Source of the DNA: a phage
Length of the DNA: 64,000 nt
Reading direction: 5' to 3' (one strand)
Assembly (NCBI GenBank): GCA_011939005.1
Contig: GCA_011939005.1_4858.1
Shown: piece by piece, positions 1-64,000 of the stretch
Position numbering within the stretch: the stretch's first letter is position 1
Layout: each line of letters opens with the position of its first letter
Program-made: the position numbers and the translations under genes
The notes under the pieces: generated by a model
What the model was told of the DNA's origin: nothing
The model's database searches: none
The model's input: the letters and a program-made list of their open reading frames with translations, nothing else

Positions 1-319
1 CGGTAAATCAGCGTCGGGTTCTCCAGATAGTTCAGCCAGTCCGCAAGGTGTTCCATAATCCACCCGTACACTTTAATCCCGTCATGCGGGTCGTGTACAT
101 CTAACGCACCACCGGTCGCTAAATACTCAGCAGCTTCCGAGGGGTGCAGATAGATAGGCTTCATGTTCAGTAACAACGCTTGTCGTTTCTTCGGGTCTTC
201 TGGCAAGAACAATCCGTGTTCCTGACTGGCGTAGGTTGTGATGGTTGCGTATTCCGGTACCCGGAAGAACACCCACGCTTTAAACAGCATAAATGCTGCA
301 CTGCGCTTCTTCTCCGACA
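1..319 (-). CDS. hypothetical protein (3' end cut by window edge)
   Basis: Open frame running off position 1; ATG at 319-317 with GAGGT about 5 nt upstream on minus strand. Confidence 0.4.
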
Positions 320-322
320 TTA

Positions 323-1678
323 CTACCTCGCGTATTTCAAAATCACGTAGACCATCGGGACGTAATAGAACTGACTGTCCTTCGGTAAAGCCAGCACCAA
401 TTCTGCTAAACGTGCAGCCACTTCACTAGGTACTGGTTGTTTGTTCAGATACAGGTACAAACAATGCTCCAGAACCGAGCTGTACGAGCCGCTATAGAAC
501 GTTTCGCTTAACAGGTAGGGTTTATACGTCAACGGCAGAAAAGCCACCATATCCTCGCCTGCGTTGCCCTGATACTCAGGGAACATAACCGGTTCGAATG
601 CTTCGAACTCTGGCCACTCCCCATCGTACGTTGCCAACTGACGAATCTGTGATGTAAAGTAACGCGTCGAACTGAACTGTGACCATGCAATAGTGTTGCG
701 GGTCTGCATCGTTCTGAATGTGCGCGGGTTAACTGCGCTGCATTCTTTCTCGACGTACGGTAGCAGTTCTGGCTGTTGATTTAACAACACCGTGAACAGT
801 GTTTCGATATCCTGCACAGGTTTCGGCGGGTGTGGGTAAATACGGATATCTTTACCAACGGTTCGAAGACCAATAGCCTTCACAAACATCGCCAAGAAGA
901 CGTCGTAGTAGCCACCTGCCTTTAACCCGTCGAGTTTCCAGTCGCGTGGATAAGCAAGGGTTTCTAAACTGGTATCGTAGAAACGGCGAACAAACGTCGT
1001 CTCAATGTCCTTAATGCGGTCTCCCAGCTCCAGGAACGTACGATACTCGTTGGGGGTCAGTAAGGTATCACCACCGGTCCACGCGCGCTCACGGACGTAA
1101 TGGAGCGTTCTCACAGTGCACAGACGAATCGTCTCTGCAATCTGCGGTGTAATCTCGTACAACATCGTGTAACGTATCTGGTACGTTGCAATTTTGTTGT
1201 TCGACATTCGGGTAACGGCAGTGATGTTAAACAGTCCGTGTCGATGGTCGCCTATCGGCGCAACAAAGAAGTCACCCTCGTTCGGTGTAATCGATGCTAC
1301 CAGGGTCGACGTCCCGGTCAGTTCGAAAGTCTTACGTTGTTCGTCCTGCGTACGGTCGAGCGGTGCGTTAACACGTAATGACAGATTAACAATCTTAAGC
1401 AGCTGTTGCGTAGGGCTGTCATTCTGAGTATCGAACATCGTCTTCGGATCGTTGCGACCCGACAACGCGTGATAAAAATCAACCGGCCATTCAGAACCTT
1501 CGTTGTATTGCAGGAGATACTGTTTCGGAATCCTGTCGAAGTCCGTTACCGTGGTGCGGGTTGGAATCGTTACCAAGTTGCTGGCTTCTTTTACCCCGTC
1601 CTGCGGTTTATTGATAATCGGAATCTCAGGTTCAACAGGAACGAATTTAGTATCACCCCTCTTGTTCGCCTTGAGCAT
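323..1678 (-). CDS. hypothetical protein (451 aa)
   Basis: Long ORF; AGAGGAG Shine-Dalgarno upstream of ATG; start overlaps end of upstream gene. Confidence 0.55.
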   Translation of the reverse strand: MLKANKRGDTKFVPVEPEIPIINKPQDGVKEASNLVTIPTRTTVTDFDRIPKQYLLQYNEGSEWPVDFYHALSGRNDPKTMFDTQNDSPTQQLLKIVNLSLRVNAPLDRTQDEQRKTFELTGTSTLVASITPNEGDFFVAPIGDHRHGLFNITAVTRMSNNKIATYQIRYTMLYEITPQIAETIRLCTVRTLHYVRERAWTGGDTLLTPNEYRTFLELGDRIKDIETTFVRRFYDTSLETLAYPRDWKLDGLKAGGYYDVFLAMFVKAIGLRTVGKDIRIYPHPPKPVQDIETLFTVLLNQQPELLPYVEKECSAVNPRTFRTMQTRNTIAWSQFSSTRYFTSQIRQLATYDGEWPEFEAFEPVMFPEYQGNAGEDMVAFLPLTYKPYLLSETFYSGSYSSVLEHCLYLYLNKQPVPSEVAARLAELVLALPKDSQFYYVPMVYVILKYAR

Positions 1679-3155
1679 TATCGGCTCCTCTGATGGCTAT
1701 AATCGTGGTATTAAATTGCGTCAACAGGACACGGCGATAGAACTTCGTGATTTCATCAATCACACTTGGTGGTAACACAGGTTTATCCCACCACCAATCC
1801 GGGCAATCCCAATCTGGGAATAACCACTCAATAAGCACTTTTGCCGCTTTTGGATAAAGATGCAGTGGCCATAAGTCCATATTACGCCAGTCGTGTATTG
1901 CCGACTCTGTTAAGTAGTACGCTTTCTCGACATGAACTTCACGGTTACGTAGCGAGAAGACACCGTTTTCCCAATGGTAGAAACGTGGTTCAATGATTTG
2001 ACCATTCTCGAACAATTCCATACGGATAATGCCCGTCTGACCTGTCGGGTCTATCGTGCGACAGTGCTCGATATAAGGAACCACGTCGGCATTCCAGACA
2101 TACGGTAAATCATCGATACTACAAACCTCAGGGTCGATCATGTTTTCTTCACCGAAGGCTACATCGGTGCCGAACACATGCAGAAGCTTTGCTTTTAGCG
2201 GCGAGTGTGTACGTTCGAACTGTTCTGTCGGTGACAGCAGATACGGTAGGCGTAAGAACTGGCGAGATTCATTAATCCACCAAGTGCCGTCAAGGTTCTT
2301 TTGCTGTTGGTGACGTTGCACGCCCTCTTCATTACTCACAAACGGTGGGTCTATCTCAGGCCACCATTCATCAGGCAACGGTGTCTGGTTGATAATGTAC
2401 GGGTAGGTAATCACCACCTCTTCGGGTCGCTGATACGAGAAGCGTATAACGAAGCTGGTCTCGTAATGGTTTTCGTCGTTATCCCAGGTAGGAGAGATAA
2501 CATCGTAAACCGTCTCGATACGGGTTGGTGCATAACGCACCGCTAAGACATTCTGGCCACCGGCGACATTGCCTGTGGTGAAAACGTCGGGTGTGAAATG
2601 TGCCTTTAGATAGGCTTTAAAGTCATCGTATTTCGGCACACGGGTCCCTGCGGCGATATAGCATTCGTTCAATAGCTTAAGCGCAGGTTTTGGAATCAAG
2701 TAATACGCTTCGGATTCTGTCATGGTCGAATAGCGACCCATGTCGATAAGTGAATCCAGGCGGTTCGCCCAACGTAACAATTCGTCACGCGATGGGCCGA
2801 CACGCCGTAGCGTGATAGTCACGTTATACATTACGCGGACAGGAGCGGCGCGTACTTGGTCTTCGGGGTTATGGAAGAATGGAATCTCTGCCGCTAACCC
2901 AACTTGACGGTTAATGCGTGCGCGTTCATCACGTTCTTCTTCCACTTCGACGTAGACACGGTTCGGTGCTGAATAGTCCACCGGTGTCTCATCGCCGAGC
3001 GTAGAGCCTGGCTGATGGGCGGTGTTGAAGCTATCCGTGAAAACAACACTGGCACGTTCAATACCAGATTCGTTTAGCACACGTTCTACGACGCCGTCGA
3101 CCACAGCTTTGCGCATGGTCTTGTCCAACGATGGAATTTCAAAATACTGTTGCAT
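1653..3155 (-). CDS. hypothetical protein (500 aa)
   Basis: Long ORF, Trp/Asp-rich; no motif recognised. Confidence 0.55.
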   Translation of the reverse strand: MQQYFEIPSLDKTMRKAVVDGVVERVLNESGIERASVVFTDSFNTAHQPGSTLGDETPVDYSAPNRVYVEVEEERDERARINRQVGLAAEIPFFHNPEDQVRAAPVRVMYNVTITLRRVGPSRDELLRWANRLDSLIDMGRYSTMTESEAYYLIPKPALKLLNECYIAAGTRVPKYDDFKAYLKAHFTPDVFTTGNVAGGQNVLAVRYAPTRIETVYDVISPTWDNDENHYETSFVIRFSYQRPEEVVITYPYIINQTPLPDEWWPEIDPPFVSNEEGVQRHQQQKNLDGTWWINESRQFLRLPYLLSPTEQFERTHSPLKAKLLHVFGTDVAFGEENMIDPEVCSIDDLPYVWNADVVPYIEHCRTIDPTGQTGIIRMELFENGQIIEPRFYHWENGVFSLRNREVHVEKAYYLTESAIHDWRNMDLWPLHLYPKAAKVLIEWLFPDWDCPDWWWDKPVLPPSVIDEITKFYRRVLLTQFNTTIIAIRGADNAQGEQEG

Positions 3156-3194
3156 TAGCTGTCCCTCGTTGTAGTCATATCACTGGCCTAAAAC

Positions 3195-3230
3195 GCAAAA
3201 AAAAGAAAGGGAGCCGAAACTCCCTTCGTG
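3195..3230 (-). terminator. intrinsic terminator (7-bp stem AAGGGAG/CTCCCTT, then U-run on minus strand)
   Basis: Plus strand shows A8 then hairpin directly after stop of 3233..3562. Confidence 0.6.
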
Positions 3231-3232
3231 TT

Positions 3233-3562
3233 TTAGTGGGCCAGCCAAGCCAGCTGCCACTTCTTACATTTTATTCCGCTGTGCCCAACCGGATTGCGGA
3301 TAATGTCCATCGTTTGCCCGACAACGAATTCAATCATCTTGTCTGATAGCATTTTACCCATCGCGATAGAGAGGGCCGTAATTTGATCAGGGTCATCGAT
3401 GTACGCATAGACCGGCTCATTACTGCCGAAGATAAGATAGAAGGAACCCTCGCACACCACGATTGAGGTCAGTGGCACGATACACCCGGTATACTCTCTC
3501 GCCAGTTCAGCCGCTTTTGGGGTTACTTCCATCACGTAACCCTTAACAGATTTCTTTTCCAC
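3233..3562 (-). CDS. hypothetical protein (109 aa)
   Basis: ORF abutting DHFR gene, followed by terminator. Confidence 0.5.
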   Translation of the reverse strand: MEKKSVKGYVMEVTPKAAELAREYTGCIVPLTSIVVCEGSFYLIFGSNEPVYAYIDDPDQITALSIAMGKMLSDKMIEFVVGQTMDIIRNPVGHSGIKCKKWQLAWLAH

Positions 3563-3563
3563 T

Positions 3564-4115
3564 TTAAACTCCAGCGATACGATTTAAAATTTGATACGTC
3601 CAACGGTGCGTGTGTTTCTGGCCGTCGGGTAAATGGGTCATGGTGTAGTCGACTTGAAAAACATCTCTGTCGATTTCTGGGAAGAAAGCATCTGCACCTT
3701 CAACGGCAATGTCAATACGCGATAGATAAATACGATCCGCACGAGCGAGGGTTTGTTGATAAACTGATGCGCCACCAATAATCATCACCTCTTGCTCTTT
3801 TCCGGTATCTTTCTCGATACGTTCCAGAGCTTTGATGGCTAAATCAATACTCGTGTGAAACGTCACCAAACGCATGTCCGTGTGTTCTTCCCGGCCACTG
3901 ATATACCCTTCTGGGTTACGAGTAACAATTAAGTTGCCGCGGTTAGGCAAAGGACGACAACCTAACGATTCCCAGGTCTTACTGCCCATGATAACGTTCT
4001 TCCCTGTGGTGATTGCCTTAAAGTTAGCCAGGTCGGCAGGCAGACGCCACGGCAGTTCATTGTTTTTACCGATGGCGTTGTTGCGGTCCATCGCGACGAT
4101 AATAGAGAGTTTCAC
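3564..4115 (-). CDS. dihydrofolate reductase
   Basis: N-terminal IVAMDRNNAIG..LPW..DL..F...T.GKNVIMGSKTWESL and later MIIGGASVYQQ match the DHFR fold signature; GTG start. Confidence 0.85.
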   Translation of the reverse strand: MKLSIIVAMDRNNAIGKNNELPWRLPADLANFKAITTGKNVIMGSKTWESLGCRPLPNRGNLIVTRNPEGYISGREEHTDMRLVTFHTSIDLAIKALERIEKDTGKEQEVMIIGGASVYQQTLARADRIYLSRIDIAVEGADAFFPEIDRDVFQVDYTMTHLPDGQKHTHRWTYQILNRIAGV

Positions 4116-4486
4116 GGTTTGCTCCTACGGGCTTTAGATAATTCTTTCATTGCGTGGCGTAAATGGCGACTAAATTCAAGACGGCTATACGAGAATGTCA
4201 CCGGATAGTCCAGAATCACCGACAGTGATACCGTTCTGGCATCCACATCGACCAACAGACTGTTCGTACAGCAACCTGCAAACATCCCACTACCAACCAA
4301 CGGCCTCTTAAGCCTAATAGTTAGCGTACCAAGCCATTCTCTGTCGCCGAGCAGCAACAAGGCCTCTGCCAGGTCTTCTTCAACTACCGCTAGACAGTAT
4401 TCGTCATCTCGTACACGGAGGCGAATCTGCGGTTCTACGTTTGCGGTTTCTGGCGTCATCTCAAATTTAAATTTATCGGTCATCAC
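4112..4486 (-). CDS. hypothetical protein (124 aa)
   Basis: ORF; stop overlaps DHFR start by 4 nt. Confidence 0.5.
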   Translation of the reverse strand: MMTDKFKFEMTPETANVEPQIRLRVRDDEYCLAVVEEDLAEALLLLGDREWLGTLTIRLKRPLVGSGMFAGCCTNSLLVDVDARTVSLSVILDYPVTFSYSRLEFSRHLRHAMKELSKARRSKP

Positions 4487-4492
4487 ACAATC

Positions 4493-4524
4493 CCAAAAAA
4501 GAAGGTGGCATGTTAGGCCACCTT
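4493..4524 (-). terminator. intrinsic terminator
   Basis: Hairpin GGTGGC-atgttag-GCCACC flanked by A6 on plus strand (U-run on minus), downstream of 4531..5076. Confidence 0.6.
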
Positions 4525-4530
4525 ATTAAA

Positions 4531-5076
4531 TCATTGAACCATACGCTGCGCGTCGTAAGACGGTGCGAGGTTCACAACACGACCATGTAGAGTTTGCTCT
4601 GCTTCGTCTAACAGGTCATCACGTACGAGTGTCTGGCGAATATAGAGTGTTGCACGCACCCCTTCTGCATTATAAGGAGCGGTGACCATTTTGGTCTGGT
4701 AACCATCAATCGTCACCGGAACACGCTCACCGTTACGACGAACAAAATGCTCCAACTTACCGTAATCGTGACTGCAGACTTTAGACATGTCAGACAATCC
4801 CGCATCGATTAAATATTTCCAAAGTGCGATGATGCCTTCTGAGCAATGTTTGTTAAGTTCGCCTTCGACGACAAACTCGTACCCACCGTACGTTAGAATG
4901 TGCGTGCCTGCTGAGCGACGGTCACATTCTAAAATAAACACACCTAGACCAATCATAACTGGACGTGGAATTGTCATGACACTGGTACTAAATTGCAGCG
5001 TAGTAACCTCATCCCAAAGGGGCGATGATTTATCGTTACTTACGCTAACAATATCTTTAAGATTGACACGTTTCAT
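4531..5076 (-). CDS. hypothetical protein (181 aa)
   Basis: ORF between terminator and next gene. Confidence 0.5.
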   Translation of the reverse strand: MKRVNLKDIVSVSNDKSSPLWDEVTTLQFSTSVMTIPRPVMIGLGVFILECDRRSAGTHILTYGGYEFVVEGELNKHCSEGIIALWKYLIDAGLSDMSKVCSHDYGKLEHFVRRNGERVPVTIDGYQTKMVTAPYNAEGVRATLYIRQTLVRDDLLDEAEQTLHGRVVNLAPSYDAQRMVQ

Positions 5077-5134
5077 TATAAATACTCCTTAAGATTAATG
5101 GTCGATTACATACGGTTTCGGGCTAACGTAATAT

Positions 5135-5896
5135 TTACGCTGCTGGTTCTTCAGCGGTTTTCACTTCAACTGGTTTCATCAGCGAGTTCGCACAGTCGAA
5201 GATAGCATCCAGGAAACCACGGAACGGCTTCATGGCTTCACGCTGGGCGTTCTGACGTTCTTCTTCAGCTGCGACTTCTTGCGCCTGAATTTCTTCAGCA
5301 GTCAGCTCCGGGTGTTCCGTCATGCTTTCTGCCAGCGTCATCACTTTCGGCTGCGCATTCCGAATCGGAATACGGCGGATGACCTTGGTGATGTTCCCGA
5401 GCTTCATGCCACCCAGCACGGTTTCGAACAGCGTACCGAAATCCTGCAGTGGATCTTCGCTGACTTCCAGTACCGCCGGAGTCGCAACCAGACCAATGGC
5501 AATGACCAGTTCAACAACAGTGTCAGTGACGTGCACAGCGAACGGGGTGTCTTCCATCTGCAGGTAAGTGTTACCATTATAGGTCACCGGAATGAATTTG
5601 ATTTCTTCCCCTTTCTTCAGTCGCAGTGTATCGACTGCGGCTTTGTACTGAACTTCGTACAGTTCCGGTTTAACACCGTCAACGTTATCCAGTGTAAAGA
5701 GCAGGTCACCAACCGCCATACGGCGCGGCAGTTTGCGTTTGTTGATTTCGCGCAGCCAGACTTGTAAGCCTGTGAATTGAATTGGGGACAGTATAATTTT
5801 AAAGCCGTTGGTTGCTTGCAGGATAGCACCGTCGTCTTCGTTACGTTCGATAGAGCCATTAGCCAGAGTGAGCAGATTGATAGTTTTCATTTTCAT
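5135..5896 (-). CDS. hypothetical protein (253 aa), acidic C-terminus
   Basis: ORF; motif AGGTAATATATATCT 48-63 nt upstream of start. Confidence 0.5.
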   Translation of the reverse strand: MKMKTINLLTLANGSIERNEDDGAILQATNGFKIILSPIQFTGLQVWLREINKRKLPRRMAVGDLLFTLDNVDGVKPELYEVQYKAAVDTLRLKKGEEIKFIPVTYNGNTYLQMEDTPFAVHVTDTVVELVIAIGLVATPAVLEVSEDPLQDFGTLFETVLGGMKLGNITKVIRRIPIRNAQPKVMTLAESMTEHPELTAEEIQAQEVAAEEERQNAQREAMKPFRGFLDAIFDCANSLMKPVEVKTAEEPAA

Positions 5897-5943
5897 ATTC
5901 CTTAAGTGATAGTCGGTTAAAAGATTACCAATGCAATCTCACC

Positions 5944-5959
5944 TAGGTAATATATATCT
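5944..5959. promoter_or_regulatory. conserved near-palindromic promoter-like motif (variant AGGTAATATATATCT)
   Basis: Member of recurrent AGATAATATCTATCT family, upstream of minus-strand gene start at 5896. Confidence 0.4.
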
Positions 5960-5980
5960 GAAATCTTTTCTAATCCGAGA

Positions 5981-6020
5981 CAAAAAAAGAAAGGGTAAAT
6001 CCCCCACCGAAGTGGGGGAT
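5981..6020 (-). terminator. intrinsic terminator with UUCG loop on minus strand
   Basis: CCCCCAC-cgaa-GTGGGGG hairpin with A7 on plus strand, downstream of 6033..7292. Confidence 0.5.
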
Positions 6021-6032
6021 TCGCCAGTCTAA

Positions 6033-7292
6033 TTACTTAGACTTTTCGTACGCACCGATACCAGCGCTGATGTAGCCGTTAACGCCGGCGATCAGGTTTT
6101 TCTGGCCGGTTGCAACGCAACGTTCGGTCCAGGAGATGTACTGGTTCGCAACGGTGATTGCACGACGTGCAACACGGACGTTGGAAGTCAGTTCTGCGTT
6201 GTCGTCGATCTTCACGCCGTCGATACGTTTCAGCAGTTTCTCAATAGCCTGCTCGTAACGCTCTTGAGCCTGGTTATTTTTGTGGTATGCTTTCACGTTC
6301 TCTTCGACTGCTTTACCCAGCTGGTTGAAGAACGCAACCAGGGAAGACAGAGTCTGAGCAGACGGAGTAGAAACAGACTGCTCTACGCTACCTTCGGCGT
6401 CGATAACAGTGAAGGAAGCTTCCAGGTCATCCCCATTCACTTTCACTTCGGCTTTACCGATCTGGTTGCCCAGCAGCTGAACTTCGCCCGCTTTACCTGC
6501 GGTTGCTTTGTTAACCGCTGCTGCAAAGCCAGAGCCCAGTTTGCCGCCTTCAACTGCGCCAACCATAGCGGTAGCGGCTGCAACAACTGCATCCTGCTCA
6601 GCGTAAATGCTGCCGATAGAAGACATAACGCCTTTCAGGGTGTTGATGTCGTCACCGACGAACTTACCACCGGTGGTCAGGTTCTTAATGAACCCACCGC
6701 TAACGGTGTCTTTCTTCTGCTTGCCCAGGCCACGCAGAGCAGCGTCATATTTCTTAGCACGCGCCTGAATGGATTTACCCTGGTTGCTGAACTTCAGCCA
6801 ACGGTCTTTAACCTTACGGCCTTGTTCTTTCAGCCAGTCGTAGATGCGCTGCAGGAACGCTTTGATGTCGTCCCACAGGCTTTCACGAGCAACCTGGCGG
6901 CGCTTACGTGCACCGTAAGATTCCTGCGCGACGCTTACGCGGTGGTCGAATGCCCAACGTTTACGGATAGATTCCTGCGCAACGTCCAGCTGCTCAGCAG
7001 CTTCGTCAGGCATATCTTCTTCCACTTCCATTGGCTCTTCGCCATCTTCACCTTCACCGTCAGCGGCAGCTTCAGCAGCATCGACTGCTTCCAGCTGCGC
7101 GTCGGTTTCGTCGCCGTCTTCTGCCAGCACATCTGCTTCAGCATCCAGCTGGTCGATCGGTTTGGTGTCGTGCTCGATGTCAGCCAGAGTACCTTCTACG
7201 GACTCAGCCGGCAGCTCGATACCGTCCGGAACGACAGTACCTGTACCTTCGACAGATTCACGCGCGAGTTTACTTTTTACAAAGTTTGCCAT
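6033..7292 (-). CDS. acidic paralog A of tandem pair (possible virion or internal protein)
   Basis: N-terminus MANFVKSKLARESVE and C-terminus GYISAGIGAYEKSK shared with 7370..8647; Asp/Glu-rich middle. Confidence 0.6.
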   Translation of the reverse strand: MANFVKSKLARESVEGTGTVVPDGIELPAESVEGTLADIEHDTKPIDQLDAEADVLAEDGDETDAQLEAVDAAEAAADGEGEDGEEPMEVEEDMPDEAAEQLDVAQESIRKRWAFDHRVSVAQESYGARKRRQVARESLWDDIKAFLQRIYDWLKEQGRKVKDRWLKFSNQGKSIQARAKKYDAALRGLGKQKKDTVSGGFIKNLTTGGKFVGDDINTLKGVMSSIGSIYAEQDAVVAAATAMVGAVEGGKLGSGFAAAVNKATAGKAGEVQLLGNQIGKAEVKVNGDDLEASFTVIDAEGSVEQSVSTPSAQTLSSLVAFFNQLGKAVEENVKAYHKNNQAQERYEQAIEKLLKRIDGVKIDDNAELTSNVRVARRAITVANQYISWTERCVATGQKNLIAGVNGYISAGIGAYEKSK

Positions 7293-7369
7293 CTTTTTCT
7301 ATCCTCTAGGCGGTACGCCGTGTACCGCCATTAATGATTTGTCAACCGACGTTTGGTACGTAAAGCGGA

Positions 7370-8647
7370 TTAAGCTTTAGACTTTTCGTACGCGCCGATA
7401 CCAGCACCGATGTAGCCGTTCAGACCGCTGATAACAGTGTTACCAACATGCGCCACGGCACGGTTCAGAGTCTGGTAGTTACGCACAGCCTGGTCGGCTG
7501 CAGTACGTGCATTACGCAGTGCTTCCCACTCGCCTTCGTCGTTGGATTTATCCAGGGCAGCAGCAGCTTTGGCAGCAGCCTGCTCCAGTTTCTCAACTTC
7601 GGCGTCATAGGAGCGGAAGTCCTGCAGCACTTTCTCGAAACCTTTACCGATCGCATCAAGAGCGGTTGCTGCAGACGCCAGTGCGGTAATTGCCGGGGTA
7701 GCAATCTCTTTCGTGTCGGTAGAGTCGCCAGTTGACAGGAACGCCACCGCAGTGTACTCCTGGCCGCCGGCCAGAGTTTTGCTACCGATCTGCACATAGG
7801 CGTTGCCTGGCAGTGCCAGAACTTTCTGACCGCCTTCGCCATCTTCGAACTGCGGCAGGGTGCGCAGTTTCTTAGCAGCGGTACCGAACAGGGCAACATC
7901 AACAGCGCCTTTAGCAGCCGTTGCAGTACCTTCTGCAGTTTTGGTGATCGCTACGGCAGAGTCAGCCGCCTGAGAGGACAGCTTGTTGATAGCGTCTTTC
8001 GCTTTACCGCCGGTCAGCTCTTTCGCGATAGCGATGGAGTTGGCCACATCGAAGTCGCCTTCGATAGACAGTTTGCTAATAAAGCCGCCAGAGATGTTTT
8101 CTTTCTTCTGCTTACCGAGCTTACGCAGCATCTCTTGGTAAGCTTTCGCACGTTTCTGTGCAGACTTACCAACGTTGATGTATTTCAGTTTCAGCTCTTT
8201 CGCTTTCGCGATAACTGCTTTACACAGTTCAACGAAGCGCTTGAACAGATCTTTCAGGGTTTCTTTCCAGCCTTCCTGAGCTGCTTTGGTCATGCCACGG
8301 CCACGGCGATAAGATTCGCGCGCCAGTTTGGTACGATCGATAGCCCAACGCTTACGGATAGATTCCTGCGCCACTTCGGTGTGAGCGATGGCTTCTTCAG
8401 GCATCTCTTCACCGTTTTCGATTTTTTCGTCAGCAGCGTCGATAGCAGCTTCGGTACGCTCGGTATCAGCAGCCAGAGTTTCCTGGTCACCATCGAGCTG
8501 TTCCAGCTGACCGTCAATAGACGCAACTTCTGCCAGCTGAACGTCGATGTTCTCTTCTGCCGGTTCAACGTTGCTCAGACCGTCGATTACGTCGCCGGTA
8601 GCTTCAACGGACTCGCGGGCGAGTTTACTTTTTACAAAGTTTGCCAT
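7370..8647 (-). CDS. acidic paralog B of tandem pair
   Basis: Same N- and C-terminal blocks as 6033..7292 with a divergent central region. Confidence 0.6.
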   Translation of the reverse strand: MANFVKSKLARESVEATGDVIDGLSNVEPAEENIDVQLAEVASIDGQLEQLDGDQETLAADTERTEAAIDAADEKIENGEEMPEEAIAHTEVAQESIRKRWAIDRTKLARESYRRGRGMTKAAQEGWKETLKDLFKRFVELCKAVIAKAKELKLKYINVGKSAQKRAKAYQEMLRKLGKQKKENISGGFISKLSIEGDFDVANSIAIAKELTGGKAKDAINKLSSQAADSAVAITKTAEGTATAAKGAVDVALFGTAAKKLRTLPQFEDGEGGQKVLALPGNAYVQIGSKTLAGGQEYTAVAFLSTGDSTDTKEIATPAITALASAATALDAIGKGFEKVLQDFRSYDAEVEKLEQAAAKAAAALDKSNDEGEWEALRNARTAADQAVRNYQTLNRAVAHVGNTVISGLNGYIGAGIGAYEKSKA

Positions 8648-8703
8648 TTGTTTCGGTTCCTTTGGTTATAACCCAATTACACGCCCCTAGATAAGGGGCC
8701 CCC

Positions 8704-9261
8704 TTAGGGACGTGCGATTTTTAAAAACACTGCTAACGACGAGATCATATCGGATAACCCGTTCGGACGTGTCAACCAACGTGCCAGCAGTTCGTGGTCT
8801 GCATAAGATAATAGACGCCGGTCAGGCGTGTACGTCTGATGCGCAGTTCCCATACGGCGAACTTGCCCACTACGACCGTAAGCCGCAGCAAGAAGTCGTG
8901 AGCCCAGGGAACCGGTTCGCTCTACTTGCTTAGTAGAGTGGATATCGTTCATGTACGATACCAGAAGAACGGACCACTGTCCTGTTGACACTGTACGGCG
9001 TTTACCGTCAAGTATGAACGATGCAGATTCGTTATAAAACGTATTAAACGTAAAACCGACCTGCGGATATTCGTCATATAATACTTGTTGGACAGAGTCA
9101 GCGCCCATCATGCGGAAATACGGCAGCACGACGGCTGCAGCTTCCAGGGTTTCATGTATCAGTTCGTCGTCATGAACCAGCACGGGGTTTTGGGTCAGTT
9201 TCGCCATGTAGTTTTTAATCAACTTCTCGGCGAGGTTAAAATTCTGGTCATTGTCAAACAT
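8704..9261 (-). CDS. hypothetical protein (185 aa)
   Basis: ORF. Confidence 0.5.
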   Translation of the reverse strand: MFDNDQNFNLAEKLIKNYMAKLTQNPVLVHDDELIHETLEAAAVVLPYFRMMGADSVQQVLYDEYPQVGFTFNTFYNESASFILDGKRRTVSTGQWSVLLVSYMNDIHSTKQVERTGSLGSRLLAAAYGRSGQVRRMGTAHQTYTPDRRLLSYADHELLARWLTRPNGLSDMISSLAVFLKIARP

Positions 9262-9284
9262 GAGACTCTCCTGATAATACGGTC

Positions 9285-10217
9285 TTAGACCAGACCGTAT
9301 TTTTTCTCCAGACGTTCACGTTTGTACTTGAGTTCCATCAAGCGCTTTTCGTGCGCTTCGATGAGTTTCTCAATGTGCACGTCCCCTTCACCGGCAGCCA
9401 GTTGTTTCTTGTACAACAGAATACGCAGCTCAGTCGCTTTCGCGGCTTCCACGCACTCGTCATAACGATCCATTTGCCATTCTGCAATATTCAGACGCAC
9501 GCGGTAGACGATCGACAGCGGGAACGGAACGGAGGACATACCCAGTGGATCAGTGGTGTTCGAACCGAACTGCTGAACCAATTGGCTATATGTCTCTTCG
9601 TCAAACACCGCTTCGGGTATCTCAGCGTAGTCTGCTTTCAGTTTGGTAATGGGGGTTGCCAGGACGCGCACCGCAATACAGAAAGACGTCTTACGAGTTT
9701 GCAGATACTGAAGGTCTTTCGGACCGATTCCCTTCACTGCAATGTTCGAGTCTTGTACAGCGGCAATCTCTTCGGCCGTGATGTAGTTAATCAGGGTGCT
9801 AGCGTAACCGACGAAGAACTCGATCATATCCAGCAACTGCAACACGGTTTGTTTGTTGAACGTTAGAGATGACGTCACCAACGTCTTCCCGATATCGCGG
9901 TCGATACACTGCTCCAGGAAAGGTCGCAGCGCCTGTACGTTCTGCATAGACGCGATGACGTACTCCAGCATACTTGCGTTACGTAACCCTTTAACTTCCA
10001 AACCGGAGCTATGCAGGTACTTAACGATTTCAGTAGAAAGGTCTGCAACAGGCTTCGCTTTAAATGGCTTACCCTGGACACTTCCCACCAGTTCCTGGAG
10101 GTTCTGGAACTGTGGCTCTAATGCAGCAATCGAGTCGCAGTTAGATGACAGTTGGTTTTTTAAGTTCGTGGCTTCGAAGCTCGGCAGCAACATCGCCAAC
10201 ATATTCGGAATCGGCAT
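9285..10217 (-). CDS. hypothetical protein
   Basis: ORF track gives start at 10262; internal ATG at 10217 has AAGGGGA Shine-Dalgarno and removes the overlap with the upstream gene. Confidence 0.45.
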   Translation of the reverse strand: MPIPNMLAMLLPSFEATNLKNQLSSNCDSIAALEPQFQNLQELVGSVQGKPFKAKPVADLSTEIVKYLHSSGLEVKGLRNASMLEYVIASMQNVQALRPFLEQCIDRDIGKTLVTSSLTFNKQTVLQLLDMIEFFVGYASTLINYITAEEIAAVQDSNIAVKGIGPKDLQYLQTRKTSFCIAVRVLATPITKLKADYAEIPEAVFDEETYSQLVQQFGSNTTDPLGMSSVPFPLSIVYRVRLNIAEWQMDRYDECVEAAKATELRILLYKKQLAAGEGDVHIEKLIEAHEKRLMELKYKRERLEKKYGLV

Positions 10218-10227
10218 TCTTTTCCCC

Positions 10228-11346
10228 TTACAGTACCGGATTCGCGCCGACGCGATAGGCATCGATGATTTTGTTTACATCGCCGCTACCGGACTTCGCC
10301 TTGCTAAAGTCTGATTTGTCGAGTTCTTGAGACCCGGTCTGGCCACGCGTATAAATGGTTACACGGTTCCAGGTCTGGTCGACAACCACGTAGTAAACAG
10401 TCAGGGTGTCTTTGAACACACGCTGGCGGATATTGTAATCATCGAAGTCACCGCCCAGCTGAGCAGTCAGATCGTCGATAGTTTCTTGAGAAACCACCAT
10501 AACCGAAGACGCGTTGTTGATGGATGGGCTCAGCGTCAGTAGGCCAGACAGCCAGTTGGCGTTTTTCTTTTCCATCATCTTGCGGTAATAACCGGACTTA
10601 TCACGGAAGCGGTTCTTACGGTATTCTTCGATAAGGTCATTACACAGCGCGATATCTTTCGCGTAGCTGAGAGAACCGACCTTCGCACGCAGCACGCGTT
10701 CCCAGAAGGTTTTAGTCTGATCGCTGAACGCAATCAGTGTTTTCATTTCGTCGGTTGGCAGAGACTTCACATCAAGACGCAGACGCATCGGCAGCTCAAC
10801 TTTATTACCGTCACGTTCGAAGGTAACAGAGAACACTTTACCGTTGGACAGTCCTTCTTGATCATGCAGGAGCTTCAGTGTGTTGTTCGGCAGCACAGAA
10901 CCTGCGGATGATTCAGTCGCTACTTTGTTATCGGATTTCTGGCGACGGGATTCACCGACCGCAAGCCCGATTTTATCGTATGACGGCAGCGCGTGACGGG
11001 AGGACTCGCCGATTGCGAAAGACGCTAAGCGAGAACCCGAACGTGCAGCCGCGTCGAGGGCATTACGACGGGTGCTAACCTGGTCAAGCGTACCAAGGAT
11101 ATCAACCTCAGGAACACCTACCAGAATTGAGATGGCGGTAAGTTGGTTGCCCGCGAGCAGGATTTGGATTTTCTCCAGAATACCTGGCAGGTAATCTAAG
11201 CCCAACAGACTTTGTTCAACCAGCGTGGTGTGCTCGTTGTACAGCACAGAGTTGAATTCTTCCGTCGATTCCGCCCGCTGGCGAAGCAGCATGGGAAACT
11301 TAGAAAGAAAGGAGACGAGCGATGTCTCAAATGTTTTTTCTGCCAT
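10228..11346 (-). CDS. hypothetical protein (372 aa)
   Basis: ORF. Confidence 0.5.
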   Translation of the reverse strand: MAEKTFETSLVSFLSKFPMLLRQRAESTEEFNSVLYNEHTTLVEQSLLGLDYLPGILEKIQILLAGNQLTAISILVGVPEVDILGTLDQVSTRRNALDAAARSGSRLASFAIGESSRHALPSYDKIGLAVGESRRQKSDNKVATESSAGSVLPNNTLKLLHDQEGLSNGKVFSVTFERDGNKVELPMRLRLDVKSLPTDEMKTLIAFSDQTKTFWERVLRAKVGSLSYAKDIALCNDLIEEYRKNRFRDKSGYYRKMMEKKNANWLSGLLTLSPSINNASSVMVVSQETIDDLTAQLGGDFDDYNIRQRVFKDTLTVYYVVVDQTWNRVTIYTRGQTGSQELDKSDFSKAKSGSGDVNKIIDAYRVGANPVL

Positions 11347-11368
11347 TTTTAACTAAACTCCGGAGTTA

Positions 11369-12631
11369 ATGATGAGTAACGAGACCGATAAGAACGATCC
11401 GGGGTATGACCCGAATACCGACTACGACAATTCGTATCAAAACCCGAATAATATCGATGCAGTACCATCGGTCGCCGACTACTTTGACCGTCGACTGTCC
11501 GATGCGAAACCCACCACGGCGTACAACGTTAATGATGAGTTATCGGGTTGGAATGACCGTATCCGTCTTACGTTAGGTTTGGGTCTGGCTGCGCAGCGTG
11601 TGACCAACCCCTACATGGGGTTCAACCATATGATGGCGTCGAACCCGACGCCTGTTAACCGTGAGTACGGTGGCCTAACCTTCATTACCCGCCCTGACTT
11701 CAACTTGTGCTTTGACAACATTGCCAACTCGCGCAAGATGTCGAACATGGCTTCTCAGCCGAAATCGTCACTCGACTATTCCATTCTGGCAGCGTTAGAC
11801 CCAGATTTTGAATTGGGGTTCTCTGATTCACCGATGGAAGATGGGCGAAGAAAGAACCGTTTGGGCACGCCATTCATGAAGGACATTATGTTTGACAATC
11901 TTCAGGCATTCATACCATTGCTGAGTACACAGATGCTGAGCCTCTCGGGGATGCCTGACCAGTCTGTCGATAACTGGATGTCTGAAGAAGGTTTAATGCG
12001 CGAACAGTGGGGTATGGTTGACTCCACACATGAAATCAATAACCAGTACAGTATGTCGATGTCGCTGAACAACCCATACGGCAACCCAATCATGCGAATG
12101 ATGGGCGTGTGGCTGGAGTATATGTCCGGCATTAAGATGGGTAAGTTCAAACCGAAGATGCGTAATTCCATCCAGCGTCGCATTGACTACCAATCGAGGA
12201 TGTACGGGTTTAAATACGACGCGCTCGGAAACATCACTCGTTTCTGGACAGCGTGTGTTTGTTGGCCGATGAACGATAACGCCGGTCAAATGGCGAATGT
12301 CGATAACACCAAGCCTCAATTAAATGACGACACCACAATTAACCTCAACTGGCAATGCATCGGGGCGCGCTTCGATGACCCATTGTACATGGAGATGTTC
12401 AACTTGACGGTGTCTATGTTTAACCCGGATATGATGCCGCAACCAGGGAGCGTTGCAGCGGGCAACTTTATCCCGATTGCTGAAGACCAGCTTGTGCCGA
12501 TTGCACCACAGCTACTACCGCTGTTCAACTACTACGGCTATCCGCACATCGACTCCCTGCGTCGTAAACTGACCTGGTATGTTTATCAGGCAGATTACCA
12601 ATTCATCCTTAAACGAGCGGGCTTACTGTAA
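11369..12631 (+). CDS. hypothetical protein (420 aa)
   Basis: Plus-strand ORF, divergent from 10228..11346; ATGA-coupled to next gene. Confidence 0.55.
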   Translation: MMSNETDKNDPGYDPNTDYDNSYQNPNNIDAVPSVADYFDRRLSDAKPTTAYNVNDELSGWNDRIRLTLGLGLAAQRVTNPYMGFNHMMASNPTPVNREYGGLTFITRPDFNLCFDNIANSRKMSNMASQPKSSLDYSILAALDPDFELGFSDSPMEDGRRKNRLGTPFMKDIMFDNLQAFIPLLSTQMLSLSGMPDQSVDNWMSEEGLMREQWGMVDSTHEINNQYSMSMSLNNPYGNPIMRMMGVWLEYMSGIKMGKFKPKMRNSIQRRIDYQSRMYGFKYDALGNITRFWTACVCWPMNDNAGQMANVDNTKPQLNDDTTINLNWQCIGARFDDPLYMEMFNLTVSMFNPDMMPQPGSVAAGNFIPIAEDQLVPIAPQLLPLFNYYGYPHIDSLRRKLTWYVYQADYQFILKRAGLL

Positions 12632-15591
12632 TGACTACGAAAACGTACGACGCATTATCGAAAGACTTGCTGCTGATGGCACATAACCCATCGGCAATGC
12701 AGTCATTAATGCTGAACCAGCTCCAAGACGTGCAGGACGCCGACGGGCAAATCCTGCTACGTGACCCGACCGACCCGGTGGTCTACATGACCGAGGTCGG
12801 AATTACGATGGGCCACACGATTATCCAGGGCGATCGGGACACCATTCCGAAAATGTTCCCCTCTATGGCACAAACTCACGACGATCTGTTCCGCCACATG
12901 TCTGACGTGGATTATGTCGATGTTTTTGCCCAGCCATCACAAGCGACCTTACTGCTGCTTCTAGATGTCGACTCTCTATTAGCGAAGGCGATGCCGTTAA
13001 ACGTGGCAGGTATTCGTAAAGTCGTGATTCCACGGGATACCGTCTTTACTGTTTCAGGTTACAACTTTGCCATCCAGTATCCTATCGAAATTCGAGTGCT
13101 GCCGTATGGTACCGTTGATAATCCAGCCTTCCAGGTCTTGTGGATTACCGAAACCCAGTCACCGATATCGCCCGTAACCACTAACGCGTTGGACTGGGAG
13201 TTGACAAGTGTTCCTAGCACACCGTCGCAGATACTGGCCATCCGTATTCCGGTGATGCAGTACAGTGTAAAGGACGAGAACGATACGTTGTTGGGGCAGA
13301 ACACGTTTGTGATGACGCGCACGTTCACCAACAAGTTCTTCTACGCACGGGTGTGGAATAAACCGTCCAATTCAAACACCTGGACAGAAATCCATCACAC
13401 GCACAGTCGTGACGTTTACGATCCAAACACACCTACGGCGCTGATTCAAGTCGTTAACCAGTCCATTCGCTGTACGATACCGTCTATCTACATGGCGAAG
13501 AACCTGGTAAGTGGTGAAATCCGCATGGACGTATATACGACCATCGGGCCACTCGACCTCGACGTTTCTGCATTTCCGGCGGACGAGTACACCTTCTCAT
13601 TGCGCGACTTGAACGGTGAATACGATGCGGGATACATCAACCCGTTGAAATCATTCTCCATCAAAATGCTGGTTGCGGAAGAAGGCAGTTACGCCACTGG
13701 GGGGCGTACACAACTTTCGTTTGATGAGTTGCGTGACCGTGTGGTAAACAATGCAGTGGGGATTCGCAAACTGCCAGTAACAGAGAAGCAGTTAGAAGCC
13801 ACGGTATCGGATTACGGCCTGACCTTGTCCAAGCCGAACGATTACGTAACTGGGCGTACTTACTTCCTGACTGCGCCGATGCCGGAGTCCACGTTATCTA
13901 AAGTGAGTTCCCCTATCGGGACCATCACCGCCCCGCTGTACTTTAGCTGGGATGAACTGGTGAAACTGCCGACGGTCCGTATTAACGGCAACCGTTTGAC
14001 GATTGAGCCAGATACACTGTATCGCTTTACGGATACCAGTCTGCAAATCGATGCGGAGATGACCATCCTTGCGAAGACCATGCGTAAAGAAGATTTGGTT
14101 AACGCGGGTAACACTAACCGTTACCTGTTCACGCCGTTCCATTACGTGGTGGACATTAACAACAAATCTTGCGATGTTCGTATTTACCAACTCGATAAAC
14201 CGCAGCTAAACTCAAAACGTTTCGTTAGCACCAACGTGACAACGGAGCTGAGTGTTGTCACTGCAGATTATCAGATTGAGAAAACGGCCGAAGGTTATAT
14301 CCTGCGCACTGTGACTAAATCAGAACCGCCATACCAGGCGTTAAGTGATGACCAGGTCTTTGCGCAGATTTCCTTCTCGCCACGCAACGCAGACGGTAAG
14401 TTGGCGTACATCAACGGCACCTTAGTGGGTCGTCAAGGTTCGGAGCGTGTATGGGAATTCTTGTTGAAAACCAATCTCGATGTTGACCGTAACGATGAGT
14501 TGATTATCAACAACACCCGAATCACCACCGAAGTGGATGTGGACACACCTGCACCGTTGTTAACCGAGTATAACGTGTTCTACGGCTGTACGGGTTACTA
14601 CCCCGGTAATTACGAACGCGCTGAAATGGATACAATGATTGTACCGCCTGCGCGCGATGGTATTGGGATTACTCATGAGATTTTCAAAATCGAGCTGGGT
14701 AAAGCCATGTCCTATTACTGGCGAAAAGCACGTGCAGTAACGGACAGCATCAACTACGAATACTACCAGAAGGATGTTCTGGCGTATTGGGAAAAGGATG
14801 TTATTAAAACCAAAGACGACGGTGTAACGCCTGAGTATACGTACGACCCTAATGCTGTTCCACCGTTGCAAATCACGTACCTGCATCGTAAAGGCGATCC
14901 GAAAATAGACCCGGCCACCGGTGAACAAGAAATCGCACACCACGTTGGGGAGCAAATCTTCGACGGGAACGGTCAGCCTATTATTGCGAAACCGCGCAGT
15001 ATTAAGTTCCGTAGTGAAATGGCTGTCTTCGATGCCCGTTATAAGTTCGCAACCTCGAAAGCGGTTAAAGCGTACCTTGATAGCGTAATTGACAACATCA
15101 TCAACTATGTTACGGTGGTACTGCCTAATTTGAAACCACTGCTGTTGGAGCAAACTGAAGGCTTCTTTGTTCCTATCACCACGATGGGTTATATCGACGT
15201 ACGTACCGAAGACGGGGTTGTGTCACCACTGCCTGCTGAAAACCAGTTCACTGTCAAATATTACCTCACGGCAGCGAACCGCGCAAACAGCGAGCTTCTG
15301 GCACAAATCCGGAAACGGACTTCGCAAGTCATTAACGATTATCTGTCAACACATCTGACCGTTTCAGCAACCGAGATTGGTAATGCGCTACGCACCACGC
15401 TTAACGATGCCATTATCGGTGTTGAACTCGACGACATGGGGCCAGATAAAGACCTGCGACTGTTCACTGTCATTACCGAAGCGGCACGTGCCACGATTGG
15501 TAAGAAGCTCGATATCGAAGCCAACGGCGACATCGGTTTGAAAGATGACATCGTACTGTCGTACAACCGTCACGATACCGAAAAAGAATAA
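12631..15591 (+). CDS. large hypothetical protein (986 aa), possibly structural
   Basis: Long plus-strand ORF followed by strong bidirectional terminator. Confidence 0.55.
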   Translation: MTTKTYDALSKDLLLMAHNPSAMQSLMLNQLQDVQDADGQILLRDPTDPVVYMTEVGITMGHTIIQGDRDTIPKMFPSMAQTHDDLFRHMSDVDYVDVFAQPSQATLLLLLDVDSLLAKAMPLNVAGIRKVVIPRDTVFTVSGYNFAIQYPIEIRVLPYGTVDNPAFQVLWITETQSPISPVTTNALDWELTSVPSTPSQILAIRIPVMQYSVKDENDTLLGQNTFVMTRTFTNKFFYARVWNKPSNSNTWTEIHHTHSRDVYDPNTPTALIQVVNQSIRCTIPSIYMAKNLVSGEIRMDVYTTIGPLDLDVSAFPADEYTFSLRDLNGEYDAGYINPLKSFSIKMLVAEEGSYATGGRTQLSFDELRDRVVNNAVGIRKLPVTEKQLEATVSDYGLTLSKPNDYVTGRTYFLTAPMPESTLSKVSSPIGTITAPLYFSWDELVKLPTVRINGNRLTIEPDTLYRFTDTSLQIDAEMTILAKTMRKEDLVNAGNTNRYLFTPFHYVVDINNKSCDVRIYQLDKPQLNSKRFVSTNVTTELSVVTADYQIEKTAEGYILRTVTKSEPPYQALSDDQVFAQISFSPRNADGKLAYINGTLVGRQGSERVWEFLLKTNLDVDRNDELIINNTRITTEVDVDTPAPLLTEYNVFYGCTGYYPGNYERAEMDTMIVPPARDGIGITHEIFKIELGKAMSYYWRKARAVTDSINYEYYQKDVLAYWEKDVIKTKDDGVTPEYTYDPNAVPPLQITYLHRKGDPKIDPATGEQEIAHHVGEQIFDGNGQPIIAKPRSIKFRSEMAVFDARYKFATSKAVKAYLDSVIDNIINYVTVVLPNLKPLLLEQTEGFFVPITTMGYIDVRTEDGVVSPLPAENQFTVKYYLTAANRANSELLAQIRKRTSQVINDYLSTHLTVSATEIGNALRTTLNDAIIGVELDDMGPDKDLRLFTVITEAARATIGKKLDIEANGDIGLKDDIVLSYNRHDTEKE

Positions 15592-15635
15592 AAAGCACTA
15601 CCCTCTCCCGAAGGAGAGGGTAGCCTTTTATTTTA
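15590..15635. terminator. bidirectional intrinsic terminator
   Basis: 11-bp stem CTACCCTCTCC-cgaa-GGAGAGGGTAG with A-run before and T-run after, between convergent genes. Confidence 0.75.
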
Positions 15636-17366
15636 TTCGCCGTCAAGCATGTTTTTGCGATTATTGCCTTTCACCAACGGGTTACGTTTGGCCAGGTTCA
15701 GTATCGTCTGCAATGTAGCGGCAGCACTGCAACAACGACGCACCAACGACAGGTTACGACGCAAGCCGACGAAGAGGTCTTCGTCACCGTCTGGGGAGAA
15801 TAACACCATCGAGAGTTCACGACCGTCGGTACGCAGGCCAGAAGGCTGATTAAGCTCATTCATGATGACTTCGCTAATCAGGTTAACGTATTCAACGTTA
15901 TCCTTGGTTGCTTTCTGGAACTGCTCCAACACTTTAATCGTGTTGTTAACCGCCTTATCCAGTGCACTGTAACGATTCAGGTTAGTCGCAGCGGTGTCGT
16001 TGGTAAAGCCTTGTTTACCTAACGTTACCACTACAGCCAGCAACTCACGTTCGTCACCAACCGATAACGTGCCTGCCTGGCGCATTTGCTCTAAGCACTC
16101 GCGTCCCAAGAACGCAGATGCTTGTGCGTTGACCAATACCTTACCAGGCACGAAGTCCACACCATCGTCATGACCCACTAAACCACGAACTTTGTTTTCT
16201 GGGATAACGACCAAAGGTGCAGTAGCGTATTCGAATCCTTTGCGGGAAACGTCGCTGATGATGAAGTTCATCGTGGTGTTCAGCTGCGCTAACGCCTGAC
16301 CGAAAATAAGCGCGGTGTCGTGTGCTGCTTTGTTAACTTGCTTACCGTTGTGCGTGGTGGTTGAACCTTGCTGATTCTTAAAACCTTCGGCGACGCTTGG
16401 GTCAATCATCGCTTTAAAGGCACTCTGGAGCGAGCCAAAGTAACCGATAAGTTCGCTGGCAACATTCGACATCTGATGGAAGTTCAACAGGTTCGGAATA
16501 CGCACACCGGCTTCGCGAGCAGACTTCGGTAACGCCTGCCAGGCTTTCTTACCCACTTCAATCGGGTAGATACCGTACGTCACGTTGTGTTGTAACAGGG
16601 TGTCTAACAGATCGTGAATAACCTGCTGGCTTGACTGACGTTTCTTAGTGTAGCCTTTGAACAACTCAGTGAACGGCGAACGACCCAGCGCGCTACTCAA
16701 GTCGTTCAGATACTCTTCCGCGTTCATGTTCGTAAACACTTCGTCGGCCATCGCGATAGCCAAGTTCAGGTTTTCCAGGTCACGACCTTTCAGACCCTTA
16801 GAGGCTTCGATGTATGCATCTTTCACTGCGCTGATTTTCAGCTGACCAATGATAGTATTTTCGGTCTGGGAGAAACTCTCTGCTTTTTCGCCGACTTTCT
16901 CAGCGTAACCTTCGCCGTCAAATTCGCCATTACCAGCAAACCCGTTACCGTTGCTGATAATCCAACCGATGATTTTGATAATCGCGGTCATGATCAACAC
17001 AACCAATCCCACTTTACCTGCATTTGCCCAGGATTCGAGCGCAACAATAGTCTCTTTCTGGTGCGTGCGGGTATAGTTCGAGGTCAGGATTTTGCGAACG
17101 GCTTCGGGAATTGTACCTGGGCGAGAAGATTCAACAGCGACAGCGACATCTTTCGACAGACCTGCGCGACGCACTTCGTCAAGAATCGCGTCAATTTGCA
17201 GAATCAGTCGAGAGCCGTAGATTAAGTCAGCTTCGTTGCGTTGCATGTACAGATTGAGCTGGTTGACAGAATCAATACGCTCGGCCATACGTGAACGCAG
17301 GACTTCACCGATCTCCCCCAAACGCCATTTGGGGTGGGTGGCGTTACCTGTCATTTCCATGCTCAT
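15633..17366 (-). CDS. membrane protein (577 aa), function unknown
   Basis: Hydrophobic segment VGLVVLIMTAIIKIIGWII; ATGA overlap with 17363..17806. Confidence 0.5.
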   Translation of the reverse strand: MSMEMTGNATHPKWRLGEIGEVLRSRMAERIDSVNQLNLYMQRNEADLIYGSRLILQIDAILDEVRRAGLSKDVAVAVESSRPGTIPEAVRKILTSNYTRTHQKETIVALESWANAGKVGLVVLIMTAIIKIIGWIISNGNGFAGNGEFDGEGYAEKVGEKAESFSQTENTIIGQLKISAVKDAYIEASKGLKGRDLENLNLAIAMADEVFTNMNAEEYLNDLSSALGRSPFTELFKGYTKKRQSSQQVIHDLLDTLLQHNVTYGIYPIEVGKKAWQALPKSAREAGVRIPNLLNFHQMSNVASELIGYFGSLQSAFKAMIDPSVAEGFKNQQGSTTTHNGKQVNKAAHDTALIFGQALAQLNTTMNFIISDVSRKGFEYATAPLVVIPENKVRGLVGHDDGVDFVPGKVLVNAQASAFLGRECLEQMRQAGTLSVGDERELLAVVVTLGKQGFTNDTAATNLNRYSALDKAVNNTIKVLEQFQKATKDNVEYVNLISEVIMNELNQPSGLRTDGRELSMVLFSPDGDEDLFVGLRRNLSLVRRCCSAAATLQTILNLAKRNPLVKGNNRKNMLDGE

Positions 17367-17806
17367 GAAATTTGCCCTTTCAGTTCTGCCATGTAGAAAC
17401 CAACCACTTCCATAAAGCGGCTAATCCACAGACCGACGGTTTCCCAGATATCTTCCCCGAGTGCCTGGTTGAAAATCTCACGAACAGAGAAACTTTCCAG
17501 GGCTTTAGCGCCGCCATACACGTTGCAGTAACGATTGCAGTACAGACCCACGGTCATGTCCTCAATCACGCCCAAATCAACACAGTACAGCTCGTTAACG
17601 TCAGAGACGATATTACGCATTACCGGACGTAAAAACGTCCCAGCGGCCTCTGCAGCGCCATATTGGCCATTATCAGCCAGTACCGCGTTATACGCCAGTG
17701 AGAAAGCAACCAGGCCGGTCAAAGCACGCTGGGCGTGTACGCCTTTCCCTTCGTTGGTACGTTTGAAATCCAGTACCAGGTTATTTAAAGAAACTTTATG
17801 CGTCAT
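17363..17806 (-). CDS. hypothetical protein (147 aa)
   Basis: ORF. Confidence 0.5.
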   Translation of the reverse strand: MTHKVSLNNLVLDFKRTNEGKGVHAQRALTGLVAFSLAYNAVLADNGQYGAAEAAGTFLRPVMRNIVSDVNELYCVDLGVIEDMTVGLYCNRYCNVYGGAKALESFSVREIFNQALGEDIWETVGLWISRFMEVVGFYMAELKGQIS

Positions 17807-17821
17807 GTTAAGTACCCTTAC

Positions 17822-19174
17822 TTAGGAAGAAGTCGCCTGACTAAGCTTCGCAGAAGCCACACGCAGGTCATTAGAAAGATAGCGCTCCATCGTACGCTGA
17901 TAATCCACCCCAGCACGTTCACGGCGACCGCCAGGGGTCAGCGTTTTCATGATGAAGCTAAAGACGTTGTCTTTGTCTTTCACGGTTTTCAGTAGTTCGT
18001 CGATAGACGCAATGCCCTGCAGAATACGTTTACGATGTTCGTTCGCTTCTTTCGTGGTACTGCCTTTTAAGGTGTTCAGCTCTTCCACTAAGTTACGACG
18101 CATCGTCTCAAAACGTTCCTGCGGCGGATCGTAGATGGTGTTGCGTGGGTCGTTCACAATCAGGCCGAACGCGACTGAGATAGTCGTGAAGAACAGGCCA
18201 ACTGGATTAGTCGAAGCCACAATCAGCAGCGAAACGTTAAGCATCTCCAGCATCAGATGCACGCCGTAGTTCATGTACGACGCGTTCCGGCAGAGATAGA
18301 ATTGAGACGTTTCGATTTTGTACAGGGCTGACGCCAGGTACGGGGCTGCACCAAAGCGAGCTGCGAAGTCATCTGCAGCACGTTCCCAGGTACGGTTAGC
18401 GAACCCTTCCGAACCGGTAACAAACGGACGCTCAAGCAGAATGTCTGTCACTAGATGCATGTAGATGTTCTCTTTAGACATCTCTTTGCAGATAGTTTCC
18501 GGCTGATTCACTTTGGTGTTCAGCATACGTTCAACGTCTTTTACGACTTTTAAACGCACGGTCGGGTCTTCTGTTTGCATCATGCGGTTCGCTGCAGCAT
18601 CCGCAATCAGGTTCGTTACTACCGTACGCATCAAGGTACGGAAATAGTAATAGATGTGGCCGACTTCATGTAGAATAATCGCCGCGACTTCTAAATCCGT
18701 TAACTCGATACCGGTCAGTAGTTTCGGGGTCAGCCAAAGTGGGGACGGCACCTTGCTGAGTTCGCCTGAAAGCTTCGCATTTTTATCGTCGAACTCGCCG
18801 TTCAGCTCGTTCTCTTTTAAGAACTTACTGTAGACATCCAGGTCGATGTTACCCTGCACCATCTTGCGTTGCAGGTCGGCGATGATTGGGTTGTTCGCGT
18901 CGAGCTTCGGTGGCTCCACACCCGCAAACACAACGTCCGCCACACCTAAGTCGGACCCGTTACGAGGCAGGACTGTAATACCGTTGTTGTCAAAGACCCA
19001 GGCAGCAATACCAGAACTCTGATAACCCGCTGGCGAGAAGTCGCCCGCATCACGGAACTTACGTACCACTTCCGCCAAAGAGGCGAGTTTCTTTTTATCT
19101 TGGAATCCGATGGATTCCGAGGCCACGGCTTTCGCGTCGGCCAACGAGGTTATGTGCTTTTGCCAGTGTCCCAT
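17822..19174 (-). CDS. HExxH zinc-metallopeptidase-like membrane protein
   Basis: AAIILHEVGHIYYY contains HExxH; hydrophobic stretch LLIVASTNPVGLFFTTISVAFGLIV. Confidence 0.4.
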   Translation of the reverse strand: MGHWQKHITSLADAKAVASESIGFQDKKKLASLAEVVRKFRDAGDFSPAGYQSSGIAAWVFDNNGITVLPRNGSDLGVADVVFAGVEPPKLDANNPIIADLQRKMVQGNIDLDVYSKFLKENELNGEFDDKNAKLSGELSKVPSPLWLTPKLLTGIELTDLEVAAIILHEVGHIYYYFRTLMRTVVTNLIADAAANRMMQTEDPTVRLKVVKDVERMLNTKVNQPETICKEMSKENIYMHLVTDILLERPFVTGSEGFANRTWERAADDFAARFGAAPYLASALYKIETSQFYLCRNASYMNYGVHLMLEMLNVSLLIVASTNPVGLFFTTISVAFGLIVNDPRNTIYDPPQERFETMRRNLVEELNTLKGSTTKEANEHRKRILQGIASIDELLKTVKDKDNVFSFIMKTLTPGGRRERAGVDYQRTMERYLSNDLRVASAKLSQATSS

Positions 19175-19244
19175 TTAGACGTTCCTTTTAGAAAATACGT
19201 TACCCACAAATCAGTATAGCAGACACCATATTTGAGAGTAGACC

Positions 19245-21029
19245 ATGGAAATCAATACCTATTACGCACCCGAGGATGTCATCGCTAAAGAGTGCAAGCA
19301 CGTCGCTTATGCGACGGACGAAGAAAAAGAAAATGACTTTGTCCTCATCAAAGAGGTCATCCATACTAAGGATGGCAGGCTTATCCCGCGCTTGGTAATG
19401 CGTGAGAATTTAAAGCGTCCGGTGTACGTTACCCGTGAAGAATATCGTAACCACCAGGAGAAAAAAGAGTTCGAAGAAAAAGGAAAATGTCAAGAACTCT
19501 GGACTACTGATGCGCAGATGGCGAAGACGTTGCAGATGGGTTTAGGTGCACGTTTCCCTGACCCGAAAAAGAACCTGCGCCGAGTCTGTACTAGCCCGTA
19601 CGTTTATTGGGCCGACTTACCGATTACCAGCTGGATTAAACAGAAATACTTAAAGCGCTGGCCGAACAATATCAGTCCTAACCGTCTTTGCGTATACGAC
19701 GTGGAGACTAACGAAATGGACGGCACGAAGGAACCGTGGATCGTGTCATTTATCTTAGACGATGAAATCCATTTCTTTGGTGCTAAGAACTACATGGACC
19801 GCATCGGTAAAAACGCGGAAGAAGTCATTCTCAAAAAAGCGCAGGAACTCTTAAGCAAAATCGAATTCGATGAGAAAGACAAAAAGACTGGCGAAAAGGT
19901 GACAAAGACCAAAGACATTATCAGCGGTTATAAAATATTCACCTATACCTGCGCTACGGCAGGGCAGTGCATCGTCAGGATGTTCGAAGAAATTCATCCA
20001 CGTCTTCCTGATTTGCTGGTCGCATGGAACCACCAGTTCGATATTTCACGCATGTTGGAAACCTTGCAGAAAGAAGGTATCGATCCACTGGGCGTCTTTA
20101 ACCATCCGGATGTTCCGGAGAAATACCGTCGTCTATGGTTTAAAGAAGACCAGGCGAACAAAAAGACAGAATCCAAGTCACTCACCAAAGCACCGTCACA
20201 ACAGTGGCACGTACTCTACTGTACTGCGTCTTTCTACTGTGTGGATGCCATGGTGCTGTTTCGTTCGTTGCGTGTCCACGAAGGGCAACGTCCTTCGTAC
20301 AAGTTATCTGCCATACTGTACACCGAACTCGGTTTACACAAACTCGACATTCCTGGACTGCCGTATGAAGATAACCTGCAATGGCACATAAAAGCACAAC
20401 GGGACTACCCTGCCGAATATGCCGTATACAACATGATGGATAACTTGTTAATCGTGTTGCTGGATAAGAAGACGAACGACCTGTCTTCAGCAATATCCAT
20501 TCTGGCAGGTTTCTCAATGTACGATATCTTCCCGTCGCTACCAAAACGTATCTGCGTGGCCTTTACCTATTATCTGTATGACAAAGGATACGTCATCGGT
20601 TCCGTAGGGTCTGCAATGCGTAACGATTACGATGAAGAGGTTATCGGTACAGACGGTTGGATTGTTACCCTGACAGCATGTATGAATGCTGAGAACGGTC
20701 TGAATAACATTCTGGAGGAGATTGACGAATATTACTCTGCGTTCCGTGGACAAACTGCGGATGCGGACTTAACCCAGGCTTACCCATCGGCCACAAACAT
20801 GATGAACCAGTCTCGTGAGACCACACTCATTGAGCTGCTATCCATCAATGGGGTTAGTGAAGAGATTCGACGTCGCACGGGCGTCAACTTAACTGCTGGG
20901 CGAGTTAATGCCATGGAAATAGCGACAGACTTCTTCTGCTTACCGGACAAAGACACTGTCCTGTCTACGTTCTTACGTAAGCAAGGGGAAGTAGTGACAG
21001 AGCCTATGGAGTACATCTGCGGGTTCTAA
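19245..21029 (+). CDS. DEDD-type 3'-5' exonuclease domain protein
   Basis: Exo I-like VYDVETNE, Exo II-like WNHQFDISRM, Exo III-like YAVYNMMD in correct order. Confidence 0.5.
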   Translation: MEINTYYAPEDVIAKECKHVAYATDEEKENDFVLIKEVIHTKDGRLIPRLVMRENLKRPVYVTREEYRNHQEKKEFEEKGKCQELWTTDAQMAKTLQMGLGARFPDPKKNLRRVCTSPYVYWADLPITSWIKQKYLKRWPNNISPNRLCVYDVETNEMDGTKEPWIVSFILDDEIHFFGAKNYMDRIGKNAEEVILKKAQELLSKIEFDEKDKKTGEKVTKTKDIISGYKIFTYTCATAGQCIVRMFEEIHPRLPDLLVAWNHQFDISRMLETLQKEGIDPLGVFNHPDVPEKYRRLWFKEDQANKKTESKSLTKAPSQQWHVLYCTASFYCVDAMVLFRSLRVHEGQRPSYKLSAILYTELGLHKLDIPGLPYEDNLQWHIKAQRDYPAEYAVYNMMDNLLIVLLDKKTNDLSSAISILAGFSMYDIFPSLPKRICVAFTYYLYDKGYVIGSVGSAMRNDYDEEVIGTDGWIVTLTACMNAENGLNNILEEIDEYYSAFRGQTADADLTQAYPSATNMMNQSRETTLIELLSINGVSEEIRRRTGVNLTAGRVNAMEIATDFFCLPDKDTVLSTFLRKQGEVVTEPMEYICGF

Positions 21030-21080
21030 AACAAAAAAAGAAAGGCCTCTCTACCCTAGGGTAGAGAGGTACTTTTATTT
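21030..21080. terminator. bidirectional intrinsic terminator
   Basis: CCTCTCTACCCTAGGGTAGAGAGG palindromic hairpin with A-run before and T-run after, between convergent genes. Confidence 0.75.
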
Positions 21081-21579
21081 AACCGCCAAAGGCGTGCATA
21101 ACCAGCGAACGCAGGTCCGGGTCGTTCAGGCGACGGGCCAGGCGGTCAACATCGTTGGTATCACGAAAACGGCCTTTATCGGCGCAACGTGCGTAACGAA
21201 TCAGCATGTTAATAAAGATAACGAAGACTTCACGCTCGTCACGATTCGGGAAGTTCTCACTGATACGGTTATTAGCAGCCGGTGCGTAGAAAATACCGTT
21301 ACGGTGCTTATTAGCCGCTTCTACAAAGGCGTAGAAACCGTCCAGGAAGGCCTGACCGCGCAGTTTAAACAGCTCACGGAAAGAGTGATGCAGCTTATTA
21401 TACGCATCTTTCTCAGCCTGGGTACCAGATGCTTTGCGTGGACCGGCATTGTTACCTGCTTCATCGAGCATCGTGGTGATCAGTTTAACACGATATTGGT
21501 CGTCGTTGCTGTAAGAAGCGCTATCACGGACCACGCCTTCTGTACGCGGGTCAAGGGTAGTAGTGTCTTTCTTAGTCAT
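21079..21579 (-). CDS. hypothetical protein
   Basis: ORF track start 21654 overlaps upstream gene; ATG at 21579 with AAGGA upstream preferred. Confidence 0.45.
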   Translation of the reverse strand: MTKKDTTTLDPRTEGVVRDSASYSNDDQYRVKLITTMLDEAGNNAGPRKASGTQAEKDAYNKLHHSFRELFKLRGQAFLDGFYAFVEAANKHRNGIFYAPAANNRISENFPNRDEREVFVIFINMLIRYARCADKGRFRDTNDVDRLARRLNDPDLRSLVMHAFGG

Positions 21580-21592
21580 GAGGAAACAATCC

Positions 21593-22891
21593 TTAGGTGA
21601 TGTGGAATTTAGGGATGTACTCTTTAACCACGGTTTCACGACCGTGCATCGCACCCATTGCAGTGGTCATAACGTTCGAGAAGCCGGAAGAGATATCCGC
21701 AGCGATTGCCCGTGGCTCTTCTGCTTTGTGTGCAGAGGAGCACGCCGCACAACAGTCTACGTGACCTTGCTGACATAAGATGGGTCGGCGGAGTCGAACA
21801 ACTTTACCAAATTGAGTTTTCAAATACTCTTCGGTGAGTTGGGTAACTTTACCGTTAACCATCGCGTTCATGCCAACATAACGCTTGTAGTTATACTGGT
21901 TAATTACAACTGCATGTGTCAGTTTTGTCCCGCAATCACCAGGTACGATTTTGTGGTTCTGGAAGATCATCTGGATGATACGTACTTGCTCACCACCCTT
22001 AGCGGTTTCTGCACCACGCATGAAGGAACCTTCACGAGTGTCATTGAACTTCTCTACCAGGTACTTCATCCCGGTCTGATCAACTTCCATCAGACTCGTT
22101 GGGATTAAGGTAAAATCTGCACCTTCTTTAAAAGCGGTCTGAATACCATACATCAGCATCAGCTTACGGCGACGCATACGCGCTTTAGGCGAGCTGTAGA
22201 ACTCAACGGACTGGTCGCCACTCAACCACTCTTTATCAAGTTCGTCGAGAGCTTTTTCAATCATAACGATAACCGCAGGGTTATCCAGTTCGTCTTTGTG
22301 CTTCAACAGCAACGCATCACGTACCTTATACGCGTCAGGATGCGTTGTAAGGCTTCTAATTGTTCCTGTTGGGACAATCCCACGACACAACGGAGCAAGC
22401 TCGTGTAGACCCCCTACAAAGCGTCCTATCATGTACGGTCGAATCGCGTCTTCGTTGTCTGGATCGGTGTCATCATATTCCACACAACGCTCATACATCT
22501 CTTTACGGTAGGCTAGTGGGTCACGAGACTCTGCCAGATACGGGAGACGGGTACCGAAAGCGTAATAGATAGCAATCCAGTTAAAGACATAGCGACCCAC
22601 GGTAGTCGGAATGGGACCAGCTAAACCTGGGTACATCTCAGGACGCAATTCAAACTGCTCTTCCGGCACGAACAGCCCTTCATCTTTTTTGCACCCTTCA
22701 ATCGGCACCCATTTAATTTCTTCGTTTTCCCAGTAGTGGGGCAAGCCGTCAATGTAGTTCAGGTCGTATTGCTCAGGTGGCTCACCTTTTTCATTAAAGA
22801 TAGCCACGTTGAAAACCGCAATACGCCACACCAGTCTACGCCAAGCTTCTGCTTTACACGCAGCGACCAGATAATCAATCTTGTTCATCAT
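21593..22891 (-). CDS. hypothetical protein (432 aa)
   Basis: ORF. Confidence 0.5.
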   Translation of the reverse strand: MMNKIDYLVAACKAEAWRRLVWRIAVFNVAIFNEKGEPPEQYDLNYIDGLPHYWENEEIKWVPIEGCKKDEGLFVPEEQFELRPEMYPGLAGPIPTTVGRYVFNWIAIYYAFGTRLPYLAESRDPLAYRKEMYERCVEYDDTDPDNEDAIRPYMIGRFVGGLHELAPLCRGIVPTGTIRSLTTHPDAYKVRDALLLKHKDELDNPAVIVMIEKALDELDKEWLSGDQSVEFYSSPKARMRRRKLMLMYGIQTAFKEGADFTLIPTSLMEVDQTGMKYLVEKFNDTREGSFMRGAETAKGGEQVRIIQMIFQNHKIVPGDCGTKLTHAVVINQYNYKRYVGMNAMVNGKVTQLTEEYLKTQFGKVVRLRRPILCQQGHVDCCAACSSAHKAEEPRAIAADISSGFSNVMTTAMGAMHGRETVVKEYIPKFHIT

Positions 22892-23759
22892 CTACCTCCG
22901 CGTCCCCACTAGCGTATATGACTTTCAACGCTTCCAATCCTTTCCGCAAGATTTCTCCAGGCGGGACGTTGTCGACGTTCAACAGGGCAAGGTTCTTTTC
23001 TAAGTCACCGTAAGCCCCATCAAACTCCGCATGAGGAATAATCGATAAGCCCACCGCATACATCGTCAGCAAATCAATTTCGCTAACATCTTCTACGCGA
23101 AACTCTAACGACTGCTGCACCACCGTTAAGTCTGGCTCAGCAGGCAGATTCATAAAGACAAACGCTGACGGGTTCTCAGGGAACAACCGCAAGTAAGCGA
23201 CGATACGCTGTTGACGCTCGTCGTCGCCGTTTCGTTTCTGGCTTTCCAACGACTCTGCTGCTAAGAAGTTCTCCATCACGGTAAGCACGCGTGGGCTGAC
23301 AACAGTAATCAGGTCTTCGAAGTGCAGGTTTTCGTCACCGTAAACATAACGACACATGTTCTCCAGGATATACTCTGGTGTCTCACCAGAGGAGACAATC
23401 CCGTAAAGGGCATCACTGTCTTCGAACTCTTCGAAGGCTTCCAACACACCGTGAAGGATACGTACGGTTTCTTTCGGTTTCTGGAAGACGATTTGTGGAT
23501 TAAGTCCGATACCGAGGCGGTTGCCTAATCCAACCGCTACCTTCACGATAATGGATTCCAGACGGACAGTTTCGTCCGCGGGGTCAGACAACGGGTTGCT
23601 ATAAACATCGGATAACGCCACATCGTAACCGTAATCCATACCGAGCGTCACTAAATCTAGCATCGGTGCTGCACGACCTTCGTGACGGTTGACTGTCAAT
23701 ACAGCCGCATAGTCGGTATAAATATCAATCATGGCTCTGTTCCATAGTGAAAAGGGCAT
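22875..23759 (-). CDS. hypothetical protein (294 aa)
   Basis: ORF. Confidence 0.5.
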   Translation of the reverse strand: MPFSLWNRAMIDIYTDYAAVLTVNRHEGRAAPMLDLVTLGMDYGYDVALSDVYSNPLSDPADETVRLESIIVKVAVGLGNRLGIGLNPQIVFQKPKETVRILHGVLEAFEEFEDSDALYGIVSSGETPEYILENMCRYVYGDENLHFEDLITVVSPRVLTVMENFLAAESLESQKRNGDDERQQRIVAYLRLFPENPSAFVFMNLPAEPDLTVVQQSLEFRVEDVSEIDLLTMYAVGLSIIPHAEFDGAYGDLEKNLALLNVDNVPPGEILRKGLEALKVIYASGDAEVDDEQD

Positions 23760-23773
23760 TCATACCAAGGCGA

Positions 23774-23806
23774 ATAAAAAAAAGAAAACGGGGCCGAAGC
23801 CCCGAA
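23774..23806 (-). terminator. intrinsic terminator, UUCG loop on minus strand
   Basis: A8 then CGGGGC-cgaa-GCCCCG on plus strand, downstream of 23813..24184. Confidence 0.65.
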
Positions 23807-23812
23807 TTTCTA

Positions 23813-24184
23813 TTAATGTCCCGTCAGATCTTTCTCCAGCTCTTTTAGCGCACGTTCACCTGCCACCTGCTCGCCGGCTTTGGCGATAATCGCTTTGCGA
23901 CGACGGATATTGTCGAGCATCAGCAGTATCTGCCAGCGGGGGCGGTCGAGGAACTCGTCTATCGACATCCGGTAGTTTTCACCGACCTCTTCACGTAAGT
24001 AAGTGGCGTACCAGATATCGTAAAGACTACCGTATACCGGGTTTTCAAAATCCGACAACCCTACCTGATGGTCGCCGGTATTAAGAGCCAGTGTACGGTC
24101 ATACGCTTCCAGAAGCTCGTTATGGGCTTCCTGATACGTAATAGGACGTGTGCTACGCTGCTTGAAGAGAGAGGTGGTATCCAT
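23813..24184 (-). CDS. hypothetical protein (123 aa)
   Basis: ORF. Confidence 0.5.
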   Translation of the reverse strand: MDTTSLFKQRSTRPITYQEAHNELLEAYDRTLALNTGDHQVGLSDFENPVYGSLYDIWYATYLREEVGENYRMSIDEFLDRPRWQILLMLDNIRRRKAIIAKAGEQVAGERALKELEKDLTGH

Positions 24185-24228
24185 CTTGAGCGTTGTAATG
24201 ATTTGCTCGGACGGAACGTCTTCCTGGT

Positions 24229-26199
24229 CTAGCCAATATCGGCGTATTGATCCAGCAAGAATTTCTGAATCTCGGACACCACTCGAGAGAGCACGAAAAA
24301 AACCCTGTCCGGTGAGATGGTAACAATACCACGATACAGACCGTCTTTCTCGCCGTGTGTTTTACCGCACGCCGGGCAGCGTTTACCCATGTAACCGAAT
24401 ACCGCTAAACGTGTACGTTCGTTGTATTCAGCAATTGCGTTTTCAAACTGACCAACGTAGATACGGTCGGAAGACAGCTCTTCCAGCATCTCAACGATTT
24501 TCGCTGTGTCGGTTTCAGTTTGTGGGATAACCTGCATTTCACCGTTTACTTCACGTTGCTCATTAACAGTGATAGATTTCACCATGTGAGCGTAGCGCGT
24601 TAAGCGACGGGCTTCCGCAGTTAAACGCATATGGGATTCACGTTCACGCTCGGTAGCAAATTCAGACAGCGCTGCCGTAGTTGACGCGTTAACGTCTTCA
24701 ATCCACTTCTCGGTGGAGTCAAAGAAGCTACCCAGGGTAGAACGGCCAAATTCAACACGCACGTCGTGGTATTCAAATACCGAGGATGGGTCAACCTGAT
24801 GCGCCGCGATATATTCGCGCTGTTCAGCAATAGAAATCACTGGACGCTCAGTACCGCGTTGACGTGCCCACAGTTGTTTCTGCAGGTCGCTAAACAGACC
24901 GGAACCGAAACGGATACAGCGTGCGATATTCAGCTTCACATCTTCCTGCTGGTTGCAGCCGTCTTCGCCACACATCAGCGTCCATGGAATACCAGACGGC
25001 CACTTCGCCTGCAACGGACCCAGAATAACCAGCCAGTAGTCAGCCAGATCAATGGTATCCAACAGCACAGTACGCAGATCGTTACCCGCACAATCGATGG
25101 TTGCTTCGGTAACAAACTGAAGTGCGAATTCAACCATGTGGCGCATGTACACGCCAGAAGACGACGACAGCATCAATCCGTAGGTCTGCATACCGATGGT
25201 CGCAGTTTCCAGCGTTAGACGCATGTCGAAGTCACAAAGGTCACGTTCATGCGGTGCGCGGAAGCCCACGTAGATACCTGTGGCCGGCAACCAAACCATG
25301 TTCGGAATACCCGACTTACGTACACGACGCAAAGCAGCCAGCGCGCCAGTGTGCATATTGTCACGCGGTGCAATAGCACCAGATGCCTTGCCGTCCGGCA
25401 ACATCACGCGCTGTTCCCAAGCGGTGTCACCACGGTCCAGTGCACCAGCGAATGCCGGTACGCCGTCCTGTAGACGTGGCGGTGTCATGTTCAAAGCGCG
25501 ATAGATGTCGTCGTAAACCTGTTGCTGTTCAGGGCTTTCGAATAGCAGCCGGCCGTCTTTCGGTGAACGTTTAATATTACCGAGGAACTTTTGCAGGGAG
25601 TCTGCAATGATGTTAGGGTCTTGTTTCAGACCAATCAACATCTTCGACTGTGTCAGAATACGATCGGCTTCATCTTCACCCATTTCGGCGGTTTCAGCTA
25701 AATGGGTATTACCGAAGTCAATCTCACGCATCTGTTGTTGTTCCGGAACCTTCGGTGCTGCATCTTCCATTTCTTTTACAGCCGGCTGTGCCGGTGCAAC
25801 CGCTTCCGGAGCTTTTGGCTGCGGAGCAGGTTCTACCGTAGGCGCTTTCTCTACTACCGGTTCCGGGGCACGATGTAGGTGCTCCTGCACCTGTTCAGCA
25901 AAAGTCTGAGGTGCCGGTGGTACAGGCGCAGCAGGTTCAGGCAACGCCTCTTCTACAAACGTCGGACGCTCAAGCTTAGGCTCCGGACGATGATAGTGTT
26001 GGTGATAAACTTCTTCTGCACGGGCAAAAGAAAAATCGGGGTTGGCTTGTTTAATAGCCATGATGATTGCATCCGAGGTCGCGTCATCAGGCACGGTCGG
26101 AAGAATCATCTCTTGTTGGGTAGCAGCCGCCACAGGGGCTGGCTGGTCGGGATTAGGGCGACGGGCATTACCCGGACGCTGATCTTGGATCTCAGACAT
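24229..26199 (-). CDS. hypothetical protein (656 aa) with Pro/Ala/Glu-rich N-terminal low-complexity region
   Basis: GAGGAA Shine-Dalgarno; PEP/APE-rich repeats near N-terminus; CPACG near C-terminus. Confidence 0.55.
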   Translation of the reverse strand: MSEIQDQRPGNARRPNPDQPAPVAAATQQEMILPTVPDDATSDAIIMAIKQANPDFSFARAEEVYHQHYHRPEPKLERPTFVEEALPEPAAPVPPAPQTFAEQVQEHLHRAPEPVVEKAPTVEPAPQPKAPEAVAPAQPAVKEMEDAAPKVPEQQQMREIDFGNTHLAETAEMGEDEADRILTQSKMLIGLKQDPNIIADSLQKFLGNIKRSPKDGRLLFESPEQQQVYDDIYRALNMTPPRLQDGVPAFAGALDRGDTAWEQRVMLPDGKASGAIAPRDNMHTGALAALRRVRKSGIPNMVWLPATGIYVGFRAPHERDLCDFDMRLTLETATIGMQTYGLMLSSSSGVYMRHMVEFALQFVTEATIDCAGNDLRTVLLDTIDLADYWLVILGPLQAKWPSGIPWTLMCGEDGCNQQEDVKLNIARCIRFGSGLFSDLQKQLWARQRGTERPVISIAEQREYIAAHQVDPSSVFEYHDVRVEFGRSTLGSFFDSTEKWIEDVNASTTAALSEFATERERESHMRLTAEARRLTRYAHMVKSITVNEQREVNGEMQVIPQTETDTAKIVEMLEELSSDRIYVGQFENAIAEYNERTRLAVFGYMGKRCPACGKTHGEKDGLYRGIVTISPDRVFFVLSRVVSEIQKFLLDQYADIG

Positions 26200-26812
26200 T
26201 AGCCGCTTCCTCGGTTTCTACTACAACGTCGTTGTGATCGACGATGGCGTTTTTAGGGAGTTCTTTCGAATTATTAGCCAGAGCTTCAGCCAACAGAACC
26301 TCGGCTTGTTCCACGGTATGACCGTTATTCAGCGCCTGCTTCACGAACTTCACTTTCGCGTTATACGTGGAGAAGATTTCGATACTGGTGCCCTGAATAT
26401 CCATCGCAAGCATGTTTGCCCGCTGGTCAATCAGGGACAGTTCGGTGTGGTCGACGTGGAACTGGTCTTTGATTTCTTTCCACGTTTTGCTGTTATCGTT
26501 CAGCATGTCAAACACCGGCACAGCCTTAGCATCTGCCTCAACAATCAGTTTACCGAACAGCTCTTTGCCTTGCTGACACATGCCAAGGAAAGCCGCCTGT
26601 GCTTCATCCAGCGCTTTCAACGTAAAGGCTTTCAGCTCTTCGTGCGTAATGGCTTCAGTTACTTCACGCTCCCGATCAATTCTGCCTGACAGGAATTCGG
26701 TACTTTCGATAAACACAGCTTGTTTTTTCAACACAGACTGCATCATCGCCTTGACGAAATCGCGGGCGTCTTTACGTGGGTTATAAGCGGGTTTCTTTTT
26801 GCGACGACTCAT
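26192..26812 (-). CDS. hypothetical basic protein
   Basis: ORF track start 26854; ATG at 26812 (MSRRKKK) has AAGGA 8 nt upstream. Confidence 0.45.
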   Translation of the reverse strand: MSRRKKKPAYNPRKDARDFVKAMMQSVLKKQAVFIESTEFLSGRIDREREVTEAITHEELKAFTLKALDEAQAAFLGMCQQGKELFGKLIVEADAKAVPVFDMLNDNSKTWKEIKDQFHVDHTELSLIDQRANMLAMDIQGTSIEIFSTYNAKVKFVKQALNNGHTVEQAEVLLAEALANNSKELPKNAIVDHNDVVVETEEAANV

Positions 26813-26872
26813 CGTAATAATCCTTTTGAAATTAGGGGTTGGGTGTATACACAATATACACCCAAAACGTGA

Positions 26873-27256
26873 TTAACTTGCATCGTGTGGAACAGTCACC
26901 CAATCGTGCCATTTTTCAGAGTAAAGACGATAAGCCATCTTTGGATTCTGATCGACACTACCGGCCGGGTTCTCATTCCACAACACGTACGTATATAACT
27001 CGTACGACGAAATGTTACGGATACTTGACGTGCGGGTGACGTAATACGTCAACCCGCGTTGGTTAAGGAACAGGCCGCTGTAATGTTCAGTGACCATGTA
27101 GTAATGAAACGCCTGGTTGATAGTGGCGTCGGTACAGAGTTTCTTAGCGACGTCTTCTACGCCGGGATACGCCTTTAGAATGTTTTCGAGAAAACTTGCT
27201 AAAGTCATTCCGATGTAGGGTGGCAGCGGCTCTGCTGGACGCGGCGGAGTGAGCAT
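26873..27256 (-). CDS. hypothetical protein (127 aa)
   Basis: AAGGA Shine-Dalgarno before ATG at 27256; overlaps 3' tail of helicase ORF. Confidence 0.45.
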   Translation of the reverse strand: MLTPPRPAEPLPPYIGMTLASFLENILKAYPGVEDVAKKLCTDATINQAFHYYMVTEHYSGLFLNQRGLTYYVTRTSSIRNISSYELYTYVLWNENPAGSVDQNPKMAYRLYSEKWHDWVTVPHDAS

Positions 27257-28847
27257 GTGATTTCCTTACAACGTAGGGGGATGTCGCGATACGGAACGAC
27301 AATACGACATCCTTGAGTGATTTCTGGCGGGCATTCAAGTAATTGCAATGCTTCGGTACGTTATACGCATGGAATAACCACACCGTTGGGTCTATTTCAC
27401 CCCACTCGTTGTGGAGAATCTTACGTGGACGACCAGCCATCTGTTCGTTCAGTTGCTGGTCTTCTACCGGGGTTGAGATGTACATGTGCACCAACCCAGG
27501 TTTATCGACCGCAGTCCCCGCTTTCCCCGGTGTGGAGATAGAGAAGTCTGCTTGGATAAAGTCGTCATACGAATCACCTGCATTATATTTCGACACCATT
27601 AAGGCGTGGAATATAGGGTCACGCGACAACTTATCTTTCACATACTCGGTAAAGAACTCACACATTGCAACGGTTGCAAAGAGTATCAAACATTTCTGAC
27701 CCGGCTGGTACCGCTTAAGAAACGATTTCTCAACCACATCCCAAATCATGTTTGCGTATTCTAAGTGTAAGTTCTCTTTAATCAGTTTCCCTTCGAAGAG
27801 TTTGTGGTTATACGGCGTCATCTTCGACGCCCACCACGCAAACTTCTTATCATCTAAACGGTAGTACAACGCTTTCACGTCGACTACCGGAACGATAGGG
27901 ATACTGATACGGCACTCCATTGGGAAACGCTCCATGTACCGTTCAGCGATAAACGCTTTACTGGAACCAGGAGTTAGCGTTGCAGACATTTCAATACTTG
28001 GTGGCGGGTTAAGCATTACGCCTGCCATGTAGACCAGGTGGAAATGCTCATGTACCTCATCCATTCCCAACAACCCGATACCCAGTACGTCGTAAAACGT
28101 ATCCAAGTCTACAGGGTTTGTTGCGGCTGTGTTAATGTACTCCTTCAGGAAACGCTGTAGCGTCACCGTAGGGAGGATTATCAGCTTAATCCCACGTCTA
28201 TCCAGCTCACCCGATTTACCCATCTCCAGGGCCTCGTAGATGGCCTGCACGCCGGTACAAACCAGCACGCCATCGCGAGATTCCCTTAAGCCCGTCGGGT
28301 CGTCAGTGGTATCGAATATCCACTTCGGAACATAGGTCGGTCGAATGATAAGACCTGTCCTAACGCCCTTCTTAACAACCACTTTCATGAAGCTTTTAGA
28401 TTTCCCGGCTCCGGTCTGGATGGCAAATATCGTCTGCTGTCGACCTGGGGTCATCGCCGCTTCGCTAACTTCGTTCTGATAATAGAAACGTGAGTTAGGA
28501 TCGGTGACCTCGAGATCGAATCCGTAATTATCAAACGTGCACTTATAAGGTTCTGCACGTTCGGGATGGTGCTCTGTCAGCTTGTACTGAAAAGCATATT
28601 CAATTGCTGCCCGTTGGAGGATATGTTTAATCTTCTCAGCGAACACTTTATGGAAAATGAATGTCCTTAAAGACGGAATGTGGGCGTAGTACGCGTCACC
28701 GCGTTCCGTAGTTATTCGTCCATGTTGCTTGCCCATCTTTGGGGCGTGCATATTCTCTTCGGCCCACGCGAGTATGGCCCTTTCAGCCTGGCGGATGGGG
28801 ACTTCAACCCGTACCCCCATACTCGTGTAAGTCATTTGAATTTCTAC
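27144..28847 (-). CDS. SF2 DExH-box helicase
   Basis: Walker A AIQTGAGKSKS, DExH LGMDEVHEH, SAT motif EMSATL, motif VI QMAGRPRK; start moved to ATG at about 28847 because a terminator hairpin lies inside the track's N-terminal extension. Confidence 0.7.
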   Translation of the reverse strand, partial: VEIQMTYTSMGVRVEVPIRQAERAILAWAEENMHAPKMGKQHGRITTERGDAYYAHIPSLRTFIFHKVFAEKIKHILQRAAIEYAFQYKLTEHHPERAEPYKCTFDNYGFDLEVTDPNSRFYYQNEVSEAAMTPGRQQTIFAIQTGAGKSKSFMKVVVKKGVRTGLIIRPTYVPKWIFDTTDDPTGLRESRDGVLVCTGVQAIYEALEMGKSGELDRRGIKLIILPTVTLQRFLKEYINTAATNPVDLDTFYDVLGIGLLGMDEVHEHFHLVYMAGVMLNPPPSIEMSATLTPGSSKAFIAERYMERFPMECRISIPIVPVVDVKALYYRLDDKKFAWWASKMTPYNHKLFEGKLIKENLHLEYANMIWDVVEKSFLKRYQPGQKCLILFATVAMCEFFTEYVKDKLSRDPIFHALMVSKYNAGDSYDDFIQADFSISTPGKAGTAVDKPGLVHMYISTPVEDQQLNEQMAGRPRKILHNEWGEIDPTVWLFHAYNVPKHCNYLNARQKSLKDVVLSFRIATSPYVVRKSHAHSAASSRAAATLHRNDFSKFSRKHSKGVSRRRRRR

Positions 28848-28865
28848 CATGCTGCCCCTCTTCGC

Positions 28866-28893
28866 ACAAAAAAAGAGGGGCGCAAGGCCCCTC
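28866..28893 (-). terminator. intrinsic terminator
   Basis: A7 then GAGGGGC-gcaa-GCCCCTC on plus strand, directly after stop of 28897..31002. Confidence 0.65.
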
Positions 28894-28896
28894 GGT

Positions 28897-31002
28897 TTAC
28901 AACTCAATTACCACAGCGGCTCCTAGGTCATCGTACAACGATGCCGGGATTTTGTACTCGGTATAAAAACCAACGCGATCGATATTCCCCTGCTGTCCTT
29001 CAAACAACAACATCGGAATTGCTGAGCGCAAACTAATGAGCGTGTTGTGATCGACAAACCGTTTCCCGGTGGCATTAGTAGAATCCTCACTGTCAAATCC
29101 TACTGCCGGGAACGGATTGGTTGGCGACTCTACACGAGATATCGCCAACATAATCGCAATATGCGTCATCGGTATACCACTCAGCTTACGCTGGATATAC
29201 TTAAACGTGTCCATCAACGCATAAGTACACTGTTTCTCTGTAGCACCACCCATCTCAACCAACGTCACTGGTTTCACACGACCTTGTTTCTTGTTCAGCT
29301 TCACAGTCGATGCTGTGTTGATGATTTCCACAATGTCTTCGTTCTTATCAGCTGCAATCGAACGGAGCTTGGTTTCTAAGCCGGCTACGAACTCCGCCAT
29401 CGATTCAGAACGGTTGGTGTAGACCAGGACCGGGTGTTTCGGGTTCCATCCTTTCAAAGGAATCTGAACCGTCTTCTTCTCGATACGAATGTTCGCACGT
29501 TGTTTCAAGAAGTAATGCAAGAACGGTTTAGAGAAGTTCCCACAAACACCCATTCGCACATCGATAGAATCCGCAGCGATTATCTGCCCATCTTCTAAAC
29601 GACGTTGGAAAGTTAAGTCGGTGATTTCTGGTAATGCCGTTTCATCAATTGCATCGAGATCTTCATGATACGCAATCTGGCTCAGCTCCGAATAAACTTT
29701 GTCGGTAACAACCAACTCGTATTCTGACCAATTCCCACGCTGTGGTTTTGGCAGCAAGCACAACCCTTTCAGAGAGTTATGTTTGTATTCGGTCATATAC
29801 TCACGCATACGTGGGGTGAGTACCAGGTTGAGCAGATAACGCAAGAAGTCAAGGTGCTTGGTAGAGAGAATTCCCTGTGTACCCTTTTCCGAGATGGACG
29901 TGGATGCCAGATGACCTGGTGACGTACCTTCAGAGAGGTTATAAATCAAATCCCCCATACAGGTCGCACAGATGGACTGATTCGCCATCTCTTTACAGGT
30001 CATGGCACTACGGAAGACCAGCGGTTTGCCAACCAGGTCTGCGTATCCGCCTTTCTCAAATCTCAACCACGGACCATTATCGCCTTCTAAACGATAACGC
30101 ATCCCCACCATCGCTTTATAGGCACGCTCATCCAGCTGCGTATCCTTAAACGTGTAGCGGTGTGCGTGAGTTGTACCGCAGTCGTCGTACGTGAAATACA
30201 TCAGTACGTTTGCTGCCAACTGCAGTTTACGTGAGGCGTATTCTGCTTCGGCAATCTTGTCAGTGTTGTACAAGTGGGAACGTGAAGTTGCACCGGATTC
30301 TTTCAAACGCGAAATAACCGAATGCATTCCGGTAAAGAAGCCTTCCCACACCTGATTGGTGTATACACGTGAGTCAATTTCTGATGTTTTACCACGCACG
30401 AAGGCTTGCAATACCTGGTTCATCTTCACAGTACCGTCCAGTACCGACATCACGACCGGGTTATACCGTAGCGCAGGGTCTTTGAAGATTTTCTCGATAA
30501 GCTTGTACGCTTCTTCAACCATATCCCGACCATCTTCATCGTAGCCAGTAGGATATTGCACTTCCCACTGACGGATGAGTTCGAAGTTCGGATGGTCGTA
30601 GATCTCCATCATCGTATCAAAGTCGATTGTCGTGCAATAGGACAGCAGGTTCTTCACTGTCATGTTGAACGCATCGGCGTAGACATGTTGACTCAGGATA
30701 TAACGCGTTTCAGCAAGGTCGACACCTGCTTTACGGGCCAGTACCGCTGCTTCCGACATAAAGTCCAGATGCAGGTCATCTGTTGCTACCTGACCTGGAC
30801 GATACGCCATGGTCGATGGAGTGGGCACCTGCGGATACAGACGCGACACACCCCAATACGGCCAGCTGAGTTTGATGTGGCGACTAGACATTTCCAACGA
30901 CTTACCATCGTCGAAAGTCACGTAATAACGCCCGCGTAGTTTCCACACCTGATCAGAGTTAAGCATACGCAAATCACGCACGTGTACAGAACGACCCGCC
31001 AT
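28897..31002 (-). CDS. large hypothetical protein (701 aa), possible transcription-complex partner
   Basis: Immediately downstream of and 1-nt overlapped with the RNAP beta-like gene; no catalytic motif recognised. Confidence 0.5.
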   Translation of the reverse strand: MAGRSVHVRDLRMLNSDQVWKLRGRYYVTFDDGKSLEMSSRHIKLSWPYWGVSRLYPQVPTPSTMAYRPGQVATDDLHLDFMSEAAVLARKAGVDLAETRYILSQHVYADAFNMTVKNLLSYCTTIDFDTMMEIYDHPNFELIRQWEVQYPTGYDEDGRDMVEEAYKLIEKIFKDPALRYNPVVMSVLDGTVKMNQVLQAFVRGKTSEIDSRVYTNQVWEGFFTGMHSVISRLKESGATSRSHLYNTDKIAEAEYASRKLQLAANVLMYFTYDDCGTTHAHRYTFKDTQLDERAYKAMVGMRYRLEGDNGPWLRFEKGGYADLVGKPLVFRSAMTCKEMANQSICATCMGDLIYNLSEGTSPGHLASTSISEKGTQGILSTKHLDFLRYLLNLVLTPRMREYMTEYKHNSLKGLCLLPKPQRGNWSEYELVVTDKVYSELSQIAYHEDLDAIDETALPEITDLTFQRRLEDGQIIAADSIDVRMGVCGNFSKPFLHYFLKQRANIRIEKKTVQIPLKGWNPKHPVLVYTNRSESMAEFVAGLETKLRSIAADKNEDIVEIINTASTVKLNKKQGRVKPVTLVEMGGATEKQCTYALMDTFKYIQRKLSGIPMTHIAIMLAISRVESPTNPFPAVGFDSEDSTNATGKRFVDHNTLISLRSAIPMLLFEGQQGNIDRVGFYTEYKIPASLYDDLGAAVVIEL

Positions 31003-33239
31003 TATTTATCCTCCCGAATTGGACGCACTAATTCAAAACCTTCACAGCGATGGATGTTACGTATCATCCTGTCAATCTGCGAATCACCCATTGGTAGTTT
31101 CTTACGATCGACCAGCACCCCTGGATTGGTTGGTGTTGGCGAGTTATACAGCCCCGTTACGATCGCACGGTGTACCGCAGGGTTATTAGCGCGGTCATGA
31201 GTTTCGGGGAAGTTGCCCGGACCAAAGCCGTCGGTAAGACGCTGCTCGGAAGGACCACCCCACTTCAACCCTTTCAGGTTAATCGGATATGAACCACGTC
31301 CTTGGTTGGATGCATCAATACAACCCAAATAGTTCGTGTACATCGACGAGATACTGGAGAACTCACGACCGGTTTTATCCAGGCGCAGAGTCTCTACCAT
31401 GCCGACGTAGAACTGGTTCTTCGTCCACTCTTTCTCACCCTGATAGTTAGTAATCAGTAGCTTAGACTTGCGTGGTGCATACTCGCCTAGAGCACGGCAG
31501 ATTTCTACCTGGGTAGCATTCAATTCGTGGGGAAGCCAGATACGAATCGTGAAGTCGTAAATCTCTTTAAAGAGTTCCAGACGTGACCCAGTATCCGGGT
31601 GACTGGAATTGAGATAGAATGTCCAGCGTGGGTTATAGCGATCGATATAGTCCATCAGGATTTCCCAGGCTTCGTCAACCTGGTTGGCGGCAAGTAATGG
31701 TTTCAACCGCATCTTCAACTGCTCGGATGCAGCAGACCAATACATGTGGAACAGCGCAGCATAAGTCGAACGACGAATTACGGCGTTCATGGAACGAATG
31801 ACATGCACACGTTCTCCGAACTCGTTAATCGGCATTTCTTCATCAGGCCGCACTGCGCCCACGATACCTTTTGTACCTGAACGGTCGGTGATTTTCGATG
31901 AGACGGTAACTGGGATTGGATAACGTACCACGATGCGTATCGTGTAGCTACCAATTGGGTCCCAGAGACCACGCTGAACCGGCTGCGCCAGTTTGTTCAA
32001 CACGTTCTTATCAGCAGAACGGTTATACTCACCTTTACGCATGGCTTCATCGTATTCACGACCAATCTCTTCACGGAAGTCGTTATAGACTTCATACGTC
32101 TCAGAACAGAACGCCTTGTCAAGGATCTCAAACGCTTTCGGTGACCAGACAATGTTCTTGTCTTTGGACATCGCAAAATAGAACCGCACGATATCATTGT
32201 AAAAACGTTTCAAAGCGTTCGCGTAGTGATCTAACTCGCGTTTGTTCTCTTCGGTACATGCGATATTGTTAACACCACGATCGCATTTGGTTTCGTCCCG
32301 CCATACCTGAATATCAACGACACGAGAACCGGTACGTTCCATCTTTTCAAAGTCGCCGGCCTGACGCGCTTTGTAATGCTCAGGGTCAGCGTCAACATAC
32401 TCACAACGGTCGAAGTGCGGAGAGATATGTTGTGTTTCACCTACGTGCGAGTCAATGGCTGCCCATAGCTTATCGAAACGGCGCGCGGCAATAACCAACC
32501 CATCATCACGAATTGCCTGTCCTTTATTGGGCAGGTACTGTGGTCGACGAACGCCATCAATACCCGTTGTCCCATACGTGTCAAGCAGGTACTCGTCGTC
32601 GCGCAAGGTAAAGTCAATTGCACGCAAACCATAAGCGTGCATCGCCTTCGCTGCAGTTTCGGAGATGGTGTACGAGTCCTCGATAATGTCCGGGTGCGAC
32701 ATTGTCACGGTGTGCAGGTTGACCCCATCGACAAACTCACCGTCTTTCTGTGCCGGCAGTACGGTAAGCATTTCATCTTTTTCCAGGTGCTGCGTCTGTC
32801 CGCGCAGCAACGCCTGAAGTTTCCCAGTAGCCTCTTTCTTAGACGAGAAAATGTTATCGTGGTTGGTGTAATACTTAATATCGATTACATCAATCATCAC
32901 TTTGCGCTGGTTGGTTAAATCTGCGCGCTTGAAGAAGATAACATGCTGGAGCGGATCGTGATCCCCTTCACGACCATAGCGTGCAAAAACAGCTGCACGA
33001 GTAACACCTTCTTTGGTTGTGTAACTGCACACAGTACCACTGTCTTCCACGATATCGTTAAAACAATAATCGTGGTAGTTCACATCAGCGCCGGTAAAAT
33101 GGATAGTCGGATCTGGATTGTCCAGTGGTACCGCCGACTTCATATGTCCACCCACCATTGAGGCACGTGCCCCAGATACGCCAGTGATATTCACCTCACG
33201 GTCAGCAACGCTTGACATGAGTTCGACTGGTGTTTTCAT
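31002..33239 (-). CDS. multisubunit RNA polymerase beta-like subunit, C-terminal part
   Basis: SSKITDRSGTKGIVGAVRPDEEMPINEFGERVHVIRSMNAV aligns residue-by-residue with bacterial beta [38 protein letters not shown]. Confidence 0.75.
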   Translation of the reverse strand: MKTPVELMSSVADREVNITGVSGARASMVGGHMKSAVPLDNPDPTIHFTGADVNYHDYCFNDIVEDSGTVCSYTTKEGVTRAAVFARYGREGDHDPLQHVIFFKRADLTNQRKVMIDVIDIKYYTNHDNIFSSKKEATGKLQALLRGQTQHLEKDEMLTVLPAQKDGEFVDGVNLHTVTMSHPDIIEDSYTISETAAKAMHAYGLRAIDFTLRDDEYLLDTYGTTGIDGVRRPQYLPNKGQAIRDDGLVIAARRFDKLWAAIDSHVGETQHISPHFDRCEYVDADPEHYKARQAGDFEKMERTGSRVVDIQVWRDETKCDRGVNNIACTEENKRELDHYANALKRFYNDIVRFYFAMSKDKNIVWSPKAFEILDKAFCSETYEVYNDFREEIGREYDEAMRKGEYNRSADKNVLNKLAQPVQRGLWDPIGSYTIRIVVRYPIPVTVSSKITDRSGTKGIVGAVRPDEEMPINEFGERVHVIRSMNAVIRRSTYAALFHMYWSAASEQLKMRLKPLLAANQVDEAWEILMDYIDRYNPRWTFYLNSSHPDTGSRLELFKEIYDFTIRIWLPHELNATQVEICRALGEYAPRKSKLLITNYQGEKEWTKNQFYVGMVETLRLDKTGREFSSISSMYTNYLGCIDASNQGRGSYPINLKGLKWGGPSEQRLTDGFGPGNFPETHDRANNPAVHRAIVTGLYNSPTPTNPGVLVDRKKLPMGDSQIDRMIRNIHRCEGFELVRPIREDK

Positions 33240-33268
33240 TCGTAAATGCTCCTTTTGGTTACCTCGGT

Positions 33269-33285
33269 AAGATAATATCTATCTG
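33269..33285. promoter_or_regulatory. conserved promoter-like motif AAGATAATATCTATCTG
   Basis: In 66-nt gap between divergent genes 31002..33239(-) and 33306..33629(+). Confidence 0.5.
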
Positions 33286-33305
33286 TTTTATTTTAAGGAG
33301 AGACG

Positions 33306-33629
33306 ATGCTAGATAAATTTGCTACCTTATCCGAAATAATACCTTCGCCTGATTCGACCAAGTATAAGGTGTTGCATGACTATACAGACTTCCTTCGCAA
33401 ACACCCAGATACTACAGAAGAAGTTGTTGACCCAAAATATGCCTACCCAGAGGTACACAGTTTCTACGCGTACTGTCGTCTCAAACAGTACGATAATAGT
33501 ATTATTTATCCGATGATGTTAATGAACGGAATTTCTACTCCGTTTGATTTCACGCCAGAGATAAGAACCTTATTGGTTCCTAGTGTCGGTGTGGTAAGTA
33601 ACATCTTATCGACTATCGTAGAATCTTGA
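33306..33629 (+). CDS. hypothetical protein (107 aa)
   Basis: Plus-strand ORF with AAGGAG Shine-Dalgarno, bounded by motif and terminator. Confidence 0.55.
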   Translation: MLDKFATLSEIIPSPDSTKYKVLHDYTDFLRKHPDTTEEVVDPKYAYPEVHSFYAYCRLKQYDNSIIYPMMLMNGISTPFDFTPEIRTLLVPSVGVVSNILSTIVES

Positions 33630-33662
33630 AAAAAAGAAGGGACGCCCAGTCCCTTCTTTCTA
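33628..33662. terminator. bidirectional intrinsic terminator
   Basis: A7 then GAAGGGAC-gccca-GTCCCTTC then T-rich, between convergent genes. Confidence 0.65.
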
Positions 33663-33666
33663 ACGC

Positions 33667-35034
33667 TTAACGTAAATTAGCTGATGAGAATGGTAGGTTG
33701 CCTAAACTGCTGCTACTTCCGCCACCTAAACCACCCAGACCACCTAACACGTCACTACTCCCTCCTAAGAGGTTGGTGCTACCGCCGCCCAACTGCGTGC
33801 TACCCCCCAAGAGATTATTACTACTTCCCAGCAAACCAGAACCCAGACCACTTTCTTTCGTCACCGCATTACCACGCAGCGCTTCACCGAGAGACAGTTC
33901 TTTAATTGTCCCTTTCGGTAAATGGCCGTTGTTCTCACGCAGCGCTTCCTGAATCTTCGGTGCTAACGCGTTGAAGCTATTAGCTGAAGACGCCTGTTGC
34001 GCTTTCTTCGCACGGAAATAGTTTACCGGATCGTTGAGATCAAGATTTTCCTGCGGAGCTTGTTGAGAAGCTAAAGCAACGACCGGCTTTGTGCCGGCAG
34101 GTGTACGCCCGATACGGAAATCCGTTGCGGTGGTGTCTGTTGCCTGATCGGTGCGTGGGCCGGTATTATACGGCAGAGTTTGGATAACGTTATCATAAAC
34201 GCTCATGTTATCCAGTTGGCCAATCCATTCTTCTTCTAACGGACGCAGTGGAGTGTGGTCACGCAGACCACGAACCACTTGATTGTAGTTGGTCACGTAT
34301 TGTGCCCAACCGCGTGCCAAAGAACCGAAGTACGGACGCGGATCGTTAGAACCCGTAACCGAAGGATACCAACCAAACACTGCAGTGAGCAGGTTAAAGA
34401 TAATGACCTTATCCTGCTTACGCTGGAGCTTGGCACCGAAGAATGTTGCCGTACCATCCAGTGACTCTTCTTCAAACATGTGTTTGTAGTTCGCCACGCG
34501 GATATATTTGATACCTTCAATGGTCATATCGCTGGAGATGAAGATACTGGTGATCTTTGTCTTTTTATCTTCTTCCAGCAAACCGTAAACGTAGTTCTTC
34601 ACTGCGTGCCAGCTCTGAACCAGTTTCTTATCCATCGTCGGATCTTTCAGGTCAGCACAAACCACATCGCTTAAAAACTTCTTGTACGATGCCAGACGGA
34701 TATTTTTTCCTTCGGCTGCTGTTTCCAAAATCGCATCGATTAACTCGAAGCTTTTCAGGAAGAGGTTCGCGCTGATGGCTTTCTTCAGGAAACGAATCGT
34801 TCCAGATTCGCCAGCCAGTACCGATTCACACAGTGGGTGGAACGCATGACATTCACTACCTTCGTCATCTTCCAACCCACGCTTAATCATCGCTGCAGTT
34901 GGAAGCACCAAGCGGCGCTTCACTTTGTTGTAGGTGAACATTGCCGGATGACCATCATCGATGGTCAACATGTCACCTTCGAATCCGTATCCGAGCGAGG
35001 TCAGAAACGAACGGTAGAATTCAATCAATTTCAT
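33667..35034 (-). CDS. hypothetical protein with Gly/Ser/Leu-rich C-terminal tail
   Basis: C-terminus GLGSGLLGSSNNLLGGSTQLGGGSTNLLGGSSDVLGGLGGLGGGSSS. Confidence 0.55.
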   Translation of the reverse strand: MKLIEFYRSFLTSLGYGFEGDMLTIDDGHPAMFTYNKVKRRLVLPTAAMIKRGLEDDEGSECHAFHPLCESVLAGESGTIRFLKKAISANLFLKSFELIDAILETAAEGKNIRLASYKKFLSDVVCADLKDPTMDKKLVQSWHAVKNYVYGLLEEDKKTKITSIFISSDMTIEGIKYIRVANYKHMFEEESLDGTATFFGAKLQRKQDKVIIFNLLTAVFGWYPSVTGSNDPRPYFGSLARGWAQYVTNYNQVVRGLRDHTPLRPLEEEWIGQLDNMSVYDNVIQTLPYNTGPRTDQATDTTATDFRIGRTPAGTKPVVALASQQAPQENLDLNDPVNYFRAKKAQQASSANSFNALAPKIQEALRENNGHLPKGTIKELSLGEALRGNAVTKESGLGSGLLGSSNNLLGGSTQLGGGSTNLLGGSSDVLGGLGGLGGGSSSSLGNLPFSSANLR

Positions 35035-35046
35035 GGTTAATAATCC

Positions 35047-36747
35047 TTAATCAATGAGACCGTTGCCGAGTCCGTTTCCGCCTATACCGCCTAAGCCACC
35101 ACCCAGGTCAAGACCTCCAAGAGGATCTAAGCCACCTGTGTTAGTTGGAATGTTAGATAGCATTCGACCCCGGCCTTGGCCTTTCTCGAATTCTGTATAA
35201 CCTTCTTCTACGGCTTTCAACAGCGTTGCGGTGTTCTGTGCCAGCTCACCAACGTATTTGAGATCGGTGGTGTTGCCGGTATGGAGACGGAATTGCATAA
35301 ACGACGCGTAGGTGTAATATTCCAGCGGTTCGTCGTCGACACGGATTTCAATACGAGTAACGGTCCCCAACAATGCGGTGACCAGCATGTGGCAGCGAAT
35401 ATGGTTATGTTTAGTAACCTGAACCATCGCTTCTTTCATGTTCTGCAAGAAACGACGACCTAACGCAGCAGGTAACTGATGGTGCGTGATGCTGCTGACT
35501 GAGTTAGGAATAACTTCCAGCGTAGGCTCTATCATGATATCTGTGTTGCGATTATCAAAGACAAAGCTCACTTCACCAATCAGGTTACGTGACATAATCG
35601 GCCCGATAGACATAGCCAGATCATACGCAACTAGACTACCCTGTGTGGAGAAGCCATTACGTCCAATCCAGTGGTCGGTTTGGTTAACCAGCCCTGCACC
35701 CAACCCACGGCGACTTGCCAGCGCCAGCGATTCACGGATACATTCATCCAACCGCATTGGGTTGACAATCGCATTACGCAAATCAGCCAAACGGAACGTC
35801 GCCTTACTGGTTGCTTTCCAACCGCCAGATACATCAGACATCCCGTTCTGGAGTGCTTGACGCATCGCAGCAATCAGTTCGTGGTTGCTGTAGTTACGGA
35901 TAACACCACGTTGCTTCAATTCAGATTCAACGCCGATGGAGTTATTACCTGCAAAGAAGCTTTCCACGCTACCGAGTTCGGTATCTACCCCAGAACTTGC
36001 CAGATACGCATTACTGATTGCAGATACGTAGTTTTCTGGACGCTGGAGTTGGGATACCATCAACTGTGGTGCAGAGCTACTGGTTGCGGATAGCACAGAG
36101 TCGCTCGTTGGGACGAACTTCTCACCGCTATTCATTTCAATACGTTTTACCATGTCCGCCGCTTTCGCGATCGAAATGATATCTACCGTACTTTCTGTTT
36201 GACCTTCAACAGACAACGCTTTCGATAAAACGTAGTTATCCAGTAGACGGAATGAGTCTGGGTTCAATGTTTTGCCGCCCAGGGCATCGTGTGTATACGT
36301 TGCCTGTAAGCCGTAGATGTCGTTAATGTACAACACCATATCGTCCGGCAGCAAGCTACCCAGGCTGGTTTCTGCCTGACTGGTATAACCGGAGACGATA
36401 TATTGCGTTTCCTGAGTGCGTGTTGCATTCAGAGGTTTGGCAATAAACACCGCCACGAAGTTAAAGATACCGGTATCACGTGATTCCCATTGGAACTGTA
36501 CAGGACGATTGTCATCATCGGACACGTTGATGAATGGACGCTCAAAACCATTCTGGGTGCCATCGAAGCCCACGATGGCAGATAATGCTTCTTGATACTG
36601 CTGTGTTCCCACAGCCTTTTCCCCGCCCAGTTCAACCGCTGCTGCTAAGTCATCCAGTGCACCCGTCGATGCGTTAAAGCCGATGCGGCGACGAACTTGC
36701 TCTGGAACATCGTAGACCGGATACATCAGTAGATTTACAAGCTGCAT
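35047..36747 (-). CDS. hypothetical protein with Gly-rich C-terminal tail
   Basis: C-terminus GGLDPLGGLDLGGGLGGIGGNGLGNGLID; adjacent to similar-tailed gene. Confidence 0.55.
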   Translation of the reverse strand: MQLVNLLMYPVYDVPEQVRRRIGFNASTGALDDLAAAVELGGEKAVGTQQYQEALSAIVGFDGTQNGFERPFINVSDDDNRPVQFQWESRDTGIFNFVAVFIAKPLNATRTQETQYIVSGYTSQAETSLGSLLPDDMVLYINDIYGLQATYTHDALGGKTLNPDSFRLLDNYVLSKALSVEGQTESTVDIISIAKAADMVKRIEMNSGEKFVPTSDSVLSATSSSAPQLMVSQLQRPENYVSAISNAYLASSGVDTELGSVESFFAGNNSIGVESELKQRGVIRNYSNHELIAAMRQALQNGMSDVSGGWKATSKATFRLADLRNAIVNPMRLDECIRESLALASRRGLGAGLVNQTDHWIGRNGFSTQGSLVAYDLAMSIGPIMSRNLIGEVSFVFDNRNTDIMIEPTLEVIPNSVSSITHHQLPAALGRRFLQNMKEAMVQVTKHNHIRCHMLVTALLGTVTRIEIRVDDEPLEYYTYASFMQFRLHTGNTTDLKYVGELAQNTATLLKAVEEGYTEFEKGQGRGRMLSNIPTNTGGLDPLGGLDLGGGLGGIGGNGLGNGLID

Positions 36748-36759
36748 TTTAAATACTCC

Positions 36760-38394
36760 TTAAGAATTAAACCATTCAACTTCTTCTAACTTGCGACGTG
36801 CATTCAACACCATAAACTCCGCCAGGCTATTGTGCAGTGACAAGTGAGGTATATAGTTTGGCTGATCCGTCTCACACTTCAGCAGCGCAGCTGCTTCTGG
36901 TGTAGCCCTGAGATGGAACAGATACGGGTTGATGTGATCCTTGTGTAACAAGGTCAGTGATTCCCGTGGTGTAGATTGCGGTTCGAGATTACGCGGGTTG
37001 CGGTACTCCTGAAGATAATATCTATCTAAATCTGCTTTGAGTTCAGATCGAATTGGATCGGCTGCATAACCGGCAGACATCTCAGAACGCACCATATTGC
37101 AACTTAACAGTTGCGCAACGTCATACATTCCATAATTGAGATAAGTTGCCTGCGCCAACGCCATACCGTAGCGAAACGCTTCTGGTCCACATTCAGTATA
37201 CGTCTTATAATGCGCGCTACGATGGAGTGCTAATGCGACTAACCATTCATGCAACGTATAGACAGGACCGTCATGTGTTGCCAGTTGCGAATCAATCAAT
37301 AACTTAACATCTGCTGGAGCGGCATTATCCAGACGCATTGTTTTCAAGAAAGAGCGGTATTCTTTAAATACGTACTCGGTACGGACGTATTCTTTCATCT
37401 GTGCAGGAGAACGTGCCTGCACCAAATCCATGGCGTTTATCTTACCCTTTTCGCCATTGAATACCACACTTTCCGGATGCGCTTTTAACAGCACCGGCTG
37501 GTTAGAGATTTTGTTTGCAAAACCTGTTTCAATCTCTTGTTTAACCAGAAAATACATGCTGGTGACGATATTGTTGTTAACCATGATTTCAATCGGTAAT
37601 TCACCACCGACTTCACGGACAGCCAACAATTTAATAATAGCATACGCCAGGATATAATCTTCCATCATATCCGTGCCATAGCCCCGCACCGTAGCCAATA
37701 CCGACAAACTGGTGCTGTTCGTACCTTTGTTTGCCAGTTCTTTTTCTACCTTTTCCATCACTGTCTGTAGGAACCCACGCAGTTTCGGAATAGCAGGTAA
37801 AGACATGACTTCTGTGTCTTGAAGCATCTCCAGACAGTATGTCAGATTGTACACCATTTTCCGATGTGTTTCGATTGGCAAGTTCTTACCTATCGGGAAC
37901 GTCCCCATGGTGAGGAACACCGGAATATACGGTTTAATCATCAGGACCAGTATCAACAACTCGTAATAGTCCGGACGAATGTACGTCATCGCTTCCGGAT
38001 AATTACTGTTCATTTCATCGTGCGTATCTTCCATGTTCTGCGGAATCCACAGCTTATCGATGGGATACAGCTTACGATACACTTCAGCCTTGTGGAACTT
38101 CGCGATCATCTGCACAATCTTCGGCATGTGCTTACGCTGCGTTTCCGTCGATTCGTTTGCCAGCTCGTCCAGCATCAGATACGCCATGAACAGTTCATCT
38201 TGTTCGTCTGGCGTTAAATAATCCCACACGCGTTGTAATTCCATGAAGAGAATGTTGTCGCGTGCAATCTGTTTACCTTTAACAGTGATGTAGTCGGGTG
38301 CGTTGTTATCCTTCCGATAACGTAAGCCAATAAATGTGACCTCTTGACCATGATGCTCGATTGTCATCCGGTCTTTAATCTTCATAATTTTCAT
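36760..38394 (-). CDS. hypothetical protein (544 aa)
   Basis: ORF; contains an internal copy of the promoter-like 22-mer at 37011-37034. Confidence 0.55.
   Translation of the reverse strand: MKIMKIKDRMTIEHHGQEVTFIGLRYRKDNNAPDYITVKGKQIARDNILFMELQRVWDYLTPDEQDELFMAYLMLDELANESTETQRKHMPKIVQMIAKFHKAEVYRKLYPIDKLWIPQNMEDTHDEMNSNYPEAMTYIRPDYYELLILVLMIKPYIPVFLTMGTFPIGKNLPIETHRKMVYNLTYCLEMLQDTEVMSLPAIPKLRGFLQTVMEKVEKELANKGTNSTSLSVLATVRGYGTDMMEDYILAYAIIKLLAVREVGGELPIEIMVNNNIVTSMYFLVKQEIETGFANKISNQPVLLKAHPESVVFNGEKGKINAMDLVQARSPAQMKEYVRTEYVFKEYRSFLKTMRLDNAAPADVKLLIDSQLATHDGPVYTLHEWLVALALHRSAHYKTYTECGPEAFRYGMALAQATYLNYGMYDVAQLLSCNMVRSEMSAGYAADPIRSELKADLDRYYLQEYRNPRNLEPQSTPRESLTLLHKDHINPYLFHLRATPEAAALLKCETDQPNYIPHLSLHNSLAEFMVLNARRKLEEVEWFNS
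37011..37034. promoter_or_regulatory. intragenic copy of promoter-like motif GAAGATAATATCTATCTAAATCT
   Basis: Near-identical to intergenic copy at 38428-38450; lies in codons DRYYLQEY of 36760..38394. Confidence 0.3.
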
Positions 38395-38427
38395 TATAGT
38401 TGAACTCCGCGAATAGTCGATTGCACT

Positions 38428-38450
38428 GAGATAATATCTATCTAAATCTT
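38428..38450. promoter_or_regulatory. conserved promoter-like motif GAGATAATATCTATCTAAATCTT
   Basis: 34-56 nt upstream of minus-strand start at 38394. Confidence 0.5.
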
Positions 38451-38529
38451 CTTACAGTGTGTGTTGCAGGACCACGCATAAGCGTTAATAGCCCAAGGTT
38501 TCCCTTGGGCGTATTTTTTATTTTGTTTC

Positions 38530-39228
38530 TTAGAGTAATTCGTCGTAAGAATCAGTGGTTGCTGGAGGTGCAGATTGTTGCTGCTGTTGATAACCGCCGC
38601 CGCTACGCTGACCACCACCCTGGCCACCGCCGTATCCGCCACGACCGAAGCTACCACCACCTTGCTGGAATTCACGCGGCTTATATTTCTCTTCCAGGTT
38701 CTGTAAGAACTTCTCGAAGTTAGTGATAAACGCACGTGCGCAGCGCTCAGCAAGTTCTAAATCAGAAACCTGCTGGCCGTCGCGGAAAATACGGAAACCT
38801 TTCGGGTAGGAGAAGTAGAACTTCTTCTGGCGGGCACCAACGCCCTGGATTTCACCGGCAATAGCGATGAACGGTACCAGGTTGTCTTCACGGCCAACAA
38901 TCAGACTAACGGGCGGTTTGTTGCCGTTTTCGTTAGTAAACTTCAGCATACTCTTTTCGCTCTTACGCAGACAATCCTGCAGAGCTTCGATAATGGTACG
39001 ACAAACCGTAATCGGTGCAGAGAAATAGAGACCTTCGCCCTTACCAAAAGAGTAGCTAAACTTCATAGTTTCAACATCACCGTTGAAATCATTCGGTTCA
39101 ATGTTGAGTTTACGCGTACGGTTTTGCTGATCCGGTTCGGTCTGCGGGTAAAGCCATTTGTCTTTGAAAATTTCTTGGTTAATCATCATTTCATCCTTTT
39201 CGGAAAAGCAGTCTAGTGGTTCACACAT
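38530..39228 (-). CDS. single-stranded DNA-binding protein-like
   Basis: Gly/Gln-rich linker GGGSFGRGGYGGGQGGGQRSGGGYQQQQQ and acidic C-terminal tip DSYDELL, the classic SSB tail design; true start may be the ATG at 39189. Confidence 0.45.
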   Translation of the reverse strand: MCEPLDCFSEKDEMMINQEIFKDKWLYPQTEPDQQNRTRKLNIEPNDFNGDVETMKFSYSFGKGEGLYFSAPITVCRTIIEALQDCLRKSEKSMLKFTNENGNKPPVSLIVGREDNLVPFIAIAGEIQGVGARQKKFYFSYPKGFRIFRDGQQVSDLELAERCARAFITNFEKFLQNLEEKYKPREFQQGGGSFGRGGYGGGQGGGQRSGGGYQQQQQSAPPATTDSYDELL

Positions 39229-39254
39229 GATGTCCCACTAACGTAAATTTTAAC

Positions 39255-40091
39255 TTACTTCATAAGCCTGCGGAGCAGTTCAATTACAAATGGCTCATTC
39301 ACCAGTTTTAGACAGTTATAAATACGGTCCATTGTGGTATCCTGTTTCCAGCTGTACTTCTCTGCGGTTTTTAACACCACCCCACGCGTTTTGCGATCGA
39401 GGGGTGAAAACATTATCCCGTCGCCAAACAACGTCAGGAACGCTTTGTTAAACGGAATATGTTGGGGTTTCCCGTTAAGTTTGGTGTACCACTCCAGTTG
39501 TGTTTTCACTTTACCGGTGTGCGATTCCAACAAACCCAGTTTAGGGAAATCTTTACGTGCCAGGAGATCAGCTGGCATGTGGGTCAGTAACAGTGTGTCG
39601 CGGCTACCCTCTGGGAAAACATCGAATTGACGGAAGTAATTTTCGTGTTTCTCACCGTACATTTTTAAGGTGTCGTGTTCCAGTGCATTATAGTGCAGCT
39701 GGTTTGGCGTCATCTTATCCTGACCGCCTGCAATGTTTTTGAACGAGGCTTCGGGAAACACTTTGTTAGCGCTACGATAGCTACAAAGGTACGGAACGCA
39801 TAACACCGAAGGGGCTACCGCTCTCGCGGTAGCCGTAAGATTATTAATATCTTCTTCAATCGATGTTAGCATCACGTCGGGTGTTAACCGTTCTCTATTC
39901 TCTTCAAACGCATAGAAGGCGTTACGGAACAATGTCCGGAGATTCAGGTATATTTCCTGATAGGAATGGATAGGCAATTCACCTTTCCAGTCGGCGTATT
40001 CGCCGGTATGCAGCAGACCTTCAAACGCCAGCGAACTGGCGATTGACACTGAATAGAACCCGAAAGTGCGATCAACACTGATTGGATTCAT
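39255..40091 (-). CDS. hypothetical protein (278 aa)
   Basis: ORF. Confidence 0.5.
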   Translation of the reverse strand: MNPISVDRTFGFYSVSIASSLAFEGLLHTGEYADWKGELPIHSYQEIYLNLRTLFRNAFYAFEENRERLTPDVMLTSIEEDINNLTATARAVAPSVLCVPYLCSYRSANKVFPEASFKNIAGGQDKMTPNQLHYNALEHDTLKMYGEKHENYFRQFDVFPEGSRDTLLLTHMPADLLARKDFPKLGLLESHTGKVKTQLEWYTKLNGKPQHIPFNKAFLTLFGDGIMFSPLDRKTRGVVLKTAEKYSWKQDTTMDRIYNCLKLVNEPFVIELLRRLMK

Positions 40092-41239
40092 TCTATTTTC
40101 CTAATGATTGCAGTAACAACATCAGGGTCGTACTTCACTGATGTTAGCTCTTCGAGAACCAACCGTTCGAAGTTCTCAGGAGTAGGTTTTTCGTACAGTG
40201 GGGCTTCGTTCGAAAAACTCTTCACTAACAACTCCTCTTCTTCAGAGGAGCGCACACGTTCTCCAGATATGTGGAACGTGTATTCTTTTTTCCACCGACT
40301 GACGTATTCGGCCATCGGTGAGCCTGCGTAATACTCGACCTCAAATCGCCCAATAGCGGACGAGGGATGATTGTCGATGTATTCTAATGCAGAAAGACAA
40401 GCTGCTAACTGCGCATCAAAGTCTTCCTGTGCCCGAATCTTTTTCTGCGGGCACGCGCGTGGGTTAACCAGGAAATAATCCCTGGCAACCGTATCGGTGA
40501 AATCGACAAGAGCTACGCCTTTGTCCTCCTCTTCACCTTGAGATAGTCGCTCAGGACTACCTACAACTCTTATCTTGTCTAATTCCTTGGGTCGATGGTC
40601 ATGCCCGATAAATATCAGGTGCTTGACTCTCGGCAACCAGAACTCCTCGTGGAAAGAACGAGGGGACTCGACAGGGAGTTGAAACTGGAAGCAGCCGTGC
40701 ATGAAGATAAAGTCTAACTTCTCCAAGCCTCGTGTCGCCATCAGTTCTGCCATTTCTGCCTCAGTGGCAGCAGCATTAATTTCATCGACGCCAGCAGCTT
40801 TATATTCGTCCTGCACCCAACCTACCATCGCATCGAGAGCCGGATCGTAAAATATCCCGATCCCTGCCAAATACAAACAGTCTGCGCCTATACTGATGTT
40901 CAGCGACTCAACTATTTTGGACTGGCCATGGTCATGGGACGGTGTTCCCTCAACGATGCGAACGGCGGTATTAGTGGCCTTAGACCACTGGAGCAACCAC
41001 GTCAAGAAGCCCACAGCTTCTTGAGAATCTTCCTGGCGAAGATGTCGGGAATCATCAAATAAATCCCCTGCTATATAAAAGGCGTCAAGCGTATTTTCGC
41101 AGCTAATGAGTATCTCACGTATCACATCCACGATGTGCCATGTGGGCACACGTTTATGCAACAAATGGATATCGTTAGTGTTCAAAAGGCGCTTAACGCC
41201 TTCTGGTCTCTTAGGAGGTTTAGTAATCTTCTCCATCAC
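40088..41239 (-). CDS. calcineurin-like metallophosphoesterase (Mre11/SbcD-like nuclease)
   Basis: Ordered motifs D-x-H (NDIHLLH), GDxxD (IAGDLFDD), GxxxHD (GTPSHDHG), H (FIFMHGC), GHxH (FIGHDHR). Confidence 0.6.
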   Translation of the reverse strand: MMEKITKPPKRPEGVKRLLNTNDIHLLHKRVPTWHIVDVIREILISCENTLDAFYIAGDLFDDSRHLRQEDSQEAVGFLTWLLQWSKATNTAVRIVEGTPSHDHGQSKIVESLNISIGADCLYLAGIGIFYDPALDAMVGWVQDEYKAAGVDEINAAATEAEMAELMATRGLEKLDFIFMHGCFQFQLPVESPRSFHEEFWLPRVKHLIFIGHDHRPKELDKIRVVGSPERLSQGEEEDKGVALVDFTDTVARDYFLVNPRACPQKKIRAQEDFDAQLAACLSALEYIDNHPSSAIGRFEVEYYAGSPMAEYVSRWKKEYTFHISGERVRSSEEEELLVKSFSNEAPLYEKPTPENFERLVLEELTSVKYDPDVVTAIIRKIE

Positions 41240-41894
41240 CGATCCCTACGATTGGCTGCGTTTGAGCTGGGGCTTGCACCGAAGTCTCTGCAGCTGTCGC
41301 CGTGTTTTTACCGCCGGTAATTTTATCGACGTATTCAACCAACCCTTCCGGATATGGCAATTGACCACCCACACCGTAGCGTCGGAAAATCCAGTTCAGC
41401 AAGTCAATAATGTACTTCGCACGAACTGAATTTTCAGCCAGAGACATATTTTCGATCCCGGTTAAGGTGTAATCGATCATCTTGTACATCTGGGTTTCAC
41501 CGACGGTTGCAATCACATCAACCTGACGACGGATGTACTCAGTCTCATCGGAGAGGGAGGGTTCGCCGTCAACGGTGATTAACGAGCGGCCGGTGTTCAG
41601 CAGAGCAGGGATGGTAAATAGCAGTTTGCTGTTATCAGCATCGTCCACAATCTGTAGGGGTACAAATGGACTTCCTACGTAAGCCGTCCAGGTCTCTTCG
41701 TTAAAAGTACCATCAAGCATCCCGGACAGCAGTGGTAAGCCCTGTCGACGGAACTGTGCTTCGGTGAACACACTGCAAACGTTCTGGCTTTCCGCCAAAT
41801 CGTTTTCAATCTCTTTGAGTTTGTTATACTCAAAGCGCATCTGCTCATTCATCTGACTTAACGGTACACCGTTAAATGTAGGTTCCTGGCTCAT
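41220..41894 (-). CDS. hypothetical protein (224 aa)
   Basis: ORF. Confidence 0.5.
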   Translation of the reverse strand: MSQEPTFNGVPLSQMNEQMRFEYNKLKEIENDLAESQNVCSVFTEAQFRRQGLPLLSGMLDGTFNEETWTAYVGSPFVPLQIVDDADNSKLLFTIPALLNTGRSLITVDGEPSLSDETEYIRRQVDVIATVGETQMYKMIDYTLTGIENMSLAENSVRAKYIIDLLNWIFRRYGVGGQLPYPEGLVEYVDKITGGKNTATAAETSVQAPAQTQPIVGIGDGEDY

Positions 41895-42280
41895 TACATA
41901 TCCTCAATCGCACTCGACTCGGTATCCACGTACCGCTCAACATCGTACCATTCACCGTCTACAACTTCTTGCACACGGACACTAATGAAGATGCGGTAGC
42001 GCACATCTGAATCTTTTAAAAACTCCCAGCTGGTTTCAACTTCAACGCCAGCAGGAAATACGTTCCCGTAGAGGTTCTCCAAATCCATTTTAATCTGGGC
42101 AACCATCCCGTCGGGATCTTGTGCAAACACAGCTTGCGTATACGCAAGTGATTTAATGTTCCCACGATAAACCACCGATTGGCTATAGCCAGACTCGGTG
42201 TAATGGTTCATCAACTCACGCGCCTTTTCCTGGGGTGTACGTGCCCAGCCACGTGTGGATAAGGTTCCTACCGCAATCAT
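41894..42280 (-). CDS. hypothetical protein
   Basis: ORF track start 42400 would translate through a terminator hairpin; ATG at about 42280 has GGAG 6 nt upstream. Confidence 0.45.
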   Translation of the reverse strand: MIAVGTLSTRGWARTPQEKARELMNHYTESGYSQSVVYRGNIKSLAYTQAVFAQDPDGMVAQIKMDLENLYGNVFPAGVEVETSWEFLKDSDVRYRIFISVRVQEVVDGEWYDVERYVDTESSAIEDM

Positions 42281-42329
42281 GTTAGCTCCTGTCAAATTCA
42301 AGGTAGGATGCTGCATACAGCCCCCAGTG

Positions 42330-42364
42330 AAGAAAAAAAGAGGGGCCGAAGCCCCATCTTTTTT
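42330..42364. terminator. bidirectional intrinsic terminator, UUCG loop
   Basis: A7 then GAGGGGC-cgaa-GCCCC then T6. Confidence 0.7.
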
Positions 42365-42944
42365 AACACGTCGCGCCAAGTTCCGAACAGGGATCACCAT
42401 CTTCCCAGTCGAAAGCTGACATGCGTGCCCAGTTAAGTTGAATATCCACTTTATCGATTCGACTCAGTCGTACTGCACGATCTTCATTGGTAGCCCATTG
42501 CCAAATCTTATCTTCGTCGTACTTCGTCGAAATGCCCGATGTTGCTTCGCGGAAGTGGTCATCGGTACGCATATACGCATTGCCTTTGAACACATCCAAC
42601 CGAGAAAAGCCGTTCTCATAACCAGTCGCCATACCGTCATTATACAACTTACGATATTCCGGCATGGCAACGAGGAATGGCTGTAAAGCAGCATTGGCGA
42701 ACTGGAATTCACCCAACTCTTCGATCTGTCTTACCATCTCTACCGCATCGCTATAACGTAATTTACGTGCGGTACTGAATGTTTCACGGAAACGCTCCAG
42801 TGAGATTAAGTCCTGACAATGTTCTTTTACACGGTCAACGAGATCGGGTGCCAGGCTAGACAGCGAAAACGATTCTTTGAATACGCTGAGTGCCCCGCTA
42901 CCTTCGGTCTGTTTCGTCCACACCGTGCTACCTTGTAGCCACAT
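42363..42944 (-). CDS. hypothetical protein (193 aa)
   Basis: ORF immediately downstream of the beta-prime exon 2. Confidence 0.5.
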   Translation of the reverse strand: MWLQGSTVWTKQTEGSGALSVFKESFSLSSLAPDLVDRVKEHCQDLISLERFRETFSTARKLRYSDAVEMVRQIEELGEFQFANAALQPFLVAMPEYRKLYNDGMATGYENGFSRLDVFKGNAYMRTDDHFREATSGISTKYDEDKIWQWATNEDRAVRLSRIDKVDIQLNWARMSAFDWEDGDPCSELGATC

Positions 42945-42957
42945 TACAATACTCCTA

Positions 42958-43230
42958 TTAGCCCATCACCGCTTCCAACGGAATGCCTTCTTCATCATCC
43001 TCATCTGCTTCAATAAGGAACTGGTTCTGCATACTGATTAGCTCGTTATGTAAAACCATGCCGTGTTCTACGCGGTCCACATCAGTAGAAGACATAAAGC
43101 CGTTATCTGGACGGAATTGGAGCGCCAACTTCATCTCAGTTTCATCGACTGGTAAACGTACCTGGAACTGGTCGCCATCAAAATCCTGTTTGTCCACTCC
43201 AATCCTTTTGGAGCAGGTGTGTAGTAACAC
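42958..43230 (-). CDS. RNA polymerase beta-prime-like subunit, 3' exon (carries catalytic DFDGDQ motif)
   Basis: LLHTCSKRIGVDKQDFDGDQFQV matches beta-prime [21 protein letters not shown]; open frame begins right after in-frame TAG TGA. Confidence 0.65.
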   Translation of the reverse strand: MLLHTCSKRIGVDKQDFDGDQFQVRLPVDETEMKLALQFRPDNGFMSSTDVDRVEHGMVLHNELISMQNQFLIEADEDDEEGIPLEAVMG

Positions 43231-44589
43231 CCTCCCTAACTTTCACTAGGGCACAGACCATACCTTAGCCATGAGCTTTCGCTTTTAGGCTCCTCCCCAC
43301 TTCGGTGCTATTCTAAGCACCTACGAGCATTTCAGCTCCGGTCGTTGAACGTTCCTCTTACGAGGCTTCGCTGCTGATTACCCATTGTTAAAACCCTTAG
43401 CAGTATTGTTTAGCATAGGTCATCTCATTACTTGTTTCCGACTTTCGTCTCCACATGGGCAAATGAGCTTTAGGGGTTCCCAGCAATTCAGGGAGATACA
43501 CATCAGAGGTTTCCCGTCTGATGGGGCAAGGCTATTCTGCTGTTAAATATTGAACTTCAAATTGTTTGTACTTTCCGGTTTGTGAGACTGCTTTGGCCAC
43601 AGTGTTTCTTTTCACACCAATCGCGTTTGAAAACTCTTGTAAAGAATTCCAAATGGTTTTGATGTTAGTGGTCGTATCAGTCACACGCACCATCGACGGT
43701 ACACGTTTTGGCATTTGTGATTGTGGTCTGGGTTTGCGGAGATCGATCATGTCAGTTATGGCAACATCGATATCCACCATGTACCACGCCTCATATCCAA
43801 ACTTAGTCAAATCGACGGAACCGCCGTTGAGATGGGAATAGATGAGGTGTGGTTTTATACCCACGTATTCGGCTGCTGCCGGTACAGACGAGAACAGGAA
43901 ATATGGTTCCTTACCAACTTTTCTGATGACCAGTCCTTTATTACCTGGTCCTGAGTTCTTACCAATAGAATTCTTGGTGAGAATCCAGTCGTCTTCCGGT
44001 ACCTTGACTTCAAACACATCATTTAGCGTGTATTGACGATTAAGCCCACGTGCGATCGAGCTTGAAACCAAGTGCCGATTAACGCCGATATACTCAGCCG
44101 CCTTAGTCATGCTACGGAACTGAACTATATCGCCGGTCTCGAGATTTCTGACATCGACAATAATGTTGTCAGTTCTTAGACCAGTATCGAAAGCATGATT
44201 AACATTTTCCTTTCGATAACACCACTCAAGGTTTACCACAGATGGATTACTCTTAACACCATCACGATGGTTAACCTCGTCACCACATTTATCCAGGAAC
44301 ACAGTCGCAACAATTCGATGTAAATGGGTTTCGCCTTTACAACCGCGCACTCCCAGGTATCCACTTTTGAGAATGAAGACTGGTAGCGGCGTGACCATAC
44401 CTTTTACTTTACAGTCGCCCAATGCATCAACAAAGAGATCACGATAGACTGGGTGTCTGTAATACCCCTTAAAAACATACGAGGGCTCTAAATCATCGCG
44501 TAGTTTCCTACTCAACTTTTCAATAATCACAATTTATTCCCTATTACCAGTCACCGACTAAGAATAAGGAATAGCAGAATAACACTTTT
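43231..44589 (-). mobile_element. putative group I intron (phage IA-like) carrying an HNH homing endonuclease ORF; boundaries approximate
   Basis: Splits a beta-prime-like coding sequence; ~300 nt non-coding RNA after the endonuclease ORF contains GUUCAACGACC (R-like) and UAUGGUCUGUGC (S-like) elements whose GACC/GGUC can pair as P7; candidate 5' exon ends in U and intron ends in G. Confidence 0.55.
43532..44530 (-). CDS. HNH homing endonuclease with NUMOD/IENR-type DNA-binding repeats
   Basis: HLHRIVA...VNHRDGVKSNPSVVNLEWCYRKENVNHA is an HNH motif; three helix-turn-helix-like repeats AAEYIGVNRHLV, AAEYVGIKPHLI, FSNAIGVKRNTV. Confidence 0.8.
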   Translation of the reverse strand: MIIEKLSRKLRDDLEPSYVFKGYYRHPVYRDLFVDALGDCKVKGMVTPLPVFILKSGYLGVRGCKGETHLHRIVATVFLDKCGDEVNHRDGVKSNPSVVNLEWCYRKENVNHAFDTGLRTDNIIVDVRNLETGDIVQFRSMTKAAEYIGVNRHLVSSSIARGLNRQYTLNDVFEVKVPEDDWILTKNSIGKNSGPGNKGLVIRKVGKEPYFLFSSVPAAAEYVGIKPHLIYSHLNGGSVDLTKFGYEAWYMVDIDVAITDMIDLRKPRPQSQMPKRVPSMVRVTDTTTNIKTIWNSLQEFSNAIGVKRNTVAKAVSQTGKYKQFEVQYLTAE

Positions 44590-45957
44590 ACCGTTAGCCA
44601 TCTTGATCACACGGTCAGAGATACGCAGCGAACACTGGTTAACATCGGTAACAACTTCGTCGATGAACAGCGTCTGAATAGACAACTGTACCAGCGTTGG
44701 GTTACGTAGCGGTATGACCATGATCCCAAGACCGCCTGGGGATTCACGAATCAGTTCTTTAAAGATTTCGTCTACAAGCGGGTCATACTGCATTGCCGCT
44801 TTTGCGACGATACGTTCACACTGCCGTGACGAATAACCGCGTCGTAGCAGTTTGTTCTCGATGTGGGTCGACATCAACCCAACCATCCAACGCCATGGTG
44901 CTTTTAACTTCCAGGCATCGTGTGGTTCTGAGATAGGTGAGATGGTTGCACGACCACCGAACGGGATGTGGGTAGAACCCAATTTCGCACGATAGTCACC
45001 CGGTTTACCTTCCATAGACTCACGACGGAAGTCCATGTGGAAGTACGTTAGCTGACGGTTCGCCTTCAAAGCACGACTAATCAGAAAACGTGGTTCGATC
45101 GCTTTACGCCGCGTATAGAGCAACGCGATATTTTTCACCGCGTCAATAGCACCCGTGAACACTGGGTCTACCATGACACCACGACGACCTTCCTCAGTAA
45201 CGATAAGTTTAGAGGAGATTAGCGGTAAGTGTCTTGGGAAGAATGCATGGCGTTGCGTTTCGAATAGCTCCTTCCATTGTAAACGTAAGCGTTCACCTTC
45301 AGCGGCGTTATGCCGATTAGGTGCGAAGATTTCCTTCCAGGCTTCTGGCGTGGTAAGGATGTTAAAGATACTAACGTGGTTATCAACCAGATTGCGCAAG
45401 CCACGAACGAAACCATGTTCTTCCAATACACGTTTCACAGCATGTGCGCGTTTACCGTCTGGTTCTTCTATACGGTAATACGGGTCAATCATCCACATCA
45501 TCAAGTCATTACCGCGTTCGATAGTGACCTTGTTACGTTCAAACTTCTTCAACTTGCTATTAAAGAAAGCATTGAACATTGCCCAGAATCGTGGGTTGAC
45601 GAAGTTACCCATTTCATCGGGTGCACGTAACCAGACATCGGATTCAATTCGATGTTCAGTTACAACATAGCCACACGTCGGACACTTACAACCGAGATTG
45701 TAACGATGCGCGATCGGTGCCGGACAATCCAAACTACAAATCGGTGCAGAGTTCAGTTCTTCGTCAACGATTCTGTTCTGTACCATGCGATCGATAAGTT
45801 CAGCAACCTCGATCGCATCCCCGTTAACGGCGACATCGTTAATAATAGTGGGTGGTTTAATACCTTTGGCAGCAGCTTCTATTTGCAAATCGGACAAATA
45901 GTTATCCTGACTAACCAACCGGCCGGATATTCCGTAGAATTTTGGTACCTTTCTCAC
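44551..45957 (-). CDS. RNA polymerase beta-prime-like subunit, N-terminal part (5' exon; ORF reads on into the intron to the stop at 44551)
   Basis: Zinc-ribbon-like CSLDCPAPIAHRYNLGCKCPTCGYVVT and RNPTLVQLSIQTL resembling beta-prime RxPTLHRLGIQAF. Confidence 0.7.
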   Translation of the reverse strand: MRKVPKFYGISGRLVSQDNYLSDLQIEAAAKGIKPPTIINDVAVNGDAIEVAELIDRMVQNRIVDEELNSAPICSLDCPAPIAHRYNLGCKCPTCGYVVTEHRIESDVWLRAPDEMGNFVNPRFWAMFNAFFNSKLKKFERNKVTIERGNDLMMWMIDPYYRIEEPDGKRAHAVKRVLEEHGFVRGLRNLVDNHVSIFNILTTPEAWKEIFAPNRHNAAEGERLRLQWKELFETQRHAFFPRHLPLISSKLIVTEEGRRGVMVDPVFTGAIDAVKNIALLYTRRKAIEPRFLISRALKANRQLTYFHMDFRRESMEGKPGDYRAKLGSTHIPFGGRATISPISEPHDAWKLKAPWRWMVGLMSTHIENKLLRRGYSSRQCERIVAKAAMQYDPLVDEIFKELIRESPGGLGIMVIPLRNPTLVQLSIQTLFIDEVVTDVNQCSLRISDRVIKMANGKSVILLFLILSR

Positions 45958-45969
45958 ACTGTCAACCTC

Positions 45970-46016
45970 AACAAAAAAAGAGGGAAGGACGGAGGCGTTA
46001 GCCCCCGTCCGTTTCC
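45970..46016 (-). terminator. intrinsic terminator
   Basis: A7 then GGACGG...CCGTCC hairpin on plus strand, after stop of 46040..47893. Confidence 0.6.
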
Positions 46017-46039
46017 TAACTACTCAGTAACCGATTCGA

Positions 46040-47893
46040 TTACAGTTTGAAGTTGCTCAGAGTCACGCCCAGACCGAAATCGGAACCGCTTGCAGACAGG
46101 CCGTTGCCAGACAGCGTGAAGTCTTCCCCACCGTTGTTGAAGAACAGAGAGGTCGCCATCGTGTTGTAGGCATTTACACCAGTCATAGACCAGGTGCAGT
46201 TGTTACGGACGAAGTCCAGCAGGCATTTACCGAAGATCGGGTTGATAGCCATATCCAGAGATTCACCGGTAGCTTGCGGTGCTTTGGATGCGAACAGAGA
46301 AGCGGCCAGTTTCAGCATGTAGATACGCTGTTGACGCTCGTTCAGTTCACGGTGGCTGTAGGACTGTGCGTTCAGGTAGCTATAGACGTCGTTCGCGTTA
46401 TCACCCAGTTTGGTAACAACGGAAATCAGGTCCATATCCTGGAAGCTACGTTTCTGTGCAGTACCGGTGTAAACACCGGAAACAGTCGGTACGGCTGCTT
46501 TCACGATGTGGCTGCAATGGATGGTACCATTGAAGGCATCGCCCAGCTGTGCTTTCAGTGCAGAAGCAAATACTGCAGTGAAGCTGGTCGCTGCAACAAC
46601 TTCGCCGTTCTGATCACGCGGGGACATGGAATTCAGAATAGCGAGCAGCTGTTTCAGAGAGTTGTCGTAACCGACCGCAATTTCAGACAGCAAAGTAGAC
46701 AGACCACCCAGGCCGTTACCGGCACGATGGCTAACTACCAGTGCTGCTTCACGCGGTGCGAACATATCCAGGCAACCTTCGATAGCTTCACGGCTACCGT
46801 CGATTTTGGATACATCAGGACGAGCGTCAGCACCCCAGGACAGGTATTCTGCCACACGGGAGAACTTGCGATCTTGTTTGTTCAGACGTTTCACAAACAG
46901 GTCACGCCAGCCACCGATTGCCGCGATTTCTGCAAATGCAGCCAGCAGCAGCAGTTGACGTTCATACGGTGCCATTGCACCTTCAGTTTGAGAATCGATC
47001 AGACTTACTACGATTTCAGCCTGCAGCTGTTTCAGGTCGTAGACGCCGTTAACGACAGGCTTCTGACCGGTGAAACGCATATTGACGAAACCGGTACCGG
47101 ATACACGCGGATACACCTGTACCTGATTGGTGTCCAGCAGAGTCGGAGTGGCGTCGGTTACGTTGCTTGGGCTGTGCTCAACGGTGATTGCGAAATCAGC
47201 ACGCTGTGCGTGGCCGTTAGCATCAACAACCGCACCATCTTCCAGCGGCATTACTGCGGCCTGATAACGGTCATGCTTACGCAGGTTCAGCGTACCCAGG
47301 TAGCCTGCGATACGACCGAAGATGCCCATCATCATCTGACCCATCAGAGTACGTGCCCACTCAGCATCCAGAACTTTACCCAGGTCTGGTACGGAGTTGA
47401 TGATCATGAAGTTCGCATTGGTCAGACCATGCGCTTCCATGATGTTTTTCTGTACTACTGCCAGCACGTCTTTGTTGAACAGTTCAGTGATGGTGTAGTA
47501 GTCTTCCTGGCCGTTGTTGGTAGTTTCTTTCAGACGCAGAGACTGACCGCGTTCAAAGAAGATGATACCGTACAGCCAGTGGCCCTGCCATTGGCCTGCG
47601 ACGTACGCCGCGGAACCCATTTCGTTACCCACGCCGACGATGGTGCCCCAGCGGAATGCGTTGAGGTATTCGTTGCTTTTCTTCAGCTCATCCAGGAGGT
47701 TGGTGAAGTGCATTGCATAGGTGCTGATGTTGCGGATGCCAAATGCGTTATCGAATTGGCTGACAGTAGAAGTACCCGGCACAGCAGTTTGCACTTTTAC
47801 AGTCTCGTTGCCCAGACCGCCCAGTGGTGCGGTGTCTTGAGTCTGAGTGTTGTTCTGCTGAGCGTTGTTGTTAGAGTCAACGATTTTTACCAT
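46040..47893 (-). CDS. abundant 617-aa protein: candidate phage-nucleus shell (chimallin-like) or major structural protein
   Basis: AAGGAA Shine-Dalgarno, promoter-like motif 45 nt upstream, strong terminator downstream, sits beside the beta-prime-like gene; assignment is by context only. Confidence 0.4.
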   Translation of the reverse strand: MVKIVDSNNNAQQNNTQTQDTAPLGGLGNETVKVQTAVPGTSTVSQFDNAFGIRNISTYAMHFTNLLDELKKSNEYLNAFRWGTIVGVGNEMGSAAYVAGQWQGHWLYGIIFFERGQSLRLKETTNNGQEDYYTITELFNKDVLAVVQKNIMEAHGLTNANFMIINSVPDLGKVLDAEWARTLMGQMMMGIFGRIAGYLGTLNLRKHDRYQAAVMPLEDGAVVDANGHAQRADFAITVEHSPSNVTDATPTLLDTNQVQVYPRVSGTGFVNMRFTGQKPVVNGVYDLKQLQAEIVVSLIDSQTEGAMAPYERQLLLLAAFAEIAAIGGWRDLFVKRLNKQDRKFSRVAEYLSWGADARPDVSKIDGSREAIEGCLDMFAPREAALVVSHRAGNGLGGLSTLLSEIAVGYDNSLKQLLAILNSMSPRDQNGEVVAATSFTAVFASALKAQLGDAFNGTIHCSHIVKAAVPTVSGVYTGTAQKRSFQDMDLISVVTKLGDNANDVYSYLNAQSYSHRELNERQQRIYMLKLAASLFASKAPQATGESLDMAINPIFGKCLLDFVRNNCTWSMTGVNAYNTMATSLFFNNGGEDFTLSGNGLSASGSDFGLGVTLSNFKL

Positions 47894-47936
47894 TTTAAAT
47901 ATTCCTTAATAGTGATTGCAATCATAGTTCGGTTCG

Positions 47937-47955
47937 CAGAGATAATATCTGCCTG
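47937..47955. promoter_or_regulatory. conserved promoter-like motif CAGAGATAATATCTGCCTG
   Basis: 44-62 nt upstream of minus-strand start at 47893. Confidence 0.5.
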
Positions 47956-48030
47956 TAATTCCATGGAATGCAAGTATGCCGTCGCTTACTTACAAGGCAC
48001 ATAGTCCAGACATTTCTCAGGAACTGTCAC

Positions 48031-48050
48031 ATAGATAATATCAATCTGAG
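48031..48050. promoter_or_regulatory. conserved promoter-like motif ATAGATAATATCAATCTGAG
   Basis: 29-48 nt upstream of plus-strand start at 48079; second copy in the same divergent intergenic region. Confidence 0.45.
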
Positions 48051-48078
48051 ATATTTTTGACTGTGACTGACTTCCTAT

Positions 48079-49167
48079 GTGGAATCTAAGGAGTCTGCCA
48101 TGTTCAGCCAAGCCGAGTTAAACCAAGTGGCCATAAAGGGTCACAGCACGGACCCCTCCGCTATAACATTAGCGGCTCACGTAAAAAACAACAGCCAGCG
48201 TATACGCAACTACTTCGAACAGCTTAATCGCAGTGCTGGTAATGGCCATTTGTTGCAACAGGTGTTGTCTGCCATCGGCTATGCCGGTGAACCAGAGTAC
48301 GAAGACATCGAATGGGCTTGCCGTCGCAAGCTTGTTCAGATCGGTAACGCCTTACGCTTGACATCTGTTGGTGAGTACGGTCAAATCTTTAATAGCAAGT
48401 TTATCCAGGGCCAAGATGAGGTAATCTCTCTCGTAGCCCGCCCAGTAAATCCAGACCTTTCGTTCCGCGACTACACCCCCGCCCGTTACCTCTACCATGA
48501 GTATACCAACCTCAATTGGAAGTTCGGTGACGGACGGCCCCGAGGTGTTACGGTGATCGAAATCAACCTGGTTGCTTTGCTTTGGCAATATGTCAAAGGC
48601 CAGCAGCACTACAGTCGCGGTACCGAACCTATTGCCACACCTGTGTATCTCCAACGACATGTGATCTCTCGCATGTTGCCGAGCTACATGGATATCGCCT
48701 TTGTAAATATACATCGCGCGATAGCCTTCGGGAAAGAGATTGAACCGGATGAAACATTACGTGTCATTCCTGTTCCGCCGCTTCAAGCTTTAGCTGTGAA
48801 GCACGCAAAAGGCATCCGTAGTAAACTACTGGCTGCCAACCCGTTACCGGGACAAGTCTTAAACAACATCCCGTTGTTCTTCCAACACCCTGATGAAGAA
48901 GGCCACACAGCACTGGAACTGATTGTCTTTCGAGAACCAGGTCAAACACTGCAGAACACCTGGCACCAGAACATGGTGAACTGGTACTGGGCACTGTTTT
49001 GTCTTCAATACAACCAGGGGAATATGGAGAAACACAAACGTACGATGTTGGTTGATTTGGCGCGTTATGTGGACTCTAAAGTCCTCACACGTTTGACCAA
49101 ATCCTTCTATAACTTTATCCAACGCGATTTGATTATCCCGTTGACGACAGAGCTAGAAGAAAAATAA
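48079..49167 (+). CDS. hypothetical protein (362 aa)
   Basis: Plus-strand ORF with AAGGAG Shine-Dalgarno, terminator downstream. Confidence 0.55.
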   Translation: MESKESAMFSQAELNQVAIKGHSTDPSAITLAAHVKNNSQRIRNYFEQLNRSAGNGHLLQQVLSAIGYAGEPEYEDIEWACRRKLVQIGNALRLTSVGEYGQIFNSKFIQGQDEVISLVARPVNPDLSFRDYTPARYLYHEYTNLNWKFGDGRPRGVTVIEINLVALLWQYVKGQQHYSRGTEPIATPVYLQRHVISRMLPSYMDIAFVNIHRAIAFGKEIEPDETLRVIPVPPLQALAVKHAKGIRSKLLAANPLPGQVLNNIPLFFQHPDEEGHTALELIVFREPGQTLQNTWHQNMVNWYWALFCLQYNQGNMEKHKRTMLVDLARYVDSKVLTRLTKSFYNFIQRDLIIPLTTELEEK

Positions 49168-49214
49168 GACTTACTCTCTCCTCGCGAACACTCTTTCGAG
49201 TATTCATACTATAT

Positions 49215-49251
49215 ACAAAAACTACACACTTCGGTGTGTAGTTCTTTTTTT
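49215..49251. terminator. bidirectional intrinsic terminator, UUCG loop on plus strand
   Basis: CTACACAC-ttcg-GTGTGTAG then T9. Confidence 0.7.
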
Positions 49252-49921
49252 ATTTGCTGTCTGGGTGGTTCTTGAGGAAGTTTAAAGCATGTTCAACCGC
49301 AGCGGGATCTAGGGTTTGTACCGCAGTAAACGCCACCTCAATTTCAACACTCGACGACTTCTTTTTCTTCCCGCATTGATAGTAGGCAATACCCAACTGT
49401 TTACACACAGAAGCGACATTCGCATCCGTAAAACGAACGACATGCGTATTGCTACCCGGATCGATAACCACGAAATCGACATCAATCACCGCATTAGGTG
49501 ACCAGACTTCCGGCCCACGTACGCCATCGCGGAGAACAGCAGAATCACCAACCCAAGGTAGTTTTCGCAGGTATTCGACTAACGCCACTTCGCGAGACTT
49601 GTGCGACATAGCCCATTCGATATTAGCTGACTGAACTTCTTCAACACACTTATAGTGCCAGTTCATTTCAGTAAGCAGCTGTTTTGCCAGAGGTGTGGTC
49701 GGGTGAACAGCGACTAATAACTGAGTGCCTTTACCATGCGGTTGTGTAACTGATTGTGCCAGTGGTGTACGGAAGTTACGAATCGCTTCACTATAACCAC
49801 TCTGAGCAAAGGCTTTCTCTACGCGTTTGCTTACTTGATTAATGAGATCGTCTCGGTTGACGGTGAGATAAGTCAATTCGGGTATTGACATTGGTAACTT
49901 CAAATCTTGTTCATCACTCAT
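49250..49921 (-). CDS. hypothetical protein (223 aa)
   Basis: ORF. Confidence 0.5.
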   Translation of the reverse strand: MSDEQDLKLPMSIPELTYLTVNRDDLINQVSKRVEKAFAQSGYSEAIRNFRTPLAQSVTQPHGKGTQLLVAVHPTTPLAKQLLTEMNWHYKCVEEVQSANIEWAMSHKSREVALVEYLRKLPWVGDSAVLRDGVRGPEVWSPNAVIDVDFVVIDPGSNTHVVRFTDANVASVCKQLGIAYYQCGKKKKSSSVEIEVAFTAVQTLDPAAVEHALNFLKNHPDSK

Positions 49922-50115
49922 TTTATCGTCTCCATGAAATCACTTGCGTACGGTTTACCCCACACAGTGATACTACGTTTCCGTTTGGCATCCAATGCCG
50001 TGATATGCACCGTTTCGCCTGCCTGATGTAACTCAATATCCACGCAACCCCGTTCTTCGAGGTCGCGACGGATTGCGGTTATCATCTCTGTGGACTTCCC
50101 GCTATTTCGATACAT
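49918..50115 (-). CDS. small hypothetical protein (65 aa)
   Basis: Short ORF ATGA-coupled to downstream gene. Confidence 0.3.
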   Translation of the reverse strand: MYRNSGKSTEMITAIRRDLEERGCVDIELHQAGETVHITALDAKRKRSITVWGKPYASDFMETIK

Positions 50116-50383
50116 ACCCTTCCACCCGCACGTTTAAACCGCCTATTGCTGCAAACCAACCGTCGAGAGGATTGTCAAATTGCTTGTCAATAGACACAAC
50201 CGGTTTCATGGTTTTCCAACGATCGTCGCGTGGCGACACTGAACCTTCACACGATGCCAGTGTTTGAAACTGCGTTGGCAAAGACAACACATGCTGCCGT
50301 ACCAGGTTAGGCTGGCTGTGCAAATAGAGCTGTCGCCAGCCCCAGTTATTTGCTTTACTGTTTCGTTTCGACACAATGTTCAT
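50102..50383 (-). CDS. small hypothetical protein (93 aa)
   Basis: Short ORF in gene chain. Confidence 0.3.
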   Translation of the reverse strand: MNIVSKRNSKANNWGWRQLYLHSQPNLVRQHVLSLPTQFQTLASCEGSVSPRDDRWKTMKPVVSIDKQFDNPLDGWFAAIGGLNVRVEGYVSK

Positions 50384-50487
50384 CCTTTAGATAAGATAAC
50401 CAAAGATTGAGTAACGCCGTCGGTACCGGTGCTGGGTCCACCCACGTAAAGGTTATTGTTTGTGGTACACACGATCGTGACTTATTC

Positions 50488-52767
50488 TTACTCCTCCGCT
50501 TCTTCCCCATCTTCTTCCTCTCCATCACGTTCAGATTTCTTAACGTACTCACCGCTACCTAATTCTTCCTTGACGGAATCTACAGACTCACCGTAGTAAT
50601 CCGAAAGCAGACGAGTTCTGTTCTTGTCCATCATGAACACACCCAGACATTCCAAGATGTGATAGTAAGGTTCTACTGTGGAGAATGCGCTTCGACGTGT
50701 GTCTGCAGCATCAATCAGCTCCGGCGGAATACCGAAGTTTTCCACCAGGAACTCTGGCAGTATCAGAGTGCGATAGGTACGATAGTTGTTTTCTTCGAAC
50801 CACCGTGTTGCAGTGGTCTTAATCATCGGGTCTTTAATGTTTTCCAGCCACTCTTTAACGGCTGTTTTGTTCTCCAGGTTTACCGGAAGTTTCACGGCGT
50901 CATAAGGCGGTTCGTCCAGGTAGCCGTACTTCGGTCCAAAGATAGCGTTGTACATGCGGTGGTAGTGGTAGCTCTTTTCATCATCTTCAGAGTACGCACT
51001 ACGGTCTTTGACGTTGGTTGTTTTCAGGTAGCCTGCTTTACCAGCGCGAATAGAATCCACCACAACGTGCTCAATTGCAGCAACCTTTTCCAGCAGAGGC
51101 AGAATCTTAATCTTATCGCCGCGCGCTACAATCTCACAGAGTTCTTTAATCGTGCGTTTGAACTCTTTCATGACCACCGGAGGAATGTTCGACGTACGTA
51201 AAGACACGCCCTTAACTTCTAACTCAGGGTCAGACTTCAACTGCCCTTCCTGGCCAGTGATGATGGAGAAATAGTGTTTTGCTTTCGTGGTTAACGCAAA
51301 GGAGTCGAACTTAAATTCGTTCTTCATTGCGTACAAGAACAGACGCTCTTTCGCCACACCGATGTTCGCCGACATACTCGCCATCAGATGACGTAAGTGT
51401 TGGGTTGCGATATAAATCATCGCATCCGATACGCGCGTAGCTTCACGACCGTAATGTTGACCGGTATACCACTGTGCCCACCACTGTGCAGTCATCATCG
51501 TGGAGTCGGTATCAGATACCACACCAACACGACGAACTACGTCGGGCATCCTGGCAATGTTGATTGGCAGGTTTTTGGTGGTCAGGATGTTACGAATCAA
51601 ACATGCGTACTTACCGATGGTTTTCTGCAGATATACAGCTGAGCGAATCAGCTCTTTGTATTTTTCCTGCTTATCCCACGGTTCCGCTTTGTTCGTGTTT
51701 TCGTCTTTAAGTTTAACGTCAGAGAACGACTTACCTAACGGCACGATATCAGTACGGAACTGCGAGATAATAATCTGCATATCGCCGTCGATGGAGCGCT
51801 CGGCGGCGTCCCAATCTGTGATCTCGTCTTCCATCTCCTCAGCAATCAGCGCACCGATAAACCCACGCATGAATTCATCGTTGTATTTTGCCAAGTGATA
51901 GAAATCGCCCATGTAGACAAACGCAGCACGCACTAATGGGCTACAGTTACCTACGTAGTGGCGGATAAACTCCAGTCCTTCATCATTGCGGAAATAGAAG
52001 TCTGCAGAGTACGTAACCACTTCCATAACCTCGTCCACAGTTGGGTAGTGGAGGTTATAGAGTTCCATACACTTCTTGAACTCCGCAAAGTTAGTCAGTG
52101 TACCAATAGACAGTAAGTGATCGATAACACGGGACGGTGTATCGTAGTGACGATTACCACCCAGTAGACGTTCGTTGCCAGCGTTACCGAACGATGTAGC
52201 CGTACGGCAGGTTGACGTCAATACAGAGTGCGAAGACTGGTTAAAGATTACCGTGTACGGTGATGAGAAAGCACCAGACATCCCGTTGTTCAGCGTTTTA
52301 ACAGCATTCTGTTCGTTCTTTTTGTTAATACGTAAAACTTCGTTGCCTGCAGCACCGGCTGCATACATCTCTTTCTTAACAACCGCACGCTTACGCACGT
52401 TCTCTGCGGTAAATTCAGCAAGCTTAGAGCGCTTGACGTGTTCCGGCAAATAGAAAGTCAACGACGGTGCAGAAATGATCTGCTTATCAATCACTGTACG
52501 GAACAGTTTATCTACCGTGGTGTATTTTTCTTCGCGATCGCCGGTCTTTTGATTGCGCACCCACATCTTACACACGGGGAATTCGTGTACTAACTCACCA
52601 CCAGGTTGGAACATTTCTTCGACCTGCTGTCGACAGAACTCCAAAGAATATTTCCCGTTGGTGACGGTATGAATGTAGAGCGCCAGTTGTTCGTAGTACG
52701 CATCGATAACGTCAATGTCGCGATGATACTCGTCTTGACTAAGACGAAATGGTGAATTGTAGTCCAC
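50488..52767 (-). CDS. polymerase-like protein (possible family-B-type nucleotidyltransferase), acidic C-terminus
   Basis: VGVVSDTDSTMM resembles pol motif C (YGDTDS); KTLNNGMSG loosely resembles motif B; C-terminus GEEEDGEEAEE. Confidence 0.35.
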   Translation of the reverse strand: MDYNSPFRLSQDEYHRDIDVIDAYYEQLALYIHTVTNGKYSLEFCRQQVEEMFQPGGELVHEFPVCKMWVRNQKTGDREEKYTTVDKLFRTVIDKQIISAPSLTFYLPEHVKRSKLAEFTAENVRKRAVVKKEMYAAGAAGNEVLRINKKNEQNAVKTLNNGMSGAFSSPYTVIFNQSSHSVLTSTCRTATSFGNAGNERLLGGNRHYDTPSRVIDHLLSIGTLTNFAEFKKCMELYNLHYPTVDEVMEVVTYSADFYFRNDEGLEFIRHYVGNCSPLVRAAFVYMGDFYHLAKYNDEFMRGFIGALIAEEMEDEITDWDAAERSIDGDMQIIISQFRTDIVPLGKSFSDVKLKDENTNKAEPWDKQEKYKELIRSAVYLQKTIGKYACLIRNILTTKNLPINIARMPDVVRRVGVVSDTDSTMMTAQWWAQWYTGQHYGREATRVSDAMIYIATQHLRHLMASMSANIGVAKERLFLYAMKNEFKFDSFALTTKAKHYFSIITGQEGQLKSDPELEVKGVSLRTSNIPPVVMKEFKRTIKELCEIVARGDKIKILPLLEKVAAIEHVVVDSIRAGKAGYLKTTNVKDRSAYSEDDEKSYHYHRMYNAIFGPKYGYLDEPPYDAVKLPVNLENKTAVKEWLENIKDPMIKTTATRWFEENNYRTYRTLILPEFLVENFGIPPELIDAADTRRSAFSTVEPYYHILECLGVFMMDKNRTRLLSDYYGESVDSVKEELGSGEYVKKSERDGEEEDGEEAEE

Positions 52768-52814
52768 GTCTGGCCCCTTGGTTTTTTACTCAGCTATAAG
52801 ACTTGCGGGATACG

Positions 52815-52853
52815 TGAAAAAAGAAAAAAAATAACCCACTCCGAAGAGTGGGC
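52815..52853 (-). terminator. intrinsic terminator, UUCG loop on minus strand
   Basis: A-rich run then CCCACTC-cgaa-GAGTGGG on plus strand. Confidence 0.65.
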
Positions 52854-52858
52854 TTACT

Positions 52859-53269
52859 TTAACCGGCAATACTCTCAACGATTTCAAAATCGACGTCATT
52901 GAAACCATTGGCAGCCAGGGCACGTTTAAGGTCGTCAATCTCCTGTTTGTTATCCAGGGTGACGGTGAAGCGCACCTTCGTGTTTTCGATAATCTGAACA
53001 TCACGAATCCAGGCATCGGCAGCGACTTTTGGTTTGCCGTCAACACCTTTGAAAATCAGATACGTGTATTTGTTCACGTTATCTTCTGGCTGAGAAACAA
53101 TGGAAGAGTAGATATTCTTCTGCTCCGCCATCACATCCATATAACTTTTGGCCATTTCATAGCCAACGCCGGTTGCCAGAATAATTACACGCGTCTCTTG
53201 CCCTTTCAAAGGGGTGTCGTAAACAATGTTAACTTTTTGCCCAGCGACCAGTGTGCGTAAATCGAACAT
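52859..53269 (-). CDS. hypothetical protein (136 aa)
   Basis: ORF, first of a small-gene cassette. Confidence 0.5.
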   Translation of the reverse strand: MFDLRTLVAGQKVNIVYDTPLKGQETRVIILATGVGYEMAKSYMDVMAEQKNIYSSIVSQPEDNVNKYTYLIFKGVDGKPKVAADAWIRDVQIIENTKVRFTVTLDNKQEIDDLKRALAANGFNDVDFEIVESIAG

Positions 53270-53868
53270 TATTCCTCCTCAGGAACATCAATAAGCAGCC
53301 TCATATCCAAAGCATTGGTCACTGGTGTTTTCGGGAAGTCCACCTTGAGAACCAACGTACGGATAGCGCCATTATGCGCCTCTAAGAACATCTTCACCGG
53401 CTCAACATAATGCGCCATAACTGCCTCCGTTACGGCGGTCGCCATTAGATCCAGCGTGTAGTGCTTGAGCGTAGCCCAGTGTGAACTGTCTTGCTCTTTG
53501 TACACCAACGCTAAATCTAACAATGGTGTCAGCCCGTTAAAATGTGACTCAGTGCTGGCTTCCATTGCAACATTAAACTTCCACCGACGGTACTCGTCAG
53601 TCAGTAACGTAAAGAAGTCGTGCAAGAACGTAAGGTCGGTGCGAGGCAACATGCAACGAAACTCGTACGTATAGCTAGTCAGCGTTTCACGTATAAGTTC
53701 GTGCATCTCGTCCTGGTCCAATTCTTTTACGGGTATCTCCACGGTGATACGCGGTAGGCGGACTACGGTGTCAACCACCAAATCCAAAAACCGCATACCG
53801 TCCGGAAGATACCCCACGACCCCCAAGTCCACATTAATCAAGTGGTTGGCGATCACCTTGTAGATCAT
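53269..53868 (-). CDS. hypothetical protein (199 aa)
   Basis: ORF. Confidence 0.5.
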   Translation of the reverse strand: MIYKVIANHLINVDLGVVGYLPDGMRFLDLVVDTVVRLPRITVEIPVKELDQDEMHELIRETLTSYTYEFRCMLPRTDLTFLHDFFTLLTDEYRRWKFNVAMEASTESHFNGLTPLLDLALVYKEQDSSHWATLKHYTLDLMATAVTEAVMAHYVEPVKMFLEAHNGAIRTLVLKVDFPKTPVTNALDMRLLIDVPEEE

Positions 53869-53877
53869 TCGTACTCC

Positions 53878-54309
53878 TTAACATTCAACACAGATGAGTG
53901 CGTTGCCAATTTCATTCATAAGGAGTGAAACCTTTGTCTTTTTTGCTCCGTCTTCTGGAGTCAAGCCAGCCATGCCCCACACACGTTCTATCACGGAAAG
54001 GATTTCATAGAACCGAACATCATCCTTAATCCCACTGCTCATGCTGTAGCAGTTTAGAGGCAGCACCTTTTCAGTACCCCACATCCCGCGCAACTGTTCC
54101 AGTATCAACGCAGGGTCTGGGGGAATAAAAGTAAGAAAGTTCTTACCCTTACCTAGCCCATTAACAATAGAACGAACCGTTAATTCGGCGTAACTGGCCA
54201 GAAACAAATAAGCGACAGCGGGCTCGATCTCGCTAGTATCAGCAATCTCGGCCCGTGCCAACAACGACTCATATTTGAAGACTTCGCCTATGGTCATGTA
54301 CAGTTTCAT
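53878..54309 (-). CDS. hypothetical protein (143 aa)
   Basis: ORF. Confidence 0.5.
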   Translation of the reverse strand: MKLYMTIGEVFKYESLLARAEIADTSEIEPAVAYLFLASYAELTVRSIVNGLGKGKNFLTFIPPDPALILEQLRGMWGTEKVLPLNCYSMSSGIKDDVRFYEILSVIERVWGMAGLTPEDGAKKTKVSLLMNEIGNALICVEC

Positions 54310-54794
54310 TCGCAGATTAACACCACATCGTTAAAACTATCACCTACATACGTTTGATATCGACCCGGATACAGCGACTCTATCAATCCAGCGAAACCAG
54401 TTAAGTTTGTTAACTCTTCGACCAACAAACTTACCGCAGCGCCGAAGGCAGCTTGATGTTGTTCGGGCGAACCTTGTGCTGCCAGAAACGTCGTATCGAC
54501 AGACGTTTCTTTAGCGAACTGGTCAACGGACAGACCATCGGTCACCAACTCCCAATTGCCCAGAGGTTCAAGCGTGTCTTCCTGTAACAAATCAACCATT
54601 GTCGATGGGTCACGAGTTTTCACACCGATGATATACGCAAACGCAAAACGTTGATAAAAATCACGTATCTGCGTTTCATCAATCTCCAGGTTACTGGCTT
54701 CCAATACACGCAATGCTGCTTCGCGAACGTGCTCGTAAAACCGAGTCGCGCTATATTGGTTCGCAATATCCGCCACATCAAACAGAACGCTCAT
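54306..54794 (-). CDS. hypothetical protein (162 aa)
   Basis: ORF, ATGA-coupled. Confidence 0.5.
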   Translation of the reverse strand: MSVLFDVADIANQYSATRFYEHVREAALRVLEASNLEIDETQIRDFYQRFAFAYIIGVKTRDPSTMVDLLQEDTLEPLGNWELVTDGLSVDQFAKETSVDTTFLAAQGSPEQHQAAFGAAVSLLVEELTNLTGFAGLIESLYPGRYQTYVGDSFNDVVLICE

Positions 54795-55300
54795 ACACGG
54801 CCTCCGAGATTACCGATAAGCAAATCGATAACAGGCAGAAGCTGTGGGGTAATGCGCTCGTACGCTTCCTGGCTGGCAAACTGTGGGAATTTATCACCGC
54901 CATTATAGTCCAGTAAGAATTCGACATCCGCCGGATTGCGCGTTGTGTATTGTGCCCCTACCCAGCGACCGTAGTGAGTGAACCAATACGGAGACTGTGA
55001 CACAGCAGTCATATACGCACGACCGATGTTTTGAATTGCGGTGCCGTAAGTGATTACTTGCTCATTTTCCAACACAACGCCGTGCGCATTCAGTGTACGA
55101 GAAACAAACCCAAAGGTATTGTTCATCATAAACTTTAACTCACTACCAATGGTTCCACGTTCCACGAAGCTCATGGCGGTATTGATTATCGAGTTCAAAT
55201 CGTCATTCACTTCGCGGAGCACATCGTTTGGCGAAAACTCCGTTAACGGCCCAGCCAATAACTGATAGCCGGGGATATAAAAATGAGATCGCTCAATCAT
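54791..55300 (-). CDS. hypothetical protein (169 aa)
   Basis: ORF, ATGA-coupled. Confidence 0.5.
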   Translation of the reverse strand: MIERSHFYIPGYQLLAGPLTEFSPNDVLREVNDDLNSIINTAMSFVERGTIGSELKFMMNNTFGFVSRTLNAHGVVLENEQVITYGTAIQNIGRAYMTAVSQSPYWFTHYGRWVGAQYTTRNPADVEFLLDYNGGDKFPQFASQEAYERITPQLLPVIDLLIGNLGGRV

Positions 55301-55700
55301 TGTAAGTAACCCCTGTAGTTAACATTTTCCAGACACCATCTCCTACATGCCAAAGGAGGAAGTCGGATTGTGGTAAATAAGTCATGTCCTCGTCGATTGC
55401 TTGCCAGATGCAATCGGTGTCCCGTATCAACAACTCAAATCGACAAAGAGCCCAGTATTTTGCCGACGTGGTTGGTGTAATGATTGGGTTATCGTGAACA
55501 TACTCCATAAAGAACTGGCGTATCATGCTATCGATAACGCCATATTTTTTCCGCAGAACGTGCAACCGAACAATTTGCTCGATATAGTCGTCAAGCTCTA
55601 TCGCAGCATCCTGGTAATCGATGCCGAGATTCTCTTTGACGAGTGCGGTGAGTCGGCAAGTCAAACGCACGAACTCAGTATAAACCGTCATCATAGACAT
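55293..55700 (-). CDS. hypothetical protein (135 aa)
   Basis: ORF. Confidence 0.5.
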   Translation of the reverse strand: MSMMTVYTEFVRLTCRLTALVKENLGIDYQDAAIELDDYIEQIVRLHVLRKKYGVIDSMIRQFFMEYVHDNPIITPTTSAKYWALCRFELLIRDTDCIWQAIDEDMTYLPQSDFLLWHVGDGVWKMLTTGVTYND

Positions 55701-56142
55701 CTGTTACCTTACGTGGAATGAAACGGAGAATTCTGTCTGCTTGATTATAATGATACCGATACCCTTTTGGAGGAATGCCCATTTCCTCACAGATAGCACG
55801 ATGAACGTGTGACGCGATGGTGTGGATTTCCCGCGAATGACTTCTGGGACGATAGCACCTAACAATCAGTGAGACTGTTTCTACGTCCCACGTACCGTGT
55901 TCTGTAAATGTCGGAATCATGTATTCGAGCATACAGAGAATGATATGCTTCAACCCCGTATTAACATCATACATGCTGAACATGATGTCGCTGGGGTCAT
56001 TCAATATCCTGACGTATGCCGTCGAGGCGATGTGATCGATCAGTACCAGACGGACGATATCGTTTGTTTGGGAAGCATTGGCGGTAGTGGATGAATCTGA
56101 TGTCTTCTCCAATTTGCAACTCCAGAGATTGCACCTGCCCAC
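55675..56142 (-). CDS. hypothetical protein (155 aa)
   Basis: ORF; N-terminal 146 nt overlap the upstream ORF, so start is uncertain. Confidence 0.4.
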   Translation of the reverse strand: MGRCNLWSCKLEKTSDSSTTANASQTNDIVRLVLIDHIASTAYVRILNDPSDIMFSMYDVNTGLKHIILCMLEYMIPTFTEHGTWDVETVSLIVRCYRPRSHSREIHTIASHVHRAICEEMGIPPKGYRYHYNQADRILRFIPRKVTDVYDDGLY

Positions 56143-56560
56143 GATGGGTTATGTGTGGTTCCAGTTTAATCGTCGCATAACGATTAAACGGCTGGTTGGT
56201 GGCCTTCACAGCATTCTCCACAAGTGCATGGATACTGTCCAGGAAACTGTTGTAACAGTCTTCGAATGCCAATCCGATAAGATATTCGGTAGAACGTAAA
56301 ATCGCTACGGTCTCTTTCGTCTTATTAACCGGGGCACCCAAACCGCCACTGGAAACATATGTACGTTCCACAGGAACTGTTTTCGGTGGGAGTATGATCT
56401 GGTCAGCCACCAACATCATCGTAAGATTAAAAGCGTCAGTATAAGGTTCCAGCAAAGGTTCCATACGTGCATTAGGCATTTCCGGAACGGAGTAAAAGAT
56501 ATCTTCGAGCGCAGTGTGTAACAGTTGTACAGTTAACATCTCGCGTTCTTTTTGGCTCAT
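55997..56560 (-). CDS. hypothetical protein
   Basis: ORF track start 56758 overlaps 56557..56877 by 200 nt; ATG at 56560 overlaps that gene's stop in an ATGA arrangement. Confidence 0.4.
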   Translation of the reverse strand: MSQKEREMLTVQLLHTALEDIFYSVPEMPNARMEPLLEPYTDAFNLTMMLVADQIILPPKTVPVERTYVSSGGLGAPVNKTKETVAILRSTEYLIGLAFEDCYNSFLDSIHALVENAVKATNQPFNRYATIKLEPHITHRGQVQSLELQIGEDIRFIHYRQCFPNKRYRPSGTDRSHRLDGIRQDIE

Positions 56561-56877
56561 CCGCAGAGCGGTAGCGTACTGGGAAGCATCGACAGGCCCC
56601 CAGAAGCTAGAATGAACCGCAGCTGGTTCGAGGTATATTCTGACCACGTTTGCACAACTCCATTTTTGTAATGAAAGGGATAGCGATGGTTTCGGCCCAA
56701 CGCCGAAATAACAAACCACGCTTCCGTGCCAAAATAACTTTCGGCAATGCGTGTCCACTCACGTGGAAACTCATGCGTGCCGGGATAAATAACTTCTTGT
56801 ATCGCGCACAGTAACATGTCCGCAGGCACAATCAGCTCATTTGTCCCTGGAGAGAAATTAAAGAACATGCGCGTCAT
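56557..56877 (-). CDS. hypothetical protein (106 aa)
   Basis: ORF; promoter-like motif 26-45 nt upstream. Confidence 0.45.
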   Translation of the reverse strand: MTRMFFNFSPGTNELIVPADMLLCAIQEVIYPGTHEFPREWTRIAESYFGTEAWFVISALGRNHRYPFHYKNGVVQTWSEYTSNQLRFILASGGLSMLPSTLPLCG

Positions 56878-56902
56878 CGAGAAATGCTCCTTAAGGATAA
56901 TT

Positions 56903-56922
56903 CACGAAGATAATATCTATGC
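56903..56922. promoter_or_regulatory. conserved promoter-like motif CACGAAGATAATATCTATGC
   Basis: Between divergent genes 56557..56877(-) and 57011..57853(+). Confidence 0.5.
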
Positions 56923-57010
56923 AAAATTTCTTCGAGTATGGTGCGCACATAAAGGTCGTAAAACGTATTTTAATGTCAGGTAATGCTATCCCATTACCCG
57001 ATGGTATGAG

Positions 57011-57853
57011 TTGTCCTACGAGCTTCATAGGAGCCTTAGAATGAATGTTATCGACTACTGCCTGCGTAAAATCAGACAGCATATCCCTGCCCCGATTCTA
57101 CAGGCGGCTTTTGTTCCAGAAAACCTCAAGTTACTGGGAATTGCAAGCTCTGTAGATAACGAAATTCAACAACGCGTTATTCGTGAAATTCTGGTCCCTG
57201 AAATCTCCAGAATGGGGCAGTATCAAGAAGTAGATTTGCAAGGTGTTCCTTGGGATAACGACACGCAAGATTATTTCAGTCGCGTGTATTATCTCGACGA
57301 CATCAAAACAGGTGGTCGCCCAATTCTGGACGCCCATATCTCTGTAACACCTGTTGCCGGACAGGCGTACACCATGCCACCCGCGGGTTCGTATCTGGAC
57401 GGTGCAACCTCTGGCGTACTGGCGTCCACTCAACAAGTGGTTGATAGTCAATCCGCGATGCCGCGTATCGCCTCACCAGAAGTTGAAGTGCTCGGTCCGA
57501 ATACCATTCGTATCAAAGACCCAGGCATGTTCGTTTACTCTACCAAACTCGTGGTGAAGTACGAACTGTCCCAGGAGATGAACGAAATCAAACCAGCATT
57601 CTATCCGGTTGTAGGTGAGCTGGCAGTCATGGCTGTTAAGCAATATATCTACAACACCATGATCTTCGACATGGATTCCGGTAAACTGGAAAATGGTATG
57701 GAGTTCGGTGCCTTCAGAAACGTTATTGAAGGTTACTCGGACGCCGGTCAAATGTTCGAAGACACCTTGCCGAAAATGCAACGTTGCCTGGTCCACAACG
57801 ACAACATCGGAAACCGTTGGAACTACATGAACGGTGGTCGCTTCAAGTCGTAA
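57011..57853 (+). CDS. hypothetical protein (280 aa)
   Basis: Plus-strand ORF with GGAG Shine-Dalgarno, terminator downstream. Confidence 0.55.
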   Translation: MSYELHRSLRMNVIDYCLRKIRQHIPAPILQAAFVPENLKLLGIASSVDNEIQQRVIREILVPEISRMGQYQEVDLQGVPWDNDTQDYFSRVYYLDDIKTGGRPILDAHISVTPVAGQAYTMPPAGSYLDGATSGVLASTQQVVDSQSAMPRIASPEVEVLGPNTIRIKDPGMFVYSTKLVVKYELSQEMNEIKPAFYPVVGELAVMAVKQYIYNTMIFDMDSGKLENGMEFGAFRNVIEGYSDAGQMFEDTLPKMQRCLVHNDNIGNRWNYMNGGRFKS

Positions 57854-57854
57854 C

Positions 57855-57908
57855 AAAAAAAGAAAGATTCCGTACCTCTACGCAAGTAGAGGTACTTCTT
57901 CTTTTTTA
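57855..57908. terminator. bidirectional intrinsic terminator, GCAA loop
   Basis: A7 then GTACCTCTAC-gcaa-GTAGAGGTAC then T-run. Confidence 0.75.
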
Positions 57909-58295
57909 ACCGGCAACACCCAGCACATCCTTAAGATGATGGGTAATACCTGACGTCCACGCTTCACCTTCACGCACGATTTCCGGTTGAGCGTTAACCA
58001 GTCGGCGGAGAGAAATTGTGTGTTCCGCTAAACCAGCTACGGGAAACACAGGTGGAACGGTGGCTTGTTTGACATAATCGACGACATCGTTGAAGCCTTC
58101 GTTAGAAGACCAATCGATTTCTACGCCGTCGCAGACATCTAATTGACGCGTGTTGTTCTCTTCATCGGGGTGGAAAGTAAAACCCCATTGAATAGTATCC
58201 AGGAGACCACGGTCAAGTTCGTTGACCACTTTAATTTTCTTGAGGGTATCCGGATGCGCCATAATCACGTCCAGCGGACGCAGTTTGTTTTTCAT
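57906..58295 (-). CDS. hypothetical protein (129 aa)
   Basis: ORF. Confidence 0.5.
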   Translation of the reverse strand: MKNKLRPLDVIMAHPDTLKKIKVVNELDRGLLDTIQWGFTFHPDEENNTRQLDVCDGVEIDWSSNEGFNDVVDYVKQATVPPVFPVAGLAEHTISLRRLVNAQPEIVREGEAWTSGITHHLKDVLGVAG

Positions 58296-58362
58296 CGAGC
58301 ATCTCCTTTGGAATCTATTACAGCACAGACTCCCTACAAGATAGGTGCCTGCCGTAAAAAAG

Positions 58363-64000: not shown

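Follow-up and report, generated by a model that had tools for sequence, protein, structure and literature searches.

The two-subunit PolB1 of Methanothermobacter thermautotrophicus, a family B DNA polymerase (PolB) of another lineage whose break point lies further towards motif C than the one described here, is the product of two different genes and becomes active only once its subunits have assembled. A split polymerase is said to have been described first for OBP, by Cornelissen et al. 2012. Kazlauskas and Venclovas (2011) also described the split polymerase, and equivalent pairs are found in phiKZ-related giant phages (phiKZ gp82 and gp50; EL ORF051 and ORF021). The SPN3US proteins gp18 and gp44 have been named a "split subunit DNA polymerase" (PMC5694885; the pair also in PMC3201878 and PMC7824862), and no clamp was detected in the phiKZ-like group (PMC3201878, PMC7824862). 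A different split is seen in T4-like phages, where the gp43A/gp43B pair of Aeromonas phages 25 and 44RR and the Acinetobacter 'split DNA polymerase' likewise distribute a PolB over two polypeptides: the first chain bears motif A, the second bears motifs B and C. In the Aeromonas phages the two halves purify together and are active. The genes of these T4-like pairs are adjacent, with a short untranslated spacer or a homing endonuclease gene between them, and the split is sporadic within an otherwise typical T4-type PolB.

The window analysed here, a stretch of 64,000 nucleotides, is a Salmonella phage SPN3US-like genome and contains orthologues of both published SPN3US subunits. Instead of the usual one-polypeptide PolB architecture it has two ORFs, whose coordinates we confirmed and which lie 29.5 kb apart on opposite strands:

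19245..21029, plus strand: exo chain, split PolB subunit 1, orthologue of SPN3US gp44, 594 aa
50488..52767, minus strand: pol chain, split PolB subunit 2, orthologue of SPN3US gp18, 759 aa

Protein identity to SPN3US is 100% for gp44 and about 99% for gp18, the GTG start of the pol ORF matches the SPN3US annotation, and RefSeq labels both chains 'DNA polymerase'. The two ORFs are thus the two parts of a split family B DNA polymerase that has already been published for SPN3US-like giant phages. The preliminary description had linked an ORF with DEDD exonuclease motifs to a DTDS-bearing, polymerase-like ORF about 30 kb off on the other strand, and had proposed either a split or a highly diverged replicase; both alternatives hold, as the pair is the gp44/gp18 split polymerase (PMC5694885) and the pol half falls in the divergent family PF20286. 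The genes, their Pfam and PHROG families and the distant, opposite-strand layout are those already described for SPN3US, and the difference from the phiKZ-related literature is in reading only: where that literature, as far as searched, sees an exonuclease chain and a complete polymerase chain, our alignments place polymerase motif A on the exonuclease chain.

We propose that the two ORFs encode the subunits of one replicative PolB. Chain 1 (19245-21029) would provide the PolB N-terminal domain, a putative DEDDy 3'-5' proofreading exonuclease and the first palm strand with motif A, including the probable catalytic, metal-binding residue D508 and Y513. Chain 2 (50488-52767) would provide the fingers with the triphosphate-binding residues R127, K131 and K157, a long helical insert of about 220 residues, the remaining palm with motif C (D419/D421) and KxY, and the thumb. 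Since the break would lie inside the palm, the polymerase active site would form only when the two chains assemble, making the enzyme an obligate heterodimer. We put the probability of this reading at roughly 0.8; it draws on homology, motif content and conservation, collinearity with RB69 gp43, predicted folds and gene co-occurrence. With rather less assurance, we also lean towards a composite catalytic centre throughout the clade, with motif A contributed by the 'exonuclease' subunit and fingers and motif C by the 'polymerase' subunit.

The relevant features of the exo-chain C-terminus are:

20646..21026, plus strand: C-terminal tail, residues 468-594, not confidently folded by AlphaFold in isolation
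20760..20825, plus strand: polymerase motif A, D506-A-D508-LTQA-Y513-P514-S...N521-QS-RETT

D506, D508, Y513, P514 and N521 are invariant in 48/48 exo-chain homologues, and equivalents of the motif occur in EL gp51 (D493) and 201phi2-1 gp144 (D626). In whole-protein profile comparison motif A (D508-LTQAYPS) is aligned to RB69 D411-LTSLYPSIIRQVNISPET (D411-LTSLYPS), so that Y513 pairs with Y416 and Y513-P514 with Y416-P417. The C-terminal fragment alone still aligns motif A with RB69 403-434 (P 3.8e-4). The AlphaFold single-chain model gives pLDDT below 50 for residues 468-481, 502-531, 547-553 and 589-594, which fits a segment that may fold only against the partner chain. The preliminary description had placed exonuclease and polymerase functions in separate, distant genes. 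The two distant genes stand, but the division of functions between them is unclean because the exo ORF also bears motif A of the polymerase.

The pol chain supplies the remaining polymerase motifs:

52270..52389, minus strand: fingers helices with R127, K131 and motif B (Q153, K157-TLNNGMS-G165)
51568..52230, minus strand: lineage-specific helical insert, about 220 aa, separating motifs B and C
51499..51516, minus strand: motif C, S418-D419-T-D421-S-T423, invariant in 48/48, aligned to RB69 G-D621-T-D623-S
51271..51279, minus strand: KxY motif, K497-H-Y499, invariant, aligned to RB69 K706-R-Y708
50593..50616, minus strand: conserved C-terminal TRLLSDYY (S722 invariant), followed by an acidic tail

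This ORF matches Pfam PF20286 (divDNApol, divergent family B DNA polymerase, group 1 jumbo phages) with an E-value of 2.9e-284 and 945.2 bits (gathering cut-off 25.7), residues 11-725 covering positions 3-705 of the 705 in the model; PF00136 matches weakly at residues 94-189. R127, K131, Q153, K157, N160, N161, S164 and G165 are invariant among pol homologues, and fragment alignment pairs R127/K131/K157 with RB69 R482/K486/K560. In the AlphaFold model two long helices (115-139 and 143-168) form the fingers, and residues 179-395 are entirely helical, where RB69 has only about 60 residues between motifs B and C. The counterpart of TRLLSDYY, 'TRLISDFY', was discussed by Kazlauskas and Venclovas as a possible clamp-binding variant.

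A profile and structure comparison with PolBs was run on both ORFs, and RB69 gp43 is the top solved structure for each AlphaFold model. On this structural evidence the exo ORF is a PolB proofreading module, and the fold of the pol ORF is that of a PolB polymerase (palm, fingers and thumb). Searching PDB chains by sequence with both proteins gave nothing meaningful, and we found no solved structure of such a polymerase. The likeness to RB69/T4 gp43 extends to all six PolB motifs, the basic residues of the fingers and KxY, which follow in the same order. Unlike the window phage, RB69/T4 has a single chain of 903 aa, lacks the helical insert between motifs B and C and uses the gp45 sliding clamp.

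Compared as whole profiles, the pol chain and the RB69 or T4-like profile reach hhalign probabilities of only 14-18%, so that fragment-wise and alternative alignments were needed. In these, pol residues 100-200 align to RB69 466-581 (P 4.7e-4) and residues 400-725 to RB69 617-773 (P 5.8e-4), and residues 1-115 have no match in PolB. Taken one by one, the pol-half matches are weak (P about 5e-4, hhalign probabilities 14-36%) and persuade mainly because they are collinear and because invariant residues pair with invariant residues. Read from these alignments, the break seems to lie at RB69 residues ~434-466, within the palm, and to divide the active site instead of falling at the border of the proofreading and polymerase domains. 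This is earlier than in the T4-like split, where the Acinetobacter 43A piece terminates at RB69 residue ~503. Further differences from the T4-like pairs are that some 30 kb separate the two genes of the window phage, which lie on opposite strands, that its pol half has diverged strongly and carries a 220-residue insert, and that the split is fixed throughout the clade.

The alternative that survives best, although we judge it improbable, is a self-sufficient pol chain holding both motifs A and C within 50488-52767, with the exo ORF a stand-alone proofreading exonuclease that associates only loosely in the replisome and its motif A-like stretch a docking relic. Two published analyses give the pol chain a complete palm or both catalytic aspartates: Kazlauskas and Venclovas placed the latter at D229 and D398 of the EL pol chain, and in the account of Iyer et al. 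the exonuclease is not fused to the polymerase but may join it as a standalone protein. A composite catalytic centre contradicts this published model with both aspartates (EL D229/D398) in the pol chain. When we checked D229 on EL ORF021, the residue proved not to be conserved: the column has D in 37/49 sequences and N in 12/49, including N226 in the window phage, which is unexpected for a metal ligand in a viable phage lineage. D229 is also out of PolB order, because it is located after motif B, and falls in an all-helical region. In favour of this alternative, the pol chain does have an invariant aspartate, D288, within the helical insert. The first 280 residues of the chain have no invariant Asp, and conservation, alignment columns and fragment-wise profile comparison revealed no motif A equivalent in it. 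A candidate near its N-terminus (D19-VIDAYY) was rejected as it is not conserved and has no profile match.

Further observations speak against a self-sufficient pol chain. The exo residues paired with RB69 D411 and Y416-P417 stay invariant down to 22% identity, the initial 115 pol residues have no PolB counterpart, and the single-chain model leaves the motif C hairpin unfolded, residues 420-423 having pLDDT below 50 and forming no beta-hairpin. Both orphan elements, residues 468-531 of the exo tail and residues 420-423 of the pol motif C hairpin, are thus low-confidence parts of otherwise confident single-chain models. Taken together, motif A on the exo chain, a pol chain that starts at the fingers and Asn in 12/49 sequences of the D229 column make the obligate heterodimer the most likely arrangement. 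We found no statement of a two-chain catalytic centre in the literature searched, a set outside which Cornelissen et al. 2012 falls.

Far less probable is the RNase alternative named in the preliminary description, in which the exo ORF would be a DEDD nuclease like RNase T, RNase D or oligoribonuclease, unrelated to the polymerase and unconnected with it. The three exonuclease motifs of the exo ORF are all present:

19698..19706, plus strand: ExoI, D152-V-E154, invariant in 48 homologues, aligned to RB69 D114-I-E116
20028..20042, plus strand: ExoII, N262-HQF-D266, D266 invariant and N262 at least 90% conserved, aligned to RB69 N217...D222
20427..20441, plus strand: ExoIII, Y395-NMM-D399, both residues invariant, aligned to RB69 Y323...D327

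The acidic residues of all three are invariant in the alignment of 48 sequences, with identity as low as 22%, on which exo-chain conservation was scored, and hhalign pairs the motifs with RB69 D114/E116, N217/D222 and Y323/D327. The label 'ribonuclease H-like superfamily protein' on the orthologue in one related phage record might suggest an RNase, and the DEDD fold does lie within that superfamily. The exo model, mostly above pLDDT 90 over residues 11-450, nonetheless finds only PolBs among its top 50 Foldseek matches (RB69 gp43 at E 1.4e-12), in alignments of about 470 columns that include the PolB N-terminal domain. Its profile match to T4-like PolB (exo 128-531 to RB69 90-434; hhalign probability 99%, E 3.5e-18) runs on into motif A. 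The ORF also matches phrog_3011, 'DNA polymerase' (E 4e-251). A Pfam search recognised no family in the protein from the window itself; 7/48 of its relatives, and only these, match DNA_pol_B_exo1, and RNase families have no Pfam match among the family members. The phyletic pattern of the exo chain is, moreover, strictly common to the pol chain.

We further note that phage records number 295 for the exo chain and 301 for the pol chain, and that the two counts are the same within each of the seven largest genera. The two genes lie roughly 28-100 kb apart in about a dozen records common to both listings. The exo chain has 742 cluster representatives (50% identity) at E <= 1e-30; the best 150 of these 742 are all stand-alone proteins, with no fused, unsplit exo-pol relative among them. 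In the only long representative among the best 150, P0335 (894 aa), the C-terminal extension bears no relation to the pol chain. An artefact of assembly or annotation, or decay of one half into a pseudogene, is scarcely credible as an explanation of the split. Some SPFM-series records of close relatives do show the genes as about 30 BLAST pieces but both ORFs here are intact and equal in length to those of dozens of independent isolates, both chains are highly conserved with invariant catalytic residues, and the two-gene arrangement recurs in about 300 phage genomes and the exo chain in hundreds of metagenomic lineages.

The surroundings of the two genes offer a possible regulatory link and a possible further partner:

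19197..19219, plus strand: ACGT-N14-TATAG upstream of the exo-subunit gene, TATAG 30 nt before the ATG
52794..52815, minus strand: ACGT-N13-TATAG upstream of the pol-subunit gene, TATAG 31 nt before the GTG
52833-52854: terminator-like hairpin preceding the upstream motif of the pol gene
52859..53269, minus strand: SH3-fold gene, 136 aa, PF20287 SH3DP (E 3.2e-35), directly upstream of the pol gene

The bipartite motif is retained upstream of both orthologues in Erwinia phage Machina, and may act as a promoter that co-regulates the two subunit genes. The pattern ACGT-N13/14-TATAG was derived from these two upstream sequences themselves, and a scan of the window finds it 3 times, where 1.5 occurrences would be expected by chance on average. 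Downstream of the third copy is a 617-aa ORF with no PDB sequence match and no Pfam family. The SH3-fold product scores 120.9 bits against PF20287 (gathering cut-off 25), and the SH3DP/polymerase neighbourhood is conserved according to Iyer et al. This protein is a candidate accessory subunit of the polymerase and could be a third partner in the assembly.

As the split has been published for phiKZ-related giant phages, the finding as stated in the preliminary description adds no new biology; the split itself is already known, and the single added point seems to be that the break runs through the polymerase active site. The placement of motif A is relevant for expressing, assaying, inhibiting or modelling the replicase: if motif A resides on the 'exonuclease' chain, a gp18-type protein alone should be inactive and active-site models built from the pol chain alone would be wrong. 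Having been translated separately, the chains would need to find each other, and in nucleus-forming phages they would do so once imported into the phage nucleus. The same phages offer parallels: their multisubunit RNA polymerases are split, and SbcC and SbcD are encoded by separated genes. If correct, this reading would mean an obligate-heterodimer replicase with halves encoded tens of kilobases apart across about 300 sequenced phages, would concern more than 700 exo-chain lineages at 50% identity, and would provide a clean natural case in which an essential enzyme has its active site divided between the products of distant genes.

The exonuclease-like ORF (exo) and the polymerase-like ORF (pol) share 95-99% nucleotide identity with Salmonella phage SPN3US and its relatives (genus Seoulvirus). 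Their products are 100% (exo) and ~99% (pol) identical to the SPN3US proteins YP_009153338 (41224-43008) and YP_009153312 (11544-13823), which are encoded on opposite strands, are both labeled "DNA polymerase" in RefSeq and have split multisubunit RNA polymerase pieces and virion proteins among their gene neighbors.

The two polymerase genes and the elements around them
19245-21029, plus strand: exo ORF, 594 aa, with ExoI D152-x-E154, ExoII N262-xxx-D266 and ExoIII Y395-xxx-D399
50488-52767, minus strand: pol ORF, 759 aa, with S-D419-T-D421-S-T
52859-53269, minus strand: SH3DP ORF, 136 aa, directly upstream of pol; Pfam PF20287 'SH3 fold domain associated with phage DNA polymerases', E 3.2e-35
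52833-52854: terminator-like hairpin between the SH3DP ORF and pol
21045-21070, both strands: hairpin with a perfect 11-bp stem and T-runs on both strands, between exo and the convergent ORF 21079-21654
19197-19219, plus strand: ACGT-N13/14-TATAG before exo
52794-52815, minus strand: ACGT-N13/14-TATAG before pol
48161-48182, minus strand: sole further copy of this pattern in the window; a 617-aa ORF (46040-47893, phrog_8316) starts ~270 nt downstream of it

The DEDD motifs and the DTDS-bearing ORF ~30 kb away on the other strand, from which the preliminary description proposed a split or highly diverged replicase, are both present. The acidic residues of the exonuclease motifs and of DTD are invariant in alignments of 48 diverse homologues per ORF (lowest identity 22% for exo and 35% for pol). 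The proposal is supported by the SPN3US orthology, by a match of pol to Pfam PF20286 "divergent family B DNA polymerase" (E 2.9e-284), by matches to PHROG "DNA polymerase" families (exo E 4e-251, pol E 0) and by published work. Kazlauskas and Venclovas (PMC3201878) described a divergent family B polymerase (PolB) in phiKZ-like phages with exonuclease and polymerase on separate polypeptides, and Iyer et al. (PMC7824862) took SPN3US YP_009153312 itself as the type example and pointed to a separately located exonuclease gene and to a gene for an SH3-fold protein upstream of the polymerase. SPN3US gp18 and gp44 have been named a split subunit DNA polymerase (PMC5694885), phiKZ likewise has a split polymerase (PMC5105663), and a phiKZ preprint takes gp50 and gp82 as DNA polymerase proteins. 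The two-gene observation is confirmed and its interpretation supported; since the split polymerase has already been published, it is a correct rediscovery of a known feature.

AlphaFold models computed from the 48-homologue alignments reached mean pLDDT values of 84 (exo) and 85.5 (pol). In Foldseek comparisons with the PDB, the best 50 matches of the exo model are all family B polymerases, headed by the unsplit polymerase RB69 gp43 (E 1.4e-12, ~470 columns). The model thus identifies exo as a PolB N-terminal and proofreading module rather than an RNase. Pol has the polymerase fold of PolB, again with RB69 gp43 as its best match among solved structures; the structure comparison that the preliminary description had called for refutes neither assignment.

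When the family profiles are set against RB69 gp43 and a T4-like PolB profile (30 sequences), the break between the chains falls within the palm. Exo residues 128-531 correspond to RB69 90-434 (probability 99%, E 3.5e-18 against the T4-like profile), and the alignment runs beyond the exonuclease domain, via G-x-x-V-x-x-P, into motif A, where exo FRGQTADAD508LTQAYPSATNMMNQSRETT pairs with RB69 RYKYVMSFD411LTSLYPSIIRQVNISPET. The C-terminal 140 residues of exo alone again match RB69 403-434 best (P 3.8e-4). D506, D508, Y513, P514 and N521 are invariant in 48/48 homologues, and other exo chains carry counterparts of motif A (EL gp51 D493-VEGAYP, 201phi2-1 gp144 D626-IVSTYP). Pol residues 100-200 correspond to RB69 466-581, with invariant R127, K131, Q153, K157, N161 and G165 aligned to R482, K486, Q556, K560, N564 and G568, and residues 400-725 correspond to RB69 617-773 (motif C, KxY and the thumb start); residues 1-115 have no match in these profile comparisons. 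The three mapped segments are collinear with RB69 gp43, so the break falls at RB69 434-466, with motif A on one side of it and the fingers on the other.

T4-like phages also have a functioning PolB that is divided behind motif A, with motifs B and C on the second chain. In an Acinetobacter phage, a piece annotated "split DNA polymerase" stops at RB69 residue ~503, and in Aeromonas phage 25 the two halves, gp43A and gp43B, co-purify and have DNA-polymerising activity. The split genes are adjacent in T4-like phages, whereas they lie 29.5 kb apart in the window. In the otherwise confident single-chain models, pLDDT is below 50 in the exo tail (residues 468-481 and 502-531) and at pol motif C (residues 420-423), which lacks a beta-hairpin; suggestively, these weak parts are elements that would need each other, as fits a shared site.

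This placement conflicts with the published active-site model of Kazlauskas and Venclovas (PMC3201878), in which EL D229 and D398 are the catalytic aspartate pair. Position 398 of EL ORF021 corresponds to the second aspartate in DTD; position 229 belongs to the stretch QFAD229RD. D229 corresponds to N226 in the pol protein of the window, in a column with Asp in 37/49 and Asn in 12/49 sequences; it follows motif B, out of PolB order, and falls in an all-helical region of the AlphaFold model. These three observations make D229 doubtful as a metal ligand. Based on homology, conservation and collinearity, we give a probability of about 0.8 to a polymerase active site made up jointly by the two chains. 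That this reading is unpublished, the original OBP phage paper left aside, is less certain than its biology.

By tblastn, exo is found in 295 phage records and pol in 301, with equal counts for the two chains in each of the seven best-represented genera (Pseudomonas 81, Erwinia 62, Vibrio 23, Serratia 21, Aeromonas 20, Klebsiella 16, Ralstonia 13). In the roughly dozen records that are among the matches listed for both chains, the genes are ~28-100 kb apart and, wherever both strands are given, on opposite strands. Among 1.84 billion representatives, a profile search found 742 exo clusters with E <= 1e-30. Of these, the best 150 are all stand-alone proteins of ~490-680 aa matching through the profile end, except one of 894 aa whose extension is unrelated to pol; no exo-pol fusion occurs among them. 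The shared phyletic counts, distant genes and stand-alone exo representatives indicate that the split is old and fixed in the clade.

The exo match falls into 2-3 tblastn pieces in phiKZ-like Pseudomonas phages (PhiPA3, phiKZ-like records). In Pseudomonas phage 201phi2-1, gp144 (709 aa; 601-2730 of the sequence examined) carries a highly acidic stretch (DEEEEDDLEEDEEGED...) inserted between ExoII and ExoIII, which SPN3US-like phages lack. In the closely related Salmonella phages SPFM6, 9 and 12 (LR535905, LR535907, LR535911, others), both polymerase genes match in ~30 short BLAST pieces and the predicted proteins are garbled. These assemblies look frameshift-riddled, so their 'hypothetical protein' labels for the polymerase genes are not to be trusted.

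TATAG lies 30-31 nt before the start codons of both subunit genes, and in Erwinia phage Machina the ACGT-N13/14-TATAG pattern also precedes both orthologues, in spacers that have otherwise diverged. The pattern was taken from these upstream sequences themselves, and its three copies in the window are not a significant enrichment over the chance mean of 1.5; it hints at a candidate phage promoter common to both genes. The hairpin at 21045-21070 resembles a bidirectional intrinsic terminator. ORF 17822-19174, next to exo (minus strand, 450 aa; SPN3US label 'putative virion structural protein'), contains HEVGH and has a Peptidase_M48 match below threshold (E 0.0025; 18.1 bits, cut-off 20.3), and may encode a zinc metalloprotease-like virion protein. 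The pol chain ends in a conserved TRLLSDYY (50593-50616, minus strand), followed by a Glu/Asp-rich tail to 50491 (residues 745-759 with pLDDT <50). Motifs of this type have been discussed as possibly clamp-binding-like (PMC3201878), and this phage group has no known sliding clamp (PMC3201878, PMC7824862).

The evidence best supports an obligate two-chain family B replicase, in which both chains would contribute to one polymerase active site. The SH3DP protein is a candidate accessory or third subunit, in line with the suggestion of Iyer et al. ORFs 21593-22891 and 44551-45957 (both minus strand) have their matches in two distinct PHROG 'RNA polymerase beta subunit' families, phrog_2962 and phrog_2987. 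They encode parts of the split multisubunit RNA polymerases that phages of this group typically carry, a further case of one enzyme made from scattered genes.

Follow-up and report, generated by a model that had tools for sequence, protein, structure and literature searches.

Split β and β′ subunit genes of a predicted phiKZ-type RNA polymerase in a SPN3US-type jumbo phage

Gene content and organisation of the locus

The window, meaning the whole 64,000-nucleotide stretch of phage DNA that was analysed, carries at 28897-33239 two adjacent ORFs of 745 and 701 codons (Table 1). Both exist with exactly the limits given in an initial annotation of this DNA, lie on the minus strand and contain no internal stops. 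By its sequence, the window is that of a Seoulvirus (SPN3US-type), a nucleus-forming jumbo phage, and nucleotide identity across 28897-33239 is 98.6-99.0% to SPN3US and EC001 (Escherichia phage vB_EcoM_EC001). Essentially identical genes are found in SPN3US (gp34/gp35), EC001, Proteus phage 7 and the SPFM phages. Neighbouring genes and overlaps in the SPN3US-type relatives match those of the window, with no substantive difference inside the two-gene region.

Table 1. Features of the RNA polymerase locus and associated genes (window coordinates).
Feature	Position	Strand	Remarks
vRNAP piece, gp42 homologue	21593-22891		
Terminator-like hairpin GAGGGGCcttgcGCCCCTC, then T7	28875..28893	-	Best minus-strand site in scan
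Predicted nvRNAP β′ C-terminal subunit, 701 aa	28897..31002	-	SPN3US gp35; homologue of phiKZ gp74
Stop/start overlap TAATG, β C and β′ C genes	31000..31004	-	Read from sequence
Predicted nvRNAP β C-terminal subunit, 745 aa	31002..33239	-	SPN3US gp34; homologue of phiKZ gp71-73
107-aa ORF, SPN3US gp33, phrog_3455	33306-33629	Opposite to neighbours	Between gp70-like gene and β C
PicA/Imp1 family gene (predicted)	35047..36747		
Sigma-like fifth nvRNAP subunit (predicted), 544 aa	36760..38394	-	phiKZ gp68 homologue; SPN3US gp30
nvRNAP β′ N-terminal gene, intron-split (predicted)	42961..45957	-	SPN3US gp23 / phiKZ gp55 homologue
β′ N exon 2	42961-43185	-	Starts DFDGDQ
Probable group I intron with HNH ORF	43186-44589	-	In β′ N
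HNH endonuclease ORF inside intron	43532-44530		phrog_59, 3.4e-29
β′ N exon 1	44590-45957	-	Ends ...KMANG

The two genes share a TAATG stop/start overlap with a GGGAGGA Shine-Dalgarno sequence shortly upstream, and this arrangement indicates that their translation is coupled. A terminator scan found no site between them, and on these features the two ORFs are coupled. The hairpin listed in Table 1 begins 3 nt past the stop codon of the 701-aa ORF and is likely to form the 3′ end of the transcription unit. As a class, terminator-like sites show no enrichment in the region (10 vs 13.0 ± 3.8 in shuffles), and neither do sigma-70-type promoter matches (25 vs 20.5 ± 5.3); no promoter was assigned because these phages use their own polymerases.

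The surrounding gene order is collinear with that of phiKZ from gp65 (SbcD) to gp75 (helicase), with 10 of 10 positions corresponding. BLASTP recovers the correspondences to gp66 (7e-32), gp70 (8e-13) and gp75 (2e-30), and the counterparts of gp67, gp68 and gp69 are linked through common PHROG families. No significant BLASTP match joins the 566-aa ORF to gp69 (best E 2.3) or the 232-aa ORF to gp67 (E 1.1), and the probable kinship of these two pairs rests on PHROG families and gene position. Sequence searches of the PDB returned no match for the 566-aa ORF or the vRNAP gp42 homologue, and the 455-aa ORF drew only NrdR matches at chance level (E 0.1 or higher). The 617-aa ORF, which occupies the chimallin position, likewise had no PDB match, so no identity with chimallin is claimed for it beyond that position.

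Two of the neighbours had been put forward as candidate β or β′ domains, and neither is one. The product of 35047..36747 falls by sequence into the PicA/Imp1 family, whose members import proteins into the phage nucleus, and is no RNAP piece. That of 36760..38394 is predicted to be the sigma-like subunit: residues 47-435 of the query match PDB 7OGP_B (E 1.3e-6), it shares phrog_3209 with phiKZ gp68 (1.1e-159 and 5e-183), and its gene holds the gp68 position in the gene order. The SPN3US annotation starts this gene at the equivalent of window position 38367. Every jumbo phage genome with genes for β/β′-like subunits also has a homologue of phiKZ gp68.

A β′ N-terminal gene split by a probable group I intron

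The β′ N-terminal subunit is predicted from a third locus in the window, whose product matches phrog_2987 (E 4.1e-155) and PDB 7OGP_A (E 8e-33). A probable group I intron of 1.4 kb interrupts this gene at the DFDGD catalytic motif, and exon 2 opens with the codons of this Mg-binding motif. Rfam RF00028 matches the minus strand at 43234-43562 with 47 bits (E 2.4e-10), just below the cut-off of 50, and a homologous, ORF-less copy of the intron in EC001 reaches 69.4 bits (Rfam group I). The intron boundaries are ...GGT/ and ...CAG/, and the exons rejoin exactly in frame when set against the uninterrupted SPN3US gp23, giving a predicted spliced junction (44590/43185) of ...AACGGT/GATTTTGAT. An intact, active β′ N subunit is thus predicted to need splicing.

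Occupancy of the site varies among relatives. It is empty in SPN3US, which lacks the HNH-containing intron of the present genome; it holds the ORF-less intron in EC001, and the intron together with the HNH endonuclease in this window, Proteus phage 7, SaP7 and SPFM1. The occurrence of three site states among nearly identical Seoulvirus strains suggests that the intron splitting NG/DFDGD may be mobile at present, in which case an active nvRNAP would need self-splicing, conceivably as a timing or regulatory step; this reading is put forward tentatively. A literature search found no description of the β′ N intron polymorphism, which offers a small, tidy example of the homing-endonuclease cycle at work in a phage gene that is essential.

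Identity of the 745-aa and 701-aa proteins

Several family-profile and PDB sequence matches identify the 745-aa protein with β. It matches phrog_3295 across its full length (E 2.9e-268), the phiKZ nvRNAP chain 7OGP_C (E 1.8e-29) and AR9 7S00_C (E 1.6e-8) in the PDB. As anticipated in the initial annotation, the match to cellular β is confined to its C-terminal part: Pfam Rpb2_6 is matched at positions 207-284 of 373, with 24.4 bits (cut-off 23.4), and cyanobacterial β (8GZG_C) at residues 801-926 of 1104 (E 0.006). The first block of the β motif, K449-I-T-D-R453-S-G-T-K457-G458, is present as described and encoded at 31866-31895, while the second, encoded at 31830-31847, reads P465-D-E-E-M-P470 and not P-x-E-D-MP. 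The phiKZ counterparts of K449 and K457 in the alignment are K386 and K394.

The 701-aa protein had been described as an unassigned partner without a recognisable motif, a description that does not hold. The protein matches phrog_3015 over its full length (E 1.1e-240), and residues 8-548 align with phiKZ gp74 (PDB 7OGP_D) at E 8.9e-39. It has a bridge-helix region (EYASRKLQL) and a trigger loop, GTQGILSTKHLD, with the motif GTQGILSTKH. In an alignment of 16 homologues with identity down to 21%, C275, C336, C345 and C348 are invariant and coincide in position with the zinc site of phiKZ; within the LSTKHLD block, L379, S380, K382, H383 and D385 are invariant, and T381 and L384 nearly so. Profile comparison of this ORF with RNAP, the check that had been suggested, matched β′ from phage and bacteria alike: the family profile spans phiKZ gp74 end to end and matches AR9 β′ C (7S00_D) at E 1.8e-20, E. 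coli β′ (residues 719-937) at 2e-8 and C. difficile β′ at 3e-12, with some 60 bacterial β′ chains matched from bridge helix to trigger loop. Pfam Rpb1_5 gives a weak match of 17 bits (cut-off 28.5; E 0.004), and a lenient Pfam scan of all RNAP pieces (E up to 10) added no Rpb1/Rpb2 domains. The protein is, on this evidence, a divergent β′ homologue below the threshold for Rpb1_5 membership.

The two ORFs are accordingly read here as the β C and β′ C subunits of the nvRNAP of a SPN3US-type phage, with a probability of about 0.95. Homology and conserved residues support this identity, as do gene order, the intactness of the ORFs and purifying selection; the profile and sequence hits against solved structures were decisive. 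Together the ORFs differ from SPN3US at 62 nucleotides and at only 4 amino acids (three in the 745-aa protein against gp34, one in the 701-aa protein, which is 100% identical to that of EC001); both genes are intact, and by this ratio they are under purifying selection. The earlier proposal of a phage multisubunit RNAP with a phiKZ-type split β was right.

It is very improbable that the two ORFs instead encode subunits of the virion-packaged vRNAP, which transcribes early genes. Both enzymes are made of split β/β′ paralogues, residues 270-359 of the 701-aa protein weakly match the vRNAP family phrog_2962 (E 1.7e-6), and the gp42 homologue lies only 6 kb away. However, the top family and structure matches are all nvRNAP chains with far stronger scores, and the genes fall within the block corresponding to the phiKZ gp68-gp74 nvRNAP genes. 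The SPN3US vRNAP consists of gp42, gp218, gp240, gp241 and gp244, whereas gp35 is named as nvRNAP (PMC5105663), and the literature on SPN3US implies virion mass spectrometry without gp34 and gp35.

Two options were first offered for the 701-aa ORF; that of a divergent RNAP piece stands and that of a phage-specific factor falls, given the profile matches and invariant residues. An accessory protein that is merely co-transcribed and not catalytic would fit the subthreshold Rpb1_5 score and the ~150 C-terminal residues left unaligned to gp74 in a single-sequence search, but the profile covers the whole of gp74, the AR9 and bacterial β′ matches are independent, the cysteines of the zinc site and the residues of the trigger loop are (nearly) invariant, and gp74 is an integral β′-like subunit in the phiKZ cryo-EM structure; this reading is effectively refuted. 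Decay of both genes as pseudogenes of a disused RNAP, to which the interruption of the companion β′ N gene inside its catalytic motif might point, is refuted for the 745-aa and 701-aa ORFs, which span their family profiles in full, with amino-acid changes at just 4 of the 62 differences from SPN3US, and the interruption, rather than a frameshift or deletion, is a probable group I intron that is complete and canonically bounded. Neighbouring ORFs proved to be related to RNAP, and the β-like ORF is no pseudogene.

That phiKZ-like phages encode split multisubunit RNAPs has been established knowledge since the 2000s. In SPN3US-type genomes the counterparts of both ORFs are already annotated as β and β′, and SPN3US gp35 has been named nvRNAP β′ and gp77 nvRNAP β N (Thomas et al. 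2016, PMC5105663). Both RNAP genes are therefore known from the previous assignment of gp34 and gp35, and nothing novel is left in the two ORFs. The finding is real but ordinary, with little discovery value; its useful outcome is a corrected annotation comprising β′ C, the sigma-like fifth subunit and the PicA/Imp1-family importer.

The predicted enzyme and its relation to known polymerases

By homology with phiKZ, the enzyme would be a complex of five polypeptides (β C, β′ C, β′ N, β N and the sigma-like fifth subunit) and would contain neither alpha nor omega, both of which are absent from the phiKZ enzyme. Judged from the phiKZ structure, β C would contribute one double-psi β-barrel with two lysines contacting DNA and RNA, β′ C the bridge helix, trigger loop and zinc site, and β′ N the Mg-binding DFDGD motif. 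The β N gene (SPN3US gp77, phiKZ gp123) lies outside the 64-kb window and maps in SPN3US ~11.5 kb past the window's left edge. Once assembled, the nvRNAP would transcribe middle and late phage genes and would not need the host polymerase. Absence from the virion, synthesis after infection, middle/late transcription and rifampicin resistance are established only for phiKZ and AR9, and a literature search found no experimental work on an nvRNAP of the SPN3US type. Its assembly, subunit composition, promoter use and specificity, timing and rifampicin resistance are transferred here from those phages, to which it is only about 25% identical, and should be read as predictions.

Homologous catalytic modules link the two proteins to bacterial RNAP: the 745-aa ORF carries Rpb2_6 of β (rpoB), and the 701-aa ORF the segment of β′ (rpoC) that runs from bridge helix to trigger loop. 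Unlike bacterial β and β′, each phage subunit is split into two polypeptides from separate loci, and the sequences are highly divergent; cyanobacterial β′ is also naturally split. The nvRNAP of the Bacillus phage AR9 (PDB 7S00/7S01) likewise combines split β/β′ with a fifth, sigma-like subunit, gp226, which is its promoter-specificity subunit. Both window ORFs reach it in sequence searches, though at a much greater distance. The genome of AR9 contains uracil; the polymerase recognises promoters on the template strand, and purification of its core does not require the fifth subunit.

The closest characterised system is the phiKZ nvRNAP (gp55, gp68, gp71-73, gp74 and gp123; PDB 7OGP/7OGR), which has been purified, biochemically characterised and solved by cryo-EM. 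The window shares with it the split architecture and local gene order and retains its fifth subunit, its catalytic lysines and zinc cysteines, and the bridge helix and trigger loop; the RNAP proteins are only about 25% identical. Two differences concern the locus itself. In the phiKZ record the β C gene is broken into gp71/72/73, whereas that of the window is continuous, and the 107-aa ORF on the opposite strand has no phiKZ counterpart between gp70 and β C.

Beta and beta-prime C-terminal subunits

Two adjacent ORFs of 745 and 701 aa, located just where the initial annotation placed them, encode the C-terminal parts of the beta and beta-prime subunits (beta C and beta-prime C) of a non-virion multisubunit RNA polymerase (nvRNAP). 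This is a real finding, yet a re-discovery of genes already annotated and published: SPN3US lists them as gp34 ("beta subunit 2") and gp35 ("beta' subunit"), and gp35 has been described as the nvRNAP beta-prime subunit bearing the C-terminal conserved regions (Thomas et al. 2016; PMC5105663), so the 701-aa partner is not unassigned, contrary to the initial annotation. The locus (28897-33239) is 99.0% identical in nucleotide sequence to Escherichia phage vB_EcoM_EC001 and 98.6% to Salmonella phage SPN3US (genus Seoulvirus), with at least 80% of it covered in 31 phage records; the 701-aa protein shares 100% identity with its EC001 counterpart and has homologues in 271 phage records. The genes share the overlap TAATG, preceded by the ribosome-binding site GGGAGGA, and a GC-rich hairpin followed by seven T residues begins 3 nt past the beta-prime C stop codon, probably marking the end of their transcription unit. 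Across both ORFs, 62 nucleotide differences from SPN3US in 4343 nt produce only 4 amino-acid changes; judged by this pattern, both genes are clearly under purifying selection and therefore are not pseudogenes.

Features of the polymerase region (E-values and scores as indicated)
Feature	Coordinates	Strand	Counterpart and evidence
gp42 homologue	21593-22891	-	SPN3US gp42; phrog_2962, E 2.7e-175
Helicase ORF	27144-28850	-	phiKZ gp75; BLASTP 2e-30
Hairpin and T7	28893-28875	-
701-aa ORF (beta-prime C)	28897-31002	-	phiKZ gp74; 7OGP_D 8.9e-39; ATG start, no internal stop
745-aa ORF (beta C)	31002-33239	-	phiKZ gp71-73; 7OGP_C 1.8e-29; ATG start, no internal stop
107-aa ORF	33306-33629	+	SPN3US gp33; phrog_3455, E 2.8e-35
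455-aa ORF	33667-35034	-	phiKZ gp70; BLASTP 8e-13
566-aa ORF	35047-36747	-	phiKZ gp69; same phrog_3141, 6.6e-157 and 2.7e-179
544-aa ORF	36760-38394	-	phiKZ gp68; 7OGP_B 1.3e-6; same phrog_3209
232-aa ORF	38530-39228	-	phiKZ gp67 (Imp6); same phrog_3284
278-aa ORF	39255-40091	-	phiKZ gp66; BLASTP 7e-32
SbcD-like ORF	40088-41239	-	phiKZ gp65; phrog_100
Beta-prime N gene (intron-split)	42961-45957	-	SPN3US gp23/phiKZ gp55; 7OGP_A 8e-33
Beta-prime N exon 2	43185-42961	-	begins DFDGDQ
Intron	43186-44589	-	1404 nt
Group I intron core	43234-43562		Rfam RF00028, 47 bits, E 2.4e-10
HNH endonuclease ORF	43532-44530		within intron
Beta-prime N exon 1	45957-44590	-	ends ...KMANG
617-aa ORF	46040-47893	-	phrog_8316
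DNA polymerase gene	50488-52767	-	phrog_2927

The full length of the 745-aa ORF matches phrog_3295 (E 2.9e-268); further matches are to chain C of the phiKZ nvRNAP structure 7OGP and to chain C of the AR9 nvRNAP (E 1.6e-8). Pfam Rpb2_6 scores 24.4 bits, just above its curated cut-off of 23.4, at profile positions 207-284 of 373, and the sole cellular beta match spans residues 801-926 of a 1104-residue cyanobacterial beta; the ORF therefore represents the C-terminal part of beta alone, in agreement with the initial annotation. Of the beta motif proposed there (R-x-G-x-KG ... P-x-E-D-MP), the first element is present in KITDRSGTKG (residues 449-458; 31866-31895), whereas the second reads PDEEMP (residues 465-470; 31830-31847). 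K449 and K457 align with K386 and K394, the two lysines of the phiKZ beta double-psi beta-barrel (PMC8287921).

The 701-aa protein, thought to lack any recognisable motif and to be possibly a divergent RNAP piece, proved to be such a piece and to carry several motifs. It matches phrog_3015 (E 1.1e-240) and, over residues 8-548, phiKZ gp74 (residues 8-547); Pfam Rpb1_5 matches weakly, below threshold (E 0.004). When 16 homologues with identities as low as 21% are aligned, C275, C336, C345 and C348 are invariant; they correspond to C288, C341, C350 and C353, the zinc ligands of phiKZ. EYASRKLQL (254-262) lies within the bridge-helix region, and GTQGILSTKHLD (374-385) is the counterpart of the trigger-loop GTQLTMRTFH of bacterial beta-prime; in its LSTKHLD block five residues (L379, S380, K382, H383, D385) show no variation and the other two (T381, L384) almost none. 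The profile built from this alignment, which includes gp74 and so matches it by construction, independently matches AR9 beta-prime C (1.8e-20) and approximately 60 bacterial beta-prime sequences (e.g. C. difficile, 3e-12; E. coli residues 719-937, 2e-8).

Predicted intron in the beta-prime N gene

A predicted group I intron (boundaries ...GGT| and ...CAG|) with an HNH endonuclease ORF interrupts the beta-prime N gene exactly at its catalytic G|DFDGD motif; the intron core scores just below the RF00028 cut-off of 50 bits. In EC001 exactly the same position holds a homologous intron without an ORF (69.4 bits), whereas SPN3US gp23 has none there. Besides this phage, the HNH-bearing form is common only to Proteus phage 7, SaP7 and SPFM1.

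Proposed polymerase and neighbouring genes

Beta C, beta-prime C, beta-prime N, beta N (SPN3US gp77, mapping outside the window) and a gp68-like subunit would form a polymerase of five polypeptides that lacks alpha and omega and would transcribe middle and late genes and act as the transcribing enzyme inside the phage nucleus. Its catalytic residues and gene order are conserved here; assembly, promoter specificity and timing we infer from homology with phiKZ and AR9.

The gp42 homologue is a beta-prime fragment of the virion-packaged RNAP, so that parts of both phage enzymes are encoded in the window. This homologue is paralogous to the central part of the 701-aa protein, as weak reciprocal PHROG matches show; a PDB sequence search with it returned no match. 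The 617-aa ORF lies between the DNA polymerase and beta-prime N genes, a slot occupied in phiKZ-like phages by the nuclear-shell protein chimallin (gp54); as it has no PDB sequence match at E <= 1e-3, its identification as chimallin is positional only.

Gene order relative to phiKZ

The minus-strand gene order matches phiKZ gp65-gp75. Neither of the two upstream ORFs suspected of encoding beta or beta-prime domains does so, though one encodes another RNAP subunit. By sequence match to 7OGP_B and shared family, 36760-38394 is the homologue of gp68, the sigma-like fifth nvRNAP subunit required in phiKZ for assembly and promoter binding; its longest ORF starts at 38394 (544 aa), and the SPN3US annotated start is equivalent to 38367 (535 aa). 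By family membership, 35047-36747 is no RNAP domain and belongs with PicA/Imp1 (gp69), the selective protein importer of the phiKZ nucleus, which gp67 (Imp6) binds. Pairwise BLASTP of the 566-aa ORF against gp69 and of the 232-aa ORF against gp67 was not significant. These two ORFs flank the sigma-like subunit gene, as in phiKZ.

The 107-aa ORF lies between the gp70-like and beta C genes and diverges from beta C, the two starts being 66 nt apart; no phiKZ gene occupies the corresponding place. The phiKZ record (7276-10596 of the locus compared) also annotates beta C in pieces (gp71, gp72, gp73 and small ORFs), whereas here it is one 745-aa ORF.

What the first reader, a model, noticed from the sequence alone, without database searches (positions are those of the whole stretch)
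33667..36747. Two adjacent proteins ending in long Gly-rich low-complexity tails
33667..35034 ends in about 50 residues of LLGG/GGS repeats and 35047..36747 ends in GGLDPLGGLDLGGGLGGIGG. Such flexible tails on neighbouring genes suggest a shared assembly or phase-separation role, or fibre-like structural proteins.
Basis: seen in the sequence. Interest (0 to 1): 0.4.

Follow-up and report, generated by a model that had tools for sequence, protein, structure and literature searches.

The report
Co-evolving sticky tails on phage-nucleus import proteins
The two genes encode this jumbo phage's versions of the "phage nucleus" protein importer (PicA/Imp1) and its little-studied shell-associated neighbour, and their floppy glycine-rich ends change in step with each other across related phages, which points to a shared and so far undescribed role at the nuclear shell.

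Summary
On the minus strand, the 455-aa protein (35034..33667) ends in 60 residues that are 77% G/L/S. The 566-aa protein (36747..35047) ends in GGLDPLGGLDLGGGLGGIGGNGLGNGLID.

The window is an SPN3US-like nucleus-forming jumbo phage. The 566-aa protein is the ortholog of phiKZ gp69 (PicA/Imp1), the essential nuclear protein importer. The 455-aa protein is the ortholog of phiKZ gp70/PhiPA3 gp64, a nuclear-shell protein of unknown function. Neither is a fibre.

Both have folded domains with no known structural relatives, followed by tails predicted to be disordered. A charge-poor, low-complexity tail is present in all 148 diverse gp70-family representatives I examined. Its chemistry varies: LG repeats here, FG, MFG/LFG or NPF repeats elsewhere, some resembling GLFG nucleoporins.

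In SPN3US-like lineages the PicA tail carries the same motif type as the gp70 tail of the same phage. The dominant hydrophobic residue agrees in all 14 lineages sampled first. There were at least two independent concerted L/F switches, and five of six further lineages matched the pattern.

Best reading: the tails are co-evolving multivalent interaction modules that tie both proteins into one shell-associated import assembly. The mechanism is inferred, not shown.

The parts
33667..35034 (-). CDS of the 455-aa protein (SPN3US gp32 / RefSeq ACQ60_gp234). It is the ortholog of phiKZ gp70 and PhiPA3 gp64, a nuclear-shell-associated protein of unknown function.
   Evidence: ORF. 99% DNA identity to SPN3US-like phages. 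tblastn hits PhiPA3 gp064 and phiKZ gp070 at E 8e-13 to 7e-7. Clade-versus-clade hhalign gives 99.8%, E 6e-28. Matches phrog_3520.
34156..35034 (-). Folded N-terminal domain of the gp70-family protein (residues 1-293).
33850..34155 (-). Linker of the gp70-family protein (residues 294-395). It is poorly conserved but carries short clade-conserved motifs (DDPxxFF, SLxEAxGG) and helices of moderate confidence.
   Evidence: Alignments. AF2 pLDDT is 34-73, with helices at 336-352, 359-367 and 382-386.
33670..33849 (-). Low-complexity LLGG/GGS tail of the gp70-family protein (residues 396-455), ending in ...LGNLPFSSANLR.
   Evidence: Composition and entropy rank. pLDDT about 32. No DNA-level tandem array.
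35047..36747 (-). CDS of the 566-aa protein (SPN3US gp31 / RefSeq ACQ60_gp235). It is the ortholog of phiKZ gp69, known as PicA or Imp1, the phage-nucleus protein import factor.
   Evidence: ORF. hhalign of the SPN3US-clade profile against the phiKZ/PhiPA3/Goslar/RAY-clade profile gives 97.9%, E 5e-13, over 434 columns spanning residues 15-514 (repeated). Gene order is strictly conserved. Matches phrog_3141.
35155..36747 (-). Folded part of PicA/Imp1 (residues 1-531).
35050..35154 (-). Disordered tail of PicA/Imp1 (residues 532-566). The Gly/Leu-rich core is residues 537-566, window 35050-35139.
   Evidence: pLDDT about 34. Composition.
33629..33657 (-). Intrinsic-terminator-like hairpin with a T-run, immediately after the stop codon of the 455-aa gene. 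This is the likely end of the transcription unit.
   Evidence: Read directly from the sequence (AGAAGGGAC-TGGGC-GTCCCTTCT-TTTTTT). The consensus scan did not list it. The gaps between the 544-, 566- and 455-aa genes are 12 nt each.
36760..38394 (-). Context: ortholog of phiKZ gp68, a non-virion RNA polymerase subunit or sigma-like factor.
   Evidence: hhalign 99.9%, E 4.5e-36. Conserved gene order.
38530..39228 (-). Context: ortholog of phiKZ gp67, known as ChmC or Imp6. It is an RNA-binding shell protein and a direct partner of Imp1. It has its own G/Q-rich, RGG-like tail and an acidic tip (…DSYDELL).
   Evidence: hhalign 98.7%, E 3e-16. Tails listed. Function taken from PMC11077065 and bioRxiv 10.1101/2024.03.27.586873.
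46040..47893 (-). Context: the chimallin (ChmA) homolog, the major nuclear-shell protein. Its presence shows that the window comes from a nucleus-forming phage.
   Evidence: 99.5% identical to SPN3US ACQ60_gp244. PMC9365700 names that protein as the SPN3US chimallin homolog. Sequence similarity to phiKZ gp54 was not detectable here.

Best explanation
SHOWN HERE

The window comes from an SPN3US-like member of the nucleus-forming jumbo phages (Chimalliviridae). The two genes are the last two of a tightly packed minus-strand unit, in the order ChmC/Imp6, gp68-like nvRNAP subunit, PicA/Imp1, gp70-like. This block is conserved in every chimallivirus I examined.

The 566-aa protein is the PicA/Imp1 ortholog. 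The 455-aa protein is the phiKZ gp70/PhiPA3 gp64 ortholog. Each has a novel folded domain followed by a C-terminal tail that is predicted to be disordered, is charge-poor and has low sequence complexity.

The tails have a sticker-and-spacer design. Hydrophobic residues (Leu in this phage) are embedded in Gly/Ser/Asn spacers. In SPN3US-like lineages, the sticker and even the exact short motif change together in the two proteins.

FROM THE LITERATURE

- PicA/Imp1 is essential.
- It sits in puncta on the chimallin shell.
- It licenses selective protein import.
- PhiPA3 gp64 also localises to the shell.

INFERRED

The tails are interaction modules under shared selection. Their repeated hydrophobic-glycine motifs make many weak contacts. 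The partner could be a common one, such as the chimallin lattice or another hub component, or the two tails could bind each other.

Such contacts would recruit and hold PicA and the gp70-like protein in the same shell-associated import assembly. The Gly-rich composition in this phage is one lineage-specific flavour of that module.
For: Identity of the proteins:
- 98.5-99% DNA identity to SPN3US-like phages; the genes are SPN3US gp31 and gp32.
- homology to phiKZ gp69 and gp70 (hhalign 97.8-99.8%).
- identical gene order in 17 phages.
- ChmA is encoded in the window.

Disorder and novel folds.

Tail conservation:
- All 67 non-identical gp70-family proteins from loci and the homolog search have such tails. 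In the last 70 aa, G is 22% versus 6% in the N-domain, and charged residues are 7% versus 26%.
- All 148 representatives at under 50% mutual identity have a 98-269 aa extension after the folded domain. 82% of these have at most 10% charged residues in the last 70 aa, and 126 of 148 end in a hydrophobic residue.

Co-variation of the PicA and gp70 tails within a phage:
- Centred-composition cosine is 0.50 for the same phage versus -0.02 for different phages (permutation p <= 5e-5). Within the SPN3US-like clade it is 0.40 (p <= 1e-4).
- Controls are not significant: the ChmC tail and the folded domains in both sets, and the gp70 linker within the SPN3US-like clade only.
- The dominant hydrophobic residue agrees in 14 of 14 SPN3US-like lineages. 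An F/F lineage is nested inside an L/L clade, and there is a separate F/F clade.
- Shared motifs include GNSLLD and FG repeats.
- A predict-then-check test on new lineages held up: LFG with MFG/LFG, NPFG with NNPFG x8, and TLG with TLG.

Not a slippage artefact.

Literature:
- PicA/Imp1 function and puncta: PMC11087766, bioRxiv 10.1101/2024.03.27.586873, PMC12571901.
- gp61/63/64 at the shell and absent from virion proteomes: PMC10643120.
- The low-complexity tail of ChmC drives condensates: PMC11077065.
Against: - No experiment addresses these tails.
- phiKZ Imp1 did not co-purify with gp70 when the two were co-expressed in E. coli, whereas gp67 did (bioRxiv 10.1101/2024.03.27.586873). A stable direct PicA-gp70 complex is therefore unlikely, at least in phiKZ.
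- The PicA tail is essentially absent in Goslar, RAY and Eowyn (3-9 residues), so it cannot be a universal requirement for PicA function.
- Co-variation is weaker in the Pseudomonas-phage clade (cosine 0.26; shared 3-mers not significant).
- In the all-phage set the gp70 linker also co-varies with the PicA tail (0.25, p <= 5e-5), so part of the overall signal may reflect clade-level composition.
- The permutation tests do not correct for phylogeny. The number of truly independent concerted changes is about 8, not 28.
- The tails are short (30-70 aa) compared with known cohesive domains.
Confidence: 0.5

Rival explanations
1. Leash and plug. The low-complexity region is only a flexible spacer. 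The functional element is one or a few short docking peptides, either near the C-terminus (NPF-like motifs) or at its hydrophobic end. These would insert into a groove of a partner, much as chimallin's own NTS and CTS segments dock on neighbouring protomers, or would thread through a lattice pore. Co-variation would arise because both proteins plug into the same socket.
For: - 126 of 148 gp70-family representatives end in a hydrophobic residue.
- In the Pseudomonas-phage clade both PicA and gp70 end in ...G-L-L/I. The gp70 tails there also carry conserved LPW and NP[FY][AM]xA motifs.
- ChmA of the SPN3US clade ends in ...[FY]K[LF]. PicA of Wellington, the Derbicusvirus group and the P0086, P0087, P0088 and P0093 lineages ends in the same type of tip.
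- Chimallin is known to assemble through tail docking (PMC9365700).
Against: - In the window's own lineage the tips differ: PicA ...GLID, gp70 ...ANLR, ChmA ...NFKL.
- What co-varies in SPN3US-like phages is the repeated internal motif (LG, FG, NPFG), not only the tip.
- In the Pseudomonas clade ChmA ends ...SFY or ...TWY, unlike the ...GLL of PicA and gp70.
- This reading is not exclusive of the best explanation.
Confidence: 0.25
2. Nucleoporin-like selective phase. Many copies of the PicA and gp70 tails line or cap a portal in the chimallin shell. There they form a cohesive, charge-poor meshwork, analogous to FG-repeat domains, which excludes inert proteins and admits licensed cargo.
For: - The tails have a sticker-and-spacer design with very low charge.
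- Some family members carry true GLFG-type repeats with N/Q-rich spacers: P0086, P0087, P0099, L020/P0005.
- PicA forms a single punctum where stalled cargo accumulates (PMC11087766, PMC12908238).
Against: - The tails are 5-10 times shorter than FG domains.
- The window's tail has Leu where FG domains have Phe.
- The copy number at the shell is unknown.
- Goslar PicA has no tail.
- No homology to nucleoporins.
- No transport-receptor analogue is known. Published genetics indicates that cargo selectivity maps to the folded surface of PicA.
Confidence: 0.12
3. Neutral low-complexity drift. The tails are dispensable, fast-evolving appendages generated by slippage and compositional bias. The similarity between the two proteins reflects shared mutational bias in each genome.
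For: - The sequences are not alignable across clades.
- The PicA tail has been lost in some lineages.
- Low-complexity regions commonly evolve fast.
Against: - No DNA-level repeat, and codons are mixed.
- An extension is present in 148 of 148 diverse representatives, with consistent charge depletion and a hydrophobic last residue in most.
- The ChmC tail of the same genomes does not co-vary, nor do the folded domains.
- Exact motifs are shared, for example NPFG and GNSLLD.
Confidence: 0.1
4. Fibre-like or other virion structural proteins whose Gly-rich ends form extended fibres.
For: The only support is the Gly-rich composition.
Against: - There is no G-X-Y or other fibre periodicity in the sequence.
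- There are no Pfam structural or RTX matches.
- The models show globular folds plus disorder.
- PMC10643120 reports that the orthologs localise to the nuclear shell and were absent from published virion proteomes.
- The genes lie in the nvRNAP/replication block, not in a structural module.
Confidence: 0.02

Closest known systems
PicA / Imp1 (phiKZ gp69, PhiPA3 gp63, Goslar gp174), the protein importer of chimalliviruses
   Same: Homologous over about 434 aligned columns spanning residues 15-514 (hhalign 97.9%). It occupies the same position between the gp68-like and gp70-like genes and is co-encoded with chimallin. Like the published PicA, its fold has no known structural relatives.
   Different: Sequence identity to phiKZ gp69 is only about 19% over the aligned columns. 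The characterised proteins lack a Gly/Leu tail: phiKZ has a 48-aa Q/P/N-rich tail and Goslar has almost none. I found no mention of the tails in the papers I could read.
phiKZ gp70 / PhiPA3 gp64, a nuclear-shell-associated protein of unknown function
   Same: Homologous N-terminal domain (hhalign 99.8%), same gene position, and the same architecture of folded domain, linker and low-complexity tail.
   Different: The tail chemistry differs. phiKZ and PhiPA3 have Met/Gln/Pro-rich tails with an NPF-like motif and a ...GLL end. The window has LLGG/GGS repeats with an LPF near the end.
The N/G-rich C-terminal tail of ChmC / Imp6 (PhiPA3 gp61)
   Same: It is encoded in the same gene block and is a shell-associated protein with a folded domain and a disordered low-complexity tail. 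Experiments show its tail is required for condensate formation (PMC11077065).
   Different: The ChmC tail is G/N/Q/R/Y-rich with an acidic tip, and its condensates are stimulated by RNA. It has almost no aliphatic stickers and does not co-vary with the PicA or gp70 tails.
FG-repeat domains of nucleoporins (GLFG type, for example Nup98/Nup100/Nup116)
   Same: Both are disordered and charge-depleted, with hydrophobic stickers next to Gly set in S/N/Q/T/G spacers. Both sit on proteins at the gateway of a nucleus-like compartment. Some family members have literal SLFG or SMFG repeats with N/Q-rich spacers.
   Different: There is no homology. The window's tail has no FG and only one Phe in 60 residues. 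The tails are 30-70 aa rather than hundreds. No pore scaffold or transport receptor is known in the phage system, and self-association has not been tested.
Chimallin (ChmA) NTS/CTS tail docking
   Same: Both involve flexible termini carrying short hydrophobic segments on phage-nucleus proteins. ChmA of this clade ends in ...SDFGLGVTLSNFKL, which has a similar flavour, and PicA in several lineages shares the ...[FY]K[LF] tip.
   Different: The window's own PicA and gp70 tips do not match its ChmA tip. The Pseudomonas clade shows no resemblance either. Docking of these tails on ChmA is untested.

Membership tests
PicA/Imp1 family (566-aa protein) | Sequence homology to phiKZ gp69 / PhiPA3 gp63 across the folded protein | tested here: met
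   hhalign between clade profiles gives 97.9%, E 5e-13, 434 columns; repeated at 97.8%. Matches phrog_3141 at E 7e-157.
PicA/Imp1 family (566-aa protein) | Located in the conserved block gp67-gp68-gp69-gp70 next to nvRNAP beta/beta' genes, and co-encoded with chimallin | tested here: met
   Same gene order in 17 annotated phages and in every other locus that reached far enough upstream. ChmA homolog at window 46040..47893.
PicA/Imp1 family (566-aa protein) | Localises to puncta on the nuclear shell and is required for selective protein import | not testable with these tools
   Known only for phiKZ, PhiPA3 and Goslar (PMC11087766; bioRxiv 10.1101/2024.03.27.586873).
phiKZ gp70 / PhiPA3 gp64 family (455-aa protein) | Homology of the N-terminal domain, including the conserved HP.[CSA]E and IP.LP.N.G motifs | tested here: met
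   tblastn E 8e-13 to PhiPA3. hhalign 99.8%. Invariant H66, P67, E70, N290, G292.
phiKZ gp70 / PhiPA3 gp64 family (455-aa protein) | Nuclear-shell localisation during infection | not testable with these tools
   Shown for PhiPA3 gp64 only (PMC10643120).
FG-nucleoporin-like cohesive repeat domain | Intrinsically disordered, charge-depleted domain | tested here: met
   pLDDT about 32-34. In the last 70 aa of the window's gp70-like protein, 7% of residues are charged. Across the family, charged residues are 7% in the tail versus 26% in the N-domain.
FG-nucleoporin-like cohesive repeat domain | Multiple Phe-Gly motifs (FG, GLFG, FxFG) separated by polar spacers | tested here: not met
   The window's tails have Leu-Gly, not Phe-Gly; the gp70-like tail has a single F. 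The feature is met only in relatives (L020/P0005, P0086, P0087, P0099).
FG-nucleoporin-like cohesive repeat domain | Long domain with tens of motifs | tested here: not met
   The tails are 30 and 60 residues long, with about 7-14 hydrophobic stickers.
FG-nucleoporin-like cohesive repeat domain | Self-cohesion or phase formation, and passage of transport receptors | not testable with these tools
   Requires purified protein.
FG-nucleoporin-like cohesive repeat domain | Sequence-family match to nucleoporin FG repeats | tested here: not met
   No Pfam family matches either protein at E <= 0.1.
Fibre, collagen-like or RTX-type Gly-rich structural repeats | Regular G-X-Y triplets or GGXGXD nonapeptides, or Pfam collagen/HemolysinCabind matches | tested here: not met
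   The sequences show no such periodicity. No Pfam hits. AF2 predicts no ordered structure in the tails.
SSB-type tail (Gly-rich linker plus acidic-aromatic tip) | C-terminal acidic tip such as DDDIPF after a G/Q/N-rich linker | tested here: not met
   The 455-aa protein ends ...SSANLR and the 566-aa protein ends ...GNGLID. The neighbouring ChmC ortholog, by contrast, does have such a tip (…DSYDELL; orthologs …SDDDIPM, …FADDLPF).

The most novel reading that the evidence does not exclude
The phage nucleus may have independently evolved a nucleoporin-like gate. On this reading, the co-evolving hydrophobic-glycine tails of PicA/Imp1 and the gp70-family protein form a cohesive, charge-free meshwork at the import portal of the chimallin shell. 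The tails are LG repeats in this phage and true GLFG-, MFG- or NPF-type repeats in relatives. The meshwork would contribute to the permeability barrier, and licensed cargo would have to partition through it.
Probability: 0.12. Interest if true: 0.9.

Novelty: new variant of a known kind. Interest (0 to 1): 0.58.

Why it matters
How folded proteins are selectively moved across the phage nucleus's protein lattice is a central open question in jumbo-phage biology. PicA/Imp1 is the known key factor, but its partners and mechanism are unclear. The gene next to it (gp70/gp64) has no assigned function.

If the two proteins really carry tails that evolve in lock-step, three things follow.
- The gp70 family becomes a candidate part of the import hub.
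- The co-variation identifies a discrete, mutable module for experiments, such as tail deletion, Leu-to-Ser changes, and swaps between L-type and F-type tails.
- It raises a testable possibility that a viral nucleus uses the same physical principle as eukaryotic nuclear pores, namely disordered hydrophobic-glycine repeats.

If the tails turn out to be dispensable, the finding reduces to correct annotation of two core chimallivirus genes in SPN3US-like phages.

Tried and rejected
- Pfam scan of both proteins and four neighbours gave no family, so no RTX, collagen or nucleoporin repeat match.
- PDB sequence search found nothing for the 566-aa protein. For the 455-aa protein it gave only weak NrdR hits (E 0.1-0.23), which I judged to be chance.
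- BFVD returned only uncharacterised orthologs. The afdb50 library was unavailable.
- TRF found no real tandem repeat, which rejects DNA slippage as the origin.
- I considered whether the tails mimic ChmA's C-terminal segments. The tips are shared only in some lineages and not in this phage or the Pseudomonas clade, so I kept this as a rival and side note.
- I considered a C-terminal degron, given the ...GLL ends. This is inconsistent with the SPN3US-clade ends (…LID, …NLR, …FKW), so I did not pursue it.
- I considered RNA-driven condensation as for ChmC. These tails lack the Arg and aromatic content of ChmC's tail and do not co-vary with it.
- ChmA homology to phiKZ gp54 could not be shown by sequence. 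I relied on the RefSeq locus tag named in PMC9365700.
- The search for related loci failed with the 17-sequence alignment because no stretch was conserved enough. I used clade-specific alignments instead.
- The third word-indexed homolog search added only 5 proteins.
- The 2026 preprint on Imp7 could not be read.
- No paper in the library links the phage nucleus to nucleoporin-like repeats or links Imp1 to disorder. The journal version of the Imp1 paper was not available to check.


Full report
**1. The observation**

Both ORFs exist at the reported coordinates, but they are read on the minus strand. The tails are therefore encoded at the low-coordinate ends.

The 455-aa protein (35034..33667) ends in GLGSGLLGSSNNLLGGSTQLGGGSTNLLGGSSDVLGGLGGLGGGSSSSLGNLPFSSANLR. 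That is 19 G, 14 L and 13 S in 60 residues. The 566-aa protein (36747..35047) ends in TGGLDPLGGLDLGGGLGGIGGNGLGNGLID.

I compared these tails with all 16,604 50-residue windows in 59 putative genes of the window. Mean entropy is 3.85 bits (sd 0.16). The first tail is the single lowest-entropy segment (2.27 bits). The tail of the 566-aa protein ranks fifth by gene, and the tail of the neighbouring 232-aa protein ranks fourth.

The repeats are degenerate at the DNA level. TRF finds only a 9-nt unit repeated 2.6 times, and the Gly and Leu codons are mixed. The pattern is therefore kept at the protein level and is not a recent slippage product.

**2. What the genes are**

The region is 98.5-99.2% identical to SPN3US-like Salmonella and E. 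coli jumbo phages (genus Seoulvirus). The two genes are SPN3US gp31 and gp32, both annotated as hypothetical.

The gene order around them is:
- SbcD-like nuclease
- gp28
- a 232-aa protein
- a 544-aa protein
- the 566-aa protein
- the 455-aa protein
- a small gene on the opposite strand
- RNA polymerase beta and beta' genes

This is the same order as phiKZ gp65 to gp74. I found it in 17 annotated chimalliviruses and in 36 further loci from IMG/VR.

Profile-profile comparison supports orthology for all four genes of the block. I aligned the SPN3US-like clade against the clade containing phiKZ, PhiPA3, 201phi2-1, Goslar and RAY.

| Gene | hhalign probability | E-value |
|---|---|---|
| gp67 | 98.7% | 3e-16 |
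| gp68 | 99.9% | 4.5e-36 |
| gp69 | 97.8-97.9% | about 5e-13, 434 columns |
| gp70 | 99.8% | 6e-28 |

tblastn links the 455-aa protein directly to PhiPA3 gp064 (E 8e-13) and phiKZ gp070.

The window also encodes the chimallin homolog at 46040..47893. This protein is RefSeq ACQ60_gp244, which PMC9365700 names as the SPN3US chimallin.

The literature assigns the following roles:
- phiKZ gp69 is PicA/Imp1. It is essential, sits on the shell in puncta, and licenses selective protein import (PMC11087766; bioRxiv 10.1101/2024.03.27.586873; PMC12571901).
- gp67 is ChmC/Imp6, an RNA-binding protein that binds Imp1 directly (PMC11077065).
- PhiPA3 gp64, the gp70 ortholog, localises to the nuclear shell and was absent from earlier virion proteomes. 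Its function is unknown (PMC10643120).

The two genes in the finding are therefore the PicA/Imp1 ortholog and the gp70/gp64 ortholog.

They are the last genes of a tightly packed unit with 12-nt gaps between genes. A hairpin followed by a T-run lies directly after the 455-aa gene, at 33657..33629.

**3. Anatomy**

AlphaFold2 models were built from alignments of 41 and 30 homologs.

| Protein | Folded part | Tail |
|---|---|---|
| 455 aa | residues 1-290, pLDDT mostly above 90 | residues 387-455, pLDDT about 32 |
| 566 aa | residues 1-531, pTM 0.76 | residues 532-566, pLDDT about 34 |

The 455-aa protein also has a middle section (residues 294-386) with three helices of moderate confidence.

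**4. Are the tails conserved?**

For the gp70 family the answer is yes as a feature and no as a sequence. All 67 non-identical proteins from the loci and the homolog search have a low-complexity tail. In the last 70 residues, G is 22% versus 6% in the N-domain. Charged residues are 7% versus 26%. G/S/N/Q/T/P/A together make up 67% versus 35%.

A profile search of 1.84 billion cluster representatives found 1,746 clusters at E <= 1e-3 and 673 at E <= 1e-30. I examined 148 of the best 150. All have a 98-269 aa extension after the folded domain. In 82% of them, at most 10% of the last 70 residues are charged. 126 of 148 end in a hydrophobic residue.

The chemistry of the tail differs by lineage:

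| Tail type | Lineages |
|---|---|
| LLGG/GGS or GGLGGG | SPN3US, SPAsTU, Asesino, Wellington |
| GNSLL-type | Machinavirus |
| NNPF repeats | Derbicusvirus, P0088, P0093 |
| Met/Gln/Pro-rich, with conserved LPW, NP[FY][AM]xA and ...GLL motifs | Pseudomonas phages |
| True FG, SLFG or SMFG repeats with N/Q-rich spacers | L020/P0005, P0086, P0087, P0099 |

These are listed.

For PicA the result is mixed. The tail is 36-73 aa in the SPN3US-like and Pseudomonas-phage clades. It is nearly absent, at 3-9 aa, in Goslar, RAY and Eowyn.

**5. The main new result: the two tails co-vary**

Within a phage, the PicA tail resembles the gp70 tail.

- *Composition test.* Across 28 non-redundant phages, the centred-composition cosine is 0.50 for same-phage pairs and -0.02 for different-phage pairs (permutation p <= 5e-5). 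Within the SPN3US-like clade alone it is 0.40 (p <= 1e-4).
- *Controls.* The ChmC tail and the folded domains show no such relation in either set. The gp70 linker shows none within the SPN3US-like clade, but in the all-phage set it does correlate with the PicA tail (0.25, p <= 5e-5).
- *Dominant hydrophobic residue.* It agrees in 14 of 14 SPN3US-like lineages.
- *Independent switches.* On a tree built from the folded domains, an F/F lineage (L020) is nested inside an L/L clade, and Derbicusvirus is a separate F/F clade. That makes at least two independent concerted switches.
- *Shared motifs.* GNSLLD or GNSILD occurs in both proteins of Machinavirus-like phages. FG repeats occur in both proteins of the L020/P0005-P0047 lineage.

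I then used the pattern as a prediction. For six further lineages chosen by their gp70 tail alone, I looked up the adjacent PicA.

| Lineage | gp70 tail | PicA tail |
|---|---|---|
| P0086 | SMFG/SLFG repeats | ...DNLFG..DSLFGGG..GDLFGGGNNFKF |
| P0087 | SMFGAPQQ repeats | ...SGLFGGGTDNLFS... |
| P0088 | NNPFG repeated 8 times | ...GGNPFGTNGGGNNNPFGGLKF |
| P0082 | TLG repeats | ...VLG..ALGATLGGG... |
| P0093 | F-type | F-type |
| P0083 | LFG repeats | GFTL motifs (partial match) |

Three caveats apply. The permutation tests ignore phylogeny, so the effective number of independent events is about eight. The relation is weaker in the Pseudomonas clade, where the shared feature is mainly the ...GLL end. 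And the linker result above means that part of the all-phage signal may reflect clade-level composition.

**6. Mechanism**

The following is shown. Two adjacent shell-associated proteins carry disordered, charge-poor tails with a hydrophobic-sticker and Gly/polar-spacer design. The tails persist across the family, and their motif type changes together in the two proteins.

The following is inferred. The tails are under shared selection because they engage the same partner or each other through many weak hydrophobic-glycine contacts. This would recruit or hold PicA and the gp70-like protein in one import assembly on the chimallin shell. I put this at about 0.5.

A more specific variant is a flexible leash carrying one or a few docking peptides. 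The logic would be the same as chimallin's own NTS and CTS docking (PMC9365700). Three observations support it:
- the hydrophobic C-termini
- the conserved NPF-like motif
- the ...[FY]K[LF] tips shared by ChmA of this clade and PicA of several lineages

The window's own tips do not match each other, however.

The boldest reading is a nucleoporin-like cohesive barrier. The GLFG-like relatives fit it. The short length of the tails, the Leu chemistry in this phage and the tail-less Goslar PicA argue against it as a general mechanism.

Two observations count against any stable PicA-gp70 complex or universal tail function. phiKZ Imp1 did not co-purify with gp70 in E. coli (bioRxiv 10.1101/2024.03.27.586873), and some lineages lack the PicA tail.

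Neutral drift is disfavoured for three reasons: the extension is universal, the controls listed in section 5 show no co-variation, and exact motifs are shared. The fibre or structural-protein reading is rejected.

**7. Comparison with what is known, and novelty**

As genes, these are new members of two known chimallivirus core families. As a feature, three things appear not to have been described:
- the Gly/Leu tail on PicA
- the family-wide sticker-and-spacer tail on gp70
- their co-variation

This statement rests on the papers I could search or read. No paper in the library combines the phage nucleus with nucleoporin-like repeats in a relevant way, and none combines Imp1 with disorder. Recent reviews do not mention gp70/gp64 or disorder. 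The journal version of the Imp1 paper and a 2026 preprint were not readable. I therefore rate the finding as a new variant of a known kind.

**8. Verdict**

Interest is 0.58. The identity of the genes is ordinary for this phage family. The co-evolving tails next to the nuclear importer are a concrete and testable lead into how the phage nucleus imports proteins.

Noticed in passing
window 38530..39228 (-): The 232-aa ChmC/Imp6 ortholog (SPN3US gp29, reported as essential and non-virion in PMC5105663) has a G/Q-rich, RGG-like tail that ends in an acidic-aromatic tip (…DSYDELL). Orthologs end in …SDDDIPM, …FADDLPF and …FDDEIPNF, which closely resemble the C-terminal tip of bacterial SSB (DDDIPF). 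The ChmC paper describes an 'electronegative cluster' but, in the passages I read, does not draw an SSB-tip analogy.
   Followed up: partly
window 43234..44530 (-): A group I intron (Rfam RF00028, 47 bits, E 4e-10, just below the gathering score) and an HNH/NUMOD1 homing-endonuclease ORF (332 aa) lie inside the nvRNAP beta' N-terminal subunit gene. The interval between the chimallin gene and the gp24 homolog is about 1.4 kb longer than in SPN3US, so this phage carries an insertion that SPN3US lacks. This is reminiscent of the PhiPA3 gp65-66 intron.
   Followed up: partly
window 46040..47893 (-), and loci L059-L066: The chimallin homolog of this clade has G/S/N-rich termini with F/L stickers: N-terminus …APLGGLGNE…, C-terminus …SGNGLSASGSDFGLGVTLSNFKL. 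PicA of Wellington, the Derbicusvirus group and several metagenomic lineages ends in the same …[FY]K[LF] tip. This may mean they mimic chimallin's CTS2 docking peptide. The window's own PicA (…GLID) does not.
   Followed up: partly
window 33306..33629 (+): A small gene on the opposite strand (107 aa, phrog_3455) sits between the gp70-like gene and the nvRNAP beta gene. It occupies this position in 16 of the 17 annotated phages I examined (for example Goslar_00172, 201phi2-1 gp127, RAY_246); the phiKZ annotation shows no such gene. It converges on the same terminator hairpin as the 455-aa gene. Its function is unknown.
   Followed up: no
gp70-family tails in loci L003, L005, L014, L036-L053 and proteins P0089-P0109: In Pseudomonas-phage-like members the otherwise unalignable tail contains three conserved short motifs in fixed order: [LP][PS]W, then NP[FY][AM]xA, then a …G-L-[LIV] C-terminus. 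The NPF element is amplified 4-8 times in Derbicusvirus-like and P0088/P0093 lineages. The window has a single LPF ten residues from the end.
   Followed up: partly
window 6033..7292 (-) and 24229..26199 (-): There are two other strongly biased segments in the window. One is an acidic A/E/D-rich stretch (AEADVLAEDGDETDAQLEAVDAAEAAADGEGEDGEEPMEVEEDMPDEAAE) in a 419-aa protein. The other is a P/A/E-rich stretch in a 656-aa protein.
   Followed up: no
phage records LR535901-LR535913 (SPFM1, 5-10, 12, 14, 15): In several SPFM phage records the homologs of both genes match only in 2-8 short pieces at 50-80% identity, although sister SPFM records are 99-100% identical. The deposited proteins (for example P0028, P0029, P0070) look frameshifted or scrambled, which suggests sequence-quality problems in those records.
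   Followed up: no

Follow-up and report, generated by a model that had tools for sequence, protein, structure and literature searches.

The window analysed here, a stretch of 64,000 nt, comes from an SPN3US-like (Seoulvirus) jumbo phage of Salmonella. On its minus strand the gene for a gp55-like protein, the N-terminal piece of the beta-prime subunit of the non-virion RNA polymerase (nvRNAP), is interrupted by 1404 nt (44589..43186). The two coding pieces most probably constitute one gene and not two; we put a probability of about 0.9 on the reading that a counterpart of phiKZ gp55 is split by a mobile group I intron of subgroup IA. The preliminary description of this DNA had proposed an HNH-bearing group I intron at the catalytic motif of a beta-prime-like gene, and this core idea is supported by an Rfam match, by covariation and by the homologies of the encoded proteins.

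The interrupted gene and the intron boundaries

Exon 1 (44590..45957, minus strand) comprises 456 codons, ends in ...RVIKMANG with U44590 as its last base and corresponds to residues 1-456 of SPN3US gp23, to which it is identical except for the reading of the start codon. Its frame runs on into the intron as KSVILLFLILSR (44551..44589, minus strand), the TGA lying at 44553..44551. Exon 2 (42958..43185, minus strand) begins DFDGDQFQV..., has 75 codons plus the stop and is identical to residues 457-531 of the same protein. The open reading frame at 44551..45957 had been assigned to the N-terminal part of beta-prime, and the assignment is sound: the spliced product matches phiKZ gp55 (PDB 7OGP_A) with E 5e-39 and bacterial beta-prime with about 1e-5. 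The reading frame at 42958..43230 does carry the DFDGDQ motif, as was also claimed. The metal-binding motif of the double-psi beta-barrel, NGDFDGDQ here aligned to NADFDGDQ in phiKZ, is complete only after splicing.

The SPN3US gene is without an intron and, compared with it, the window contains exactly 1404 nt of extra DNA, not the 1359 nt proposed earlier. Taking these out places the intron at 43186..44589 (minus strand) with a terminal G (omegaG) at G43186, restores the reading frame and gives in silico a protein identical to gp23 at 531 of 531 residues. The alignment with phiKZ gp55 passes through the junction free of gaps. On these comparisons the correct junction is ...MANG/DFDGDQ (a slash marks the splice point), i.e. 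G/D directly before DFDGD. The predicted spliced DNA reads AACGGT/GATTTT, in its wider context ...ATGGCTAACGGT/GATTTTGATGGC, and the predicted tryptic peptide across the junction is MANGDFDGDQFQVR.

Structure of the ribozyme

A group I core had been expected on the minus strand and a covariance-model search located one: Rfam Intron_gpI (RF00028) was matched over the full length of the model at 43234..43562 with 47 bits in a permissive search, the E-value being 4.3e-10 when the region was searched and 7.8e-9 for the whole window; the score is 3 bits below the Rfam gathering score of 50. Because the score is below this value, a scan at the gathering threshold gave no intron match. The shortfall probably arises from the interruption of P1 by the endonuclease ORF and from a misalignment of P1 and P2 by the model. 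The permissive scan of all 64,000 nt found no second intron. The introns of relatives inserted at this site or within 3 nt of it scored 75.6 bits (phiKZ), 69.4 (EC001), 66.5 (Vibrio), 63.8 (Raoultella) and 58.6 (phiKp_32).

Covariation was examined in seven related introns aligned with MAFFT, without fitting to structure, over 88 base pairs. Pairing was found in 89.4% of the base-pair cells as against 37-44% with the partners slid, and 50 of the 88 pairs had changed on both sides as against 7-19 when slid, some of these counts being non-independent because the seven introns are kin by descent. None of 500 shuffles matched the observed pairing values.

The Rfam alignment, RNAalifold and the pair counts together place the core at 43234..43523 (minus strand). 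It consists of P2 (43523..43501), P3 (5' strand at about 43497..43491, 3' strand at about 43298..43292), P4 (43485..43479 with 43377..43372, the P5 extensions lying between the two strands), P6 (43371..43349), P7 (43345..43340 with 43259..43253), P8 (43291..43267) and P9 (43251..43234). The R-like element (GUUCAACGACC, 43350..43340) and S-like element (UAUGGUCUGUGC, 43262..43251) recognised in the preliminary description are both present and form P7. The hairpins of subgroup IA, P7.1 (43338..43325, GAGC-UGAAAU-GCUC) and P7.2 (43321..43304, GGUGCU-UAGAAU-AGCACC), lie between P7 and the 3' strand of P3 and show compensatory changes (helices 12 and 13), EC001 having UCGC/GCGA at P7.1 and GGGGUCC/GGACUUC at P7.2.

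P1 has only 5 bp in the window, formed by GGU/AA (44588..44592) and the internal guide sequence UUGCC (43525..43529), with U44590 in a U.G wobble at the 5' splice site. When P1 was read by eye in relatives, the U.G pair was retained and the guide changed along with the exon: GGU/UC with GAGCC in EC001, GCU/AA with UUGGC in Raoultella, GAU/AG with CUGUC in Vibrio and CCUAAU/ with GUUGGG in phiKZ. P1 is extended by P1a, in which GUUAUUCUGCU (44573..44583) and AGCAGAAUAGC (43531..43541, including the UAG stop codon of the endonuclease) form 11 consecutive pairs, 10 of them Watson-Crick and one G.U, closing the loop around the endonuclease ORF. In phiKp_32 the corresponding position is taken by a comparable helix of 12 bp with another sequence. 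A P10, in which the guide would pair with the 3' exon, amounts to only about 2 bp (G.U, A-U) in the window, and no convincing pairing was seen in EC001; not every group I intron has a strong P10, and some have none. Two other kinds of element were considered and rejected, an intein since there is no in-frame protein insertion and a group II intron since GUGYG...AY ends are lacking.

The intron-encoded endonuclease and a proposed mechanism

The HNH endonuclease ORF reported earlier in the insertion is borne out by homology. It is predicted to encode 332 amino acids (43532..44530, minus strand) with an I-HmuI-like arrangement of HNH_3 and NUMOD1 repeats, and it occupies the terminal loop of P1a. 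NUMOD1 scored 55.1 bits in Pfam (cut-off 22.8). HNH_3 reached 20.0 bits (E 5e-4), which is under its cut-off of 24.8, and therefore endonuclease activity is not assured. The ORF also matched PHROG 59 (E 3e-29), phiKZ gp56 (29% identity, E 4e-19), the ORF of the phiKp_32 intron (E 2e-14) and I-HmuI (PDB 1U3E, E 4e-4, over the segment 'hlhrivatvf ... evnhrdgvksn ... nlew').

The following course of events is proposed. In the pre-mRNA the intron would fold into P3 to P8 with the P3/P7 pseudoknot, P7.1/P7.2, P9, P9.1 and P9.2, the ribozyme being able to fold around the endonuclease ORF because the latter sits in the P1a terminal loop. P1 (GGU/AA with UUGCC) would set U44590 in the U.G wobble, an external guanosine would attack after U44590 and the freed exon 1 would then attack after the terminal G at 43186. 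Joining of ...AAC GGU to GAU UUU GAU... would give ...MANG-DFDGDQ... and restore the magnesium-binding aspartate triad. Intron-less SPN3US-type alleles are the predicted nicking target of the I-HmuI-like HNH/NUMOD1 enzyme in a mixed infection, and recombinational repair would copy the intron and neighbouring exon bases, i.e. homing. Catalysis of splicing, nicking and homing are all inferred.

Alternative explanations

The preliminary description had the same intron end at 43231/43230, so that RVIKMANG would be followed by VLLHTC and the protein would gain VLLHTCSKRIGVDKQ between MANG and DFDGDQ. This would preserve the frame (45 nt are 15 codons) and the site is preceded by a G (43231); the Rfam alignment ends at 43234 and therefore does not itself define the 3' end. 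However, the 15 residues are absent from the gp23 of intron-less SPN3US, which otherwise agrees at every position, no gap opens at NGDFDGD in the alignments with phiKZ gp55 and bacterial beta-prime, and the disputed 45 nt contain, in EC001, an in-frame TAG as well as an indel of 6 nt. The stretch formerly translated as exon (43230..43186) is intron RNA: the 3' domain at 43186..43231 (minus strand) holds the hairpins P9.1 (43231..43216) and P9.2 (43213..43197), both with compensatory changes (helices 19 and 20), and a tail, UGGACAAACAG, running to omegaG 43186, and its homologue in phiKZ is the 3' domain ending ...CUGAACAAUACG/. LLHTC therefore has only a spurious resemblance to the HPLVC segment of bacteria, and a 3' splice site 45 nt upstream of the one preferred here is extremely improbable. 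Hardly less improbable is the view that splicing does not occur, the ribozyme being a decayed relic and the two pieces, the 3' one starting at the GTG at 43197..43195, being translated separately and assembling non-covalently. Natural splits at other positions are known in the RNA polymerase subunits of jumbo phages (PMC7598289), the sequence at 43207..43195 has the form AAGGA-N5-GTG, and long-read transcriptomics of phiKZ is reported to have found no spliced reads for the homologous intron under the conditions tested (PMC10914365). Against this, none of the core helices is broken and covariation shows them to be conserved, which would be unexpected in a relic. The AAGGA is part of the P9.2 loop, and EC001 has not conserved it. 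A break here would fall inside the double-psi beta-barrel, directly in front of the metal-binding triad, and would leave the first piece with an unrelated tail, KSVILLFLILSR. The exons are constrained as in the uninterrupted allele (100% amino-acid identity). In addition, native phiKZ gp55 runs at 56 kDa (PMC4666361), in agreement with the mass computed for its spliced product (55.7 kDa) and not with that for the unspliced ORF (47.9 kDa).

A splicing intron whose endonuclease is inactive on current targets or serves mainly as a maturase, with vertical inheritance and with the polymorphism reflecting loss and not gain, is unlikely but deserves more serious consideration. The HNH_3 score under the Pfam cut-off would fit, as would the restriction of the ORF-containing form to about 3 of 38 related genomes, 6 others having a diverged ORF-less intron; cycles of gain and decay of endonucleases are well described for group I introns. 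On the other hand, the ORF is full-length and intact both in the window and in SaP7, its HNH core residues align with those of I-HmuI, the synonymous differences flanking the insertion (see below) resemble co-conversion or target-site immunity, and the homologous enzyme class is active in PhiPA3 (PMC11620839). The preferred reading remains a mobile intron with a predicted homing endonuclease.

Allele states among relatives

Within the viral species Seoulvirus SPN3US the gene occurs in three allele states: split by an intron that carries the endonuclease gene, split by a diverged intron that lacks this ORF, or uninterrupted. The SaP7 intron has 7 differences in 1404 nt and its endonuclease ORF one amino-acid difference, and in Proteus phage 7 the match to the intron core is 99.7%. 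Independent isolates thus carry near-unchanged copies in a gene that codes for the active site of a presumably essential polymerase, which speaks for the viability of the element. The intron-less SPN3US-type site is GCAAATGGA/GATTTCGATGGT, the longer target being GTGATAAAGATGGCAAATGGAGATTTCGATGGTGACCAG; the predicted spliced junction of the intron-plus allele is …GCTAACGGTGATTTTGATGGC…, and GCTAACGGT is common to all intron-containing alleles. Synonymous differences are clustered at the insertion site, 6 in 28 nt as against 54 in 4.7 kb overall, and they look like co-conversion or target-site immunity.

The comparison with an intron-less homologue thus confirmed a single frame-restoring insertion and moved its 3' junction. 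In the GenBank records of SaP7, Proteus phage 7, EC001 and SPLA3/5c each exon appears as a gene of its own, named 'RNA polymerase beta subunit', and the endonuclease as hypothetical; a single spliced gene with the junction given above should be annotated instead. Given that three allele states occur in one species, this tractable Salmonella jumbo phage offers a natural system for homing, co-conversion and intron-mediated competition. If the phage nucleus is built as in relatives, transcription would be physically apart from translation, which raises the questions of the place of splicing and of the route by which the endonuclease gets to the DNA. Current understanding is not overturned by these findings.

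Comparison with known systems

The arrangement was called striking and it is real, but it has a precedent in phiKZ, and intron endonucleases of jumbo-phage RNA polymerase genes have already been studied experimentally (PMC11620839). The element joins a known kind: phiKZ, the type phage of the group, shares this layout in gp55, gp56 (HNH) and gp56.1 (PMC11512511), and PhiPA3 gp210 is a characterised analogue. In both the window and phiKZ a large ORF (whose phiKZ version carries the annotation nuclear shell protein) comes first, followed by exon 1, an HNH ORF of ~333 amino acids, the ribozyme core and exon 2. P1 and P2 flank the endonuclease ORF in each, and the ribozymes can be aligned including P9.1, P9.2 and the tail. 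However, the phiKZ insertion is 3 nt upstream (N/ADFDGD, here NG/DFDGD), its guide is GUUGGG and not UUGCC, the P5 extension present here is missing, the cores have diverged, and hosts and genera differ. Exon 1 of phiKZ encodes 415 residues, and DFDGD, residues 417-421 of gp55 (PMC8287921), falls beyond it. As an aside, the 617-aa protein encoded upstream in the window was considered as a nuclear-shell protein (chimallin) on account of its position, as in phiKZ, Goslar and Vibrio phages. The homology was unsupported: phmmer against PDB returned nothing, BLASTP against Goslar chimallin only E 0.088, and the protein matches PHROG 8316, a family without an assigned function. In Goslar, the gene homologous to the one split here has two group-I-like cores around an HNH ORF.

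PhiPA3 gp210 is an HNH nicking homing endonuclease in a putative group I intron of the vRNAP beta gene (Birkholz et al. 2024, PMC11620839). It nicks the intron-less allele of a related phage, and both the activity and an effect on competition between phages were shown experimentally (PMC11620839). The PhiPA3 intron likewise adjoins conserved aspartates of the catalytic region of a jumbo-phage RNA polymerase gene, but that polymerase is the virion one and the subunit beta, whereas here it is non-virion and beta-prime and the endonuclease is a predicted one. I-HmuI and I-BasI of the Bacillus phages SPO1, SP82 and Bastille also combine a group I intron with an HNH nicking endonuclease and NUMOD-type DNA-binding modules. 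Their host gene is a DNA polymerase, however, and overall similarity is low, the window endonuclease being about twice as long, with extra NUMOD1 repeats, and located in the P1 loop. The td, nrdB and sunY introns of T4 (IA2) resemble the intron described here in belonging to subgroup IA, in having P7.1/P7.2 and a short P1, and in that a peripheral helix may loop out an endonuclease ORF. The T4 enzymes differ in being GIY-YIG (I-TevI, I-TevII) or of another HNH type (I-TevIII) and are encoded in the loops of P6 or P9.

It is conceivable, if somewhat short of an even chance, that the DNA coding for DFDGD in jumbo-phage beta-prime genes is a landing site shared by several lineages of introns, and that the window endonuclease may then be an active weapon against co-infecting intron-less SPN3US-type phages as PhiPA3 gp210 is against phiKZ. 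At the loci examined the related introns are staggered within about 15 nt, between N and A in phiKZ, between G or A and D in the window and Raoultella, between D and F in Vibrio, and between G and D in Raoultella, Klebsiella and Aeromonas, each with a guide sequence fitting its own exon context. In two phages two introns are separated by a micro-exon of 12 nt encoding only D-F-D-G. One intron family at the DFDGD site is invisible to Rfam, and in the second-intron family of Aeromonas the exon resumes at GACCAACTA (DQLSAN), which gives the intron a normal terminal G.

Predicted splice junction in the polymerase gene

Alignment of the window with the intron-less homolog, the continuous 531-codon gene gp23 of phage SPN3US, showed a single insertion of exactly 1404 nt, 44589..43186 (-), the removal of which restores the frame. 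Joining 45957..44590 to 43185..42958 in silico gave a 531-aa protein in which all residues are those of gp23, the sole difference being how the GTG start codon is read. The junction from this comparison is ...AAC GGU | GAU UUU GAU..., i.e. ...RVIKMANG|DFDGDQFQV.... With the boundaries fixed by the alignment, the last exon 1 base is U44590 and the last intron base G43186, the two bases that group I chemistry demands at these positions.

The first exon is the 5' part of a 468-aa ORF, 44551..45957 (-), described previously as beta-prime-like, and the DFDGDQ motif reported for the 90-aa ORF, 42958..43230 (-), is indeed present. Phage phiKZ gp55 is the beta-prime N-terminal subunit of the non-virion RNA polymerase. 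The spliced protein matches gp55 (PDB 7OGP chain A) with an E-value of 5e-39 in an alignment that is gap-free across 'ikmaNGDFDGDQ', and bacterial beta-prime subunits are its next matches at about 1e-5.

The preliminary description proposed an intron here but with the junction MANG|VLLHTC at 43230. It had the nature of the feature right; its 3' splice site was misplaced by 45 nt. The stretch 43230..43186, considered as exon, is missing from the intron-less alleles, and its counterpart in phage EC001, whose diverged ORF-less intron occupies the identical site, has an in-frame TAG and a 6-nt indel. It forms two hairpins, P9.1 (GGUGU/ACACC) and P9.2 (CUCCAA/UUGGAG), which are also paired in relatives, and the phiKZ intron has a 3' domain that can be aligned to it, the phiKZ tail CUGAACAAUACG| against the window tail UGGACAAACAG|. 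Since 43230..43186 is intron, the suggested likeness of LLHTC to bacterial HPLVC is coincidental.

Structure of the ribozyme core

An ORF-free stretch of about 350 nt (-) lies between the 90-aa ORF and a 332-aa ORF upstream. Rfam at curated thresholds gave no intron match. The full-length Intron_gpI model in E-value mode found, on the minus strand as anticipated, 43234..43562 with 47 bits, below the gathering score of 50 (E-value 4.3e-10 on the scale of the region, 7.8e-9 on that of the whole window).

Seven introns (window, EC001, Raoultella VB_ZK_P1, Klebsiella phiKp_32, Vibrio phage 2 TSL-2019, phiKZ and the second core of Goslar) were aligned from P2 to the 3' end by MAFFT, blind to structure. 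RNAalifold returned P2, P3, P4, P5 with extensions, P6, P7.1, P7.2, P8 and P9.1; P7 (a pseudoknot with P3), P9 and P9.2 were added by hand. The R (GUUCAACGACC, 43350..43340) and S (UAUGGUCUGUGC, 43262..43251) elements picked out earlier are the two strands of P7. Standard pairs made up 89.4% of cells for this structure and 37–44% when partners were slid by 1–3 columns. Both sides had changed in 50 of the 88 pairs, against 7–19 for the slid partners, and 0 of 500 shuffles reached the observed values, though the seven introns share descent and the pair counts therefore overstate the number of independent events. The P9.1 and P9.2 sequences (helices 19 and 20) vary, but their pairing is kept in EC001 (CUGUAUAC/GUAUACGG), Raoultella, phiKZ and Goslar. 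By its predicted P7.1 and P7.2 the intron is assigned to subgroup IA, which is typical for phage introns.

P1 pairs GGU|AA, 44592..44588 (-), with the guide UUGCC, 43529..43525 (-), giving U44590.G. The P1 helices of the relatives, read by eye, keep the U.G pair while each guide strand follows the local exon sequence: GGU|UC with GAGCC in EC001, GCU|AA with UUGGC in Raoultella intron 1, GAU|AG with CUGUC in Vibrio and CCUAAU| with GUUGGG in phiKZ. Just inside P1, GUUAUUCUGCU (44583..44573) pairs with AGCAGAAUAGC (43541..43531) over 11 positions, the second strand holding the endonuclease stop codon. As this helix, P1a, flanks the ORF, the endonuclease ORF sits in the terminal loop of the P1 extension. 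In phiKp_32 the corresponding position is taken by a 12-bp helix, unrelated in sequence, which flanks that phage's own 339-aa ORF. The sub-threshold Rfam score is probably due to the splitting of P1 by the ORF; relatives' introns at or within 3 nt of the site, with or without an endonuclease ORF, scored 58.6–75.6 bits.

Endonuclease ORF

The 332-aa ORF, 43532..44530 (-), contains two NUMOD1 domains (55 bits, Pfam), an I-HmuI-type NUMOD-like segment and, at a Pfam score under its cut-off, a weak HNH_3 match. Its earlier identification as an HNH endonuclease agrees with matches to PHROG 59 'HNH endonuclease' (E 3e-29), to the HNH region of I-HmuI (PDB 1U3E, E 4e-4), to phiKZ gp56 (29% identity over 235 aa, E 4e-19) and to the phiKp_32 intron ORF (E 2e-14). 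These homologs suggest that the product would be an active endonuclease. The copy in Salmonella phage SaP7 is intact with one amino-acid difference, and the entire 1404-nt intron differs there by 7 nucleotides.

Alleles in related phages

The 3.1 kb around the intron is 98.9% identical to SaP7 and Proteus phage 7, and aligns in two blocks at 95–99% identity with ~30 other SPN3US-like jumbo phages (genus Seoulvirus). Among 38 related records the full element occurs in SaP7, Proteus phage 7 and SPFM1. A 356-nt ORF-less intron with a core ~78% identical is found in EC001, Lh1B, SPLA3, SPLA5c, JN03 and phage 1252, and the intron is absent from at least 21 of the 30 records listed, among them SPN3US, SEGD1 and the majority of the SPFM phages. 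GenBank records of the relatives annotate the two exons as separate genes; in the EC001 (L002 1544..3495) and SaP7 (L003 1715..4543) loci each exon is its own 'RNA polymerase beta subunit' CDS, and that of exon 1 in EC001 extends past the exon into the intron. The public SaP7 record starts the endonuclease at a downstream ATG and names it 'hypothetical protein'. A literature search found no paper on Seoulvirus phages that mentions an intron.

The window and SPN3US have 54 differences in 4.7 kb of flanks. Six of these, all of them synonymous, lie at -15, -6, -3, 0, +6 and +12 from the insertion site. The exon marker GCT AAC GGT is common to all intron alleles and GCA AAT GGA is found in the intron-less ones. 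The allele states and these flanking differences are signs of mobility. The exon marker pattern fits co-conversion during homing. It also fits a constraint on the splice site, where a U is needed, together with guide-sequence pairing, or a shielding of the intron allele from its own endonuclease, and these explanations are not exclusive.

Known introns and the DFDGD motif

The locus is organised in the same way in phiKZ, where gp54 (nuclear shell protein) is followed by gp55, the HNH endonuclease gene gp56 (334 aa), a core that Rfam detects at 75.6 bits, and gp56.1. The phiKZ introns have been known since the genome paper, according to the citing passages of PMC11512511 and PMC10914365. The spliced gp55 product computes to 488 aa and 55.7 kDa, which agrees with the 56 kDa of gp55 when the polymerase is isolated from infected cells (PMC4666361) and so supports splicing in phiKZ. 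In the cryo-EM model gp55 has DFDGD at residues 417-421 (PMC8287921), past the 415 residues of exon 1, which is further support. However, one study of the phiKZ transcriptome by long reads saw none that were spliced (PMC10914365). In PhiPA3 the beta gene of the virion polymerase holds a putative group I intron with gp210, an HNH nicking endonuclease for which cleavage of the phiKZ homolog and a competitive advantage have been demonstrated (PMC11620839). We regard the intron feature in the window as real; it is unannotated and polymorphic, and its kind is already known. Splicing and homing in the window phage are predicted from sequence and homologs.

The phiKZ junction, N|ADFDGD (L008 2672..4040), is 3 nt upstream of that in the window. 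In Vibrio phage 2 TSL-2019 (L006) and Photobacterium PDCC-1 (L007), at about 2458..2849, an intron interrupts NAD|FDGD, the Vibrio site being 3 nt downstream. The Vibrio and phiKZ introns are related to that of the window and each guide sequence suits its own exon context. These staggered sites within one motif of jumbo phages suggest a hot spot for insertion at the DFDGD codons.

The gp55-like gene of Raoultella VB_ZK_P1 (L004) and Klebsiella phiKp_32 (L005), 2859..3181, carries two insertions separated by a 12-nt micro-exon GATTTTGACGGT (D-F-D-G). The second of these (311 nt, 2871..3181) had no Rfam match at E up to 10. Its sequence is strongly structured (z = -3.8), with a P1-like hairpin CGGU|A.../UUGCCG that includes the invariant U.G pair at its start and a G at its end. 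In five Aeromonas phages another beta-prime-like gene carries homologs of 255-258 nt at the matching codon position, DFDG|DQLSAN: CF8 (L010 2418..2674), ACP1 (L011 2493..2750), ZPAH34 (L012 620..874), AhC3_1 (L013 620..875) and PS1 (L014 618..875). The gene beside the ZPAH34 homolog is annotated as virion-associated polymerase. RNAalifold gave 69 pairs for this family, 27 changed on both sides, and it is possibly, even probably, a group I subgroup overlooked by RF00028. In the homologous gene of Escherichia phage Goslar (L009 4248..6050) an HNH ORF is flanked by two group-I-like cores, of which one bears the annotation Intron_gpI (46.9 bits), and a DGD-coding snippet GACGGTGAC lies between the cores.

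Other features of the window

A 617-aa ORF, 46040..47893 (-), lies directly upstream of the polymerase gene, the position of the 'nuclear shell protein' (chimallin) in phiKZ, Goslar and the Vibrio phages. It belongs to PHROG 8316, which is without assigned function; phmmer against the PDB gave no match and BLASTP against Goslar chimallin gave E 0.088, i.e. no detectable similarity. A tRNA-like sequence at 61313..61382 (-) was reported by Rfam only (37.7 bits), ARAGORN giving none, and may be a degenerate or unusual tRNA because its anticodon loop aligns as 3 nt rather than 7. A tRNA-Trp (CCA) was located at 62737..62812 (-) by ARAGORN and at 62740..62812 by Rfam. The 383-aa ORF at 40088..41239 (-) matches PHROG 100, 'SbcD-like subunit of palindrome specific endonuclease' (E 3e-62).
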